The notes beneath the pieces were generated by a model. The model was given only the letters and a program-made list of their open reading frames with translations, did not search any database and was not told where the DNA came from. A DNA stretch of 64,000 nt from an uncultured Nitrososphaeraceae archaeon (GTDB lineage Archaea > Thermoproteota > Nitrososphaeria > Nitrososphaerales > Nitrososphaeraceae), in the NCBI GenBank assembly GCA_963729045.1, contig CAVSMN010000011.1:64001-128000 (forward strand), read 5' to 3'. This document shows, in pieces, positions 1-64,000 of this stretch. How positions within the stretch are numbered: position 1 is the first letter of the stretch; the number at the start of each line of letters is the position of its first letter. The position numbers and the translations under genes are program-made.

Positions 1-579
1 TAGATCAGAATCAAAAATAACTTCTATGGTGTCTTTCATTATCCACGGGGCATAAACTTCAAACTGTCCCGATGGGATTATGTTCCTCCTGCCTTTATTT
101 ACTAATGTTCCGACTCCACGCGCATCAACAAAAAAATTGCTACCAAATACTTTTCCCCCTTGGATCTTAACTTCGAACTGATTCTCTTCGAAACTAACGG
201 AAATAATAGAACTCCTGGTGTTAATCTCAGCACCATTTTTCTGAGCTTGAAGTGCTATTTCCTTATCGAAAGATCTCCTATCTATCACTATAACCCTTTG
301 ATTTTCAGAATTTATGCCAAAAGAGCTATTTCGGGTCCGAATTACGGCGCTCTTTATTTCGTTATCTACGGTTTTTAATCTAGGGATTATTCCGAGACTT
401 TCAAGTGCTTTTTGGCTGACAACCCCTCCGCAATGTTCTGGGGTTCCAATTTCGTGATCTTCTTCTAGAACTAGAACTTTAAGACCTCTAGACGACATTT
501 CACGAGCCGCCAAAAGTCCAGAAACACTCCCACCCCCGACTATGGCATCATAATGGTCTGCTTTTAATGCTGAAGTCAA
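1..579 (-). CDS. FAD-dependent oxidoreductase, geranylgeranyl reductase family (5' part; runs off window; frameshift near 421-425)
   Basis: Manual translation from TTG 579: MTSALKADHYDAIVGGGSVSGLLAAREM...VLVLEEDHEIGTPEHCGG; after a 1-nt shift in a G run it continues ...VIVIDRRSFDKEIALQAQKNGAEI. FAD-binding loop, CGG and DRxxFD motifs. Confidence 0.8.
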   Translation of the reverse strand, partial: MTSALKADHYDAIVGGGSVSGLLAAREMSSRGLKVLVLEEDHEIGTPEHCGGVVSQKALESLGIIPRLKTVDNEIKSAVIRTRNSSFGINSENQRVIVIDRRSFDKEIALQAQKNGAEINTRSSIISVSFEENQFEVKIQGGKVFGSNFFVDARGVGTLVNKGRRNIIPSGQFEVYAPWIMKDTIEVIFDSDL

Positions 580-1003
580 AATTAATGAATAATATTAATT
601 GGACAATTATTTATTCTATAGAGCATTAATATCACAAAAAGATGATTAATCGATCTTAAAGTACAAGTTGTAATGTAAATTCAATAATCAACAGAATAGG
701 GGCTGATCTATAAAAAATGGAAAAGGAAAACTTTCAGAATCTTATCATTATTATACGAATTGAAGACACATTAAGTTAATTGAAGCTAAATAGATTATGT
801 ATAGAATGTATGATAAAAATAGACTCAATCAGGATAGAAATAACTATATCGATTAGTTGATTGCAGTTCAGCTATTTGATTTATGGTCACTGCTTGCACC
901 CAACAAAAAAATCTATACTCGGTTTAACTTGATCGAATGCAATCTGAAATAATATTGTAATAGTTTCCCGTCCATCCAAATCTATCAGACTCGTCATATT
1001 TTA

Positions 1004-2206
1004 TCAATTGCGTAAAATATCTATTCCAGGCATTTCATCTCCAGCTAAAAATCTAAGCGTCGCACCCCCTCCTGTAGAAACATGGGTTACTTCCTTCTCA
1101 GAAACCCCAGATATCTTCATGGCCTCTAGGGTATCTCCTCCCCCAATCAGGGTCTTTACCCCCCTCCAATATGCCAATGCCATACTTACAGCAACACTCT
1201 TAGTTCCGTTAGAAAATATTTCTTTTTCAAAGTACCCCATTGGGCCATTCCAAAAAATTGTGCCCAAGCCATTATTATGAATTTCAAAACTAAACTTTTG
1301 AATTGTCTTGTCTCCGATATCAAATCCTTTCATGTTTTTTGGAATATCCGCTTCAACAATATGGTATTGGCTACTATTATCAGAAGAAGCCACCTTATGG
1401 TCTATCGGCAGAATTATCTTATCGCTATAATCTCCTAAAGCCTTAGTAGCCCATGGTAAGTAGTCCTCTTCAATGAGAGAATCTCCCACAGAATAACCTT
1501 TTGCTTTAAGGAAGGTGTATGAGGCAGCCCCTCCTATGAGTACTTTATTTGCTTTGGGTAAAAGATGGTTCAAAGCTCCAATTTTATCCTTGATTTTCAC
1601 ACCGCCGATTACCAGCGTAAAGGGGACTGAAGGATTTTCTCTCAATAGTGATAAGTATTGCAATTCTTGGGTAAGGTTAAAACCAGCAATTCTAGTGTCG
1701 AAATACTGGGCAGTTCCATAAGTAGAAGAGTGTTTCCTATGGGATGTACTAAACGCATCGTTTACATAAATGTCAGCGTAATTAGCAAGTTTTTCAGAAA
1801 ATGCAGGATCATTCTTTTCCTCTTCGGAGTAGAATCTCAAATTTTCAAGTAACAATACATCGCCATTTTTCATATCATTTATAGTGTCAATAGTATCCCG
1901 ACCTATACAATCATCTGAAAAAGTAACTCCAGCATTAAAGGAAGATAACATCTCACCCAGTTTTATTGATACAGGTCGTAAAGAATATCTCAAGTCCTTG
2001 CCAGAAGGTCTGTCTAGATGGGATGCAAGAATAACTTTGGCACCCCGTCTTACCAAATATTCTATAGTTGGAATTGCAGATCTTATTCGATAATCTTCAC
2101 TAACAGCATTATCTTTAACCTTTACATTAAAATCAACACGAACAAATATTTTCTTGTTAAGATAAAACTGATCGTCAAAATCTGTAATGAATTTTATCTG
2201 TCCCAT
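1004..2206 (-). CDS. pgk: phosphoglycerate kinase (bacterial-type sequence)
   Basis: RVDFNV, SHLDRP, LLENLRF, NDAF..SHR, IFWNGPMG, HVSTGGGA motifs. Confidence 0.95.
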   Translation of the reverse strand: MGQIKFITDFDDQFYLNKKIFVRVDFNVKVKDNAVSEDYRIRSAIPTIEYLVRRGAKVILASHLDRPSGKDLRYSLRPVSIKLGEMLSSFNAGVTFSDDCIGRDTIDTINDMKNGDVLLLENLRFYSEEEKNDPAFSEKLANYADIYVNDAFSTSHRKHSSTYGTAQYFDTRIAGFNLTQELQYLSLLRENPSVPFTLVIGGVKIKDKIGALNHLLPKANKVLIGGAASYTFLKAKGYSVGDSLIEEDYLPWATKALGDYSDKIILPIDHKVASSDNSSQYHIVEADIPKNMKGFDIGDKTIQKFSFEIHNNGLGTIFWNGPMGYFEKEIFSNGTKSVAVSMALAYWRGVKTLIGGGDTLEAMKISGVSEKEVTHVSTGGGATLRFLAGDEMPGIDILRN

Positions 2207-3751
2207 AAAAGAGATAAAAATTATTCGTTATAAAATATTTGTTGTGAAATTTTGTTATATGGTAAATATGTGAATGGATAGGTTCAAAATATCATCAATT
2301 CCTTCTAAAAATAAAACAAGTTACCCGGCGATTTCTTTTATTTTGCCGGTAATGTCTTTAGGTCATCTTTTATACAGATGTATTAAAATCCTCAACCCTC
2401 TCCGTTCCTAACACATAGGTATACATATGTGGTGTATTATTTACCCGATAATACTAGTACCTAAATTCAGAAAACCTGTAATCTGTGTCATGAAATCGCA
2501 GTACGGAAAACATACGATAGAACATTAATAGGCCTTTGAAGGGGCGTATAATTGTAAAGAACTGGATGAATCTGCTTGGATATAATCATAAAAAGGAGAT
2601 ATTTGCCTCAAGAAAACAGAACCGACAAGCCAATACAGTCTTTTATGATAAAAGGCTATGTATGAGGGAGTTTAAAGGAAATATGCAGTATCATGATACC
2701 ATGTTATTTTGACATGATATAGACAATGACTATTGTATATCAAGCACAAGTGGATGTAGATAACTCAATCAAAGCACGTTAGTCAGAGCAAATGTTTACT
2801 TTTAAGTAGGTATGAATATATTCCAAGTATAGAATCACCAGTCAATTTGTTCTACGGATATATAAAAGCGACACAATGGCATACCAAAACATAATGAATT
2901 AACCATTTATATATTGTGCATGATAAGTATTTGCTTATATAACATTAATTCATCCCTTCGTCTGGTATATGGGGTAGAACGGCGTAACTGAACATAATAC
3001 GTCCCAGGTTTTAACTTTTCAGATCTTTAGAATATTATCATGATATAGATATTTCTAAAAGTAATATATTGTTAACCAAATTTTACATCTTTTTGTCCGT
3101 ATTTTATAATAACTATATAAAATACTTCTAATAATTTTCATTTCAAGATCCATATTTGGCAAAATTCAGACGGTTATTGACCACTCTATTCAATAATCTA
3201 ATTCATAAGTCTTCTTGTAATGGCGAATCAAAAATATATTAATGGAGAATTTAACTCTAACAATGGATCTTACTCTGCAAACTAATGGTTGATGGTCGTT
3301 ATATGTAATCAAATACAATTCATTAGGAAAATACACTTGGATGATTTGGTATAATGTCCACAGCCTTTATCGTCGAGCAAATCAGGGTAATTCCCTCTTT
3401 TTTTGTAGAAAAATAATAGGATTTGCATACTTTTTGGCTCTATTTGATCACGATCCATAACTAAATACATTATTTAGAGCCAACTTTGATCATAATTTAC
3501 GTTAAATCAGATATCTTTTTTCTTTTTTTGAAGTTTGGATTGAGGGATGTATTTTTGACTCAAATTTCCTCTTTAACCAATAAAGTATTCTTTAGGTTGA
3601 AATAATATTACAATCTTTACGACGCTCTTCTCAAAAATATTGTTGAATGTTAAAAATACAGACTATAAATACGGTAATCAGGTGATGTTGTACCCTGTTT
3701 TTGTTAGTCCATACGAGGTTAACCAGATTCTACCTATAAAACTTGAGTTAG

Positions 3752-3774
3752 CAGATGGGCTCGGTCGCCATCTG
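3752..3774 (-). terminator. stem-loop immediately 3' of rpl10e
   Basis: CAGATGG...CCATCTG 7-bp inverted repeat starting 3 nt after the stop codon; function inferred only. Confidence 0.3.
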
Positions 3775-3776
3775 AT

Positions 3777-4283
3777 TTAGGTTTGATCCTTCTTAATAGG
3801 AGTTATTTTAGTAATAGTTGGACATCCCACCTTACTTGAAGCCACTTTGAATGCCTTTTTAGCTAATTCTAAGTTTTCTTTCGTAACATGTGCTTCATAA
3901 ATGGTTCTTCCTCGTTCAACCCGTGCAGCCAAGCCTGTGGCTTTACCGAATGCACGTCTCATTCCCTCCTGGAGACGATCAGCACCTGCTGTAGCAATCA
4001 TTTTATTTTCTCTTAAAATTACATGCGGATAAACCCGTAGTCTCGAAAAAAAACTCATATCACCTGCTTGAGCCATTGTTTTATTACCTGCTAGCCTTGC
4101 AGCTTCAAGAGAGTTATGACGGATTTGAATTCGTTCTGTAACAGTTAATTCGACTAAATAATCATAATTACCTTTTGCTTGTCCAGATGCAAATCGAGCA
4201 ATTTTAATTTGAGGTTTACCCTTAATATACTCACGCCTTACATATGGCATACCACGAATTTCTCTATAATTGACACCTTTCAC
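3777..4283 (-). CDS. rpl10e: 50S ribosomal protein uL16 (L10e)
   Basis: YPHVILRENKM...AGADRLQEGMRRAFGK signature. Confidence 0.97.
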   Translation of the reverse strand: MKGVNYREIRGMPYVRREYIKGKPQIKIARFASGQAKGNYDYLVELTVTERIQIRHNSLEAARLAGNKTMAQAGDMSFFSRLRVYPHVILRENKMIATAGADRLQEGMRRAFGKATGLAARVERGRTIYEAHVTKENLELAKKAFKVASSKVGCPTITKITPIKKDQT

Positions 4284-4337
4284 AAATATTCCTCTCTTTA
4301 ATAAATAAATGAGGCTGTTGGCTGTGATTTATTTGTT

Positions 4338-5019
4338 ATGTCCTCAGAAAATAATGCTCGCAATGACCCTACCGAGTCCTCTCAAGTCGGTGGACCTACA
4401 GATTTAGATTTGGCATCACTTACCACAGAAACTTTCAATGAGAAAACCAGTAATGAGGAAAATATTGATTCGAACTTTCTGATAGAGGCAGTTTCACCAT
4501 ATGAAAGAAGGAAAAATAGTTGTTCCTGAGCCAAAACAGCAAGATCAACTGAGGAACAAGGGATTTGGAGAGGTCTTTAATAAAGAATACTTGTTAAATA
4601 GCCTAGAGAGCCTATATTTACTTCAAAATAATAAAATTAAAATTTACAAAAACAAAACAGAATATGATTTTTCTACTTTTTTGAAGACGATGATAAAAAA
4701 AGACAAAAAGATCTTGACAAAGTATTTGATTTTTAGAGATTTGAGAAGCAAAGGGTATGTTATCAAAGAAGGATTTGGGTTTGGAACAGATTTTAGAATC
4801 TACGAGAGAGGCGAATACAATAAGAAAACCTCAAAATATGTCTCTATAGGATTAAATGAAGGGACTAACATAAAAGCTTCGGAATTTGCCGAAGTTATTG
4901 AACAAGTAGAAAACATGGGCAAGTCTGTTGTTATTGCGGTTGTAGAGCGAAGAGGTGAAGTAATTTATTACAAGACTTCAAAGATGACATTTTTTGACAA
5001 CAAGAAATCCAAGAAATAA
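4338..5019 (+). CDS. endA: tRNA-splicing endonuclease subunit (probably the structural subunit; N-terminus split by a frameshift near 4490)
   Basis: LESLYLL, FRDLRSKGYVIKEGFGFGTDFRIYERG, IAVVERRGEVIYY; no His after the FRIY motif; ORF 4338-4529 overlaps and probably supplies the N-terminus. Confidence 0.85.
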
Positions 5020-5062
5020 GTCACCTGAGTCATGATCTAAACATATAATTCTCTCTTTAAAA

Positions 5063-5452
5063 ATGATAGATACAGAGATGTCAGGGAAAAATGATTCAGA
5101 CCAATTCAGAAGGGACATTTGTAATGAGATATTTGCAGTTGATAAAAACGTAAGGTTTGTTGGAATCGTAAATAGGGAAGGCGAAGTTATAGAAGGCGGA
5201 TTCCGAAAGGGAATTGAGCCATTACTTGATCAGAATGAAGAACAGGATATGTATCTCCAGTCTCTCTCAAATATCACCTTTTTTCAATCATTCTCAGAAA
5301 AATTCGGCCCAGTAGACTACTTATTGATTAAACAAAAGAAAATCACCATGATAACCATTCCCTATAAAGATGAGATATTATGTATATCAGTTTCTTCTCA
5401 ATCTGAAATTGACAGAATTAGGGATGAAGCTATCAAAATTGTTTCACCTTAA
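5063..5452 (+). CDS. roadblock/LC7-like small protein (thaumarchaeal DUF6659-like)
   Basis: IFAVDKNVRFVGIVNREGEVIEGGFRKGIEPLL pattern. Confidence 0.7.
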   Translation: MIDTEMSGKNDSDQFRRDICNEIFAVDKNVRFVGIVNREGEVIEGGFRKGIEPLLDQNEEQDMYLQSLSNITFFQSFSEKFGPVDYLLIKQKKITMITIPYKDEILCISVSSQSEIDRIRDEAIKIVSP

Positions 5453-5513
5453 CGTAGAAGGCGTTTCAATAAACTATTAAATAAAGTATTATATCCATAT
5501 ACCTTTGACTTAG

Positions 5514-5663
5514 ATGGAAAAAGTAGTTTGCGAAATTTGTTTTTATAAAGGAAATAAAACGGAATTTGAGGAAAGCAGTGATTACTGCATAGAATGTGTG
5601 TGTGATCATGCCATGTGCCCAAAGTGCAAAAAACCATATCATGCAGCCATGATTACCGAGTAG
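5514..5663 (+). CDS. 49-aa Cys-rich Zn-binding micro-protein (not in ORF track)
   Basis: MEKVVCEICFYKGNKTEFEESSDYCIECVCDHAMCPKCKKPYHAAMITE*; three CxxC motifs; AT-rich TATA-like element about 25 nt upstream. Confidence 0.75.
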   Translation: MEKVVCEICFYKGNKTEFEESSDYCIECVCDHAMCPKCKKPYHAAMITE

Positions 5664-5730
5664 TTAATATACCAAATTTGATCATGGGGATAGACTTATA
5701 GAACATACTAATAAAATGCTAAATACAGAC

Positions 5731-5826
5731 GTTACAAGACGATGATGAATACGATAGTCCCCCTATTACATTGAATTTATTTCAATTAAAATGAAGAGAA
5801 TAAACCGGACTTCCGAGTTTTGTGAC
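5731..5826 (+). ncRNA. C/D-box guide sRNA (candidate)
   Basis: Box C ATGATGA 5742-5748, C' ATGAAGA 5791-5797, box D CCGA 5813-5816, closed by a 10-bp terminal stem GTTACAAGAC/GTTTTGTGAC (2 G-U pairs); D' box ambiguous. Confidence 0.7.
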
Positions 5827-6167
5827 ATGATTTGGTACCAAATTGCCAAAAAAACAGAGTAAAATATTATCGTTTAATATTAGCATTTTGACGATGAAAG
5901 GTATTTGCTTTAAATTAGTCGCGGAGAAAATAAGCAGATAATGATGTGAAAGAGACCTACACCGAAAATCATCACAAAGTTTGTCAAACCGAGTACTAAT
6001 TTAGATCTCTATGAGATAGAAAATTGTTAAGTAACAAAATATAAGAAGTTTTGAACTATAGTTTATTACTTATGAAATATTTAAATTATATATCAAATTA
6101 ATAAAATTATTATAATATATGTTGCAATATTTATATAGCCTAAAAACACAATTAAAAGTAGATATTA

Positions 6168-6359
6168 ATGTTCAATGAAGATTCTTGCAGAAGGTGTGGT
6201 CTGATCCTGACTGCAATGTGCAGATGTAATGATTGCTTAGAGACTTCTTCTTGGATTTGCAAAAATTGTAACAACTCCATAGATCGCATACACTTTCATG
6301 GATTTGAAACATCTAATCCAGGTTCAAACAACGTTCACCTCGGAATTTATACCTCCTAA
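6168..6359 (+). CDS. small Cys-rich Zn-finger protein
   Basis: CRRCG, CNDC, WICKNC..HFH; TATA-like TTTATATA upstream. Confidence 0.65.
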   Translation: MFNEDSCRRCGLILTAMCRCNDCLETSSWICKNCNNSIDRIHFHGFETSNPGSNNVHLGIYTS

Positions 6360-6400
6360 CTCCACAGAAAATCCATCAATTTAGGTTAGGAGAAAACTAT

Positions 6401-7740
6401 TCAATATTTAATGGACCTCATAAAGATTTCATGATTACCAGGAGTATAATCCTCCCAAGATACTAAAACGATATTGTCCAATGCATCAATTGTAATAGAA
6501 GGACATTCTGAAATACCAGGGTTTGAACTCAAATTGTAGAATGTGTAATCGTCAGTTTGGTTAAAGCTTCTCATAAACAGAAAAATTTCCTTATTGAATG
6601 TCGGTTCAGAACCGACGGTCATATTAAATCCAGGTTCAACAAGACTACCCTCAAATGATGTGAACAATTTATCCTGATAAGCGAATGTATCTAAATTGGC
6701 CGCATCAAGAATTTGATTAGCAGAGATAGGAATTTGATCGATTGTAAAATTCTGACCACCATCTGAACTTTTTGCAGTAAAAAGATTTCCTAATTTATTT
6801 ACGGTGTCCCTCTGTACCCATGTTATGTATACGTATTTATCAAAAGCGGAAACTTGTGACTTACCGCTGTCAAAGCTGTCATCATGATCGAATCTAACTG
6901 GGCTGCTAAAACTTTTTCCAAGGTCTTCGCTCTTAATGAAATATATTCCAGGCTTATGACCCGTTAATTCCTCTTGCTCTTGAACGACTCTAGGATGGAA
7001 CCGATTATCGGCGTCTACATTCCAGGTAATATACACATTATTCTCATCTGCAAACACTTTTGGATAGGAATCGCTGCTATAATCTGAAAGTATCGTTCTC
7101 GCTACCAAAGGATTTACCCATATCATCACTAACTCGCAAAGCAACCGAAGAATGAGTAGAATTAGATTGTTGCCATACAACGAAGACATGTTTATCATTT
7201 GAATAAATATCAGCGTTAGATGCATTGACATTATCGTTACTTAATGAAAGACTTTCATCCAAATGTCTTACCTCCGTTATCACTAGATCGTAGGAATACT
7301 TGTTTATGACCATTAGAGTTGTCAACCCACGCCAAATAGATATTATTTCCTGATGAAGCGATATGTGGATGTTCTGAGAACCCAGAATTATTGCTGATGT
7401 TAAGGGTTTCATCGTTTGAAACATTGTCTAAATTGACGTTTTTAAAAAAATATCGTAATTTCTATCCTCTAGATTTGATGCTCGAGTTTTAAAGTTTGAA
7501 TCTTGCCAAACAAGGGAAAAGTTAGTTTTATCAATGCTTTGAATCTGTCCATATACGGAATCATTCTTATTATTGCTAAGGTTATACAACTGAGAAAATC
7601 TGAGTCATCAATTGATTAACTACTTTGGAGAACACAAGATTACTTTTGTCATTGTTAGAGTAGGGGATAATATTAGATAATGGGATTATCAGCAAAAATA
7701 GAAATATTGTCATTATGCTTCTAAATAGTGAGCTGACCAT
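6401..7740 (-). CDS. secreted BNR/sialidase-like beta-propeller protein (several frameshifts)
   Basis: Signal peptide from ATG 7740; repeated SxDxGxxF Asp boxes (SDDMGKSF, SEDLGKSF, SSDGGQNF) spread over different frames. Confidence 0.75.
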
Positions 7741-7825
7741 GATTTTTGTCAATAAAGTTACTTCATGGATTATTTTATATATTTTACTTTGGATTCAAAT
7801 TTCATCTGAAGATTAATCCTTCCTA

Positions 7826-8226
7826 TCAGGAAGGAGTATTTTTCTTTTTAAAATCTAACGACAAGGAATTAATGCAATATCTCAATCCAGTTGGATTGGG
7901 ACCATCATCGAATAGATGACCCAAATGGCATCCACATTTTGAACAAACTACTTCCTTTCTAATCATACCGTAATCATAGTCCATTTTTTCTTGAATATTC
8001 TCATTATTTGATGGAGCCCAAAAGCTTGGCCAACCTGACTTTGAATCATACTTACTATCAGAATCAAATAAAATAGAGCCACAGCACTTGCACGAATATA
8101 CACCATTTTCTTTATTGTGCAAAAGGTTTCCAGAAAATGGTGGCTCAGTGCCACGATTTACACATACTTCAAATTCCTCAGGAGTTAATTTTTTTTTAAA
8201 TTTGATTTAGAATATTCTTCTGACAT
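7826..8226 (-). CDS. msrB: peptide-methionine (R)-S-oxide reductase (frameshift in A9 run near 8190)
   Basis: GTEPPFSG, CxxC, SGWPSF, HLGHLFDDGP, RYCINS; adding one A to the A9 run joins ATG 8226. Confidence 0.93.
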
Positions 8227-8502
8227 TTATCGATACAATAATTGACTACATTATTTAAAAATTTAACGATCAGGGAAATCATCTTAATTCTCAAAATTAT
8301 GTTTATTGACAAATGTAACTTTGTTTGGCTTCTAACTTTAATGAAATTACGATTTTCTAAAATTATAAAAGGTCATTCCAGATCTGCCATAAAAATCTAA
8401 GCGATTGACATGTCGAAATCATTTTTCAAATTTTGAATCCCAAATGAGCATCCAAAAATAAAAGTTTTTATTTAATCTTGGGGCACTAACCATTGATTAG
8501 AA

Positions 8503-8814
8503 ATAGGCAAACGTAAAGTTTTAAACGAAGCTCACTTGAAGGAACTGGTCATGCCCCAGGAAGGAGAGTTATTTGGAAGAGTCATTAAATTAGTAGGCGG
8601 GGATAATATCATTGTAAAGAGTAATGACGGAAAAGTTAGGACATGTAGGATTAGAGGGAAGATAAAAAGGAGAATGTGGATACGTGATAATGACTTGGTA
8701 TTAATTGCACCATGGGATTTTCAATCAGATAAAGCAGACATTATTTGGAGATACATCAGCGCTCACGCAGACAAGTTAGAACAAGAAGGACATCTCGAAG
8801 GTTTGAACAGATAG
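8503..8814 (+). CDS. eif1a: translation initiation factor aIF-1A (probable ATA start)
   Basis: CRIRGKIKRRMWIRDND...PWDFQ..KADIIWRY; frame extends upstream as ATA-GKRKVLNEAHL, with in-frame TGA at 8494. Confidence 0.95.
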   Translation: MGKRKVLNEAHLKELVMPQEGELFGRVIKLVGGDNIIVKSNDGKVRTCRIRGKIKRRMWIRDNDLVLIAPWDFQSDKADIIWRYISAHADKLEQEGHLEGLNR

Positions 8815-8833
8815 AAATCACAGTATATTATAC

Positions 8834-8917
8834 TATTGTACCCCGCCACTGACCCACAGCAAAATCATAGTTAGCCTTACACTACGTGTATAACTCATTG
8901 CGCACTCTCTGACGGGG
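8834..8917 (-). ncRNA. H/ACA-like guide sRNA (candidate)
   Basis: Minus strand: basal stem CCCCGUCA/UGGCGGGG, internal loop, upper stem with tandem-GA K-turn-like motif, then ACA 1 nt after the stem; TATA-like GATATATAG 25-30 nt upstream. Confidence 0.55.
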
Positions 8918-9138
8918 ATTATTGATTATAAAATTAAACTGCTATATATCATTTAACTAAGAGAATTACATAGCTAAGAAAATACCCCTTTAGCAAGAAA
9001 TGGTCGGTCTTTGCTTTAGATTCATAAGGTTGCCCAGACACTCTGGAAATCAAAAATGAGCATAGTCATAGTCATAGAATTATATATAAAATAGAAATCC
9101 TGTATTACTGAGTTCTATCTAAACAAGACTACAAATCC

Positions 9139-10836
9139 TTATACGATGAGGACCTTATCAAGTTTCAGGATTTTAACTACCGCTGATAAGTTGAATTCGA
9201 AAATAGTTATTAACGTACGCAAGTTAAGATTATCCAAAACTTGAGGATGAATTTCACCAATCTCTCCAATTACATCATCTTCCAGGAAGATTTTTGCAGA
9301 ATGGCCTGGAAGAAAATAAGCAGTGTCATATCTTGGTGTAGTAACAAACGCATTGAAACAATACCTCATGAAAGATTCTAAATTGGATTTAATTTCTGTA
9401 TAGTCTGTCGTATTGTGAGCAATTGAAACACAGAGTGACCAATTTTCTCTGATTTCATTATTTGTCGTTGAGAATGTCTTACCTATCTCAAATAATTTTT
9501 GAGGATATTTTTCATGAATATTGTTAGAAAAGGTGTTTATTAAAGAGGGAATTAGACTGTTCCTCAATAACTCAAATTCGGTATTTTTTGAATCACCCAA
9601 AGAAACTAAATTTTTGTCTAAGTGATCATCTTCCAAGAAAACATCTTTGACCAAGTTTTTTGATATTACATTAGAATTGATAATTTCCATAAATCCGAGG
9701 CCAATTAATATATCACGCACTTTATCAAAAATAATAGATTGACTATTCTTTCGGCCAGGAAAATAAGTAGCAGGGTATAATGGTCCTAAATTGAAGATTC
9801 CATAACCAATAGCTACCTCCTCGGATACATCTACTTTATCAAACAAATCTATTCTATAACTAGGTATTATGCATTCTAGTTTCCCATTACCTTTGTCTAT
9901 ACCTTCACATCTACTTCTCTGAAGACATACCAAGATTTCGTCATGAGTTAGTTCGAGTCCTAATATCTTATTAATATAGTCAAAATCCAAATGTATTCGA
10001 TGTGGTTCCAATATTGGAGTAACAATTTCTCCATAAAAAGGAGAATCAACCATCAAAGAATACAAATCAAATCCCATATCGCTCAATTCAAACGACAGGA
10101 TTGAAAGTATATCCTTAGCAGACTTAGAATTCACTGAAGTAACTTCTATAAATAGATTACTAGTTAACAGATCAACTTTTGTTGTGTTTCCATTTATAAT
10201 AGGTGGAAATGAAATAACGTTATCCTTTGAGTCGATTAAAATAGGAACTATGTCAAACTTTTCCAAAATGTGACCATACTTTTTTCCAACATCAAAACCT
10301 GTAAGGATATTGTCAAGGCTGTATTCTTTATTTCCATCTAATGGCACAAATTTGATTTGTCTGGAAACCCCTTTATATGAAAGCGGAAATGTCAATGCAT
10401 CATAATTATGTAAACCGATTGAAGACTTTTTTCTCTTTCTACCTATCCCATTATGCAAATCTTCTTGCATGGATATCAATTGTGTTAATTCTTTGTCATT
10501 AATAGGAAAATCCCGTTTGGCAATTAAACCATAAATAATGGGTCTTACATCTTTCAATTGTTCATCTACTCGTATTAAACTTGAGGACGGCTGAAGATCT
10601 TGTATATCAGGACATCCTAATTCTACATTCAATATACCTTTTAGAGCTCTTACGATTCCGTTCTCAGAAGAAAAATCTGGTCGATTGGGATTAAACTCTA
10701 TCTTAATTTTATCATTATTCTTGTCAAATCCTTCTATATCGAGACCCAAGTATGGTAATTTTTCAATAATTTCATCTAAAGCCCTTCCAGGAAAGATTCT
10801 TGAGAGCAAAGATGGTCTAAGGTTTACTACAGGCAT
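9139..10836 (-). CDS. pheT: phenylalanine--tRNA ligase beta subunit
   Basis: IEFNPNRPDF, QEDLH..IGRKRKK.SIGLH, FPPIING, RIDL...D..EEVAIGYG. Confidence 0.97.
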   Translation of the reverse strand: MPVVNLRPSLLSRIFPGRALDEIIEKLPYLGLDIEGFDKNNDKIKIEFNPNRPDFSSENGIVRALKGILNVELGCPDIQDLQPSSSLIRVDEQLKDVRPIIYGLIAKRDFPINDKELTQLISMQEDLHNGIGRKRKKSSIGLHNYDALTFPLSYKGVSRQIKFVPLDGNKEYSLDNILTGFDVGKKYGHILEKFDIVPILIDSKDNVISFPPIINGNTTKVDLLTSNLFIEVTSVNSKSAKDILSILSFELSDMGFDLYSLMVDSPFYGEIVTPILEPHRIHLDFDYINKILGLELTHDEILVCLQRSRCEGIDKGNGKLECIIPSYRIDLFDKVDVSEEVAIGYGIFNLGPLYPATYFPGRKNSQSIIFDKVRDILIGLGFMEIINSNVISKNLVKDVFLEDDHLDKNLVSLGDSKNTEFELLRNSLIPSLINTFSNNIHEKYPQKLFEIGKTFSTTNNEIRENWSLCVSIAHNTTDYTEIKSNLESFMRYCFNAFVTTPRYDTAYFLPGHSAKIFLEDDVIGEIGEIHPQVLDNLNLRTLITIFEFNLSAVVKILKLDKVLIV

Positions 10837-12395
10837 TTAGGGACACTCTTTAGCCAGGCTAAATTATTTGAATATAATTCACGTATATCATCAAGATTAA
10901 AGCGTAACATGGCCAATCTTTCAAAGCCTCCTCCCCATGCCAATACAGGATTTTTTATTCCCAATGGTTTAGTTACCTCAGGTCTAAAAATTCCCATACC
11001 AAACAATTCTATCCATTTATCAAATTTCTCATTATATACCATTGATTGAAGAGAAGGTTCGGTATAAGGGAAAAAGGTAGGCCAGAACTTGATTCTTTTT
11101 TATCCCAAGTTTAGAATAAAATTCGGATTGAATTCCGATTAGTTGTCTTAGATTGGCATCTTCATTTACATAAATCCCTTCAACTTGATGAAATTCAACA
11201 AGATGCTTAAATGTCACCTTTTCGTTCCTAAAGACGCGACCTATAAGAAAAACTTTATCTCTCTCCGGTTTACCTTCTGACAAGTATTGGAGTGTAACAG
11301 GAGTGGTGTGAGTCCGCAAAACGTATGGTTTAGATTCTTCAATATTCCAATCATACTGCCAATTTTCCCTATGGATTTTGGATACATGCTGCAGTAAGGA
11401 AGTATTTTTTGGTAAAGGAGAATAGAGATCCGTTTGGGATTTCAGGTAAAACGTATCTTGCATCTCCCTAGCTGGATGATCTTGAGGAATAAATAATGCA
11501 TCAAAATTCCAAAAACATGACTGAGTCAGGTTTCCTTCAATCTCACTAAAACCCATACCGACCAATATTTCCTTGACTTCATCTATGAAATCGACCAAAG
11601 GGTTCTTTTTACCATAATTGAGCAATGGCAATGGGGCTTCTACATCAATCTGTTCAAAAATTAGATCCCTCCATTTGCCAGATATTAAAACATCATGAGT
11701 CATTTTTCTAACAACATTATCGCCGGTTAATAACAATGAATCAACAAGAGGTATACTAGTTTGCGTAATTTTGTATTTTTTGGCTACCAATTTCTCTGTA
11801 ACTAAGATATTATGTCGTTTTTTTAATGATTCATATGCTTTTTTATCTTCGTTCTCAAATAGCGATTCTAACGCTGTCTTTGTATTTTTTAATTTGGTCC
11901 ATGAAATTCTCCTCACTCGATGATTTATGCGAATCTGGAAGAAGAGTTACCTTATCATCAAGTATACTAATCCAGTTATTTTTCTTGCAAAACCGAATCG
12001 CTCCAAAAACTTCCTTTTCGTTTCCTCTAAACTCTTCGACTGTTTATGATTTCCGACAATTTGTTTACCCCCTTCTTTACAATATTGACAAGTTTCCTTT
12101 CAGGGAGAACAAGGTGCTCATTATCAGACATATCAGGATGTAAAAAGACTTTGATATCCGTATCCTCACTGATTTGAACGAGGTCTTTATACCTCAACCA
12201 TTCAACCCCTCTTCGCACTTGGTCTACTGACAATTCTGAACTTTTTATTAGGTCAGATTCGGTCACCCAATCAGCCTCTACCAATCTCAGTACGCTCAGA
12301 AGTTTCTTCTCAATGGGATGCAATGATGAAATCGATAGTTTTGAGTTATCTTCAAACTTAGATATATCACTGCTTGCTACTTCATCCTTATCCAT
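10827..12395 (-). CDS. pheS: phenylalanine--tRNA ligase alpha subunit (split into three ORFs by frameshifts)
   Basis: FWNFDALFIPQDHPAREMQDTF, LRTHTT, VFRNE, EFHQVEG, GMGIFRPEV, AWGGGFERLAM. Confidence 0.93.
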
Positions 12396-12466
12396 TATAT
12401 AAGTAGAAAACTTGTGCAAGTATTTTTAAACGTTTAAACTTTGGTTATTTAAAGAATAATTTAAGG

Positions 12467-13717
12467 ATGCCAAGTGAAAAGGAAAGCATTTCATTTGAGA
12501 AAAGCAATATGACGTTAGATTCGAGTGACATAAATATTGAAAATGATTCAGAATCAGATTCAATTGGAGTCAAAGATTTTGTCGTTACCCCCTGGGAAGT
12601 AGAGGGAGATATTGACTACTCTAAGTTGATCGAAAGATTTGGTACCCATACCATAGATGATACTTTATTTGAAAAAATTAAGTATTTTACTGGAGAAATA
12701 CATCCATTTCTCAAAAATAGATATTTTTTTTCCCACAGGGATCTAGATGTGGTTCTAGATGAATATAAGAGAGGCAACAAGTTTTATCTTTATACAGGGA
12801 GAGGTCCCTCCGGCTTGGTTCACCTGGGACATTTGATGCCATGGTTATTCACAAAATATTTACAAGAAAAATTCGATGTAAACCTAATATTCCAATTGAC
12901 AGACGATGAAAAGTTTCTGTTTAACAGTAATTTGGATATGGAAGCAATTCAAAAATATACATATGAAAACATATTAGATATTATTTCGATAGGATTTGAT
13001 CCAAAAAGAACCAAAATAATTGTTGATACCAAACATATTAAATATTTGTATCCTTTATCTATTGAAATTGCGAAGAAAATCACTTACTCCACAGCAAAAG
13101 CCGTATTTGGATTTTCTAATTCTTCTAACATTGGGATGATAGGCTTTCCTCCTGTTCAGGGTGCGCCGTGCTTCCTTCCATCAATAATCGAGAATAAACC
13201 GACACCTGTGCTGATACCGGCCGCAATTGATCAAGATCCCTATTGGAGGGTGACCCGAGACATAGCGGAAAAATTGGGTTATCCCAAACCAGCCCAGATC
13301 CATAGTAAATTTATTCCAGGACTTACTAGTGTAGGGAAAATGTCATCCTCAAAGCCAGAAACTGCATTATTTACCGTCGACGATCCCGAGATCCTGGAGA
13401 CGAAAATCAAAAATACCTTTACTGGGGGTCAACCAACAGTAGCTCTCCAACGCAAATTAGGAGGAAATGCTAATATTTGTCCAGTGTATTGGTATTTGAA
13501 TTATCTCTTTGATTCCGAAAAGGAATCTCAAGAGAGATACAATGACTGTACGAGTGGCAATTTGCTCTGTGGAGAATGCAAAGGCGACATGATAAAAAAG
13601 GTAAAACCATTTATTAAAGATATACAAACAAAGAGAGAAAAGGCACAAAATTTGATTAAGGATTTCATGATTGACGGAAAAGAGTTTTTTGAAGATGACA
13701 ATATTGGTTTTGATTAA
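12467..13717 (+). CDS. trpS: tryptophan--tRNA ligase
   Basis: VTPWEV, YTGRGPS..HLGH, AIDQDPY, KMSSS. Confidence 0.97.
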   Translation: MPSEKESISFEKSNMTLDSSDINIENDSESDSIGVKDFVVTPWEVEGDIDYSKLIERFGTHTIDDTLFEKIKYFTGEIHPFLKNRYFFSHRDLDVVLDEYKRGNKFYLYTGRGPSGLVHLGHLMPWLFTKYLQEKFDVNLIFQLTDDEKFLFNSNLDMEAIQKYTYENILDIISIGFDPKRTKIIVDTKHIKYLYPLSIEIAKKITYSTAKAVFGFSNSSNIGMIGFPPVQGAPCFLPSIIENKPTPVLIPAAIDQDPYWRVTRDIAEKLGYPKPAQIHSKFIPGLTSVGKMSSSKPETALFTVDDPEILETKIKNTFTGGQPTVALQRKLGGNANICPVYWYLNYLFDSEKESQERYNDCTSGNLLCGECKGDMIKKVKPFIKDIQTKREKAQNLIKDFMIDGKEFFEDDNIGFD

Positions 13718-13737
13718 CCAATATCTTTGAATTCAAG

Positions 13738-14031
13738 TTGAATTTTAAATTTATTTGTCAAGATAGCTACGAGGCGGAAAAATTAACAAGTATTTTTGCT
13801 CTGCAAAAGGATAATACACTTTTTGTCAGCAATATCGTAAGAATAATCGATAATGAGGTTGTCGTCAAGCTAAAAGATGGTTCTCATCACAGCATTATGT
13901 TTAAGGATGAAATAAATTCATACAAGTTAGAACGATTCTTTAAAGAACTTTTATCACGAAAGGGGCAAGTCACTGATACAAAATATGTAGGGGATGTAGC
14001 TTTCATAAGTTTAAGTGAACCTGTAACTTAA
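13738..14031 (+). CDS. conserved hypothetical protein
   Basis: 97-aa ORF 20 nt after trpS, same strand. Confidence 0.65.
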   Translation: MNFKFICQDSYEAEKLTSIFALQKDNTLFVSNIVRIIDNEVVVKLKDGSHHSIMFKDEINSYKLERFFKELLSRKGQVTDTKYVGDVAFISLSEPVT

Positions 14032-14055
14032 TAGTCCAAATTATTGAAAATTTTT

Positions 14056-14389
14056 TCACACATAATCCCTATTAAATTCATCCAGAATTAGTTGGTAGAC
14101 TTTCTCAAAATATAATGTCGTCGAGTATGGCATCAATGGAATAAAATCTCTTATAGTTTCAAGAACCAAAGGAACCGCACGTTTTGATAATTTAATTTCA
14201 AATTTCATCCATAGGATCCGATTCTGAGTAAATACTGATTTTTTCACCTAACTCCCTGTCACAAACTTCCTTAGCCTTGTCCTCAACGCGCTTGTACCAA
14301 TACGCAAGGACCTCTGGGTCCAACCCGCCACTAAGATTTGTAATGTTATTACAATAATCGAGTATTAAATCGTCAATTCCATTCTTCAT
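14056..14389 (-). CDS. conserved hypothetical protein (frameshift near 14240)
   Basis: Two overlapping ORFs join at an A run (GLDPEVLAYWYKRVE...QNRILWMKFEIKLSKRAVP). Confidence 0.6.
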
Positions 14390-14455
14390 TTTATAATGTT
14401 AATTTCAACCTAAAAAATTTATTATTGGGTATTAAATTTATTTGATAAAATAAGA

Positions 14456-14950
14456 TTATTTTTTATTCTTTACTATATTGCCCTCATTATCAATCTCATT
14501 TGCTCTGATACGACTGGAAGAAATCGGTAACCCATCTTTGGCTAATTTCAATTCAACTGAAACTATATCAATTGTTGGGAGACCCATTCTTGTTCTGATT
14601 TCATTAACTTTTTTGCCCTTGTAACTTGTTTCGCTACTAGCTACCATACAATCAACTTTTTCAGAGAACATTAATGGTCCAAAATACATCCTCAAGCTTT
14701 GTAATTTCGTACTAGATTGGATCCAACTTCACTATCGATGATATTGACTAAATTGCGTTTTCGAACTTCAAATGAATTATTTATATTTTTCTTTAATTTT
14801 TCTTTTACTAAATTATCTGATGATAAGCCTATTATAACGAATTTTCCCTATCTCAAACGACTTTTTTAAAAGTTCAATATGACCAGTGTGTATAATATCA
14901 AACGTACCGCCCATGGCCACACAATCATATTTTTTCAATATAGATGTCAA
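14456..14950 (-). CDS. coaD: phosphopantetheine adenylyltransferase (frameshifted)
   Basis: VAMGGTFDIIHTGH, YFGP, VASSET, DGLPISSSRIR across frames; TTG start at 14950. Confidence 0.85.
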
Positions 14951-15037
14951 TTCTAAAAATAATATAAAATTATTTATTTCACAATTAAACTCATGATTTG
15001 ACAAATTTATAAATACCTAATTGAGGATAAATAATTA

Positions 15038-15688
15038 TTGTCATCTACAGTTGCAGAATATATCTGTGAAGATTGTGGTTCTCTATTAATTCATTTAAAT
15101 CCAACTACACTGCAGAGCATAATAGAGGTTCACTCACAATTATGCCCCATAAAAAGACAAAAAATTCTTGCGAATGCAGAAGCTGAGAAACTAAAGAAGG
15201 CATCCGTAACAAGGAATTCAAACATCCCAGTTCAAGCTACTCAAATAGTCAGTGGCGCTCCACCTAGTGCTGCTTCCATACCACAACAAGCTGTCGCACC
15301 TAGTATGAACCAAAGTGGCGCCGGTTCATCTCTTCCACTGACTGGAACTGGAACAGACTACCAGACAGCAGAAGGACCAATAGATACTGGCTTTAAATCA
15401 AAGAGACAACCTGCAGGAAAGTTTCAAGGAATCCAAGTATGGGGTCCATACGATGCACCTGGACAACTCGGGATTTGGGGCACGGATGTGTGCGTTGATT
15501 TTGACATTTGTATTTCAGATGGTGCCTGTATTGATGCATGCCCAGTGAATGTTTATGAATGGCTTGATACGCCAGGACATCCGGCTTCAGAGAGGAAACC
15601 ATTTATGATTAGAGAAAAGGATTGTATTTTTTGTTTGGCGTGCGAAAATGTCTGTCCTCCACAAGCGATAAAAATATTTGTGAAATAG
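15038..15688 (+). CDS. dicluster ferredoxin with N-terminal CxxC/H..C domain and Pro/Ala/Ser linker
   Basis: CISDGACIDACP and CIFCLACENVCP motifs; N-terminal YICEDCG...HSQLCP. Confidence 0.9.
   Translation: MSSTVAEYICEDCGSLLIHLNPTTLQSIIEVHSQLCPIKRQKILANAEAEKLKKASVTRNSNIPVQATQIVSGAPPSAASIPQQAVAPSMNQSGAGSSLPLTGTGTDYQTAEGPIDTGFKSKRQPAGKFQGIQVWGPYDAPGQLGIWGTDVCVDFDICISDGACIDACPVNVYEWLDTPGHPASERKPFMIREKDCIFCLACENVCPPQAIKIFVK
15347..15684 (+). repeat. 338-bp inverted repeat, copy 1 (partner 49087-49424)
   Basis: Base-by-base comparison: 336/338 identical, both differences synonymous. Confidence 0.95.
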
Positions 15689-15708
15689 CATAGTACAAGT
15701 CTGAACTA

Positions 15709-16452
15709 TTAGATTTGACTATCCTCTTTTACATATTTATAAATCCTATAATTCAGGTTATTATTGTACTTCATAGCAGTATCCCACTTTGAATTTCGAT
15801 CATCATATAGAGCTATAAAGTATTTCTTTTGGTTGATATCAAGATTATGATAAATGTTTTCACCTACAATTACTTCCCCAGGATAAGATAATGATGTGAT
15901 TTTAGCAGCTATACTGATACTAAACCCTATCAAATCTATATGAGCATGAGCAATATTTTTTCCATACAGTAAAACAAGCGCATTTCCATATTCTATACCA
16001 ATCTTCACAGCAATCTCAGGGATTGAATGTTTCTTAAATACGGGGTTGATCCCGTTTCTCATTACTTTCTGTATATGGCGTGCACAATCCAAAGAATTTA
16101 CTATTGCCTTTTTTTGATCATAGTCTGATGGGAATAGACCGATTACAGCATCTCCCACGAATTTTAGCACATACCCCCCGAATTTTTCAATAGATAGGCT
16201 TACCTCTTGGGAAAAGATTTGGATAATCAGGGCCAAATCTAGTGATGAAAGGTCATGAGACATTTGAGTAGAGCCTGCAATATCCACATACATAACCACA
16301 ACATTTGTTTTGGTATTGACTTTCCTTTCTAAGTACTTCCTACACGAATCAGTAGACAGATCAATAAGCAATCCTTTATTTTCTAGACTATGTGACACAC
16401 GGTCTTGTACACTCCTTACAAAATCAAAATCTCCTGATTCAAAATTTTTCAT
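15709..16452 (-). CDS. class III adenylate/guanylate cyclase
   Basis: VMYVDIAGSTQ, VLKFVGDAV, KIGIEYG, DLIG..ISIAAKI. Confidence 0.88.
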   Translation of the reverse strand: MKNFESGDFDFVRSVQDRVSHSLENKGLLIDLSTDSCRKYLERKVNTKTNVVVMYVDIAGSTQMSHDLSSLDLALIIQIFSQEVSLSIEKFGGYVLKFVGDAVIGLFPSDYDQKKAIVNSLDCARHIQKVMRNGINPVFKKHSIPEIAVKIGIEYGNALVLLYGKNIAHAHIDLIGFSISIAAKITSLSYPGEVIVGENIYHNLDINQKKYFIALYDDRNSKWDTAMKYNNNLNYRIYKYVKEDSQI

Positions 16453-16717
16453 CTAGATCTGAAAATGACAATTCTGCCTAGTTTATTCGTTATGAGCAGT
16501 AATTCTAGAGGTGAATCTGATTCTATCCCCATAATTGGAGTAAGAACATCATACATAACTGCGAACCCCAAGTTATAGATAATCATGTTGACCTATTATC
16601 ACTTGTGATTTTGTTATAAATAAGACTTGAAGAGAATCAAAATTTCACGTCTAAAAAAACTGACTATATGTCTAATAAAACAATGGATAAACAAGGGCAA
16701 ATAATCTAAAGCAGTTT

Positions 16718-17143
16718 TTACTTTAGATCAATCTTCCTTAGAGTAAATGATGTTATCATACGAAGACCAAAAATTACTGCGAAAAATATTATAGTATTGT
16801 AGATTTCTGGGCCCGGGCCATCTTCATATAGACTCGAAATTACTAAAATGAGTCTTAAAACTGCATTGGCACATTCAAATTCTAGTGCAAATAATAATCC
16901 ATTGGCTAATAATGAAATTGAAGAGACTTTTAGTTCATTAGTACCATTATCTGATATAACTTTAAATCGCTTCATAATAACATGAAAAACTCCCATACTA
17001 GTTGGGAATTTTTTTGAATCAACGTCTAAGACTCTATTCAGTAGTAACATTAATAATTGTCCCATAGTAATCAATATGATACTAATTGCGGCTATATCGA
17101 TGGCGTATATCAAAAAAAGAACAAAAGTATCTAATGTAAGCAT
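16718..17143 (-). CDS. DUF1622-like membrane protein (divergent paralog)
   Basis: LANGLLFALEFE.A.AVLR motif, three hydrophobic segments. Confidence 0.6.
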   Translation of the reverse strand: MLTLDTFVLFLIYAIDIAAISIILITMGQLLMLLLNRVLDVDSKKFPTSMGVFHVIMKRFKVISDNGTNELKVSSISLLANGLLFALEFECANAVLRLILVISSLYEDGPGPEIYNTIIFFAVIFGLRMITSFTLRKIDLK

Positions 17144-17211
17144 TCTAGCATCCTGTCAGATTCATACGACAAATGAGAATAGTTTTTTAATATCTACTAA
17201 CGTACTTAACA

Positions 17212-17607
17212 TTAGGTCATCTTGTTGTGCCTATCTATTTCCTTGGATAGTGACCAACTTAATACTATTCGAATAGTAACGATTACCCCCAAAATCAGTA
17301 GTTCTTTTATTCCTGGAATCTGCATCGTCTTAATTATATCACTTCCTATTTCAAAATCTAACGCTAGCAAGATGCCTCTGGCTAATCGTAATCTGATTGA
17401 TTCCTTTTCCATTGTTTGATCCTTAATTGGATTCTTAAGGATCTTGAGAAAGGAAATTACCGCCATAATAACCGAAATGATGATAACTGAAGCAGCTAGT
17501 ATATCAATTCCGAAAGTAATCAAGTCGATATAATAAGATCGGATTGAATCGATCGGAATCAAGCCATTCAAATCAAGCATCACTTCTTTCACTGGAAAAG
17601 GTATCAA
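17212..17607 (-). CDS. DUF1622 family membrane protein
   Basis: RLRLARGILLALDFEIGSDIIKT...P...L.ILG.IV.IR.VLSW.L.KEI. Confidence 0.85.
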   Translation of the reverse strand: MIPFPVKEVMLDLNGLIPIDSIRSYYIDLITFGIDILAASVIIISVIMAVISFLKILKNPIKDQTMEKESIRLRLARGILLALDFEIGSDIIKTMQIPGIKELLILGVIVTIRIVLSWSLSKEIDRHNKMT

Positions 17608-17677
17608 TCTATTATGTATTTTATTTTCATCTATTTTATGTTATTGTATAAAGAATGTAGGTATTACCAAGGAATAT

Positions 17678-19353
17678 TTATTCACGAAATCGATCATGTT
17701 TGAATAGTAACTCGTTGCGATCAGCATCGATATCAATTGCTATAACTACAGGAGTATGTATAGACTTTATTGCCTCTCTTAAAACGGAAGAAAATTCATA
17801 AGTACTGGTTACCCTATACCCCTTTGCCCCAAAGCTCTCTGCAAGCTTGACAAAATCAGGATTATTGAAATTAGTGAAAACACTCCTACCGAATTCTAAT
17901 CTTTGTTTTGTAGATATTACACCTAAATCCGAGTCAACCCATACGACAATAATGATTGGAAGTTGTAATGGTACTGCTGTTTCTAGTTCTTGAACATTCA
18001 TTAGGAAACCACCATCCCCGCACATCGCCACCACCTTCCGAGTGGGGCACGCTAGTTGAGCACCAATTGATCCGGGAAGTGCAAATCCCATCGAACAAAA
18101 TCCATTACTTATTATGCAGGTATTGGGACTAAATGTCTTGAAGATTTTTGCTATCCAAAGTTTATGAGCTCCAACATCAGAAATCAATATATCATCTGAA
18201 GAAAGAACACTTCTAACATCATGAATTAATTTTTCAGGTTTGATCGGATAAGATTCGTCATCAGTAAACTGCTCAATACGCCAATCCACCTCTTCTTTAA
18301 TTTTCTTTAATCTTGACCTCGCTAGACTTATTTTTTGTTTATTAATAGAATCCATTTGAATTTCGTTCTGGTATATCTTTACAGAATTTATAAGTAAATT
18401 TATAGTTAATTTCAAGTCACCAGAAATTTCTATATCAGGATTATAAAAGTTGTCAACTTCTGCAGATGTAGAATCAATATGAATTATTTTTTTGAGATTA
18501 AGTCCATTCCAATTTTTAGGACTGTATTCAACCAAATCATATCCGATAGAAATTACAACATCAGCTAATTTCAAAGCGTGTAAAGCATAGTCGGATTCCT
18601 TTATGCCAATAGTGCCCATATGAGTTGGAGAATTATCAGAGATCACACCTTTTCCCATAAATGTGTTCATCGAATAAAATCCGGTCAAATCTGCAAAACT
18701 TCTGATAATATTTGAAGCGTTATTTCGAATACAACCATTCCCAACTAGAATAACAGGTGCAATTGACATCAATATCATTTTAGTTGCATCGTGCAACCTT
18801 GATGGTGTAGGACATGAATGTATGCCATTTTTACTACTAAGTGGTTTCAAAGCTGATTCCATTTTTGCCACGTCAATAGGCAAATCCAGATGAGTTGCCC
18901 CTTTTTTTCTTCAGTTGCAATCTTGAATGCTCTTCTTAGAATTTCAGGTATCCCGTCAGCATCCCTTATAGACCACGTCCATTTGGTAATGGGAGTAAAC
19001 ATAGTTACAGGGTCCATATTCTGATGAGATTCTTTATGCATCTTGGTAATTTCAGTTTGACCGGTAATCGCAAGGAGCGGTGATCGGTCCATATTAGCAC
19101 TTGCTACTCCCGTAGTAAGATTAGTGGCGCCTGGACCAAGAGTTGCGAGACAAACACCAACCTTGTTGGTTAATCTACCATAAACATCTGCCATAAATGC
19201 TGCCGCCTGTTCGTGTCTCACCAAAATAAATTTTATAGTTTGTGATTCTGAGATTGATATCATAAGATCATTTGTTTCCTCACCAGGGATTCCAAAAATA
19301 TACTTGACATTTTCGGCCTCAAGGCACTTTACAAATAGATCAGAAGCCTTCAT
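17678..19353 (-). CDS. ilvB: acetolactate synthase large subunit-like ThDP enzyme (frameshift at A run near 18905)
   Basis: IFGIPGEE, VRHEQAAAFMA, TLGPGATN, SDVGAHK, GDGGFLMN. Confidence 0.88.
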
Positions 19354-19854
19354 CTATTAGAGGATGCAACATATCAATAATAAAAATATGATCCAATGGT
19401 ATAATTGATAATGATAAGAGTGAAACATGATTGTTCTAACAATAAACGATATGAATTACATTCACATCTCATTTCTTGTAATATAAAATAACCAAAGATC
19501 AGTAGAACGGCAAATCCAAAGTTATTAAAGTCCTAATAGTGATGTGTTATCATAAATTAAAGAATAAATTTGTTTCAAAATTTAATTCTATTATTCATCC
19601 AACACCCTTGTCATATCCAAAAATTTAAATGAATTAGTCCTAAAGGAATAAAAAGAAATATTATTGCTGGAATTCTATTGTTTATTTATGTCACAATGAT
19701 AAATAGTGAGCCCATAAACAAAAAATTTAAATCTGACCTCTCAATTCTTAACCTACTCCTGTCATAAAAAAGGGGGATCGAAATCAAGAATATTCACATA
19801 TTACCCAATTGACTTTTGAATCACTTTATATTTCACGTCAAATAAGAAATTTAC

Positions 19855-21207
19855 ATGTCACTAAGTATCTTGATACCAATATTTATCGGGGTCGTATTAG
19901 GCTATGGGTCCGCTTATCTGCTACAGGAAAGTAATAGTCAACTTTCCATAAATGATACCAGTTTCCTACCGGATGCTTCTTCAAATTTTTCATTCATGTT
20001 AGACCCAAATGGTTCAAACGAGTCAAATGGAATGCAAATGGGTAACCAACCGTCAATGAATTCATCTAACTTAAACGACTTAATACTTTTAGAAGATCAA
20101 TTAAAGTTGGCCCAAGACAAAATTGAGCAAGCGGATATTAAAAACAAGGATTGGAGAAATTATACAAGTAACAAACTAGGATTGTCATTGGAATATCCCA
20201 TCGACGTTCATCTGCAAAAAGAGGGGAAAGAATCTCGATTTGATCCCGATAAGGATTTAAAAATAGGCAGTATTGAGAAAGATGGATTCAGTATTAGCCC
20301 TAGTATTTATGGCCAAAATTCTACTGATTTTTCCAATGTTGTTCTACAGGCAAAGGAATCTCATCTTAACATGAATCTAAACGATTCGTATCTAATGTTA
20401 GTGGAAGATATTACACCAATGAGTATTCATGATGATATCGGTTTGTCCTACTTAATATCATTGATCGATAATGGTCTAGAAAAATCCCTTTTTGTATCTA
20501 ACAATACGTTCCTTTCTCATAACGATAATATTTATAGGTTCGTGTTTGTTACCAATACTGATCAATACAATAAAACGAACGCAATATTCAATCATATATT
20601 AAACTCAATTAGTTGGAATATCAATCAGGATAATGTTAGTTCGACACCTATTGTTCTTGCGAATCAGAGCTCTCTACTAAATAATACTGTTACTGCGATT
20701 AATAACCAAACCTCAGAAAATAACACAGCAACTATTGAAACTACTCAAGGTCCAATAAAAATCGAGTTTTATCCTGAGGTAGCTCCTAACCACGTTAAGA
20801 ATTTTAAAGATCTCGCTAACGACGGTTTTTACAATGGAGTAGTATTTCATAGAATAGTACCAGGATTTGTAATACAGGCAGGTGATCCAAACACAAAGAA
20901 TAGTAGCATTAGTCGAGATGCTTGGGGGACTGGTGGTCCAGGGCACACTATAAATCAAGAATTTAATACCATACCTCATGAAAGGGGGATATTATCCATG
21001 GCTCGCATGCTTGATCCGAACAGCGCAGGATCTCAGTTTTTTATTGTGCTAAATAATTCAAAATTTTTAGACGGCCAATACACAGTGTTCGGAAAGGTTA
21101 CAGAGGGTATGGAGATTGTAGATAAAATAGCTAATGTTACCACTAATTCATTGGATCAGCCCTTGAATCAAGATTTAGCAAGAATAAACAAGATAATGAT
21201 TAATTAG
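19855..21207 (+). CDS. membrane-anchored PsbP-like domain fused to cyclophilin-type peptidyl-prolyl isomerase
   Basis: N-terminal TM; W..Y....G.SLEYP motif; C-terminal FHRIVPGFVIQAGDP, SMAR, SAGSQFFI, LDGQYTVFGKV. Confidence 0.88.
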   Translation: MSLSILIPIFIGVVLGYGSAYLLQESNSQLSINDTSFLPDASSNFSFMLDPNGSNESNGMQMGNQPSMNSSNLNDLILLEDQLKLAQDKIEQADIKNKDWRNYTSNKLGLSLEYPIDVHLQKEGKESRFDPDKDLKIGSIEKDGFSISPSIYGQNSTDFSNVVLQAKESHLNMNLNDSYLMLVEDITPMSIHDDIGLSYLISLIDNGLEKSLFVSNNTFLSHNDNIYRFVFVTNTDQYNKTNAIFNHILNSISWNINQDNVSSTPIVLANQSSLLNNTVTAINNQTSENNTATIETTQGPIKIEFYPEVAPNHVKNFKDLANDGFYNGVVFHRIVPGFVIQAGDPNTKNSSISRDAWGTGGPGHTINQEFNTIPHERGILSMARMLDPNSAGSQFFIVLNNSKFLDGQYTVFGKVTEGMEIVDKIANVTTNSLDQPLNQDLARINKIMIN

Positions 21208-21583
21208 GAATAGACCTTGAACAAGAAATAACTATCCAGTTAGTAGATCATATAATTACAATTATTTTTTGAAATGTAATCTTAGTCATTGGTCATGAAC
21301 AAGATTTCATTCATAATTTGTAAGATTCTTATCGATTCAAAACATAATCCAAAATTACATTCGATTTAAAACTTTTATCTTTTAGATGTGAAAATGCCGG
21401 ACAAAATAGTTCAATTTCTATAGTATAAAGAATTCATTGATGTAATTTCCTCAGGAGGTTTAGTATTGATAGTAGTGATATTGGCATTTACATCACAATG
21501 TATCCATATTGCAACTCATGAAATGAAATAGATGATACTTAAATCGCCGAATCCTTAAACGTTAACTCGATATTTGGATTATT

Positions 21584-22234
21584 TTAAATCAAGTGCAAGA
21601 TTTTCGACAGAAAGAGTGTACTGGATTCAGGCATGCGAACGGTGCAAACAGATGAGACGATACTTTCATAATCAATCACGAGCCCAAATGAAATCCTACC
21701 TGTTACAGTTATAGCACAATCTAAACAATCAGAGAAATTACTAATTCTTATGAATGATTTAGAAGATGCACTCTCAATACCTTCATCAATTACTACAGTA
21801 TCGATAGTAATTTCTTCAGTAAATAGAAATGTGGTGGTACGAATGTTACATATGTTATCATTCTGAATAGGATAGGGCCTACAAACAGAATGATCGATGA
21901 ACATTTTTAACCTTAGCTCACTTGATGTCGCAGACCCAACTGGCAAAATTGATTCACAGGGGTTATTCAATACAGACCATTCATTGGAATTTTCTTGGTC
22001 CTGAAGGAGTGCATTATTTCCAGATAATAAACTACTATCCCTAGAAATAACCTGTCCATTTTGTTATGCCGATTGTGATTGTTATGTATTCTATTCTACA
22101 TTACTTCCATTACCTCTTTGGGATAAAGCGCCATTTTGCGCGTAGGATGATAATTGAAGGTTAACTGAAACTAATTCAATTGATAATGTCATAATGATGA
22201 AAAACACATTTAAACTTAATCTTCTTATTGTTAT
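21584..22234 (-). pseudogene. secreted protein with Q/N/S-rich module, three in-frame nonsense codons
   Basis: Single frame: signal peptide then NVE*NT*QSQSA*QNGQVISRDSSLLSGNN; stops at 22093, 22084, 22066 in frame with ORF 21584-21970. Confidence 0.65.
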
Positions 22235-22483
22235 AAAACTTAGAAATGAATTAAAAATATAATGGCTATTGTTGATTTAAGCCTTTTCAAATAATAGAAA
22301 ATTTAGAAATAAATCCAGAAGTAAGATATAATCTACTTACCATAGATCAGAAATAACGAAGTGATCACAAAAAGGGTAAATCTAAGTTGGAATAGTCCGG
22401 TTAAGGAATAATTACTATTCAAACTTTATATTCAAGTATTTGTCGACAATACAATAGGTATTTTATCCATATCCATGGTTTTT

Positions 22484-22903
22484 TTAATACTTTTCTAAAA
22501 GTTTGTTAACGTTATTAATTAGTTTAATCAATGAAAATGGCTTATGCATAATATCATCGATTTTGACTCCGGTGTTCAAGTTATCAGATACCTCGAGTTC
22601 AGAAACGTCATAAGCAGACATCAAAATTGTCTTGATCAATGGATCAATGCATTTGATTTCATTTATTAATTGATAGCCATTAACTTTGGGCATACGGATA
22701 TCTACAAGGACCATACAATACTTTTTGTAATGCTCTTTCAGTTCATTTAGAGCTACTGCAGAGTCATCAAATGTAACTACTTTGAGCCTTTGTAACTCTA
22801 ATGCCTTTTTATAAACAAAAAGCAAATCTTTTTCATCGTCAATGATCGCTATGCTACGATCACCTGCTCGATTATGTGATGTTCTAGGAGTATAATTGGG
22901 CAA
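22484..22903 (-). CDS. single-domain response regulator
   Basis: IIDDE, DIRMPKVNG, MSA, KPF. Confidence 0.9.
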   Translation of the reverse strand: MPNYTPRTSHNRAGDRSIAIIDDEKDLLFVYKKALELQRLKVVTFDDSAVALNELKEHYKKYCMVLVDIRMPKVNGYQLINEIKCIDPLIKTILMSAYDVSELEVSDNLNTGVKIDDIMHKPFSLIKLINNVNKLLEKY

Positions 22904-23762
22904 TATATATCATAAATAAACCAAACTATTAATGTTTTTGCAAAATAATGGAAATATATAACAATTATATTACTTACACTAAGCAAGAAGGGTAGGTAAT
23001 TCAACTAGTCTATCGGATAATAATGATGATGAAGATGACAAATTATAACTATAATGATTATTTACCTTGATGGTAATAAATAAGCTATTTAATTTTTGAA
23101 TTTGATCAAAAACATGAAGAATCTTTTTTATTTATATCTCCTTGCTTTGTTAAAATTGTTGTTAGATTAGATAATCAATTTAAAGAACAAATTGTATTTA
23201 TTTAGCCAACTCCATAATTTCGTCTGTTTGGATTTCTTATTTGTAATGGTTTATCATCACTTATCCGTATTGCATCAAACTTAGATCTAAATATTGTAAA
23301 TTCTCTTGTCTATAACAAACTAATAGCATCCGCTTTGTCATCAGTCATTCAATCATGCTTAACAATAAAATAGATATTTTTATTATCCTCATTTTCCTCC
23401 ATGCTTTTTTTCTAGATTTGCTAAAAGAGATAGATATTTTATCTAATATTTAGAATATCAGAGAATCTCAATAATCACTTATTTGATTGACAAGAATTTC
23501 TCAACGTCATCTAACGAATAATGTACTAAATAATCCCGAATACTTAATACCTGTAAGACTATGAACCTTGCTCCAACATTTCTCGAAAATACTCTCTCCT
23601 TTGGCCTTATTGAGAAACTAAATTTACTTTTAGATATTCATGGAAATATCACTACCGATGAAGGTAATTTTCACCCAACAAGACCTTCCCGCAGTGTATT
23701 CAGCAAAGGGTTTCCAAAGTATTATATTAATAACCCCTCAAGTTTAATAAAAAACGCAGTAG

Positions 23763-23865
23763 GCTCCGGTGGTGTAGAGGTTATTAACCAAAGTAGCCAC
23801 ACAGTCCGGCTAAGCATTTCGCCCTCTCAAGGCGACGATCCCGGGTTCAAATCCCGGCCGGAGCA
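23763..23865 (+). tRNA. tRNA-Glu(CTC) with 27-nt non-canonical D-loop intron (15/16; 23778-23804)
   Basis: Acceptor GCTCCGG/CCGGAGC, anticodon arm TCGCC-CTCTCAA-GGCGA, T arm GGTTCAAATCC; BHB: GTGT/ACAC helix with AGA and AGT bulges. Confidence 0.95.
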
Positions 23866-23927
23866 TCCTCTGTTTGGAAAAAGAAGACCAATTTGAGTTT
23901 CTTTTCATGATCTCTGTTTTATGAGAA

Positions 23928-23958
23928 TCTGTATACAGTTTCATTCTGTATACAGTTT
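23928..23958. repeat. direct repeat of a palindromic site, TCTGTATACAGTTT x2
   Basis: CTGTATACAG at 23929-23938 and 23946-23955. Confidence 0.8.
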
Positions 23959-24155
23959 TTTGTCGTAGTGTATATCGCAACTTAAGCATGAATAACCAAT
24001 CTTTTTGAATGATCCGAGACTTCCAATTCTGACATATGTAGAATTTAGGCCTCTGTTACAGATGGTACATTTGGTCATAGAACAAGAATATTTGAAGCAA
24101 TTGGATTTAAAGCTTTTTTGGATGTATCCAATGGAGATAGTAATGGTGTCGTCAT

Positions 24156-24216
24156 TTGAGAGGGCGAAATGCTTAGCCGGACTGTGTGGCTTTCATTACT
24201 ACTATACCACCGGAGC
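24156..24216 (-). repeat. inverted 5'-half copy of tRNA-Glu(CTC) with a variant 20-nt intron
   Basis: GCTCCGGTGGTATAG-TAGTAATGAAAGCCACACAG-TCCGGCTAAGCATTTCGCCCTCTCAA; 24156-24191 is the exact reverse complement of 23795-23830. Confidence 0.92.
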
Positions 24217-25063
24217 CTTCAATTACGTCGATATTAGTCCTTGTAGTGTGGTTTTAATTCTATTAATCAAATGTTGTTTAGTGAACTAGTCTAGTTAGTG
24301 CTTTTATGAGAATGAAGAGGAAATATTGCCGTTTTGACTTGGGGCGGTCCCCTTTTTGTATGCTATTCAAACATATGATCGTGACATTTCTAATAGATAG
24401 ATTTGATAGCATTTAGAATTCTTTTTGCAAAACTTCCAGTATGTGATTAAGCAGTCTTTGATAACATGAAATATTAGTAGCGTATAGAAGTATATGAAAG
24501 TTGAAAAATCTCTTACACTTGTGCATTTTTATAGCAAATGTATATTCTACGCAGGCTGATGATTTCAGAATGGAAATTACTATATTTAGTAGTTTGATTG
24601 TCATGATTTGTTGATTAAAAGTTCATTGTCTAGAAGTATTGATTATCAGAACTGTTCAGTCGGCCAGCATCCTGACATTCGTATCCATTATATCTTCGAT
24701 TGCCAGAATTATCAGAAGTAACTTTGATAGCAAAGGAATTTCCTTTCTTAAGACATCTCATCTTTTTCTGATTAAGCATTTCAACTTTCTTTCATAGGAC
24801 TATTGATACAATCTTTTACCTTGAAGATATAGAATCTTTGCTTTTCGAAAACATGATTAATATAAGATTAGGGTGTTAAGAATTAAGACTTTTTCGTATT
24901 TTCATGATTGGATGAGAATAGAAAGGATTCTAAGTTCTTGATGGTAGTTGAATAGAATAGCGGAGTGGGGGGCCGAGCTCATGAAAGATTAAGTTACTTG
25001 TATAATATACGCATAGTTACACTGCGTAAAGGATAAATACATATAATTACATTCTCTAATCAA

Positions 25064-25601
25064 ATGGGTCGAAGCATTCCTTCATTTAGACAGTTAATTG
25101 AGATAGAGCGGTTGAATTGGTCTGAATTTAAGAAAGAACTACCATCCAAGGATGAGAAAGAAGCGTTTAATACCATATTTGAAAACGCCAAATTGTATAC
25201 ACAATATCTATCTAATGCCAACAGACCAATACCAATAGAGCCTATTATGATGGGTGCTTTGTTCCATAATTATAAAACACTTTTGAAGTTGTGTAAAGAG
25301 GAGAATGTCACTGAAGAATCCATAAATCAGAAATTGGTTGTATTGGATAAGAGAGAAACCTTTAGCAAAAACATTGTTTGATAAAACTTGCGAAAGGTGG
25401 CGCGGTCTGCTATACGCCCTTCATAAAGATGATAGAGAACAGTTGCTAAAAATGTTAGTTGATTGTTGTAATAGTTTGGATGAAAGGGCGGCCAAGGTGA
25501 TAATCGACAAAGTTTCAGAATCTACTATTTCTGTTCTTTTCTTTTTTTGTCTAGTCTTGCAGAATCAAAAACTGATGAACAGAATTAAAAAGTCTAGATA
25601 G
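25064..25601 (+). CDS. small helical protein resembling the PolB2-operon-associated family, tandem two-domain form (frameshift near 25350)
   Basis: MGRSIPSFRQLIEIERLNWSEFKKEL...EAFNTIFENAKLY...N.P.PIEP pattern; second ORF repeats the helix-W-helix-DD pattern. Confidence 0.55.
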
Positions 25602-25917
25602 AAAAGAGCCTAAGATGATGTTAATTTGTTAGACTTTATCGATTCATTATATTGGAAATAGTTCAAGTTTCATCTATATGGTTGCGGCGCGCTACCACTC
25701 AAACATGAATGCAAAATTTCTAATTTGTGAGATTGTATATATTCGATGGAGATAATTGTGTAGTGCCGTCGCCAATTCTCTAAATCATTCAAAATATTTT
25801 TCGCCATTCTTATTCATGTAATTTAGAATTGTTTTGTGTTATCATGGTGTGGTTGCCATTTTAGTATCGAAGTGTTAGTAAATATATATAATTACTCATC
25901 TGTTGTCCATTAATGAG

Positions 25918-26298
25918 TCATATGATCCGCTCCACCCACTCGGATCTCCACTCTGGTGGCTCAAATGGATCAGCGTAATAGTGCGTCTCATGTGCAATCT
26001 TGCCTTCTCCGAACTCCATGATACATACAACATTGACGGGGCGGCCATCATAGGTGATTATTAATTCAGTTATCCAAAGATTTCCTTCTCCACGAACTCG
26101 CGAAATCTCAAAAGTGAGTTTAGCAGGATAATGTGCCCTGAGTTGGTAAATGTTGTGTTTACCACGAATTAGTTCCCCAGACTGTGGAAATTCTACCATA
26201 ACATCATCTTGGTAAAATTCATGTATTTTCACCAGATCATGAGCCAATGTTGCCTCCCAATACTGATCCATGATTAAACGCAGTTCCTGATTATTCAA
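25918..26298 (-). CDS. SnoaL-like / NTF2 family protein
   Basis: EFPQSGELIRG, LWITELIITYDG, ETHYYADPFEPPEWR. Confidence 0.88.
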   Translation of the reverse strand: MNNQELRLIMDQYWEATLAHDLVKIHEFYQDDVMVEFPQSGELIRGKHNIYQLRAHYPAKLTFEISRVRGEGNLWITELIITYDGRPVNVVCIMEFGEGKIAHETHYYADPFEPPEWRSEWVERII

Positions 26299-26725
26299 CT
26301 ATATGTTCATTGCCTTTACCAAAGGTTTGCTTATTAGTATTCACTTTGGCTTTGTGTGATAAACAATTACCACTTGATGACTTGCTCCAAAAAAGTAGTA
26401 TGATATTGAAAGATGGAGTCAATTGTTATATCCATTTTCCTGGATAAGCCCAGATGAAATAACTAATGAAGAATCCTCTAAATGGAGGGTGACAAAAAAA
26501 AGAGGAATGTATATGCAAGAACTTCTAAATGGAACAATATTTCTTACCACCGATCCCCATGGTTCTAATCTAAATCGATTAAACTTTTTACCACTATATG
26601 ATAGACCTTTCTTAAAACAGCTGATAGAATCCGTACGTTGAATAAGATCCATTTAGAATTGTCAATATCTAACTAAAAATGATTCCTTATCCTAGCCTGT
26701 TGTAGTGGTTAATACTTCTGAACAG

Positions 26726-27111
26726 CTATTGTTTGTTAGAGCAGAGTTTAATTATATGGGGACCTAGATCGTTCAAATCTATTGGCTTTAACAATACTTC
26801 GGTGATTTTGGCCTCTCTGAATTCATCCCCAGGCAACATGTCTTTAATATAATATCCCGTTATCAAAAGAATAAGAACCTTGGAATTGATTTTTCTTATC
26901 CTCTTTGCAAGTTCCAAACCATTCATAAACGGTAGATCCCAATCTAAAAGTGCCAGAGCATATCTACCATGATTTTGTTCATAATGCTCCAAAGTAATAA
27001 TGGATTAGCGAAAATGATCGAATCAATTTCGAATCTTTCTAAATACAATTTGAAAAGATATGACAGATCCTCTTCGTCCTCGACTATAATTATAGACAGA
27101 GGCGTGGACAT
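26726..27111 (-). CDS. single-domain response regulator (frameshift near 26990)
   Basis: MSTPLSIIIVEDEEDL from ATG 27111 joins DWDLPFMNG...ITG...KPI. Confidence 0.8.
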
Positions 27112-27267
27112 TCTTGTCAGACATTGCTATTAAGGTATTTAACAATCGCTGTTTAGTTGTTATCTATTCAAATACACTTTTGTTAGAACTTTTCATCCAC
27201 AAAAAGAAAAATGCAAAACTGAACGAAAATATCATCGATAGTAATTTTTTTACTTGAGTCACCAAAA

Positions 27268-27675
27268 TTATGAAATCTCTTCTAATTTGCTAAACCCACC
27301 AAAGGAAACTGCAGATCCAGGGGTGATTAGCTCCATGAATCGTTTGTATAGTGGTTCAAGGCTATTGTCACCTTCCATACTAGCAACAAATGCTTTCACA
27401 TGCTCTGCATCTCTATAGGATTGTATTTCAAGCCATACTTCATCGTCTTCACTGGCTGAAATTGTTTTAGATAGATTTTCAAATTCCATCACGTTTTCCC
27501 TATTGGCAAGAGAAAATACTTCAAATCCAGATGCACCATGTTTTGTGAAAAAATCTCGAGACTGTCTGTTAACTTCTACCAATTCATCATGGTTTTTCTT
27601 TGGGGCCCGATAAAGGAAAATTTCAATCTGATGGCATGAATATTTTTGGTTTGAAAAAGCGTTAGTACTAGTCAT
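27268..27675 (-). CDS. DUF1428-like dimeric alpha/beta protein
   Basis: YRAPKKNHD, DEVWLEIQSYRDAEH, FGGF pattern. Confidence 0.6.
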   Translation of the reverse strand: MTSTNAFSNQKYSCHQIEIFLYRAPKKNHDELVEVNRQSRDFFTKHGASGFEVFSLANRENVMEFENLSKTISASEDDEVWLEIQSYRDAEHVKAFVASMEGDNSLEPLYKRFMELITPGSAVSFGGFSKLEEIS

Positions 27676-27783
27676 GACGATTCATATCAAAAGAAGATAT
27701 AAAAATTATCAAGGGATCAAAAGTATACTTATATTCAATACGGATTTTGATTTTGATTATAAAATTAAGATTTAAAGAAAATT

Positions 27784-28572
27784 CTAACTCTTAATTCCAA
27801 TGATCATAGATATTGGAAAATAAAAGAAAATTTCCCCGTTCTTCATGTGACTTCTCATACCTAAATTATCCATTAAAATGTCTTTCTTAAATAATAGTCT
27901 AATTCTAGGTATATCCGCAGGATTCGGAAAAGACGATTTTAAGAGGTTCTCGAGCCCCATTTCTAGCTCATGGTGTTTAGATTTCAACTTAGTCAGCCCG
28001 GCTTCATGCATTAATCCTTTTAGCTGTTCAAAAGTCAATGCTCCAGTGTGTGAACTATCACGTAATTTTTCTACGCCGTTATATGCCTCAATCTTGTCTT
28101 TATCTGGAGTTACATCAATTATGAGTAATTTGCCATTTGGTTTACATACTCGCGTCATCTCCTCAAGTACCTGCTTTGGGTCAACTAAATGATGAAAACT
28201 ATACCTAGTTACCACCAACGAAAAGGAATCATCCTCAAAAGGAAGTCTAGTTACATCTCCTAACTTCCAATCCACATTATCAATCTTTCTTTCTCTCTGA
28301 AGATTTATAGCTTCCTCAATCATAGCGGGAGTAATGTCTATTCCCGTAACATGGTTAACTTTGTTAGCAAACTCACATGCAATAATTCCCGGTCCGCATG
28401 CCACATCCAAAACATTGTCGTCAATTTGTGGATCACTTAATTCAAACATCAACTCTAATCCATAATGATTTGAATGTTGAGCCATTTGTGAAAATGGAAG
28501 GGCCTGTTTGGTAAATTGAGATACAATAATGTCATTATGGGATATACCATTATCATGAGTATTGGAATCCAC
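27784..28572 (-). CDS. class I SAM-dependent methyltransferase
   Basis: VLDVACGPG, GIDIT, LPFEDDSF, EMTRVCKPNG. Confidence 0.92.
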   Translation of the reverse strand: MDSNTHDNGISHNDIIVSQFTKQALPFSQMAQHSNHYGLELMFELSDPQIDDNVLDVACGPGIIACEFANKVNHVTGIDITPAMIEEAINLQRERKIDNVDWKLGDVTRLPFEDDSFSLVVTRYSFHHLVDPKQVLEEMTRVCKPNGKLLIIDVTPDKDKIEAYNGVEKLRDSSHTGALTFEQLKGLMHEAGLTKLKSKHHELEMGLENLLKSSFPNPADIPRIRLLFKKDILMDNLGMRSHMKNGEIFFYFPISMIIGIKS

Positions 28573-28629
28573 ATTGAAAAAATAACTTTGCCAAATATAA
28601 AAATTATTTATATCGACAAGGTGAAAGGC

Positions 28630-29000
28630 AAATTTATTACAAATAGAACTTCTAGAAAGTTATGAACCCGCTTGGAGTAGCTAATTGGTTCATCTGTTCC
28701 CGAGTATAATGCTAAAATTTGAAAATCCTTAACTTCACTCATATCTCCGCTTTCTATTATCCTACAAAAATCGAACACTTTCAGCTAATGCGTTTTTTAT
28801 TCAATAAAATCATAATTCTGCCAGTTAGAGAACTTTTAAGGTATACTTTCAGTCTTCTCGTACAACAACATTCTCTGTTTTAATACTTTGTAAATCTCTG
28901 TGACTTGCATATATTTTCCAATACTTTTTTCATTCAATTCGGCAACTAACCATAGGAGCCTATTGACAAATTTGTAGCCTATTTCCACACGCTCTGAATC
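28630..29000 (-). pseudogene. possible degraded gene (approximate limits)
   Basis: One frame reads protein-like for about 120 codons with three in-frame stops; no family recognised. Confidence 0.25.
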
Positions 29001-29279
29001 AGATATTAAAAGATAAAAGAATTACAACCCTTTTGAGATTTTTCATGGATTTGAACTTTCAAATCAATATCATACCTATGTCAAAAATAGTTAAACCGTT
29101 TCATAGAATATGAATCATATTATTTACTTGAAATGAAATTTGTATCTCGAGATTCCAAAACAGGGTTTGTGAAATTTAGTTGTAGAGTTGGTAATTACTT
29201 AAATTGGATGTGTTGGTCACTCAACTACATTCTCCATAAACATTTATATTCTGATAATTGTTTCTATTGATAGTATTAG

Positions 29280-29375
29280 ATGATGTGTTCCAAATGCAAA
29301 ACGGACTATGAGGTAGAGAAATCATTTTATGATAAGAAATTACATCGTTTTGTTTGTCCTACTTGTAAGGCATGA
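29280..29375 (+). CDS. 31-aa zinc-ribbon micro-protein (not in ORF track)
   Basis: MMCSKCKTDYEVEKSFYDKKLHRFVCPTCKA*; TTTATAT box about 35 nt upstream. Confidence 0.65.
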   Translation: MMCSKCKTDYEVEKSFYDKKLHRFVCPTCKA

Positions 29376-29911
29376 ATTCTCTAAAAAATAATCTAGCCTA
29401 TTAATAAATAAATGTTGTTGGATATTGCATACATCATTATCCGGGGACAATTTATACTATTACTATTACGGAGTAATAGAGCACAATCTTGAAGGGACAA
29501 TGAATTTTATCGACACCTGAGAATCAACCTCCGAATATACCTATTAAGAAAAATCGATTTAACTTATCACTTTTTATATGATGAAAGGTTCCAAAAGATT
29601 GATTGCACTTTTGACACCTAAATTTTGAGTTAGTAGGACTAGGGGCCAAATGCCTTAAGAGCATTTTTGTTGCGGTTTGCAGAATAGCTGTTAGAAAAAG
29701 ACCTCTGCATGAGAGATTTGATTCTTTCCATGCAGAAGTAGACCCTATCGAACAATAATAGGTCACCAAAAAATGAACCTTTGTCTAATTTGTTATTCAA
29801 AATAGAATATTATCTAAACAAGTGGTAAGCGTGCAACAATGTAATAGACAATTGGAATTGACAAAAAGTGTTGGTCAAATTAACCATGATACTTTTAGCA
29901 TTAAAAAGAAT

Positions 29912-30175
29912 ATGGACAGCATGAAAGATTTCGAGGATATGACTCTCGAAGAAAGGGAAGAAATTCTTGAACAGTTAAGAAATCTTCCAGATGAATCAAG
30001 TGATCCAATAGATATCTTTACACACTCTTTCAATGAACTTTCTCAAAACTGGTCTAATGCTTTAAAAGAATTTGATACAATTTACTCAGACTGCAAAATA
30101 GAAAGTCATGTGAACCATACTGAGGAAAGAGATGAGAGTAGTTGGCGGGCGAAAATCTGCAGCCGCTTCTACTAA
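29912..30175 (+). CDS. acidic hypothetical protein
   Basis: ORF with ATG at 29912, protein-like composition. Confidence 0.45.
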   Translation: MDSMKDFEDMTLEEREEILEQLRNLPDESSDPIDIFTHSFNELSQNWSNALKEFDTIYSDCKIESHVNHTEERDESSWRAKICSRFY

Positions 30176-30248
30176 TCAGGTTTAGAGTTTGCAAACATCA
30201 CTAAATATTATGCCAGATTACAACATTGATTGGAATTAATCCCACTAA

Positions 30249-30833
30249 TTACCGAGGCTTTCGAAGCATTGGAAAGATGGGAGGAAATTCTTTTACTTTA
30301 ATGGTACCAAGCAATTCAAAGCCGTGTCGTTTGTAGAATGGAATGTTTCTTGGATTCGATGATTCGAGATATGCCAATGAATTATCTTTATCACACACGG
30401 TTAGTGCATGTTTCATGAGCAAGGAACCTAGACCTTTACCATGGTGATGAGGGTCCACTCCTAGAAGTGGTAAGTACCAGTGGGGTTCATTTGGATGATA
30501 TCCACCCATTTTCTCAAACACTTCTGGGACGACCCTTTGAGATTCTTCGGATGTAGTTTCTTGGAGTAGTGCAAGTATGGTATCAACATCAGGATCAACA
30601 TTTGGAGGTAACCAAAGGGCAGCACCATAATAATTTCCAATATAGTGGGCAGACTTGTGTTCAAATGCTTTTCCTCCAAAGGCTTGGGCAAATTTGGAAA
30701 AATGCAAAAGGTATTTCTGTGAATCTGGCCATACCCAACGTGTGGCAGGATCAGCTACAAAGGCCAATTTTAACGCATCAATGACAGCGTTTTCCTCGAA
30801 TTCGGTAGCCGTTTTGACATCTGGTATTGTCAT
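30249..30833 (-). CDS. GNAT family N-acetyltransferase
   Basis: HWYLPLLGVDP.HHGKGLGS, YLESSNPRN..FYKRHGF. Confidence 0.93.
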   Translation of the reverse strand: MTIPDVKTATEFEENAVIDALKLAFVADPATRWVWPDSQKYLLHFSKFAQAFGGKAFEHKSAHYIGNYYGAALWLPPNVDPDVDTILALLQETTSEESQRVVPEVFEKMGGYHPNEPHWYLPLLGVDPHHHGKGLGSLLMKHALTVCDKDNSLAYLESSNPRNIPFYKRHGFELLGTIKVKEFPPIFPMLRKPR

Positions 30834-31366
30834 TAAATTCCCTCATAATATATGAAGTCATGACATTTTAAGATTTCATGCAAATGTTAAAATTTGAGAT
30901 AGTCAACCCGTCGTGGATCTCGTATTGATGAATCAAATTGAAGAAATTTGATTTGAAAGATTTAGTATCTTTTGGAATAGTTACTAAGGGTAAATTTTCT
31001 TAAAGAATAATCAGAACCAGGTTTATTGCCTGAAAGAATGCTATCGATTTTCTTCTCAAAGTGGGATAACAAGGAGCCAGGACTTGCTAGTGATGGTAAG
31101 GCTGATAGCGTACGCGTTGTGGAGCAAATACTTTGGTTATTGCAGATTTGAAAGCCACGACTGTTAAGTACTAATGTCCAACATTCTCTTTTTACCGATA
31201 TCAAAAAATATTCAATTTCCAATCTCCTTCCTTACATGAAAAAAATAACTATAATCCTTTAACTTCAGCTAAAAATTGGACAAGTGATCGTCTTGTCAAT
31301 AGACAAATATCACCAAGAATTTATTGAGAAATTTTTTAAAGAAAATAAGCAAAAAATAAGGAGGAT

Positions 31367-31635
31367 TTATTGTTGTCCTGCGGCTATGTTACCGTCTTGG
31401 AATTGAAGACCCAGACCTACATTGTTACAATCTAACAATGATATTGTACCAGTAACACATTGTGCATTTTGTTTATTTGTTTGTTCCTGCTCGATTTCCT
31501 GTTCTGAATCATTGTGTTTTTTCTTCCACCTGCATATGCCATGTTATCACCAAAGGCTACTACTGAACCAATTAGGGCTGCTGCAATGAATATTGCAAAT
31601 ATTCCTACTTTGTGAGTTTTTGTTATGTTGCTCAT
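31367..31635 (-). CDS. small secreted Q/N-rich two-Cys protein (frameshift in A run near 31520)
   Basis: Signal peptide ending MAYA; after shift ...NDSEQEIEQEQTNKQNAQCVTGTISLLDCNNVGLGLQFQDGNIAAGQQ*. Confidence 0.75.
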
Positions 31636-32021
31636 TATAGTCAGAATATATAATTGAAATTGATTATATCATAGCTTAGATTCTTATTACTGTTTGATTT
31701 CAATGTAATTAGAATCTAGTATTATGCTCACATAAACAATTTAGTAACATAATTACGACTTAACCTAGAATTCGTATGGAGAAGGAGTTAAACGTAATAT
31801 TACTAAGTTCGTGTTTCAATGTTCTTACCTATATTCACGATGTACAAAAAATCCTCGGATTGCGCTTTTATAATGTAATAAGTAATTTTAAGAAAGACCA
31901 ACGCTGCACAGCAATCTAGAATTCGAAGGTAAAAAGTTATTCAACATGTAAAGGTAATATCGTTGAAATTAATATGAAAACAAACATCCAAAAATGAAGA
32001 TGGTTTATGATATTTGGAGTT

Positions 32022-32058
32022 TTTTTATGCTCTCGATTAGGTATGGAGAGCATAAAAA
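32022..32058. repeat. 13-bp perfect inverted repeat
   Basis: TTTTTATGCTCTC-11 nt-GAGAGCATAAAAA. Confidence 0.7.
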
Positions 32059-32431
32059 TCAAAGCCCTCTTTATCATTTCAAATATCCTTGTTCTCAAGA
32101 TAGGTAATTTCTATCAGATACAATATGATTACTAACTGGAATTTGAATGTAAAGTATTAACTTACAGAAATTATTTTGGTATTTTGAAAAAACAAAATCA
32201 AATTTTGAAAAAAAATCGAACTTTCAGGGGCATATGGTTTGACAGAAATAAAATTTAGTTGTTGCTAATAATGACATTTTGCAAGATACTTCAGGAAATA
32301 TTGTGATAAACTCATGAATATCAGATTAATTAGATCTTTTAAATATTGGTTCATTGCGAACCTCTAGTTGTCCTAAGAAAAAAATTGCAATTATTCAAAT
32401 GATTTTTGATAAAAATATATAATGTATTTAT

Positions 32432-33025
32432 ATGCTAAAACAGTTAGTTGGAATATTGATTAAAATTTTTATCTTAGTAACACTTTTGGCAGTTGTCGCA
32501 ATGATTGTTGTTGTACCTAGCTCAACGGCGCAACCAACATGGGAGATATATGAAAATAACAACTGTGGAATATCACTAAAACATCCTTATGCATCAGACA
32601 TTGTATTAGATAATGACAAGTCTAACAATAGTTTTAAAATCCAAAGTTTCGAAACACACACGGATCCTGATTCATTGAATATGACCTTAATGGTTTCATG
32701 CATCGACAAAGCAATACCTATAACCTATGAGAATATGGAATTAGCAAGATCGAACTTGTTAAAGGATTCCAAAGCTATCGTTCTTGAAGATATTTCATTT
32801 AATAGAACAACAATTGATGGTGAAGCAGCAGGATCAGTGGCGATCAGCAGGCCCATCGGCTTAACAGACATCAACGAGATTGATAAAATTATTGAAACCA
32901 ATCATTCAGACCAAACTTATATAATTAAACTAAATTTTACCGGAGATGAAGGTATTAGTGGATTTTATAACAATTATAGGTATTTGGAGGACAACCTTAT
33001 TGACTCGATCAAATTTTCTCAATAA
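32432..33025 (+). CDS. secreted PsbP-like protein
   Basis: Signal peptide, WEIYENNNCGISLKHP, TTIDGEAA, IDSIKF terminus. Confidence 0.7.
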   Translation: MLKQLVGILIKIFILVTLLAVVAMIVVVPSSTAQPTWEIYENNNCGISLKHPYASDIVLDNDKSNNSFKIQSFETHTDPDSLNMTLMVSCIDKAIPITYENMELARSNLLKDSKAIVLEDISFNRTTIDGEAAGSVAISRPIGLTDINEIDKIIETNHSDQTYIIKLNFTGDEGISGFYNNYRYLEDNLIDSIKFSQ

Positions 33026-33580
33026 TTAGATTATTTGCAAATATTGATTTGAATGAAGAATTAATTTAGTATCGATTTAGGATTAACACAAGAGTAATTA
33101 TTATTTATATCATTCTTTTGATTTATCTGAAGAACTAGTAATTCTCGGTAAATGCTGAGGGTATTAATTTATGATTTTACTGAGTTTTTCATTAATCAAG
33201 ATGCTCCCTTGGTTTATTCAATATGCCCGTATATCACTTTGCTATTTGATTCATCAAATCTAATGAAGATTCATGATAGGCTAGAGGGCAAGTGCGTCTT
33301 AGTTAACCATAGTAATTTAATCCAGGCGTCTAGTGGATTTTGATTATTTGCCCAAAGGGATAAACAAGTAGATATCAATATTAATGCTAGATTTATTTTG
33401 TAACTAATTAGTATAATTGTTGAACTAGAATGTTCTTTTTTTAAATATAATTGAATAGAGCCTTCTACGAGAAATCACTAATTGACTAAGTGAAACTCCG
33501 TGACTATTCAAATTTGATTTCATTAAGGTTTCTTGAAACACACTAGATAAATGCAAGACCTGAGAGAGATTAATCCAATA

Positions 33581-33997
33581 TCATCGTTTCAGCCGTTTAA
33601 TAATTTCAACAATTTCATACACCAATTCCGCCTCTTCCTTAAGAATATCATGTTCCTTGAGATAGTATTCATATTCATTCTCCAAGAGAACGATCCCTCG
33701 ATCTAAATCTTTCCCATATATGTTAAGGACACTCCTCAATAATGCAATATTCAAATAATGAGGATTTCCATTGCTTTTAGATTGATCAAAAAGGATCCCA
33801 ATATTATTTAAAATATTCTTCTCATTTATGTCCAACGAATGTAATATGAGATTTGTTTGGGCTATCACTACAGTATTATTATTATTTTGTTGTTCTAGTT
33901 TTATTTGACTATAAAGTTTATTTCTGTAAAAATCAAACGCATTTTCAACCATTCTAGAATAGCGTAAAAAACCATTAAGATAATCTTCATTTATCAT
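33581..33997 (-). CDS. hypothetical helical protein
   Basis: 138-aa ORF with ATG start. Confidence 0.5.
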   Translation of the reverse strand: MINEDYLNGFLRYSRMVENAFDFYRNKLYSQIKLEQQNNNNTVVIAQTNLILHSLDINEKNILNNIGILFDQSKSNGNPHYLNIALLRSVLNIYGKDLDRGIVLLENEYEYYLKEHDILKEEAELVYEIVEIIKRLKR

Positions 33998-35399
33998 AAA
34001 TATTATAGATAAGAAAGCGTATTAATTTCTATACATATTTTAAATATGATTTAATTTATTATTTTTGTATAAACACAACATCTTCACGTGTGGTACCATT
34101 TTTTCTCAATTGACAATTAGGGAATCAGTGCATCAAGTACCTAAATTTAATTTATTATTGGAGAGACGGCTTGTTCTTTTATAAGATATTTAGATCAACT
34201 AGGTATCTCAAAATCCTTATCAAATATTTGCAAAGGTGAATGCAATAAAAATAATGCAAATCTAATTGCACTAATTCTGTCAGATAAGTTTTCATAAAAA
34301 TCAATGAAAATGGAATAAGGAATTAAATGGAGGTGATCTGTTTGATTTTGGGCCACCATAATTGAGGGAATTGAGTCCTAATAAACAATAATCCCGTGGA
34401 TTCACTTTGGGCTTTATTTGACTGAAAATTAGACTGGTAGTATCATTAAACTAACAACTAATTTGGGATGATAATGCTGTACCATAGAGACAATTAAGAA
34501 TACAGATGCACAAATTTATCGAATTGAACCTGGCGTATCATTAGTACGCAGCAAAATAATTTCTTACAAATAGAAAATTAATTGGTACTATTTGTTGTCT
34601 GTTTCTTTTTGGGTTGTTTAAATATGTTCATTATCTTGTCTATTATTGAGTTATTAGTTTTTGTCATTTGCTACTTGTATATATAGGATGGATGTTTGTC
34701 TTAAACCTTCTTATGACTTTTGACCGGCACGTTGATGTTTTCTGGATAATGAGTAAAACAGTTACTATTACTATTTCTAGTTAGAGTAAATATTTCCCTA
34801 TAGTAAACGAATTTAACATCTGATAAAATGTGTAAATGAAGTAACTTTTGATGAGGTCAAAACTAAAACGGCTGGTTAAATACAGATGGTGCTTTTAAGT
34901 ATTAGTGAATATAGCGATTGAGTGTTCAGAAATGAATGCAGAGTAATGCTGCTGTTTGATTTTCGAGACGATAAATGAGGGAATGTCGTGCTTCTAGATA
35001 GATTTTGGAACAAACTGAATCCATTGATTTGCTTCTTTCAAATTCATGTCAAATTCAGAGAATGAATTTCAGATAGTAAAATATTTGTACATCCGCAAAG
35101 GCATTAAAGCTACCCTTCTACTAAAGGATGGTTGAGTGTTAGTTAGATTCGTTGTTCGTTTGGAAATAATTTTGTTTTATTTGGTGAAGCAAGAAAATTA
35201 ACCTTTTTACAATCAAAACAATAATACTGAACTCAAATGACCATATTGTTTTAGCAAATCGATTATGAAATTCCCATCACATCACACCACAAAACTACTG
35301 CACAAAAACCAGATAATTATTCTAGAAAAAAATTAACTATCAATCATAGTATAGCATTGTATTAAACCTAATTATACACATATTTTCACATAGTGAGTT

Positions 35400-35759
35400 A
35401 TGGCGATTACCTTGTCATCTACATCAACCACAAGTACACTTATGGAAGAAGATGAAATGAGGTTCCGTTTAGAGAAAATAGAAGAATGTAACCTGCTCCT
35501 TAGAAGATTAGATGGAGGAATATACTACATTAAATGGGATGGAATCTTACCATTAACAAAATATTCAGCAAAGTCAAATATACAAAAAAAATTAGAAATT
35601 AGAATTGAATCAGATATTGAATATGGAAGGTTCATTTATCTAAGAAAACCATACATTACCAAAAAAATAAGGATATGTGGAAGGGACTCATCTTGTTTAA
35701 GATCTTGGAAAACTGAACAATTAACCGAATTATTGTCAAAGCTTTCATTTCTAAAATGA
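35400..35759 (+). CDS. hypothetical protein
   Basis: 119-aa ORF, no recognised motif. Confidence 0.45.
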   Translation: MAITLSSTSTTSTLMEEDEMRFRLEKIEECNLLLRRLDGGIYYIKWDGILPLTKYSAKSNIQKKLEIRIESDIEYGRFIYLRKPYITKKIRICGRDSSCLRSWKTEQLTELLSKLSFLK

Positions 35760-36144
35760 GATAAGATAGTTAGAATCTCAATGTGTTTTTACTGATAGCT
35801 ACTTACACATTTCCCCAAGCCTCTTCTCAACTTTATTGGAAAAATCAAGTTCTTTAAAATTCTTAACTAGTTGAAATCATTTTCTTGATTCCTATTGGAC
35901 CTTGAAGAATTGCTCAGGGAATTCGTAGATTTGCTTTCCAACAAGTTTGCATTCAATAAACCAATAAAAAATTGACATACTGGGAAAAATTATTTGAAGC
36001 TATGAATTTATTTGAAATTATCCAACTACGAAAGATGACAAAAACCTGCACATAATAGATATTTCCATTCATTAACATCTATGCATACTATAGAATCAAT
36101 TTAGAATAGGTCATCAAAGGCTTACAATTCAGCAGCGTTTAATT

Positions 36145-36200
36145 AAAAACAAAATTAACTAACTAAAACAAAAACAAAACTAAAACAAAAACAAAAAAAA
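36145..36200 (-). terminator. oligo-T terminator tract after amoC
   Basis: Repeated T4-T8 runs immediately after the amoC stop. Confidence 0.6.
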
Positions 36201-36202
36201 GA

Positions 36203-36766
36203 TTATGGAACTGATCTGCTGTAGAGTTTTCCTTCTAATGCTAGTTTGTACATTTCTGCTACATAGGGGTTCCTTGCAGGAGTTTCAGCGCCAAGTTCTA
36301 CCAAACGTGCGTATACCCTAACTACATAGGCCAAAGCACCCATGAAAGCTACTACTACACCCATGTTAAACATCCAGTGGTTAGGTACTGAAAATATTTC
36401 TTCAACAAACCAAAAGTGCCACATTTCATTGATACCAATTGTGAACATGGTAGCTAAATAACCGATAATGGTTATCTTTAGACCAGTATTCATTGAATTG
36501 TTTGGTCCTCTTAATGCTGGTACTCTCCTGTCATACATCGCAACAAATCCCCAACCTAGTGGGAGTGCAATAAAGTGACTGTATAACCACCAATGAGCTG
36601 GTGTAAATGCACTGTCTCTGATGGCTGTTTGGTGCAATAATCCATCAACAAAGTTGTCTACTTCTACTGATGCAGCAATAGACCCTAGCATAATGACCAT
36701 TATATAGATCTTTTTTAGCCTCTGGATTTCTACTTCCTTTGGAATTAATGCAGGCATTTGTGCCAT
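36203..36766 (-). CDS. amoC: archaeal ammonia monooxygenase subunit C (stand-alone copy)
   Basis: MAQMPALIPKEVEIQRLKK, EVDNFVDG.LHQ..IRDSAFTPAHWW, NEMWHFWFVEE.F..PNHW. Confidence 0.98.
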   Translation of the reverse strand: MAQMPALIPKEVEIQRLKKIYIMVIMLGSIAASVEVDNFVDGLLHQTAIRDSAFTPAHWWLYSHFIALPLGWGFVAMYDRRVPALRGPNNSMNTGLKITIIGYLATMFTIGINEMWHFWFVEEIFSVPNHWMFNMGVVVAFMGALAYVVRVYARLVELGAETPARNPYVAEMYKLALEGKLYSRSVP

Positions 36767-36973
36767 TTTACTATCACCATGTCTTCGTTGATTAAATATA
36801 TAAGATGTGAACTAAAATATTTATAAATAATACTAGAAATTGATGGAATATTATTAAATTATTAGATGAATGTTTAATTAATTAACTAAATTTCTGATGT
36901 TTTGTCAATGTTGTCAAGCTTATCGTCGATGATTATCATCGATGATTGATTTTGATATGCAAAAAAAAGAAGA

Positions 36974-37606
36974 TTATGTAATAGTTATATTCTTATTAAG
37001 ATCAAAAGACTTGCCAGAATTCTCGTCCGTAATCTTATAAATTATTATATAATCTCCAGTGGGGAACGGTACAGATTGTGTCACAGTAAATGGTATGAAA
37101 ACCTCCTTATTCTGATTATGTGATATTATATTTCCGATTGGCACGTTCTCCTGACCACCGAGAATGGTACCATTAGAACTTGTTATGAGAAAACTAGCAC
37201 CAAAGTCGATGGAGAAAAGCGGAGTTCCATCTTCATCCGTAATATTATTATATTCAAAACCAACTGGTTCAATATATAAAATTATTGATTCTCCAGGAGA
37301 ATAAGAAGTAGAATTCTTTTCCTCATAAATTCCAAAGCCACTAGGTTCTGCTGTCACGAATAAATCCTTATTTGAGTAAAAGCCACTCGTACTATTGGTG
37401 TCACCTGTACTATTGGTGTCACCTGTACTATTGGTGTCACCTGTACTATTGGTGTCACTTATTCCCTGAGCATTGGCTTGTCCATAATTGAATCCATTCA
37501 ATGAACTTCCCATGACTGCAAAGATCAAAAGTGCGAATAAAAATACAATTTTCGATGATTTATTTTTCATACTACAGTTCTTTAATTTTTGATAATTTAT
37601 TAACAT
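36974..37606 (-). CDS. secreted protein with DTNSTG repeats
   Basis: Signal peptide ending ANA-Q; Ig-like C-terminal domain. Confidence 0.75.
   Translation of the reverse strand: MLINYQKLKNCSMKNKSSKIVFLFALLIFAVMGSSLNGFNYGQANAQGISDTNSTGDTNSTGDTNSTGDTNSTSGFYSNKDLFVTAEPSGFGIYEEKNSTSYSPGESIILYIEPVGFEYNNITDEDGTPLFSIDFGASFLITSSNGTILGGQENVPIGNIISHNQNKEVFIPFTVTQSVPFPTGDYIIIYKITDENSGKSFDLNKNITIT
37389..37458. repeat. 18-bp coding tandem repeat x3.9
   Basis: GTACTATTGGTGTCACCT units encoding (G)DTNST; each carries an N-S-T sequon. Confidence 0.95.
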
Positions 37607-37669
37607 AGCTGTGTAGTGAATTGCAATTTTTGAATTAATTTAATAAATAATATTGGCAAAAGTAAATGG

Positions 37670-38101
37670 ATGATAAGTCTATTAGAATACCTCCCGATAA
37701 TAACGTCGGGACTTTTGTTTCTAGCCATCCTCACCTTAGTTGCAAATAGAAAAAATTTGAGATTACAGAGCGAATATCAAATATATGCAAGAATGATAGA
37801 GGCAAGATTGAAACTAGAGACTTCAGAGCCTTTTATCAAAATGGCAAGAGAAAGTCCATTCTATGCAGACAGATTTGCTCTTGTAGATAGTCCTGACCAA
37901 TTCTACATGCTTAGAGCCTTCATAGACTTGTATGAATTCATTTATAGACTTCACAAGACACATGTTATTGATGATCAACTTTGGCTGAGGTGGATGTCGT
38001 CTGCGAAAGCCATGAAATCAATTCCTAAATTCTTGAATGTGTGGGAAAAAACTAAGTCAGTCCATTCGCCTGAATTCGTTAAATTCATTGATTCATTATA
38101 G
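37670..38101 (+). CDS. membrane-anchored hypothetical protein
   Basis: N-terminal TM helix, helical body ending FVKFIDSL. Confidence 0.7.
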   Translation: MISLLEYLPIITSGLLFLAILTLVANRKNLRLQSEYQIYARMIEARLKLETSEPFIKMARESPFYADRFALVDSPDQFYMLRAFIDLYEFIYRLHKTHVIDDQLWLRWMSSAKAMKSIPKFLNVWEKTKSVHSPEFVKFIDSL

Positions 38102-38265
38102 CCAAGGCAAACCTAGGTATCCTTCTATGAAGGAATTTTGATGTTTTTTCATGCTTGTATTTATTACGAAATAAACATAACAATCATCAATTACAAAGCC
38201 AATGTCCTTTCTTATTAGAAAATTACGGAAAATCGATATATTTTTTTAAAATATACATAATGTAA

Positions 38266-39307
38266 ATGGCAATACAACACAAGAAAATCTTATCAATTGC
38301 AATACTAGCATCTTTACTAGTTTTTAGCTTCACCGTTTCATCTTCAACGGCTATTTCCTTTGCACAAAGGGATGGAAGTAGCGGCGGAGGAAACCAAGCT
38401 GCAGCTCAAAATAGTCAAGATGGGAATAATGACTCAGAAAGTGGAGTAAGTCAATCAAGCTCCAGTTCTCAAAGCTCTGAATGTTTATCTGAAGGAAGTA
38501 CAGTAGGAAGCTGCAACAACATAAGTGTGCAAGCTAACCAAAATGGAAATGACGAGGAAGAAGCAGCAAAGAAAGCAACAGTAACTCCAGAAAGTGAATC
38601 ACCACCTGCTGCCCAAGCTACTGCAGAGCCAGTAAGCGCTTCTGTATCTTGCGGAGAAGTAATCAAACAAAGCGTCAAATTGACTTCCAATCTTGATTGT
38701 AAGACCGATGGTATAATCATTGGAGCAGACGGAATCACAGTTGACTTAAATGGTCACACGATTACTGGCCCTGGTGTATCAACCTCCAAAGTCGGATTCA
38801 TGTTGAGCGACCAAGACAATGTTAACATCGTAGGCCCAGGCATAGTCGAAAACTTCCAAGCAGGTGTACTAAATACAGGCGGACAGGACGACAAAATATC
38901 TGCTGTAACATTTACCGAAAATCAAATAGGATCATTTAACACGGGCGCAGCAAGAACTACAATAGAAGACAACCTGTTCTTTAGTAACAACATCGGTGTA
39001 GCATCTCATTCCTCAACAGGATACACATTTGATTACAAACCTGTTCAAGTCAAATGACCTTGCTGGAGCAACATTCGTAAACTCTGCAGCAAACGAGGTT
39101 TCATTTAACACCATCCAAGGTTCAGTAAGTGGATTATTCTTCGACGGACAAAGTAGCGACAACACAGTCAATGCAAATAACATCTTGGACAATAAAGGCG
39201 TAGATATCAATAATGCAAACGGCCTCCCATTGAATGTGAACAACAACCTATTCAACGACAACAACTGCAATTCATCCGTCCCAGTTGGCCTCTGTCTAGG
39301 TAAATAA
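38266..39307 (+). CDS. secreted right-handed parallel beta-helix protein with N-terminal Q/N/S module (frameshift near 39025)
   Basis: Signal peptide; SQSSECLSEG...SCNN; SCGEVI...LTSNLDC..DGIIIGADGITVDLNGHTI; Asn-ladder repeats continue in 39029-39307. Confidence 0.8.
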
Positions 39308-39465
39308 AACCACCTTTTTTTTATTTTAAATCTTAAATCTTGATTTAGTTTATAATTTTCTTCTTTATTTATCTAACACCTTTTAAAAAAATACACAACG
39401 TAATTATCGAATAGTTGGGTCAAAGGATATACTGCTGGCGGTTTTTATCTTTTGCATATTTTAAC

Positions 39466-39846
39466 CTACAAATCGTCTTCGACAAATAATACATATAGTT
39501 GATCTAAGAGTATTGCGGACCTTAAATCAAAATTAGAAATTGAATTGTTTAAAGCCCACGTGTTCAATTCTATGGTAACTTTGTCCCAATCAATATGAAT
39601 AATTGGGTGATGATTTAGCATTTGAACCAATTCGTTAACTAAATATGAAAATTTGACTGATTTAGGGAAGTTGTCAAATGAAAAAACTTTTGATAAGCTT
39701 TGGGTTTTTCCAGTAGTATCAACAAACATATTCCACCCATTAGACTTTGTTAGATAGTCTATGATAGTATCATTTTCAACAGCATAATACTTATTTGTCG
39801 AATTATTATATCTCGTACTAAATTTTGTTCTAAAATTTCCCCTGCG
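39466..39846 (-). CDS. pterin-4a-carbinolamine dehydratase-like domain (possibly the C-terminus of the upstream gene)
   Basis: GW...LSKVFSFDNF...NHHP.I.I.W.KV.I.L.T...I...D pattern; frame open upstream of ATG 39729 to about 39846. Confidence 0.7.
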   Translation of the reverse strand, partial: RRGNFRTKFSTRYNNSTNKYYAVENDTIIDYLTKSNGWNMFVDTTGKTQSLSKVFSFDNFPKSVKFSYLVNELVQMLNHHPIIHIDWDKVTIELNTWALNNSISNFDLRSAILLDQLYVLFVEDDL

Positions 39847-39894
39847 CTAATATTTGTGTTTATTGCTCCTTCGCTGGCGTAAGAGAAACTTTTA

Positions 39895-40743
39895 TCAGGG
39901 ATAGATAGAATGAGAAGGAAGTACCAACAAGTCATAGCGAGTTTCATAATCCCATCCGATTGGAAGTCCAAATGGTATACTCATATTAGTAACGTCATCA
40001 TGCTCTTTAGAGCGGTTTGAAAAACCGCCTTCGAAGGTGATGGTGTGTATTCCGATTGTCAATGGTTTCAGAAAAACCCAATTACCATCAGAAATGGCAG
40101 TAGTTGTTTCACCTTTCATCAAATTCAAGATGTTATTTTCAGGCAGTGAAAAATTGAACGGAGGAGATTGAATTCGGTATTCATCTAATTTCAACAGAGG
40201 CTGATCATCTAATGTTGCATTCAAGAAATCAACATGATTCTGAATGGGTTTCGCACATTTCATTAAACCATCCTTGCTTTTTATCAATGGATATTCGATG
40301 TAAGAACATTCAGAATTAAGTATAGGAAACAGAAGTCCAACATTGTCAGGTATTACGCACGATCTATTTGCCGAATGATTAAAAGTTCCAGATAAAAACC
40401 AGACTGGTCCATATTGACTATTGTTGCAATTGATTCCATATTCATTCGAACGCTGGGTTTTCACTAATAGGGATTGAATATGTCCACTTCCACCATTCAG
40501 CGGTCCAACCTCCGTATGATTTTCCAAATATAAGAGATTTATAATAATACATAAGATCGAATGTTGAAAGATTATTATGGGAATCATAATTATGTTCCTT
40601 ACCATAAGTACTTTCTAGACAGAGACCAAGGAGAACAACTAACTCAGAATGAGAATTATGGTGGCTAAAAACGGTAATAGAAGAATTGTCACAGTACAGA
40701 AGTGGTCATATGAACTAAATCTAAAAGTGAAAATAGTTGTCAT
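39895..40743 (-). CDS. secreted hypothetical protein (WTAEWWKW / GPVWFL family; frameshifted)
   Basis: FGKSYGGWTAEWWKWTYSIP in one frame; CNNSQYGPVWFLSGT...FPILNSECS...DGNWVFLKPL in the next. Confidence 0.7.
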
Positions 40744-41020
40744 GGTGATATCGCTAAATTAGCATTATATAAATATGATTTTGTGGTCTAGAGACATTTA
40801 TGAAAATGAAAATACTAAAGATTCCAATAGTTCCAACTCTGAAACCTTACTATATCGAATCAATAACAGCTGGAAAGTTCTACCGATCAAGTTTGATGGA
40901 TTCACACAATATAATATGATAAGGTTTGATATCCTTAAAAATTTATAAATTGTACTTTTTCTCATTGATTGATATCTATGATTCGATAAATTATTATACA
41001 AATTATGTATTTAAAAAGGG

Positions 41021-41410
41021 ATGAGCGGCATTGACACTATCGTAAAGAAATTTGATGAATTTGAAAATTCAATGGGAGAAGGACTACCCAAGGTAGACCA
41101 GAGATTGGTTATTGATATGCTACATCGATTGAAGAGGGATGACTCACCAATGTATACGATTGAAATATTTCTTAAAGAAAAACCAAATACCGATGAAATA
41201 AGGTCCATTATTGAAGAAGGTTTGGGAGTAATGCCTGCATTTTACGATCATGGAACTCACATAGTAGTAGCACATCGATTCAACTTACAGATGCTTGAAT
41301 TTATTTCGAATAGTTTGAATGTTGAGAAGATAAGGGGAACATTTACAGGAGCAGGCAGAGGGGCTTCTATAGGTCCCGTATTTGAAAGAGACGATAGACC
41401 AGATTATTAG
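41021..41410 (+). CDS. hypothetical protein
   Basis: 129-aa ORF with upstream TTATTATA box. Confidence 0.7.
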   Translation: MSGIDTIVKKFDEFENSMGEGLPKVDQRLVIDMLHRLKRDDSPMYTIEIFLKEKPNTDEIRSIIEEGLGVMPAFYDHGTHIVVAHRFNLQMLEFISNSLNVEKIRGTFTGAGRGASIGPVFERDDRPDY

Positions 41411-42126
41411 TTTAAAGAACAGACAAGAAAAAGAGAAAACCAAAATCAATTGGAGGAGAACATGTTCTTTATTTTTGGTTTTTTACATATTAAACTATGC
41501 TAGTTTTTGAACACTCATTTTCATTGTTTTTTGATAAGCAGGTATTTAAGTGATAGTAAACGATGTGATAGATTAAAGTCAGTAAAGTTGTAATGTTGAT
41601 ATTTAATACCAACAAAAGGAGCCTTCAAGTGGATGATGGCTGATCAAACCCGATATTCTTTTCTTCTCCATCCGAATATTTTGAAAATAATATCAAGTAA
41701 TGGTTCTCAATATTTTTCGTGAGATCATCTTGTTCTCATTTTGAAAATCTTCTGTAATATGATATTTTTTCAATGATTAGGATATCATAATAAAATACTA
41801 TGTCGATCTTGTATTAAATTGAGAGAAAAAATAGAAATGGACCTTGAATATATCAATGCCAAATCTAAGTAAAAAATAGATTATCTGAAAGAGATATTAA
41901 AAACCAGAGTAGCAATTCAGGTGAATAAAAACCCCTACTATCATACTAGAAATGAGTATCATTGATTCTAATTTAGACATTTACTAATTTGCAGGTCTTC
42001 TCCCTTCCCGAAGGATATTGATACTCCTAATAATCAAAGAGATAAATTGAAAGCTGTTTGTGGTCTATTTTCTGCTTGAAGTAAATTGACTTTAATATCA
42101 GACCATTATATTTAATTTGAGCATTT

Positions 42127-43050
42127 ATGGATAATGAACATATTTTTTATTTGCTGGGATCAAAATTTCCTGAATTGGATTCTATCTTAATAGGGTGTCA
42201 TGCCGATAATGGAATAATCCCCCATGAATGTTGCGAATATGATCTTATATCATTGTATGATAATAATACACAATTTCATCACGATTTGGCATCTAAGCAG
42301 AAATCTAATATGTTATACAATAATAACAGGGTTTATGAGGTTTTAATTTTATCTGTACAAGAATTTATCAAAAATCCCAATATCAATTATTCCAAGTTTG
42401 TTAGGTTTCCGGGTCAAGCTTTGAAATCCAATATTGTTGACTACTTTATAGAGAAATGTGATAACTATCATAAATCGTTCAACTTCAAGATGAAAACTAA
42501 TATTATCAAAAATATTTGCGAAATCACAAATTTGCATAATTTACTTTCTAGGGAAATTGTAGATGAAAGATTCATTTCATTCCAATTAAAAATGGTTTCA
42601 CTTAAAACCCTAAAGATTCTTATTCAGTTTTACCTGAATTCAGAAGATAGACCATCTCATCTTAAATATCAGATAAACCTTGTTAAGCAAAACGAGAATT
42701 TGAAAACCAGGGAACAGGTCGATCTTCTATTAGAATATATTGGAACTAATCGAGCAAACATATCATCTTTGACCAGAAGTGAAAAATCATTAAGGTTTCT
42801 GATTAGATGTGAAGACATCTCAAAGAATAGTATACTGTTTAATAAGTTAGATTTTTTTAAGCAAAAATCAATGTACGTGGATGGCGTTCTACTAATTAGT
42901 AATTTTATTCTAGATCGCGTACATGACAATCAATTCATTCAAAAATACAACAAGCTATTAAATCACATTACTGACATCCAAACTAAAGAAAAAATAACGA
43001 TGTTAAAGGAAGTAAACTTACTATTAGAAATTAATAAAAATCTAATCTAA
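42127..43050 (+). CDS. conserved hypothetical protein (degenerate nucleotidyltransferase-like N-terminus)
   Basis: 307-aa ORF; LIGCHA...CCEYDL. Confidence 0.65.
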   Translation: MDNEHIFYLLGSKFPELDSILIGCHADNGIIPHECCEYDLISLYDNNTQFHHDLASKQKSNMLYNNNRVYEVLILSVQEFIKNPNINYSKFVRFPGQALKSNIVDYFIEKCDNYHKSFNFKMKTNIIKNICEITNLHNLLSREIVDERFISFQLKMVSLKTLKILIQFYLNSEDRPSHLKYQINLVKQNENLKTREQVDLLLEYIGTNRANISSLTRSEKSLRFLIRCEDISKNSILFNKLDFFKQKSMYVDGVLLISNFILDRVHDNQFIQKYNKLLNHITDIQTKEKITMLKEVNLLLEINKNLI

Positions 43051-43055
43051 AGTAA

Positions 43056-43295
43056 TTATTGAATCACTATCGCTTGTTCTAGTGGTTCAACTGTTTTGTT
43101 TCTTGCCCTCAATTTTGCTTTATATTTTAAGTTTCTTGGTTTAGTTCTTAGCCTATATCCACAGCATGGACACCATAAACCATCCCATTTTATGAAAATT
43201 TCACAAATTTGACATCGCTTTTGACCGCTTGCGTAACGGCCCGATCCCACCGGCTTTTGAGCTTTATGTCTGATACAAATACCTTTACAAGTCAT
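43056..43295 (-). CDS. conserved Cys-rich thaumarchaeal protein
   Basis: MTCKGICIRHKA...KRCQICEIFIKW...CPCCGYRLR; paralog at 51799. Confidence 0.85.
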   Translation of the reverse strand: MTCKGICIRHKAQKPVGSGRYASGQKRCQICEIFIKWDGLWCPCCGYRLRTKPRNLKYKAKLRARNKTVEPLEQAIVIQ

Positions 43296-43389
43296 ACTTG
43301 AAAACCATATCAATGTCGGCGATCTAACTTATAAACTTATATAAGCTTCAATAGATATTTATAACTAAATAAAAAATGGAGTTGGTAGT

Positions 43390-43647
43390 CTAACTCGTCA
43401 CTGTTATATTCTTTGGTTGAAATAGCTCATGCATCGTCATGTATTCATCTAGTTTCATTCTAATGTCATCCTCTGTCGTGTCATCCATGCCAGAAAACCC
43501 TGCTTTAAAACTAATTTTATTTCCTGAAACGTTTACATCTGAAACCTCCATATCTGCATAAACATTCCCCATTTCATTAACCCATTCTTGTACTTCGTTT
43601 TTGTCAAATCCCTCTGCTTCTATATTCACATTAAACATCTTGGTCAC
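43390..43647 (-). CDS. conserved acidic hypothetical protein
   Basis: 85-aa ORF, GTG start. Confidence 0.75.
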   Translation of the reverse strand: MTKMFNVNIEAEGFDKNEVQEWVNEMGNVYADMEVSDVNVSGNKISFKAGFSGMDDTTEDDIRMKLDEYMTMHELFQPKNITVTS

Positions 43648-43726
43648 ATTATACCACTGCTTTTTTTTTATTTAGGATATTAATAAAGATGACGTAATTT
43701 AATGCCTTTAGGAGAATGATTTATCT

Positions 43727-43891
43727 TCATTTCTCTTCCTGGAATCCCCAATATTTCATCAAGTCTTTTGTAAACTTTGAGGCTTGTTCTTCACTCAGAG
43801 GGTCGCCGCAATTTTTGCAAGAAGGGACGACCTTCATACCGTATAATTTAAAATCCACATCATAAAAGTGAATTTTTGCGCAATTACACAT
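43727..43891 (-). CDS. 54-aa Zn-binding micro-protein (not in ORF track)
   Basis: MCNCAKIHFYDVDFKLYGMKVVPSCKNCGDPLSEEQASKFTKDLMKYWGFQEEK*. Confidence 0.75.
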   Translation of the reverse strand: MCNCAKIHFYDVDFKLYGMKVVPSCKNCGDPLSEEQASKFTKDLMKYWGFQEEK

Positions 43892-43993
43892 TTATAGGTT
43901 TATACATTTGATTTGCTAATTTATCTCTTCTTACTTCATCTATTGGATACTGAACATGTAGTAAACATTTAAAGAGCAAATAGCCATAATTAT

Positions 43994-45064
43994 ATGATAC
44001 AAATGAATAGAAAAAAAACGGTAAATAAAATAACAGTATTTTTTCTAATAGGTATGCTAGGGGCATCAGCTTTGCAAGTTAATCAACTAGTTGGTATGGC
44101 TTTTGCTCAATCAGAAAACTGGTATGTAGGCAAAGGTGTAAAGCCAGATACTTATTATACTTATGAAATTAAAAATGCGGATACTAATCAAGGACAGCCT
44201 TTTACAATTACTATTTATTTCAAAGAATATAATGAAACAGGAAAATATTGGGTAGCACCAACTTTTGTAGTTGATCAAGGTAAAGTAATCAATGGTACAA
44301 TGCACCTCAGTGATTTGGATCTTACTGCATTAGGATCTTCACCTATTCCTGATGATATGATCCCATATCGTAGTGCTTATGCAACAACATTAACATGGCT
44401 ATCAGCGTTTGTACCAAAGCCTGGGCAGTCATTGAGCTCGCCATCTTGGGGTAAAATAGCTGCAATAGGTGGGTCAGAGATAAAGCCATCAGGTGGTGCA
44501 AAAATTACAACCCCAGCAGGGGCATTTGATACGACTGACATATCTTACCACAAGGGTGTTGATAATCATATTTATCCAAATAAAGACATGCCTTATCCGG
44601 TAAAAGCGGATACATTTGCAGATGTTACAACCGGGAAACCACCAATACAATATGCCTATGAATTGAAAGCGACTGGAAAAGGCCAACCACCCACCCCAGA
44701 AAGCCAAATTGAAATTCCTGTACCACCATTGACTCTTCAGACACCCAGAGGAACCTATAATGTTCAGCTATTATGGGAACCAGTTGAAATAAAAGCAGGT
44801 AATAACACGGATTTTGGTGTAATATTTACCGATGATAAGAACAATATCGTCCAAAGAGTAACATATGGTTATAAAGTATTGGATGAGAATAAGACAGTTG
44901 TAGACGAATTCAAGAATCAAAGAGCAAATGAGGGGACCGGCCAATTTACATATAAATTTGACACACCAGGAGAGAAGTACCTCCAGATCGTAGTGGAAAC
45001 TGCAAATGGAGAGGATCTGGGAATGTTTGTTGAGTCTGCTACTTTTGGCCTCGTAGCTCAATAA
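43994..45064 (+). CDS. secreted conserved hypothetical protein
   Basis: Signal peptide ending AFA-Q; WYVGKG, WGKIAAIGG; Ig-like C-terminus. Confidence 0.8.
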   Translation: MIQMNRKKTVNKITVFFLIGMLGASALQVNQLVGMAFAQSENWYVGKGVKPDTYYTYEIKNADTNQGQPFTITIYFKEYNETGKYWVAPTFVVDQGKVINGTMHLSDLDLTALGSSPIPDDMIPYRSAYATTLTWLSAFVPKPGQSLSSPSWGKIAAIGGSEIKPSGGAKITTPAGAFDTTDISYHKGVDNHIYPNKDMPYPVKADTFADVTTGKPPIQYAYELKATGKGQPPTPESQIEIPVPPLTLQTPRGTYNVQLLWEPVEIKAGNNTDFGVIFTDDKNNIVQRVTYGYKVLDENKTVVDEFKNQRANEGTGQFTYKFDTPGEKYLQIVVETANGEDLGMFVESATFGLVAQ

Positions 45065-45074
45065 ACTAAATTTT

Positions 45075-45596
45075 TTAGCTAGATAATTTTCCGCCTTTAT
45101 TTTTGACTCTCTCGTAATAAACGTTAGATAATAACCAATTACCAAATCTCTGAATATCATTGTCTATTTTGGTCCAGAGATGAAAAGAACCCGGTAATAG
45201 ATCTATGCGCGAATTATTTGATTCGGAATTTTTAAAATTTATTTTCAGTCCTTCTTTTCCCTCATACATATAAGCATCAATTATTTGGATATTGCCTGCT
45301 AATCCCTTAGTTGCCTGAAGTTTTATTTGATCTCGCCCAATAGGAAAAGTTTTTCTAAATTTATCAAATATGAAACTCATGTTTTCAGTCCCATAACTTT
45401 GAAAGTCACCTATTTTCCTACGATCTGGAAAATGAATTTCCATGACTAGTCCATATCTTAACCCGACGAATTTGGATAATTCGTTTAACTTATAGTATGC
45501 AAGGGTAGGGTTCTGAATAACATTTTTCTGAAAAAAACCCATGTTAGCGTCGATATTATTCTTTAATTCACGCAAAAGGTTAGTAAATTCCTCCAC
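45075..45596 (-). CDS. conserved hypothetical protein
   Basis: 173-aa ORF. Confidence 0.7.
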   Translation of the reverse strand: MEEFTNLLRELKNNIDANMGFFQKNVIQNPTLAYYKLNELSKFVGLRYGLVMEIHFPDRRKIGDFQSYGTENMSFIFDKFRKTFPIGRDQIKLQATKGLAGNIQIIDAYMYEGKEGLKINFKNSESNNSRIDLLPGSFHLWTKIDNDIQRFGNWLLSNVYYERVKNKGGKLSS

Positions 45597-45632
45597 AAGT
45601 ATGTTGAAATTAAAGTTTAATAAATAAGTTAA

Positions 45633-46274
45633 TTGATTAAGTTATACCTTATAATGTTTGCGTCCGACAGAGATTCTGAACGAGCCACTAGTATAGAAGA
45701 TTACCAGAATACATGCACTGAGTTCATTCAAGATATAAGTAAAGACTATCGGGATTGGGTAGAAAGATATCAGCTTCCAAAAGATGAGCGGGATCAAAGA
45801 AATAAGGAGATTGAAGATATCGTAACAAAAACAAACGATTGGATATTCAAGTTTGGGAACACGATAAAAAAGATTGACATAATTATGAATGACGGGATCA
45901 ACAAGATGGCTGAAACTACTGCAGGATATCCATTTCAGATAGATGTATCTAGTAGTAATCAAAAAAGATATATAATTCATGAGAAGAAGTCAATAAAACT
46001 TAATCTGAGGTCTTTTCCGCGTCAACAAAGACAGGTTAGAGTTTGTAATTATGACAAGGATAATATTTTTTTATTATCATCTAGTAGTAAAACAGATGTG
46101 AAATACAGCAAGACTAGTTTTGATTCATCGGATCTGCTCGATGAATTTATCGTAATTAACCCAAATCAATTCGATAATGAAGAAGTTATTTCAATAACCA
46201 TCAAAGTTGAGGAACTAGAAAATGAGGTTGTTAAAGAAAGTCGTGGTTATACTACACTCTTAATAACAAGATAA
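45633..46274 (+). CDS. hypothetical protein
   Basis: 213-aa ORF; start possibly the ATG 7 codons later. Confidence 0.65.
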   Translation: MIKLYLIMFASDRDSERATSIEDYQNTCTEFIQDISKDYRDWVERYQLPKDERDQRNKEIEDIVTKTNDWIFKFGNTIKKIDIIMNDGINKMAETTAGYPFQIDVSSSNQKRYIIHEKKSIKLNLRSFPRQQRQVRVCNYDKDNIFLLSSSSKTDVKYSKTSFDSSDLLDEFIVINPNQFDNEEVISITIKVEELENEVVKESRGYTTLLITR

Positions 46275-46288
46275 AAACAGTTAGATCA

Positions 46289-47128
46289 CTAAGAACCTAT
46301 CTTTAAGTTCTTTGCACAAATACCCCGTAGACATTCGATTGCTGATAAGATGGCCAAATAACTAGTTTTAGGGTTGTCAGGGCTGGGCATGTTATCAACC
46401 TTGATTTGGAAACTTCCAAATTTCCACTTGACCTGAATCTCGTGCTGATTGTTTATTATTTTCGGATCTACTACTATTTTGACCCTAGTTTTTTCAAACC
46501 CTATTCCTGCTAAACTAACCAATGCGGATATGTTAACATTTGAAGGAAATTCCTTGATCGCATCAATAGCGTTACCATCAAAAATAACTTTCTTTTCTTT
46601 GATGATATCGATATCGATATCGTTATTGTAAAAATATGGAGCACCTTTTAACGATTTGTTGCTTTTTGTGGTTACGATGGTAACTTCATCTATGTAGTTT
46701 TTCACACTACGAATAATATCAGCCCCACCAATCGCCCCTGATGGAAGAAAAACATTGTTATCATTATCGGACATTAACTGAATAATGGTTTTATAAAATG
46801 CAGGATCAGAAAAGGCTCCAATACTCATTATCATAATGTCCTTTCCTTGTTTCAATATGGTAGCCATATACGTTTGAGCTGCTTTGACAGACGCGGCCTC
46901 AATGACCAGATTGACATTGTGATAGTCATTTGATGCAACTAGTTCATTAAAATCATCAAATATACTAGACGGTTTGGTCTGTAAATCCTTATGTAATGAC
47001 GCTAGCTTTAGGGGATCTATATCGAATAAGATAGATAATTCACAGTTTGGGATTTTCTTAGCGTCAATACTAAGTGCTATTTCACGCCCGATTGCTCCGC
47101 AACCTATTATCGCAACTTTTACATCCAA
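46289..47128 (-). CDS. nadX: L-aspartate dehydrogenase
   Basis: IIGCGAIG, VIEAAS, PSGAIGG.D, FP.NVNI, N.HEI, NPKTSYLA. Confidence 0.93.
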   Translation of the reverse strand: MDVKVAIIGCGAIGREIALSIDAKKIPNCELSILFDIDPLKLASLHKDLQTKPSSIFDDFNELVASNDYHNVNLVIEAASVKAAQTYMATILKQGKDIMIMSIGAFSDPAFYKTIIQLMSDNDNNVFLPSGAIGGADIIRSVKNYIDEVTIVTTKSNKSLKGAPYFYNNDIDIDIIKEKKVIFDGNAIDAIKEFPSNVNISALVSLAGIGFEKTRVKIVVDPKIINNQHEIQVKWKFGSFQIKVDNMPSPDNPKTSYLAILSAIECLRGICAKNLKIGS

Positions 47129-47165
47129 CTTTCATTTATGATAAAAAAAAATCACTTATAATCAT

Positions 47166-47798
47166 TTATCTTCTAGTTTGCGCCTTTTGAAGCCCCTTTA
47201 GGTATTTATCTAAACCGACTTGTTCCAATTTTGTATTCTTTAATTTGACCTCTTCTCTCATTTTCTCCTTGAATTGATTCAACTTCTTAAGTAAATACGG
47301 TCGAGAAATTGAGAGGATTGAACATGCTAAAAGGCCAGCATTCTTTGCTCCATTAATTGCTACTGTCGCAACAGGCACACCGGGAGGCATTTGGATTATG
47401 GAATAGAGCGAATCGATACCATTAAGAGGATTGGTCGAACTGTTGATAGGCACTCCGATCACGGGTATAGGTGTCATTGAGGCAACCATGCCTGGTAGGT
47501 GTGCAGATCCCCCTGCACCACTAATTATGACCTTGATACCACGTGATTGAGCAGTTTGAGAATATTCAGCCAATTCAATTGGCGTTCTATGTGCAGAGAC
47601 TATCTTTACTTCGTATGAGATTTCAAACTCATTCAGTACTCTAGCAGCCTCCTTCATTATTGGCAAATCTGAATCACTACCCATAATTATACCAACTATC
47701 GGTGAGACGGTTTTTTTCAAACCCGCTGGTTCACTGAGCTCCGGTTGGCCCTCCGACTTTTTCTTGCTATTATTATTAATTGGATTAGATTTCGCCAA
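47166..47798 (-). CDS. purE: N5-CAIR mutase
   Basis: [32 protein letters not shown]. Confidence 0.96.
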
Positions 47799-47843
47799 AG
47801 AATATACATGATCTTCAAACTAGTAGAATTTGAATTTTTAGAT

Positions 47844-49019
47844 CTATGACGATGGTTCTTGGACTTTGAGAAGATCTTCTACGTTGTATTTAGTTAAGAT
47901 GGGATCCGAGTTATTTGATACGATAGTTACATGACCGAGTTTTCTACGTGGTTTCGTTTCCAGTTTACCATATATATGAATTTTAACTCCCGGAATACCA
48001 AACAATTCATCAATCCCCGTAATTTCATAGGGACCAGTATAATTGTTCGGCCCAAGAATATTAATCATTACAGCATTTGATAGTAATATGGGCTGGAGAA
48101 GCGGATAATTGAGGATTGCCCTAATATGTTGCTCAAATTGAGAAATTGAACAGGCTTCAATAGAATAATGGCCGGAATTATGAGGTCTTGGAGCTATTTC
48201 GTTTATCAATACATTGTCATCCTCATCAACGAACATTTCTATTCCAAAAATGCCAGATCCCTTTAGAGATTTCATAGTCTTTATTGCCAAATCTATCGCT
48301 TTTCCTTCAGTCTCTTTACTGATTCTGGCAGGAATTATAGAAGTTTTCAAAATATGATCCTCATGAATATTTTCTGCTATGGGAAAGTACGAAATAGTGC
48401 CCGATGAATTTCTGGCGACCATAATGGAAATTTCTTTTTTAAAATTCACAAACTTTTCTACCATTATTTGACGGCCTGAAAAGTAGGCTAAGGCTTTGCC
48501 TATTTCAATTTCTGATCTAATCAAGTAATTTCCGCGACCGTCGTATGAATCTTCACATGCTTTTAATAGTACAGGAAACCCTGAATTAGAACAATAGTCC
48601 ATCAATTGTTCTTTGCTAGAAACTAGTTCAAAGTCGGGGACTGTAATCATGTTTTCTCTCAAAAATTTTTTTTGACGGTACTTATTTTGAATGATGGAGA
48701 GGGTTTTTGGTGAGGGATGTACCACGAATCCTGATTCTTCAAGATTATTAAGGGCAGTGGCATTTGCTAATTCGATTTCAAAAGTGATAATATCGACCTC
48801 CTTTGATAAATCATATATTTTTTGTTCGTCAGAGAAGTCACCAATGATTAGTTTATCTGCGAGACTTGAAGCAGGACAATCCTTGTTGGGATCTAATATT
48901 ATTACCTTCATAAACATGCGTTTTGCCTCAAAAGCCATCATCTTTCCAAGTTGTCCCCCCCCAACAATACCCAATCTGATTGGTTTATTAATTGAAAACT
49001 TTTCTTTGAATAATGTCAA
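47844..49019 (-). CDS. purK: N5-CAIR synthase
   Basis: GGGQLG.MM, YDGRGN, NEIAPRPHNSGH, RKLGH. Confidence 0.96.
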   Translation of the reverse strand: MTLFKEKFSINKPIRLGIVGGGQLGKMMAFEAKRMFMKVIILDPNKDCPASSLADKLIIGDFSDEQKIYDLSKEVDIITFEIELANATALNNLEESGFVVHPSPKTLSIIQNKYRQKKFLRENMITVPDFELVSSKEQLMDYCSNSGFPVLLKACEDSYDGRGNYLIRSEIEIGKALAYFSGRQIMVEKFVNFKKEISIMVARNSSGTISYFPIAENIHEDHILKTSIIPARISKETEGKAIDLAIKTMKSLKGSGIFGIEMFVDEDDNVLINEIAPRPHNSGHYSIEACSISQFEQHIRAILNYPLLQPILLSNAVMINILGPNNYTGPYEITGIDELFGIPGVKIHIYGKLETKPRRKLGHVTIVSNNSDPILTKYNVEDLLKVQEPSS

Positions 49020-49082
49020 CTAACTTACCTAGTAAAATTACCTACCAAATTTGATATAGACATAACTACCCCAAATTTCGAT

Positions 49083-50118
49083 TTACTTCACAAATATTTT
49101 TATAGCTTGTGGAGGACAGACATTTTCGCACGCCAAACAAAAAATACAATCCTTTTCTCTAATCATAAATGGTTTCCTCTCGGAAGCCGGATGTCCTGGC
49201 GTATCAAGCCATTCATAAACATTCACTGGGCATGCATCAATACAGGCACCATCTGAAATACAAATGTCAAAATCAACGCACACATCCGTGCCCCAAATCC
49301 CGAGTTGTCCAGGTGCATCGTATGGACCCCATACTTGGATTCCTTGAAACTTTCCTGCAGGTTGTCTCTTTGATTTAAAGCCAGTATCTATTGGTCCTTC
49401 TGCTGTCTGGTAGTCTGTTCCAGTGCCTGTAAGTTGAATTGTGGTATTTTCGGAAAGTTTTGTTGCTTTAGATGCTGGCATAGGAGATGGTACAGCAACT
49501 GCTTGATTTTCAATTAGATTCTCGCCTGAGGGTTTTCCCGTTCGTTGTTACAGATGGGTTTACTAATGATTTCTTCTCTTCCTTAAGATTCTTTAAAGCG
49601 TTTGCTAAAGGAGTGATAGATTCTAATTTTTTTATTGATTCGGCTTGGCTCAATTTCTGGATTTTCTGGTAGTAAGTAATTAGTTTTTGTCCTATCTTGG
49701 TATTTCGAATGATATTATCTATAATTATTTTAGCATTATGATCAGCCTTTTGTCTATAATTTCGAATCCAATAAAAGTCACCAAATGTCTCTAGAGGCTT
49801 TATCTGATAAATTATGTCCAACACCTCCCCTATCACTATTTCAACTGTTACGTTTAGTTCTGCAGATTGTTCTGAATTTGTGTATATATCAAAACCTTTT
49901 TCAATCCATTTAAAAGTGACAAAAATTCTGTCAGCATAAGTATCGAGAACATATCCATGAGGCTTGAGTTCACTCATAATTCCATTAACCTCCGACTGTC
50001 CAACTATGTCTACAGGCAATCTATATATTCCGAGTTTAGCACTATGAGTTGGATAAATACCTCGTTTTGCAACTTCAGAAAGCATTACCCAAACTTTATC
50101 TGATAGCAAGAGAGACAT
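49083..50118 (-). CDS. N-terminal uncharacterised domain fused to dicluster ferredoxin (frameshift near 49535)
   Basis: Removing one base in GGGAAAACCC joins ORF 49510-50118 to ...GKPSGENLIENQAVAVPSPMPASK... and the ferredoxin ORF 49083-49481. Confidence 0.8.
49087..49424 (-). repeat. 338-bp inverted repeat, copy 2 (partner 15347-15684)
   Basis: 336/338 identity by direct comparison. Confidence 0.95.
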
Positions 50119-50177
50119 TGAATATAAATACTTTTAATTGAGGTTATTAAAACTTATGTATACTCAAATAAACTAGT

Positions 50178-50507
50178 CTACAGTTCGTCCGGACAAGTCA
50201 TTTCTCTTATTTCATTATATTTTTTTTCCATCTTTTCCCCAATGGTAGTAACGAACTCTAAATCATATTCGGATTTAGGATAAAACCAGCGCTTTACAAC
50301 CTTGTGGCCAGTCCCTTCCATATCATAAATCATACCTCTTTCAGATATCACTTTACTTTTTTCATCAATTATTGTATCTTTAACTTCTAAACCACGCTTG
50401 GTCTTGTCTATCAATATTAGAAATTGAGAATCTTCAAAAATAAAATAGAACTTCCCTTTCTTAATCAATTCAGGTTCAGGTTTCGAAATAGTATTTTCTC
50501 CAGACAT
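50178..50507 (-). CDS. conserved hypothetical protein
   Basis: ORF between sulfurtransferase and ferredoxin fusion; GMIYDMEGTGHKV..RWFYPK, ends TCPDEL. Confidence 0.7.
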   Translation of the reverse strand: MSGENTISKPEPELIKKGKFYFIFEDSQFLILIDKTKRGLEVKDTIIDEKSKVISERGMIYDMEGTGHKVVKRWFYPKSEYDLEFVTTIGEKMEKKYNEIREMTCPDEL

Positions 50508-50523
50508 CAAATATTTAACCCAT

Positions 50524-51372
50524 TTATTTTTCAATTGGATTTCCGATCATATTTCCCCATTCCGTCCAAGAACCATCATAGTTTCTGACTGAAGGATACC
50601 CCAATAAATATTTCAGTACAAACCATGTATGCGATGATCGTTCCCCAATCCTGCAGTAGCAAATTATGTGTTTATCAGGCGTAATACCTTGCTTGGCGTA
50701 TAAACTCTCCAAATCTTCTGCGGATTTAAATGTCCCATCATCGTTAATAGCCTGAAGCCACGGTATATTTTTAGCGCCTGGGATATGTCCACCTCTCTGA
50801 GCATGCTCCATTGGATATTCTGGTGGGGATGTTATCTCCCCGCTAAATTCTTTTACAGACCTAACGTCGACTAATCCAACCTCCGCTTTCCTAAATGAAC
50901 GCTTTACATCATCTAAATAAGCCCGTACGCCTTCATCAGGAGGAGCTGCTACATAATTGGAAGGATTTGGAGTGGGTTCATCCTTAGTATAAGGTCGATT
51001 TTCATTTTCCCATTTTTTTCTTCCCCCATTCATTATTCTAATTTTTTTATGACCAAAATACTTAAACACCCAGAATGCAAATGCAGCGAACCAGTTGTTA
51101 AAATCTCCGTATAGGATTAATTCATCATCCGGCCTTACTCCTAGACGTGACATTAAATCCTCGAATTGGAGCTTATTAATAATATCTCGAGTTGATGAAT
51201 CATTAATATCCCTTTTCCACCACACCATGTAAGAATTTGGCAAGTGGCCCTCTTTGTAGGCATTTTCCACGTCGTAATCAACTTCTAAAATTTTTATCTT
51301 ATCATTATTCAGATTATTGTTAACCCAATCGGTCTCGCAAAGGACATCTTGATTGGCATATTGTTTGGTCAT
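50524..51372 (-). CDS. thiosulfate sulfurtransferase (two-domain rhodanese)
   Basis: GHLP, VDVRS..EF.GE, GGHIPGA, YCRIGERSS, YDGSWTEWG. Confidence 0.95.
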   Translation of the reverse strand: MTKQYANQDVLCETDWVNNNLNNDKIKILEVDYDVENAYKEGHLPNSYMVWWKRDINDSSTRDIINKLQFEDLMSRLGVRPDDELILYGDFNNWFAAFAFWVFKYFGHKKIRIMNGGRKKWENENRPYTKDEPTPNPSNYVAAPPDEGVRAYLDDVKRSFRKAEVGLVDVRSVKEFSGEITSPPEYPMEHAQRGGHIPGAKNIPWLQAINDDGTFKSAEDLESLYAKQGITPDKHIICYCRIGERSSHTWFVLKYLLGYPSVRNYDGSWTEWGNMIGNPIEK

Positions 51373-51491
51373 GAATAAATTAGGAAGGTAAACTATATAA
51401 TATATTTGTCTTTCAAAAAGGGGGTTATGAAGACAATATTAAAAACAATAAAATAGTACGAGAAAATATGTTTGAGTGAAACAGCCTAAAT

Positions 51492-51583
51492 GGGCCGGTA
51501 GTTTAGTCTGGTAGAATACCTGCCTTGCATGCAATCAGCAGAGGATACGTAGGTGGTCGTGGGTTCAAATCCCACCCGGTCCA
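51492..51583 (+). tRNA. tRNA-Ala(TGC) with 18-nt intron (51529-51546)
   Basis: GGGCCGG/CCGGTCC acceptor with G3-U70, anticodon TGC 51526-51528, GGTTCAAATCC; BHB CCTT/GAGG with GCA and ATA bulges gives a 36/37 junction. Confidence 0.93.
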
Positions 51584-51798
51584 CGTCTATATAGGTCTTT
51601 AAATTGGATTCCATTTTTTATATGTTATATATTATGACCATTGAACCAACAAAAGCAAACATCGATCCTTTTTCTACATCAAATTCTATTTTAAGTAACT
51701 GATTTTAACGACATTGACATAATTAATCAATATTTAGACATGAATACAGACCTCCGGCCCGGGTCAAACTTGAATATCTATAATATTAACAATGCTGT

Positions 51799-52020
51799 TC
51801 AGTAACGCTTAATGACTGATTCTTTGTACTTTTGTTTGACGCCATTTCCTCTAAACGATCTTAATCTTAATTTGTAATTGCAGCAAGGGCAGGTACTTTT
51901 ATCCCATGAAATAAAGATCTCGCATATAGTACATCTTTTCTGTTTATCGTGTTCATATCTTAAGGATTCATTAGAGCTTCTTTTTGCTTTGTATCTTACA
52001 CATATGCCATTACAACTCAT
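51799..52020 (-). CDS. Cys-rich protein, paralog of 43056-43295
   Basis: MSCNGICVRYKA...KRCTICEIFISW...CPCCNYKLR. Confidence 0.8.
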   Translation of the reverse strand: MSCNGICVRYKAKRSSNESLRYEHDKQKRCTICEIFISWDKSTCPCCNYKLRLRSFRGNGVKQKYKESVIKRY

Positions 52021-52659
52021 TTACGAATGCATTTTCAAGTGATATTGTTTGCTAAAAGGATTATCGAATATTTATCTAAAATATTTTAATATAATAATTG
52101 TAGCTACAAAAATACTATTAAATTTATAAATGAAGAGGGATGTAATAAGGAAAATTTTAAAAAGGATTGAAATTTATCCAAGAGTTGGTATTTTTTTAGA
52201 TATTATAGTATGTGAATTTGCACAGTGATTCTTCCGCCCATCACAATTTCATGATGGCGCCCATTTATAATTTGTTTTAACCGATTTCAGCCTGTTATAA
52301 AAGGAAATTTGATTTACCTCTTTTAGAAGATATTAACTATCCTTCGTCCTGATTCCCTACACTACAAAGAATGAAGTTCCATGTCATTTTGCCACATATC
52401 CAATTCGATTCGTGCCTTATACTTTTAACCTGTCACGTAGACACACGGCCAGTATTTGGTTGATATTAGTCGTAACAAGCGTCATGGATGAAAGCCAGAC
52501 TGGGTGGGCATTATCGTCTTTCCGAGAATGAACAATACGCAAATATAGATTTTAAATAAAAATATCAAAGGCAAATAAAAAAATTAAAAATAGAAAGATG
52601 GATTGGCTATTTTCCACCCTTTTGGTTTTTGACTACACTGCTTGTATCTACTGTTGGCT

Positions 52660-52985
52660 TTAAGCTCTTAATTTTGTCTTCACCTGGCTGGAAATCTGTC
52701 ATTGTGTTTTTTCCTTTTCCACCATCTACTCTATCCGCTCCATCTCCACCTGTGTTGGTGTCGTAGCCTGTGCCGCTGTTTATTGTGTCATCCCCTGCCC
52801 CACCCTCATTATAATCATTCCCGTCGCCGCTTGTTATTATGTCCGTTCCATTTCCACCGGTGTTGGTGTCGTCGCCTGTGCCCCTGTCTATTGTGCGTCA
52901 GAATCCTCATTTGCAATTTATCGATTATAAGATTCGTTAGATCATTATCCCTGCTGTTAAATACAATCCTGATTAATAACATTCT
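52660..52985 (-). pseudogene. RTX/hemolysin-type Ca-binding repeat protein fragment (5' limit approximate)
   Basis: Across frames: RGTGDDTNT GGNGTDIIT SGDGNDYNE GGQGDDTIN SGTGYDTNT GGDGADRVD GGKGKNTMTDFQPGEDKI. Confidence 0.7.
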
Positions 52986-53024
52986 ATGAAAAGATTTTAG
53001 TTTGGAGTAATTCAAATAATAATA

Positions 53025-54735
53025 ATGTCGATTTCAATTTTTGTAAAGACTATTACACTCTATAGTATCGTTATAGTTTCATTTCTAAGTATCTTTCAAA
53101 CTTCAAGTACCATTATCCATGTTTTAGCCAGTAGCATAGAAGATCCCGATCGAATTTCAACAGACGGGTTTGACATATCTTATCGGATGAACGACCAAAA
53201 GGTAGGTGGATCTGAAAAACCATTTTGAAACGGGATTGGAAGATAGAAATAAAGATAACTGGGTGTTTGTCAACCATGATATTTATGGGTCAAGGAACAG
53301 TAATCAAACTCAGATCGACAAATCTAATGTGGGAGATTTAAAAGTTCAGTGGCGATTGAATAACACCTTTGAAATTCAGGACCCACCCATAATAGTAAAC
53401 GGTAGTGGTTATTTTCAGGACTATATAGGAAACATCATTTCTTTTGATACTCTAACTGGCAACATTAAATGGAGGCTTGATTTAGACGGAGGCCCAACTA
53501 TGGGTCTGTATTTTTCAGATGGAATAATTTATGCTACCGTGGGAACTAAAGCTAAAATTATTTCAGTGGACTCTAAGAATGGAGAGATATTGTGGGAGTC
53601 TCCAAAATTAGGAGATACCGGTTTAGGATATGCAATAAATTCACCCCCCTTGATTTGGAAAGATTATGTAATCGCAGGTTCTGGCGGTAGTGGATTACCC
53701 CCTGGAAAGGGATTTGTAAAGGGCAACATAACGGCGCTAAACAAAACAGATGGGAGCATTCTATGGAATATTGACACAACGACTGGAGCATGGGTTGAGA
53801 ACGGTAAAAATCCACCTAACGGCGGAGCAACAGCTTGGTCTGGCGGCTCAATCGACGCTGATACAGGAATTGCATATATCCCCTTGGGCAGTGCATCTCC
53901 TAATTTCAACGCATCAACAAGGCAATCACCTAATCTTTATTCTAATCACATGGTAGCAGTAGATATTAGAGAGGGCAAAATTATCTGGGCAACTCCATTT
54001 ATTGCTCATGGGACAGTCTTGAATGTAAAAGTTCCAGACACTCATGATTGGGATACTTCTTGGGGAAGTAGTGTAAGTAATGTAAAATTTGAAAATGGGT
54101 CAACAAAAAAAATAGTGATAGGGCATGACAAAATGGGCAATGTAATTGCAATGGATGCATTAAATGGGAAAGAAATATGGTGGACAAGTTTGGGTAGACA
54201 AGTTAACACTGACAGCCTACCATCACCATCTGGGAGCGGAATGATTTGGTCATACGGAATATATAACTACCACGCAGTGGACGAGGACACCTTATACATA
54301 ACCGCAACTAATAGAGGACTAAATTTTTTTACTGACGGATTAAGCGGACATAAAGAGGATCCCGAGAATTCGATCGAGCAGGGATTGGTAAATGGTAGTA
54401 TATATGCATTAGACAAAAAATCAGGTAATGTAAAATGGAAGATTGACACAGATTATCCTCCTAGAGTTTCTCCCATGGTTTCAAATGGGGTTGTTTACAC
54501 GGGTTACATCAAGTTTGGTGAAAACTATAGGACCGGAATCATCTTGGCACTAGACAGTAACACTGGGGAAAAACTTTGGGAATATGATGTTCGGGGTTCA
54601 ATCTCTCCTGTAGGAGCATCTATTGGGGATGGAATGCTTTTTGTACCTACTGACAAAGTCAATTTGTATCCAAACGAAGATGATGATAATGAGATAGGTG
54701 GATCGATAATCGCATTCATGCCAATAGAAAATTAA
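53025..54735 (+). CDS. secreted PQQ-binding beta-propeller / PQQ dehydrogenase-like protein (signal peptide split off by frameshift near 53215)
   Basis: NW..N.D..G.R.S...QI...NV..L...W; repeated A.D..TG...W; GGATAW; HDWDTSW. Confidence 0.85.
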
Positions 54736-54741
54736 TTGGAT

Positions 54742-55026
54742 TCAACCCTTATTTTTTTCATCTGTTGAGCATTCTAAACAACATAATGAAATAGAATTTG
54801 ACTTATTGTTCTTATATTTTATGGTACAGTTCTTACATTGATCATATGGGCAATAATCACATTTTCTAAGTTCATTGTCGCAAATCATTTTTGTACACAA
54901 CCTGCAAAAACTAAAGTGTTTATTGCAAATTGCATTATTACAGTAATAACATCTTTTTATTTCCTGACCCCTGGTCACATCGATGTTCTTTTCACATACT
55001 ATACAGACCTTCTTAGCTGGAGGCAT
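54742..55026 (-). CDS. Cys-rich (15 Cys) multi-Zn-finger protein
   Basis: Tandem CxxCxxxxCxx(H/E/C) units. Confidence 0.7.
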   Translation of the reverse strand: MPPAKKVCIVCEKNIDVTRGQEIKRCYYCNNAICNKHFSFCRLCTKMICDNELRKCDYCPYDQCKNCTIKYKNNKSNSISLCCLECSTDEKNKG

Positions 55027-55514
55027 TTTTGATCGGATTCCTTCCTTGCATTGTATTAATTATAGTAAATAGACAGTTAATTTAATTTATTTATGTAAGG
55101 GATTGTTGGAGCCAAATTATACTAAAAGACCATTTGAACTAGAATTGCTTATATAGCCACATACAATCTTGATTTAGATATTGGAATAAATAAAAATCCA
55201 AAAAACAGATTATAGAGGTATTGTAATCTTATTTGCTTTCTCACCGTGTATTCAAATTCAATCTTGTAATAGCGATAGGTATTTCATGCTATATTTAAAA
55301 GTGATAAACTCTATGCAATCATCCTTGCACGATAAGCACCTATTAGAACAAGGCTAAATATAGATTCAGAATCGTATAGATTAAACGTGAACTATAATCT
55401 AATTGACATTTCAATTTTATCTTTATGGTAGAAATATATTTCTAATAAAAATTTTGTTTTAATTGTACAGCTTGATCTTAAGAATTTTAAATAAATTCAA
55501 AAACCCATTAAACA

Positions 55515-55865
55515 TTGATAATGAAGAATATTATGATAATTTCTGTGATTTCTATGATTACGTTATTTTCGATTATAAATACCAATTATGCTTTTGCAGA
55601 TAATAAAGATACACAAGTTAAAACTGGGGAGAGCTCAGATGAACAAAACAGAGATCTTGTTCAAGATAATTACCAAAATAATCAATGTAGGGATGATGCA
55701 AAGTGCGATAATCAATCACTCGAACAGTTGAATAATCAAGTGAATCAATGTAGAGATGGTGCAAACTGCGTAAATGAATCAGTTTCAAACATATTCGTAT
55801 GCGAGGAAAAATCGTTGTGCTTGATCCAGTATGAAGGGCCATTTGAATTGCTAAATCCTTATTAA
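55515..55865 (+). CDS. small secreted Cys/Asn/Gln-repeat protein
   Basis: Signal peptide ending AFA; NQCRDDAKCDN / NQCRDGANCVN repeats. Confidence 0.7.
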   Translation: MIMKNIMIISVISMITLFSIINTNYAFADNKDTQVKTGESSDEQNRDLVQDNYQNNQCRDDAKCDNQSLEQLNNQVNQCRDGANCVNESVSNIFVCEEKSLCLIQYEGPFELLNPY

Positions 55866-56344
55866 GTTAAGTTCGAATTATATTTTGGTTTTAGGAACAT
55901 AGGCTATGATGTTTTTAGTTCTCATATTGGAAATTTATACCCCTTTTTTAAGGTGTCGCCTTTAATTGTTAGATGATGTTTGAATACAGCACCCTTAACC
56001 CTAGTTAGAATTTCATCCTCTTCCAATCCCCAGTAAAATCTCAATAGGTCCTTTTTATGGGTTCAATCTTTATGACAACCAATTCAAACGTGTTCACGAG
56101 CTATTTACAACAAAATAAGTACTATTTTTGTGTCAAAATATACATATTTCATTGCAAATACTAGTTGATGGTCGGAACTTACTAACCTTATTTTCAAGTA
56201 TGGTTCATAGGATTAGAGTTCAATATTATCGGTGTTAGTGACAATTCTTAGATAATTTAATTTGAACATAATTACAACTAAAAAACTATTAAATATTCGC
56301 AATTCATCCAAAGGTTTAAAAAATTATGGAAATCCAATAATACT

Positions 56345-56515
56345 ATGATGGTACAACAATTGATTTGTGACCAATGCAAGATTGTATTACTAGAGAAGGA
56401 TTCAAAACATTTGAATGATGAAAGATTTCCCATAACCGAGGAAGAAGCTAAAATGATTGACAGGGATCACAGAGGTCATGAATGCCACATTGAATTGGTT
56501 GAAAAGTTTGCATAG
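56345..56515 (+). CDS. 56-aa CxxC/HxxH Zn-binding micro-protein (not in ORF track)
   Basis: MMVQQLICDQCKIVLLEKDSKHLNDERFPITEEEAKMIDRDHRGHECHIELVEKFA*; TTTAAA box upstream. Confidence 0.75.
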   Translation: MMVQQLICDQCKIVLLEKDSKHLNDERFPITEEEAKMIDRDHRGHECHIELVEKFA

Positions 56516-56695
56516 AATCACCCAAATGTAAACAATAACTTTAATTAGAAATAAATTGAAAAGAAATTGGCAATGAAGAAAAATTTTAATGATATGGATG
56601 ATTAAAAAATGTTATCCCTCGGAGCCAAATAAAAATAGTAGTGGAATATGAATAGTCATTATCCAAAGATCAGTAAAATAACTGTTATAATGTAC

Positions 56696-56887
56696 CTATG
56701 ATCCAAAGAACTCTGCTTTATGCTCCTCACTGCAAAAATAATCGATTTTTTTTACCCCCAGATTAGAGTCACCATCCACATGAGGCCAAGCCAAATTGAG
56801 TTTTATTTCTCGACCGCATAAAGCACAATGTATTATCCTTTCGTCAATATCCTCATTACTTTTAAAATTATTCACTGACGAATCCAT
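56696..56887 (-). CDS. TRASH/YHS-like small metal-binding protein
   Basis: CALCG...YFCSEEH. Confidence 0.7.
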   Translation of the reverse strand: MDSSVNNFKSNEDIDERIIHCALCGREIKLNLAWPHVDGDSNLGVKKIDYFCSEEHKAEFFGS

Positions 56888-56960
56888 TTGAACTAGACGT
56901 CATATAAGCTAGAATACTAAAGAAAGAATTTATGTAAGATAACTAAAGAAGATAAGTATA

Positions 56961-57254
56961 TTGTCTTTCTTTGGAAATGCATCAGGAAGTAATAGTAAGA
57001 AAAGAGACAAGTACAAAGAATTAACCCTTGCTATAAAACAAATTGTACTTGAAAGATCAAAAAATAGGTGTCAGGAATGTTCAAAGAAATTATCTGGAAC
57101 AAATCAACCACATTTTATTTATATAAATGGGTCAAAAAAGGATAACAGACCAGAAAACTTGCGGGCTGTTTGTCCTGAATGTTATGAGGGTAACAGTCCA
57201 AATAATAACGGAAATATGTTCTCATCAATCAAAAAAATATTTTCAAAATCATAA
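56961..57254 (+). CDS. degenerate HNH endonuclease-like protein
   Basis: RCQEC...ING...DNRPENL.AVCPECY. Confidence 0.65.
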   Translation: MSFFGNASGSNSKKRDKYKELTLAIKQIVLERSKNRCQECSKKLSGTNQPHFIYINGSKKDNRPENLRAVCPECYEGNSPNNNGNMFSSIKKIFSKS

Positions 57255-57309
57255 TTTCATTCTTACAACTTTTTTAAGAGATTTTATCATCCCATGGTAT
57301 GTAATACGA

Positions 57310-58120
57310 CTAACTCAATGCAAATGAGCCTTTCATGAAAGGATGAAGAGTACAAAAGTAATCATACTTTGATTCGGTAAGACTGGTTGTATCGAGAACG
57401 TATTTCTTATCCGTCATTATCAATGATGAATCAAAGGATTTGCCATCATCAGCGAAACTAGTCACCGTATGCGGAACATTGTCTAAATTAGTCCATTCTA
57501 TAGCTTCACCCTTTTTGGCTTCGATTATTGCTGGTTCATAAGAGGGATTTCCCTGACCCGAGGCACCGGCAGGGATGGTAGCAGGAACAATAGTAGTATT
57601 AACAACTTTGGGGATTGTTGAATTTTGAGAGTCACCACCCGTTTTTTCATCTTCTGAAGTCGCAGTCGCAGGTGAAGCCATCCATGCAGTAGATACTATC
57701 AAACCAGAGCCGATAATCATAACCACTACACATGCTATGGATATTTTAATTAAATGAGCATTATTCCTGTATGAAGCGATTATTATTATTATTGAGGGAA
57801 TACTTATAGTAACAATAATGGCGATATAAGAAAATATTGAGGGAACCTTGGTGCTTATTTGCACAGCCCCGATGATTCCAACAGTTATAAATAGAATCAA
57901 TATTATACCCACCGCAGTTTTGGATTTTTTTGAAGTAGGAAAACCATCTTTAAAGAGCCCAGCAGACAAGAATATTAATCCAAAGAACATTACATAAGAT
58001 TGAAACGGCGTGCATCCCATCCATAAATGTTTTAGCAATTCCAGAAAGAGCTACGGCTACTCCAGTAGCACCAACAGCTGTTAAACCAACACCCGGCATG
58101 AGCAAGTCCCAGTCTGTCAT
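57310..58120 (-). CDS. membrane-bound blue (type 1) copper protein (frameshift near 57990)
   Basis: MTDWDLLMPGVGLTAVG N-terminus, multiple TMs, WTN.D..PHTVT and YFCTLHPFM ligands. Confidence 0.88.
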
Positions 58121-58216
58121 GAATATATTAAAAGGTGAGTATGGTATAATTAATACTTTCTTTATTTTAATTCGTAAAAACAGGTTTCCATTTTAAGGGC
58201 AAGGATCTGACGGCGA

Positions 58217-58652
58217 ATGAATCAACTAACAATAGAGCTCAAAGTTAGTCAACTGTCAAAATTAGATAAGACTGCAACTATGAGTAATCCACAAGAGTCG
58301 TGCGCGCTATTATTGGGCAGGAAGAAAGATAACGTCTATGAGATCGAGAGAGGTAATTCCCATGAATAATAGAGATTCATCGGAGGTCAGATTTACTATG
58401 GATGAAAATGAATTATTGAAAATTTATAAATACGCAGAATTATTGAACACTTCAGTCGTTGGCATATTTCATTCACATCCCTCCAAGCCCTTTCCATCAG
58501 AAACCGACAAGACTTTCATGGAGATTAATCCAATACCATGGTTAATCAAATCCACAATAACTGATGAGATAAGATGTTTTATTTTCAGTGATTCATCGAA
58601 AGGAAAAATTGAGGGTATCGAAGAAATCAAGATGGTTATTGTCAAGGACTAA
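58217..58652 (+). CDS. JAMM/MPN+ (Mov34) metalloprotease (frameshift in GA repeat near 58345)
   Basis: PQESCALLLG from ATG 58217; VGIFHSHP...PSETD. Confidence 0.88.
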
Positions 58653-59968
58653 TTCTGGAAGTATCTCTAGGGTACAATACTGCCTCTCTAATATTATTAA
58701 GACCTAATAATACCATCATTAATCTGTCAAATCCCAGCCCACAGCCTGAGTGTGGTGGCATCCCCCACTCAAAGACTCTCAAATGATCTTTAAAGTTTTC
58801 GGGAGATAATCCCTGTTCTGCCAGTCGACTTTTCAGTTTTGACACATCGTGTTGCCTGGTCCCTCCAGATACCAGTTCAAGATGGCCAAACTGCAAATCA
58901 AATGATTTTGACAGGGTAGGACTGGATTCCTTCTCGTGTATGTAAAAAGGCTTGAGATTAAGTGGCCAATCAACGATGAAATAAAACTTGTCAAATTTTT
59001 CTCCTAATTTTCTTAAAGAGGAATCGGATAGATCATCTCCAAAGGTAACTTTTTCTCCGAGACTAGTTAATTCTTCCAAGCACTTATCGTAACTTATCTT
59101 TGGAAATGGATTTGAAATCAAATGGTCTAATGTGTTTTCTTTTATGAACGGATTCTCACTGTCGATATAATCGGAATCTCTCAAATGCATGAGTATTTTC
59201 TTGATCAATTCTTCCACTAAATTCATTACGTCATAATAATCAAGGTAAGCTGCTTCTAAATCAACACTCAAAAATTCATTAAGATGTCGAAGAGTATGAG
59301 AATTTTCGGCTCTAAAAAATGGTGCAATTTCAAACACACGATCCAAAGCCAAGACCAGTTGTTCTTTATATAACTGAGGGCTTTGAGCTAAAAACCCTTT
59401 TCGTTTGAAATAATCAAATGAAAAAAGGTTTGATCCTCCTTCACTTGCACTTCCTATGATTTTCGGGGTATTCACTTCTATGAACTTGTTTTCAGAGAAA
59501 AAATCTCGAATTATCCTCAAAATATTGGAACGAATGAGAAAGATATTAGAAATTTTGGGGTTTCGCAGATCCAAGAGCTCTACTGTCCAGCCTGGTATCC
59601 AAATTAGATTCAACCCTGCCTGTTGGATCAATAGGGAGAGATAGGGTAGCGGGTGAGAAAACAAAAATTTCCTTGACTTTGATTTCGAAAGGAAAATTCT
59701 TAGATTTAGTACCTTGCACTATTCCTGTTATCAAAATATTACTCTGTCTAGGAATTGATTTAGCTTTTTGCAAATTCTCTCCGACCAAAACAGTTTGAAC
59801 CAAACCGGTTACATCTCTAAGTAAGATGAATCCAAGTTTACCTATGTCCCTGAAATCCTCAATCCACCCTGCGACTTTAACTTCTGAACCTGTCTGTAAC
59901 CCTTGCAATTCAGAAGTGAAGTGAGTTCTCGTATTCCTGTTTGATTCATTCTGAGCTGAGTGAGCCAT
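58642..59968 (-). CDS. aspS: aspartate--tRNA(Asp/Asn) ligase, archaeal type (frameshift near 59650)
   Basis: RTHF, VAGWIE..RD.GKL.F..LRD, LAQSPQLYK, FRAE.S.T.RHL.EF, GMPPHSG.GLG.DRL. Confidence 0.93.
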
Positions 59969-60035
59969 ATCTAATGAAATCAATCAACTCCTTTTAATAA
60001 ACTACATGTTCAGCATTGAAATCCAAATAAAGTTT

Positions 60036-60539
60036 TCAATCTAACTCAGTTATGAGATCGATTTGCCTAACTGCCATAGATATCATTTTTATAGTTTCTA
60101 ACCTTTTTTCATCAATTCCCTCAGAATTCTTTGCCAGTACAACCCTTGTTAACTTACTCCCGTCGGGTAACCAGACAAAATTTACACTTTCTAACTTGAT
60201 TGGATGAAATAGATTGTCTAAAAATCTTCGATCATTAGAATCAGATTCAATTATCCAAATGTCTTTCTGGAATGCTTTATTTATGATATCACTTAGTTCA
60301 TTGTTTGAACGGATTAACCTGATATCAGAACTCTTGAGCATTAATATATGTTCATTTTTAATTTCTTTTGCCGATACTAATGTCATTTTATTTATGGTAG
60401 AATTTTTTTGAGCTAGTCTTGTAAGAACTATAGAGCTCTCAACGTCTGATTGTGTGATCTGGCCCGACTCGAGTTTGCTTTCACACAAGTTACACAAAAT
60501 ACCTGTTTTAGCATCAAAAGTACAAATAGGGGTTTTCAT
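60036..60539 (-). CDS. NusA-like KH-domain protein (archaeal paralog)
   Basis: MKTPICTFDAKTGILCNLCE..L..G; VWLPDGS. Confidence 0.75.
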   Translation of the reverse strand: MKTPICTFDAKTGILCNLCESKLESGQITQSDVESSIVLTRLAQKNSTINKMTLVSAKEIKNEHILMLKSSDIRLIRSNNELSDIINKAFQKDIWIIESDSNDRRFLDNLFHPIKLESVNFVWLPDGSKLTRVVLAKNSEGIDEKRLETIKMISMAVRQIDLITELD

Positions 60540-60739
60540 TACCACTTTAAACCTAATAAAAGAAATCACTTAAATATCTTTGATTTTTTTAGACGATCCA
60601 TTCGTATCATAAATACTTTGAATCATTAATTTTTATTTTTTATTACGTAGATAGAAAATCTATGTAAAATATATATTTAAACTTGAGCCATGCTTTATGA
60701 TGGATCAAATGTCTTAAAGGTAGAAGACGATATAAAGAT

Positions 60740-61015
60740 TCATTGGCATTTTGGCAAATATTTGAGATTATTGGGCAATTTCAAGTTAGTGGTGGTAGTA
60801 AGATAAGGTTCATTGGTAGATGGATGTCTAAGTGCAAATACCCTTACCCTAATCCCATTTGCTATTGTAAAATAAGTGTTCTCTCTTGACCATATTTTTT
60901 CAGCGATAGTTTTAACATCAAAAATATCTCCATTAATTCCCACTTGAAATATAATCCCATGTGTATTTTTTTTTACACAGGTTATAAGTAATTCAGTCAT
61001 GAATTCAGAAATCAA
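60740..61015 (-). CDS. DUF3892-like protein
   Basis: ITCVKK...I..VG...Y.T......NNL..LP.C. Confidence 0.7.
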   Translation of the reverse strand: MISEFMTELLITCVKKNTHGIIFQVGINGDIFDVKTIAEKIWSRENTYFTIANGIRVRVFALRHPSTNEPYLTTTTNLKLPNNLKYLPKCQ

Positions 61016-61169
61016 AATAAAATGACCCGATCACAAATAAAATTGTTTAACACACTAAAATTGATGACCGGTCTTATGCAAAAAAATTTTATAAAGCAAA
61101 AGGGAAAGTGAACTTATGATGAATAAACAAAAGCCTAATTCTGCATAATCAGAAGAGAAGTAATTTGAA

Positions 61170-62183
61170 ATGAATGAGGGAAACAGATTTTATACAAACA
61201 AACCTGGTAAAAGAGGAAACTGTTCGATTGAAGTCAATGATCTTTCTATCGAATATGAAACAAAATCAGGAATTTTAAGGGCCGTTGATAAAATTTCGTT
61301 CAAGATGAATGATGACCAAGGTATCGGTATAATAGGGGAATCCGGATCAGGAAAGAGTTCACTTGGCTATGGACTCATGAGATCATTGGCAGAAAATGGG
61401 TCCGTTGTATCCGGAAGTTTCATTTTTGAGGACCAAGATATTTTGAATATCTCAGAAAGGGAATTCAATGAGAAATACAGGTGGAAGAAAATATCAATGG
61501 TGTTTCAGGGTTCAATGAATAGTCTTGATCCAGTGTTTACTATACAAGATCAGATGAAAGAAATTTTGACATCACACAGGAAAAATATATCTAATAAAGA
61601 TTGTAATTCGATTTTAAGGTCTGCTCTTACTGATGTAGGACTAAATCCCGACCTCGTTTGTAAGAAATACCCACATGAATTGAGTGGTGGAATGAAGCAA
61701 CGAATAGTAATAGCCAATGCATTATTGCTTGGGCCAAGAATTCTAATCGCAGACGAACCAACTACAGCATTAGATGTAGTGATTCAGTCTCAAGTTTTAC
61801 AATTACTACGAAAATTAATAGAGGAAAAAAATATGAAAATAATAGTGATTACTCATGACATGTCACTGATTCCAAATCTAGTAGATAGAGTAATCATAAT
61901 GTACGCAGGTCAAGCTGTTGAAATATCGGATATAAGAACAGTGTTTGATAAACCTTTGCACCCATATACCCAAGCCCTCATTCAATCAATACCTCACATA
62001 AGATCCTCAGAGAAATCCATCAAATTCATTAGAGGAGACCCCCCTAATTTGACAGAAATAGGAGAAGGTTGTCGGTTTCTAGATAGATGTCCTCGTGCAT
62101 TTGGAGATTGCAAAAACGATCCCCCTGACATACAAGTTGGTAATAATATGGTAAAGTGTTGGCTTTATAAAAATGACAGTTGA
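61170..62183 (+). CDS. oppD: oligopeptide/dipeptide ABC transporter ATP-binding protein
   Basis: GESGSGKS, YPHELSGGMKQR, ADEPTTALDV, HPYT, GCRF..RCP. Confidence 0.93.
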   Translation: MNEGNRFYTNKPGKRGNCSIEVNDLSIEYETKSGILRAVDKISFKMNDDQGIGIIGESGSGKSSLGYGLMRSLAENGSVVSGSFIFEDQDILNISEREFNEKYRWKKISMVFQGSMNSLDPVFTIQDQMKEILTSHRKNISNKDCNSILRSALTDVGLNPDLVCKKYPHELSGGMKQRIVIANALLLGPRILIADEPTTALDVVIQSQVLQLLRKLIEEKNMKIIVITHDMSLIPNLVDRVIIMYAGQAVEISDIRTVFDKPLHPYTQALIQSIPHIRSSEKSIKFIRGDPPNLTEIGEGCRFLDRCPRAFGDCKNDPPDIQVGNNMVKCWLYKNDS

Positions 62184-62276
62184 TTTATACCATTTAGACG
62201 ATTTGACTCTAATTGTCCAATGGGTATTTTTATAGATATTAAGTTTATATCTTAAAATACAGAATAATAAACATTA

Positions 62277-63527
62277 ATGCAAGCACTTCTAGACGTTCGT
62301 AAGATTAGACAGGATTTTCCAATTTTAAATAGACGACTAAACGATGGAAAAAAATTGGTATATCTTGATAATGCTGCAACCACTCAAAAACCAAATGAAG
62401 TAATAGATGCAATTTGTAAATATTATTCAGAGTATAATTCGAATATTCATAGGGCAGTTTATCAAATTGCTGAAGAAGCTACAGCGGAATATGAAGGAAC
62501 AAGGGAGAACGTTAGAAAATTCATAAATGCAAAATACGAAGAAGAAATTATTTTTACTCGAAACACTACCGAGTCAATCAATTTAGTGGCTTATTCATGG
62601 GGAAATGCCAACATTAAGAAGGGAAATACGATACTATTGACCGAATATGAGCACCATAGTAATATCGTTCCTTGGCAGATTCTTTGTAAAAGTAAAGGAG
62701 CAAGAATCAAATACTTGGAGGTAAATGAGGATGGATACTTAGACCTAGAGGCCTACGAGGAACTTTTGTCGAGGAAAGGTGATGGAAAAATCAAGTTGGT
62801 TTCCCTTAGTGAAATGTCAAACGTATTAGGGACTATATTTCCTGCTAGGGAAATTATCAAAATTGCACATGAAAAAAACATCCCTGTCGTTTTGGATGGT
62901 GCTCAGTCAGTTCCACATATGAAAACAGATGTTCAACAAACAGGTTGTGATTTTCTAGCATTTTCAGCCCACAAAATGCTCGGCCCTACAGGAGTAGGAG
63001 TCTTGTACGTCAAAAAAGCAATATTAGAGCAAATGAAGCCATTTATTTCTGGTGGCGATATGATCAAAGAGGTACATAAAGAAAACACGGTATTTAATGA
63101 TCTCCCCTACAAATTTGAAGGTGGAACCCCAAATATTGCTGATGTAATTGGCTTTAGCTCTGCAATAAAGTATCTCAATAAGATAGGGATGGATAATGTT
63201 CGGGATCATGAATTAGAAATGACCACCTATCTTTTAAACCGCATCCAAGAAATAAAAAATATAAAAGTATACGGTCCCAAAATTGCTAAAGATAGAGGGG
63301 GCCTGGTCTCTTTTAATATCGAAGGAATTCACCCCCATGATTGCGCCACAATATTAAATGATTTCGGGGTAGCAATTAGGTCTGGACATCATTGTGCCCA
63401 AGTGTTGATGGAAAAGCTTGATATCGTAGCTTCTTCCAGAGCTAGCCTATATATTTATAATACTAAGGAGGAAATTGATATATTAATAGATGCTTTAAAT
63501 CATGCTAGGAGGATATTCAAAATATGA
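62277..63527 (+). CDS. sufS: cysteine desulfurase, SufS group
   Basis: YLDNAATTQKP, EHHSN, SAHKMLGP, RSGHHCA. Confidence 0.96.
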   Translation: MQALLDVRKIRQDFPILNRRLNDGKKLVYLDNAATTQKPNEVIDAICKYYSEYNSNIHRAVYQIAEEATAEYEGTRENVRKFINAKYEEEIIFTRNTTESINLVAYSWGNANIKKGNTILLTEYEHHSNIVPWQILCKSKGARIKYLEVNEDGYLDLEAYEELLSRKGDGKIKLVSLSEMSNVLGTIFPAREIIKIAHEKNIPVVLDGAQSVPHMKTDVQQTGCDFLAFSAHKMLGPTGVGVLYVKKAILEQMKPFISGGDMIKEVHKENTVFNDLPYKFEGGTPNIADVIGFSSAIKYLNKIGMDNVRDHELEMTTYLLNRIQEIKNIKVYGPKIAKDRGGLVSFNIEGIHPHDCATILNDFGVAIRSGHHCAQVLMEKLDIVASSRASLYIYNTKEEIDILIDALNHARRIFKI

Positions 63528-63952
63528 GTGAAGATATTTACAGGGAAATGATACTTGACCACTATAGAAATCCGCGAAATAAAGGAAAGATCGAGGAACC
63601 GGATATAAGAATAAATGATAGCAATCCACTCTGTGGAGATGAAATTTCAATTGATCTGAAAGTTGAAGGTGATATAATTAAAGACATCAAGTTTGATGGG
63701 AGAGGATGTGCTATTAGCCAGGCTAGTGCCTCGATGTTGACTGAAATGGTTTCGAATAAGCCACTAACAACAATTAAAGATATCACAAAAGACGATGTGC
63801 TCGAAAATATTGGTCTGACAAATTTGGGCCCAGCTAGAATAAAGTGTGCTTTACTTTCCTTAAAAGTGTTAAAACTGGGAATGGTAAAATATTATGTCGA
63901 TAAGGATCCAACATCTGCTGCTCAAATGAAGGATGAATCCAAAGTCTTTTAA
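63524..63952 (+). CDS. sufU: SufU/IscU-type scaffold or sulfur-transfer protein
   Basis: NPLCGD, GCAISQASAS, RIKCALL; overlaps sufS stop (ATGA). Confidence 0.93.
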   Translation: MSEDIYREMILDHYRNPRNKGKIEEPDIRINDSNPLCGDEISIDLKVEGDIIKDIKFDGRGCAISQASASMLTEMVSNKPLTTIKDITKDDVLENIGLTNLGPARIKCALLSLKVLKLGMVKYYVDKDPTSAAQMKDESKVF

Positions 63953-64000
63953 CAAATAGCAAATGATCGTGGATTTGATTCTCCGAAAACAGTAACGAAC

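Follow-up and report, generated by a model that had tools for sequence, protein, structure and literature searches.

The window analysed here is a stretch of 64,000 nucleotides from an uncultured Nitrososphaeraceae archaeon (assembly GCA_963729045.1, contig CAVSMN010000011.1, positions 64,001 to 128,000), and positions are given in the numbering of this window. At 23763-23865 on the plus strand lies a resident and apparently functional gene for tRNA-Glu(CUC), recognised by its sequence, its fold and its conservation in relatives, in which exon 1 (23763-23777, 15 nt) and exon 2 (23805-23865, 61 nt) are separated by a D-loop intron of 27 nt (23778-23804). The gene at 23763-23865 was detected by neither ARAGORN nor Rfam. 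Its RNA is predicted to fold into the acceptor, anticodon and T arms together with an intron helix, at an energy of -38.6 kcal/mol (z -3.28) that none of 200 shuffled sequences equalled. The exons and 50-100 nt of upstream sequence are kept in relatives; the introns of the resident genes are hypervariable, all 20 within the genus being different from one another. Intron length is divisible by 3 in 18 of 20 relatives, counted as species.

A gap of 290 nt (23866-24155) separates this gene from an inverted partial copy on the minus strand (24156-24218), termed A2, which by sequence comparison covers tRNA positions 1-38 and carries an intron of 20 nt. The repeat search returned a perfect inverted repeat of 36 nt (23795-23830 and 24156-24191, arms 325 nt apart) and a second arm pair of 27 nt at 81% identity (23761-23787 and 24192-24218); a perfect repeat of 36 nt cannot be a chance product within 1.4 kb. 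Read from 24218 to 24156, A2 has A in place of G12 and an intron with a deviating 5' part, and its identity to the resident gene ends directly past the anticodon loop, at position 38/39, which is also the published site of strand exchange by SSV-type integrases (PMC8371274). The leaders upstream of the two copies align weakly. An earlier note on this DNA, made from the letters alone, had described this arrangement in the same terms, from the 36-nt identical block 290 bp past the gene to the introns of 20 and 27 nt, the G12 to A change, the loss of identity at the loop and the similarity of the leaders, and repeat search, alignment and sequence all agree with it. Its statement that the BHB and D-stem of the copy are damaged holds as well, since no stable fold was found for A2 (-10.8 kcal/mol, z +1.53). 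So does its remark that the only tRNA 3' half lies between the copies: blastn found no second tRNA-Glu 3'-half copy in the 2.85-Mb, 87%-complete assembly, where the other matches are T-arm stretches of 14-21 nt that, as far as they were checked (outside the C13 and C10 clusters), fall in other tRNA genes such as tRNA-Gly(GCC) at C11:32443-32519.

The segment between the two copies is taken up by the remains of an integrase gene. Open reading frames and homologues identify 23810-24078 on the minus strand as a pseudogene, the int(N) of an SSV-type integrase whose N-terminus bears a zinc ribbon. A frame of 45 aa with a CxxC...CxxC pattern runs from 24078 to 23941 and, after a frameshift, a second frame runs from 23989 to 23810 and reads through the reverse-complemented tRNA 3' half (...QRMLRPGFEPGIVALRG; ...MLRPGFEPGIVALRG). 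Both parts form a single 91-aa frame in the related contig G008:C497, and in G007:C27 they extend into the catalytic domain as a 348-aa frame that matches PF16795 ('archaeal phage integrase') with 35.0 bits against a cut-off of 27. The position of int(N) directly at the tRNA in the window is that of an SSV-type gene with attP inside the integrase frame; the tyrosine-recombinase catalytic domain is found in relatives only, the window being without int(C). Homologues of the zinc-ribbon int(N) occur in 26 of the 34 genomes of the genus. Within the window tblastn with the integrase gave int(N) as the sole type of match, and neither PF16795 nor PF00589 matched there. Elsewhere in the genome four PF16795 matches lie in open frames of 148-257 aa, as against 350-420 aa for full-length proteins; the 87%-complete assembly yielded neither a full-length integrase frame nor a PF00589 match. 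A search for a free element in viral contigs, with the 348-aa integrase as query, gave no relative.

The att of the zinc-ribbon element spans 23822-23879: it starts in the anticodon stem, near position 30, and ends 14 nt beyond the tRNA 3' end. Copies without the tRNA in relatives begin at points that map to window 23821-23824, and G041 holds a complete relative, a 10.5-kb element that has int(C) at its right end and is bounded on either side by a direct att copy of 57 nt (window 23823-23879; at 2792504 and 2803021-2803077). In the window direct att repeats at both element ends are absent, and int(C) and the right-hand att copy are missing; with no second 3'-half copy in either window or genome, what is left is a truncated element remnant. 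The breakpoints as placed by alignment (38/39 for A2, about 30 for the att) agree with the published cut sites of IntSSV1, which border the anticodon loop (PMC8371274). The 77 nt between A2 and the integrase start codon (24079-24155, minus strand), termed P', carry a TTTAAA box at about 24104-24120 (plus strand) and are kept among the window, G046 and G041 (88-93% across the module). A AAGCTTTAAA-type box is common to zinc-ribbon modules, and P' is probably the promoter and leader of the integrase gene.

Further sequences at the locus belong to a second kind of integrase. An open frame of 111 codons (23561-23896, plus strand) passes through the tRNA promoter and the whole tRNA-Glu gene with its intron and, judging from its translated matches, is a remnant of the att-proximal int(N) part of an integrase in sense orientation ('U-type'). 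As tblastn queries, the U-type int(N) frames from 5 relatives matched 23636-23953 (plus strand) at E values from 4e-19 to 2e-33, and in relatives the frame is open up to 215 codons upstream of the tRNA. A further int(N) stub of about 700 nt runs on the minus strand from 24856 to 24156, and A2 is its end, the translation of A2 matching '...SHTVRLSISPSQ' of U-type int(N) frames. The remaining, decayed part of this stub (24219-24856, minus strand), traced by tblastn, DNA homologues and leader alignment, consists of a promoter-like stretch (24219-24270), a linker for which no similarity was detected and, from 24856 to 24740, the N-terminal 'U' domain. This domain has 2 in-frame stops and gave tblastn matches from 24856 or 24847 to 24740 at E values of 1e-5, 1.5e-4 and 5e-4. 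The spacing from the 'U' domain to the tRNA half is 638 nt in the window and about 606 nt in the open frame of G007. In G041, G044 and G007 DNA homologues of 24219-24856 directly precede the resident tRNA-Glu, and in G024 they precede the 5'-half copy.

Intact U-type integrases of 423 aa (in G013:C79) and 397 aa exist in relatives (PF16795, 29.4 and 33.3 bits). Their frames cross the promoter, exon 1, the intron and exon 2, and the catalytic domain follows the anticodon loop; a phmmer search of PDB sequences with the 423-aa protein gave nothing meaningful (best E 0.5). Intron lengths that are mostly multiples of 3 fit an intron evolving within an integrase gene. In relatives, U-type elements supply the 5' half of the working tRNA gene, and direct repeats of promoter and 5' half flank insertions of 11-14 kb in G024 (766981-767092 and 781344-781493), G046 (571871-572000 and 584471-584652) and G007 (C27, 13931-14051 and 24800-24957). 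Such direct 5' repeats occur in the relatives; of the 5'-targeting element the window retains only the inverted int(N) stub.

Comparison with relatives places the inverted copy in a family of elements. In 10 related genomes (12 loci) and 4 metagenome contigs a tRNA-Glu 5' half precedes the integrase start by about 50-80 nt; counted by module, it lies upstream of the start codon in 11 of the 29 zinc-ribbon modules examined, plus G041. It is present also where no resident tRNA is adjacent (G004:C36, G013:C70, G007:C27, G041, G046), and the two copies in G004 have a common flank past the copy. Two other zinc-ribbon modules carry a T-arm-like piece in place of the 5' half, and the broken zinc-ribbon copy on C17 has an att that resembles a tRNA-Val 3' half, for which no matching tRNA was found in the assembly. 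The copy has the anticodon type of its target in 11 of 12 loci, the exception, G044:C18, being a chimera. Its intron is identical to that of the resident gene in 3 of the 9 CUC-type loci with a known resident gene (G041, 27/27; G007, 30/30; metagenome contig L128, 27/27), and because the intron is otherwise hypervariable this identity means that the two copies do recombine.

Past the copy, the window can be followed into a shared backbone. Between about 23204 and 36000 the window is matched collinearly by G022, except for about 815 bp that are missing there from exactly the outer edge of the 36-nt block onward. The backbone starts with a conserved motif, ATACGCATAGTTACACTGCGTAA (25008-25030), containing a TACGCA...TGCGTA inverted repeat, which lies 30-60 nt past A2 in G041, G046, G022 and G044 and about 815 nt past the 36-nt block in the window. 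It is followed on the plus strand by an element gene recognised by homology, 'orfY' (25064-25601), which is frameshifted in the window (frames 25064-25381 and 25338-25601), has an intact homologue of 199 aa in G008:C497, is syntenic beyond A2 in G022, G041, G046 and G004:C37, and matched no Pfam family over its cut-off. Collinearity with the flank in G041 resumes at 27431 (window 27431-40486 aligns with G041 2807494-2822000, plus strand), giving the element remnant a maximal extent of 23866-27430. Two apparent rearrangements were set aside. Inverted matches to G041 (24563-24857, 27268-27608) suggested a large inversion, but the window is collinear with G041 on either side, and the DUF1428-like match is to a second copy in that genome; and G004:C37, considered as a flipped state, has a zinc-ribbon frame that enters a tRNA-Val gene, hence a different arrangement. 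The possibility of an assembly artefact, also raised in the earlier note, is removed by the recurrence of the arrangement in the independent assemblies G022, G002, G004 and G008 and in 3 metagenome contigs. Among its proposed checks that note had named the same arrangement in related genomes and a nearby tyrosine recombinase: the arrangement is indeed conserved, and the window holds no intact recombinase near by.

Taken together our results make it highly probable that repeated insertions at a tRNA-Glu hot spot of an ammonia-oxidising archaeon have left a decayed, nested attachment-site scar here, and that the locus is not a switch. An att remnant or decayed scar was the reading that the earlier note ranked last, and the int(N) stubs of the integrases now support it. 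It builds on what is directly visible in the alignments, namely the anatomy of the locus, its homologies, the conservation across the family and the single orientation. An element with an SSV-type ('suicidal') tyrosine integrase, the zinc-ribbon integrase encoded antisense to the tRNA, would have entered the 3' part of tRNA-Glu(CUC). Because the attachment site lies inside the integrase's own gene, the insertion would split that gene; the int(N) half would have stayed beside the tRNA and later been frameshifted (24078 to 23810), and the int(C) half and the right-hand att copy would subsequently have been deleted. Elements of this family bring with them the 5' half of the target tRNA, placed upstream of the integrase start and in the same direction as the integrase, and after integration this element-borne half stands opposite the resident gene as an inverted repeat. 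The copy seen in the window is the end of a second int(N) stub, derived from a different, sense-oriented SSV-type integrase that is aimed at the tRNA 5' half; the gene of that integrase runs from the promoter of the tRNA through exon 1 and the intron into exon 2 and is cut at the anticodon loop. The intron of the copy would differ because each U-type integrase gene carries its own intron allele. The shared 36 nt consist of conserved exon 2 and the intron's 3' end, whose partner in the splicing helix is exon 1. Several relatives have a copy that the resident gene has overwritten further. We infer that the second element entered through the older copy, recombining with it as a secondary att site, that the likeness of the two copies is maintained by gene conversion and that the tRNA gene alone works at the locus today.

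Some observations sit less easily with a scar. The 5'-half copy has been retained family-wide, although the sequence directly after it has decayed. The copies recombine, so inversion may account for part of the exchange, or the copy may serve some purpose. No intermediate accounts for a 5' half that is inverted relative to the att inside the integrase gene. G022 has the same chromosomal site without the U-type part, which makes the order of events in the window's lineage a presumed one. In an anchored test for similarity to the tRNA 3' half after position 38, the similarity of 2 of 6 UUC-type elements was reached by at most 2 of 1000 shuffles and that of 2 further ones by 14 and 17 of 1000, whereas it was non-significant (96 to 314 of 1000) in 5 CUC-type elements including the window, so that such similarity is clear in UUC-type elements only.

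A use for the copy might be that of a functional secondary att site, the zinc-ribbon family keeping A2 and P' together as a mimic of the host attB; we consider this unlikely. U-type elements could there piggyback or swap modules, or the family's own element could integrate without splitting its integrase gene, and the copy in the window would be compatible with a dead example. The conservation of the copy in the 12 loci of 10 genomes and the 4 metagenome contigs speaks for such a role, as do the better preservation of the stretch between the intron 3' end and position 38, which is the sole remnant in G008, and the junction in the window, where the U-type int(N) is joined to P' exactly at the loop, as integration at A2 and P' would leave it; elements nested in integrated elements have moreover been reported for Thaumarchaeota (PMC6563490). 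However, not one of the 8 integrated loci has the predicted product, in which the host promoter and 5' half are joined to P' and an intact integrase gene. Every copy carries mutations in the right arm of the core (positions 39-41), variously by lineage, and decay is unrestrained in the acceptor stem, the outer part of the copy. We are equally doubtful, on this comparative evidence, that A2 is a working secondary att that imitates the tRNA 5' half and loop, is kept by loop-anchored recombination and is used for module swaps. If it were, the window would preserve a junction at which the U-type int(N) is fused to the leader of the zinc-ribbon integrase gene, integrases might occasionally invert the segment of int(N) and tRNA 3' half, and together with the 5'-targeting integrase mobile integrase genes would be a direct source of tRNA-Glu intron diversity.

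The earlier note had proposed an invertible switch, in which recombination in the 36-nt core flips about 325 bp, joins the only 3' half to the alternative 5' half and intron, and turns tRNA-Glu(CUC) off or places it under a new promoter. The perfect inverted repeat does bracket the sole 3' half, exchange between the copies has occurred in relatives, and SSV-type integrases are described to invert DNA between inverted att sites in vitro (PMC7253208). Yet the flipped order is present in none of the 8 integrated loci (5 genomes and 3 metagenome contigs, whose assemblies represent the majority state only), the segment to be flipped is an int(N) pseudogene that is frameshifted and without int(C), the copy is mobile-element DNA, and no full-length integrase frame turned up in the 87%-complete assembly. 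With A12, the lost intron helix and the decayed promoter-like leader of A2, the flipped state would be a dead gene. The architecture of the element already explains the arrangement, which leaves a switch very improbable. The sequencing runs available as assembled contigs shared at best 0.29 of the sampled words, and in four of them no contig spanned 23866-24200. The split tRNA-Glu 5' half of Nanoarchaeum equitans ends at the anticodon loop, as A2 does, and in a read-through transcript pairing between the copies would extend over 36-63 nt, but that A2 is a 5' half trans-spliced to a 3' half, as the earlier note had also considered, or acts by fold-back pairing in a read-through pre-tRNA is barely conceivable, since an intact, contiguous tRNA-Glu(CUC) gene is present, the 87%-complete assembly holds neither an orphan 3' half nor a complementary leader, and the sequence after A2 is an integrase gene leader, conserved as such. 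The copy is a piece of a pseudogene.

The attachment-site scar can be set beside the SSV-type archaeal integrases, on which Cossu et al. reportedly worked in 2017. The type I 'suicidal' tyrosine integrases of archaea include those of SSV1/SSV2, pTN3 and pT26-2 (She et al. 2001 via PMC7253208; PMC8371274), and their stubs are described to accumulate and to reshuffle into hybrid genes (Badel et al. 2020, PMC7253208). The window shares with these systems an attP in the integrase gene and the split into int(N) and int(C) by integration into a tRNA, and its family shares the PF16795 catalytic domain, the pile-up of stubs and breakpoints that agree with exchange at the anticodon loop. The host in the present case is a mesophilic ammonia oxidiser and not a hyperthermophile, and one family is distinguished by a zinc ribbon at the N-terminus and by an additional, inverted 5' half of its target ahead of the gene, of which we found no mention in the accessible portions of the SSV-type integrase literature (PMC7253208, PMC8371274).

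Among thaumarchaea, Nitrososphaera evergladensis harbours NitEve-E3, a cryptic integrated element whose SSV1-like integrase is split (Krupovic et al. 2019, PMC6563490), the one such element in the accessible text of that survey, according to which all tRNA integrations but one lie in the 3' part. NitEve-E3 resembles the present case in its thaumarchaeal host, its SSV1-like integrase split on integration and its tRNA target; the zinc-ribbon int(N) homologues in 26 of the 34 genomes here and a second, 5'-targeting family set the two apart, as far as the description goes. In Caldiarchaeum subterraneum a 5' fragment of tRNA-Thr and the gain of an intron accompany the insertion of a mobile element, and delivery of tRNA introns by mobile elements was proposed (Sugahara et al. 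2012, PMC3293823). As described there, that fragment likewise differs in intron content and is parted from the working gene by recombinase-bearing mobile DNA, but it is a direct repeat 1.8 kb upstream, whereas A2 is inverted, 290 bp downstream and part of an integrase frame. Elements that integrate into the 5' part of tRNA genes come with a promoter and 5' half of their own (Zhao and Williams 2002 and CalSub-E1, via PMC6563490), and the U-type elements of the relatives, flanked by direct repeats of promoter and 5' half, are of this kind by that description; here the att also codes for the integrase itself, intron included.

The candidate switch or split tRNA falls, and the kind of integration scar seen at this locus has been known since SSV1. 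Suicidal integrases have been described mostly from hyperthermophiles. In this genus of mesophilic ammonia oxidisers they are common and diverse, the zinc-ribbon int(N) occurring in 26 of 34 genomes, and one tRNA gene serves two families of opposite polarity, one directed at its 3' part and the other at its promoter and 5' part. The head-to-tail pile-up of their stubs is raw material for the hybrid-integrase model of Badel et al. Finally, an in-frame D-loop intron inside an integrase gene, with a length that is a multiple of 3 in 18 of 20 species, provides direct sequence evidence for the proposed delivery and reshaping of tRNA introns by mobile elements in archaea.

A gene for archaeal AmoA in the genome that contains the window (2.85 Mb in 22 contigs, 87% complete) marks the host as an ammonia-oxidising archaeon. 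Within the window, whose G+C content is about 33%, a tRNA-Glu(CUC) gene occupies 23763-23865 on the plus strand and carries a 27-nt intron in its D-loop (23778-23804). ARAGORN and Rfam did not detect it; the folded sequence has acceptor, anticodon and T arms as well as an intron helix (z -3.28) in which exon 1 pairs with the conserved intron end CACAC. The inverted half copy that the earlier note had placed opposite this gene was recovered by a repeat search as a perfect 36-nt inverted repeat (23795-23830 and 24156-24191) whose arms lie 325 nt apart, with a second, outer pair of 27-nt arms that are 81% identical. The copy, read from 24218 to 24156 on the minus strand, corresponds to tRNA positions 1-38 with G12 changed to A and a different intron of 20 instead of 27 nt, and its identity to tRNA-Glu stops just past the anticodon loop. 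As the note had also claimed, the two upstream leaders are weakly similar (a weak alignment exists between the 45 nt preceding the copy and the promoter region of the resident tRNA gene), the copy is damaged, with no stable fold (z +1.53), and the sole tRNA-Glu 3' half lies between the inverted copies, a search of the 87%-complete assembly finding no other. A tRNA-Glu(UUC) gene, present in relatives where it is also an integration hot spot, was not found in this assembly and may be located at a contig break. On the upstream side, the ~2 kb between a conserved cyclophilin-type gene and tRNA-Glu (21391-23638), which include a response-regulator gene (22484-22903, minus strand), are missing from some relatives (G015 and G002), so this side of tRNA-Glu is variable too.

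The 290 bp between the two tRNA copies are minus-strand coding sequence. A 45-aa CxxC...CxxC ORF, a zinc ribbon, runs from 24078 to 23941; past a frameshift a second ORF (23989 to 23810, also minus strand) ends in ...QRMLRPGFEPGIVALRG, where it reads the tRNA 3' half in reverse complement. Both parts are joined in a single 91-aa frame in a related genome (G008:C497), and in another (G007:C27) the same frame passes through the attachment site (att) to give an ORF of 348 aa with a PF16795 ('archaeal phage integrase') match of 35.0 bits (cut-off 27). SSV-type ('suicidal') integrases, in the sections of PMC7253208 cited here, have attP within the gene, and integration puts the two gene halves, int(N) and int(C), at opposite ends. 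The frame described above bears the signature of this type. G041, a complete genome, has a 10.5-kb element of the same zinc-ribbon family between 57-nt direct att copies (2792504 and 2803021-2803077), with int(C) at its right end; tRNA copies without a 5' half start at about position 30 and end 14 nt beyond the tRNA 3' end. The window has neither int(C) nor the right-hand att, and since collinearity with the G041 chromosome restarts at 27431, the element remnant measures at most ~3.5 kb. Homologues of zinc-ribbon int(N) were found in 26 of the 34 genomes of the genus. A 303-aa frame of the family (MLRPGFEPG...), with the entire catalytic part, lies at 622-1533 on the minus strand of locus L061 (G046:C2), and its ATG consists of the complement of the last two tRNA bases and the first base past the gene, a position equivalent to 23866-23864 (minus strand) in the window. 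With the ATG formed at the tRNA end, the int(C) end would retain a start codon within the duplicated att after integration.

The inverted copy belongs to the zinc-ribbon element family. We aligned the 220 nt upstream of the start codon of 29 zinc-ribbon modules to both tRNA-Glu genes and found a tRNA-Glu 5' half in 11 of them, co-directional with the integrase gene and ending ~50-80 nt before its start codon. With G041 as the twelfth, the copy is present at 12 loci in 10 genomes, related genomes being non-independent samples, and likewise in four metagenome contigs; more distant integrases among the 29 modules have no Glu-like copy upstream. It is kept without an adjacent resident tRNA at G004:C36, G013:C70 and G007:C27 and in G041 and G046, and the flank beyond it is common to both G004 copies. 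The copy type follows its neighbour, UUC-type beside tRNA-Glu(UUC) and CUC-type beside tRNA-Glu(CUC), the lone exception being a decayed chimera in G044. In UUC-type elements the post-loop sequence resembles tRNA positions 36-60, a likeness that no more than 2 of 1000 shuffles reached in two of six, and 14 and 17 of 1000 in two further; the five CUC-type elements, including that of the window, showed no such likeness (96-314 of 1000). A distant zinc-ribbon subfamily also sits beside tRNA-Glu(CUC) at loci L047 (G015:C1, ~1385.4 kb) and L061 (~611.7 kb), where a single piece of another tRNA, like a T-arm and acceptor, and a short inverted T-loop copy, and no Glu 5' half, precede the integrase start.

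In the window the copy forms one end of the stub of a second integrase. Genome G022 aligns collinearly with window positions ~23204 to 36000 at 78-84% and lacks ~815 bp (24192-25006), the gap starting precisely where the 36-nt block has its outer edge; the conserved element motif ATACGCATAGTTACACTGCGTAA lies 30-60 nt past the copy in G022, G041, G046 and G044 and at 25008 in the window. Within this extra DNA, 24563-24857 has homologues that lie directly before the resident tRNA-Glu in G041, G044 and G007 and, in G024, upstream of a 5'-half copy; relative to the tRNA half, each is oriented as in the window. Long open frames, reaching up to 215 codons upstream, enclose the resident tRNA in relatives; they open with the conserved domain MSLLSK.E.QFLQGQKQVSKSYE.KLK and traverse promoter, exon 1, intron, exon 2 and 3' half. 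Where 5'-half copies stand as direct repeats 11-14 kb before the tRNA, the frame continues beyond the loop with a PF16795 catalytic domain, as in the intact integrases of 423 aa (G013:C79) and 397 aa (G007:C27). These frames, here called U-type, are a second SSV-type integrase, sense-oriented, with promoter and 5' half as att. Five U-type int(N) frames of relatives used as tblastn queries matched the resident tRNA region of the window (E down to 2e-33), the inverted copy itself and, at 24856-24740 (minus strand), the N-terminal domain (E 1e-5, two stops). The distance from this domain to the copy is 638 nt, compared with ~606 nt in G007, where the frame is open. The inverted 5' half is therefore the att end of a ~700-nt int(N) pseudogene that follows the zinc-ribbon int(N) head to tail.

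The intact U-type frames (423 aa, L106, 1267-2538; 397 aa, L108, 1384-2577) lie where integrated 5'-targeting elements have their left junction and start in host-side DNA. An int(N) from an earlier insertion seems to have completed the split gene, so integration may be non-'suicidal' for the U-type family. A U-type N-terminal-domain frame (...KELPLLS..LTKFSKEE) is also found in several relatives left of tRNA-less att copies (L007, 1672-1947, minus strand; L025, L064 and L065) and reads into the tRNA 3' half, so that sense and antisense integrase stubs converge on one att. Elsewhere in the genome of the window, T-arm-like matches (six to eight, 14-20 nt long) recur every 1.3-8 kb downstream of tRNA-Gly(CCC) (contigs C13, ~91.7-106 kb, and C10, ~147-169 kb), in a pattern suggestive of elements integrated in tandem.

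Each of the 20 resident tRNA-Glu(CUC) introns in the genus is distinct from all others, and the element-borne intron is nevertheless that of its own genome in G041 (27/27), G007 (30/30) and metagenome contig L128 (27/27), where the acceptor-stem part differs from the resident gene despite the identical intron. At the remaining six of nine CUC-type loci with a known resident gene, identity is limited to exon 2 and 7-16 nt at the intron 3' end, and the G046 copy has two changes even within the exon. Identity always extends from the loop outward over a variable length, from which we infer gene conversion. The 36-nt block of the window is explicable without conversion: it consists of 26 exon bases and an intron end (AGCCACACAG) that is common to several alleles.

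The repeat had also suggested an invertible switch, in which recombination in the 36-nt core flips the segment holding the tRNA 3' half. We consider this highly improbable. None of eight integrated loci (the window's genome G000, G022, G002:C135, G004:C31, G008:C16 and metagenome contigs L128-L130) is flipped, host promoter and 5' half being joined to the 3' half in all, although in assemblies a rare inversion would not show. The four PF16795 matches of the genome are all outside the window, in open frames of 148-257 aa, PF00589 has no match in the genome, and a flipped tRNA gene would bear A12, an intron without helix and a decayed leader. A split-tRNA half is very improbable, given the intact tRNA-Glu(CUC) gene and the lack of an orphan 3' half in the 87%-complete assembly, and an assembly artefact is excluded by recurrence of the arrangement in independent assemblies.

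The locus is of a known kind, a suicidal-integrase scar, and the comparisons establish its anatomy, homologies, conservation and single orientation. Known suicidal integrases include, in the parts of PMC8371274 and PMC7253208 cited, SSV1, pTN3 and pT26-2. For thaumarchaea the cited part of PMC6563490 reports one SSV1-like split integrase, with 5' targeting rare. In Caldiarchaeum, according to the relevant part of PMC3293823, a mobile insertion is adjoined by the 5' fragment of a tRNA gene; as with the window copy, the fragment's intron content is unlike that of the working gene and mobile DNA is nearby. In the literature covered by a search aimed elsewhere, we found no mention of an inverted 5' half conserved within a single integrase family, of two opposite-polarity families meeting on one tRNA or of an integrase frame containing tRNA promoter and intron. 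As to history, the copy of the zinc-ribbon family may have originated when a tRNA copy or a U-type att was captured upstream of the integrase gene, the origin of the inverted polarity being documented by no intermediate among the examined loci. In the lineage of the window a U-type element would have recombined with the copy at the loop and later been mostly deleted, and gene conversion would maintain the likeness of copy and resident gene.

The D-loop intron sits inside the sense-oriented SSV-type integrase frame that also spans the tRNA promoter. In 18 of 20 genomes of the genus its length in the resident gene (window 23778-23804, loci L086-L104 and L032) is divisible by three (21, 27, 30, 36, 42 or 48; exceptions 23 and 26), with a binomial tail of ~2e-7 at p = 1/3 that is overstated since relatives are non-independent, and 16 of these 18 introns contain no in-frame stop. 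The three-fold lengths fit an intron that evolves within the integrase frame and is passed to the host gene at each integration.
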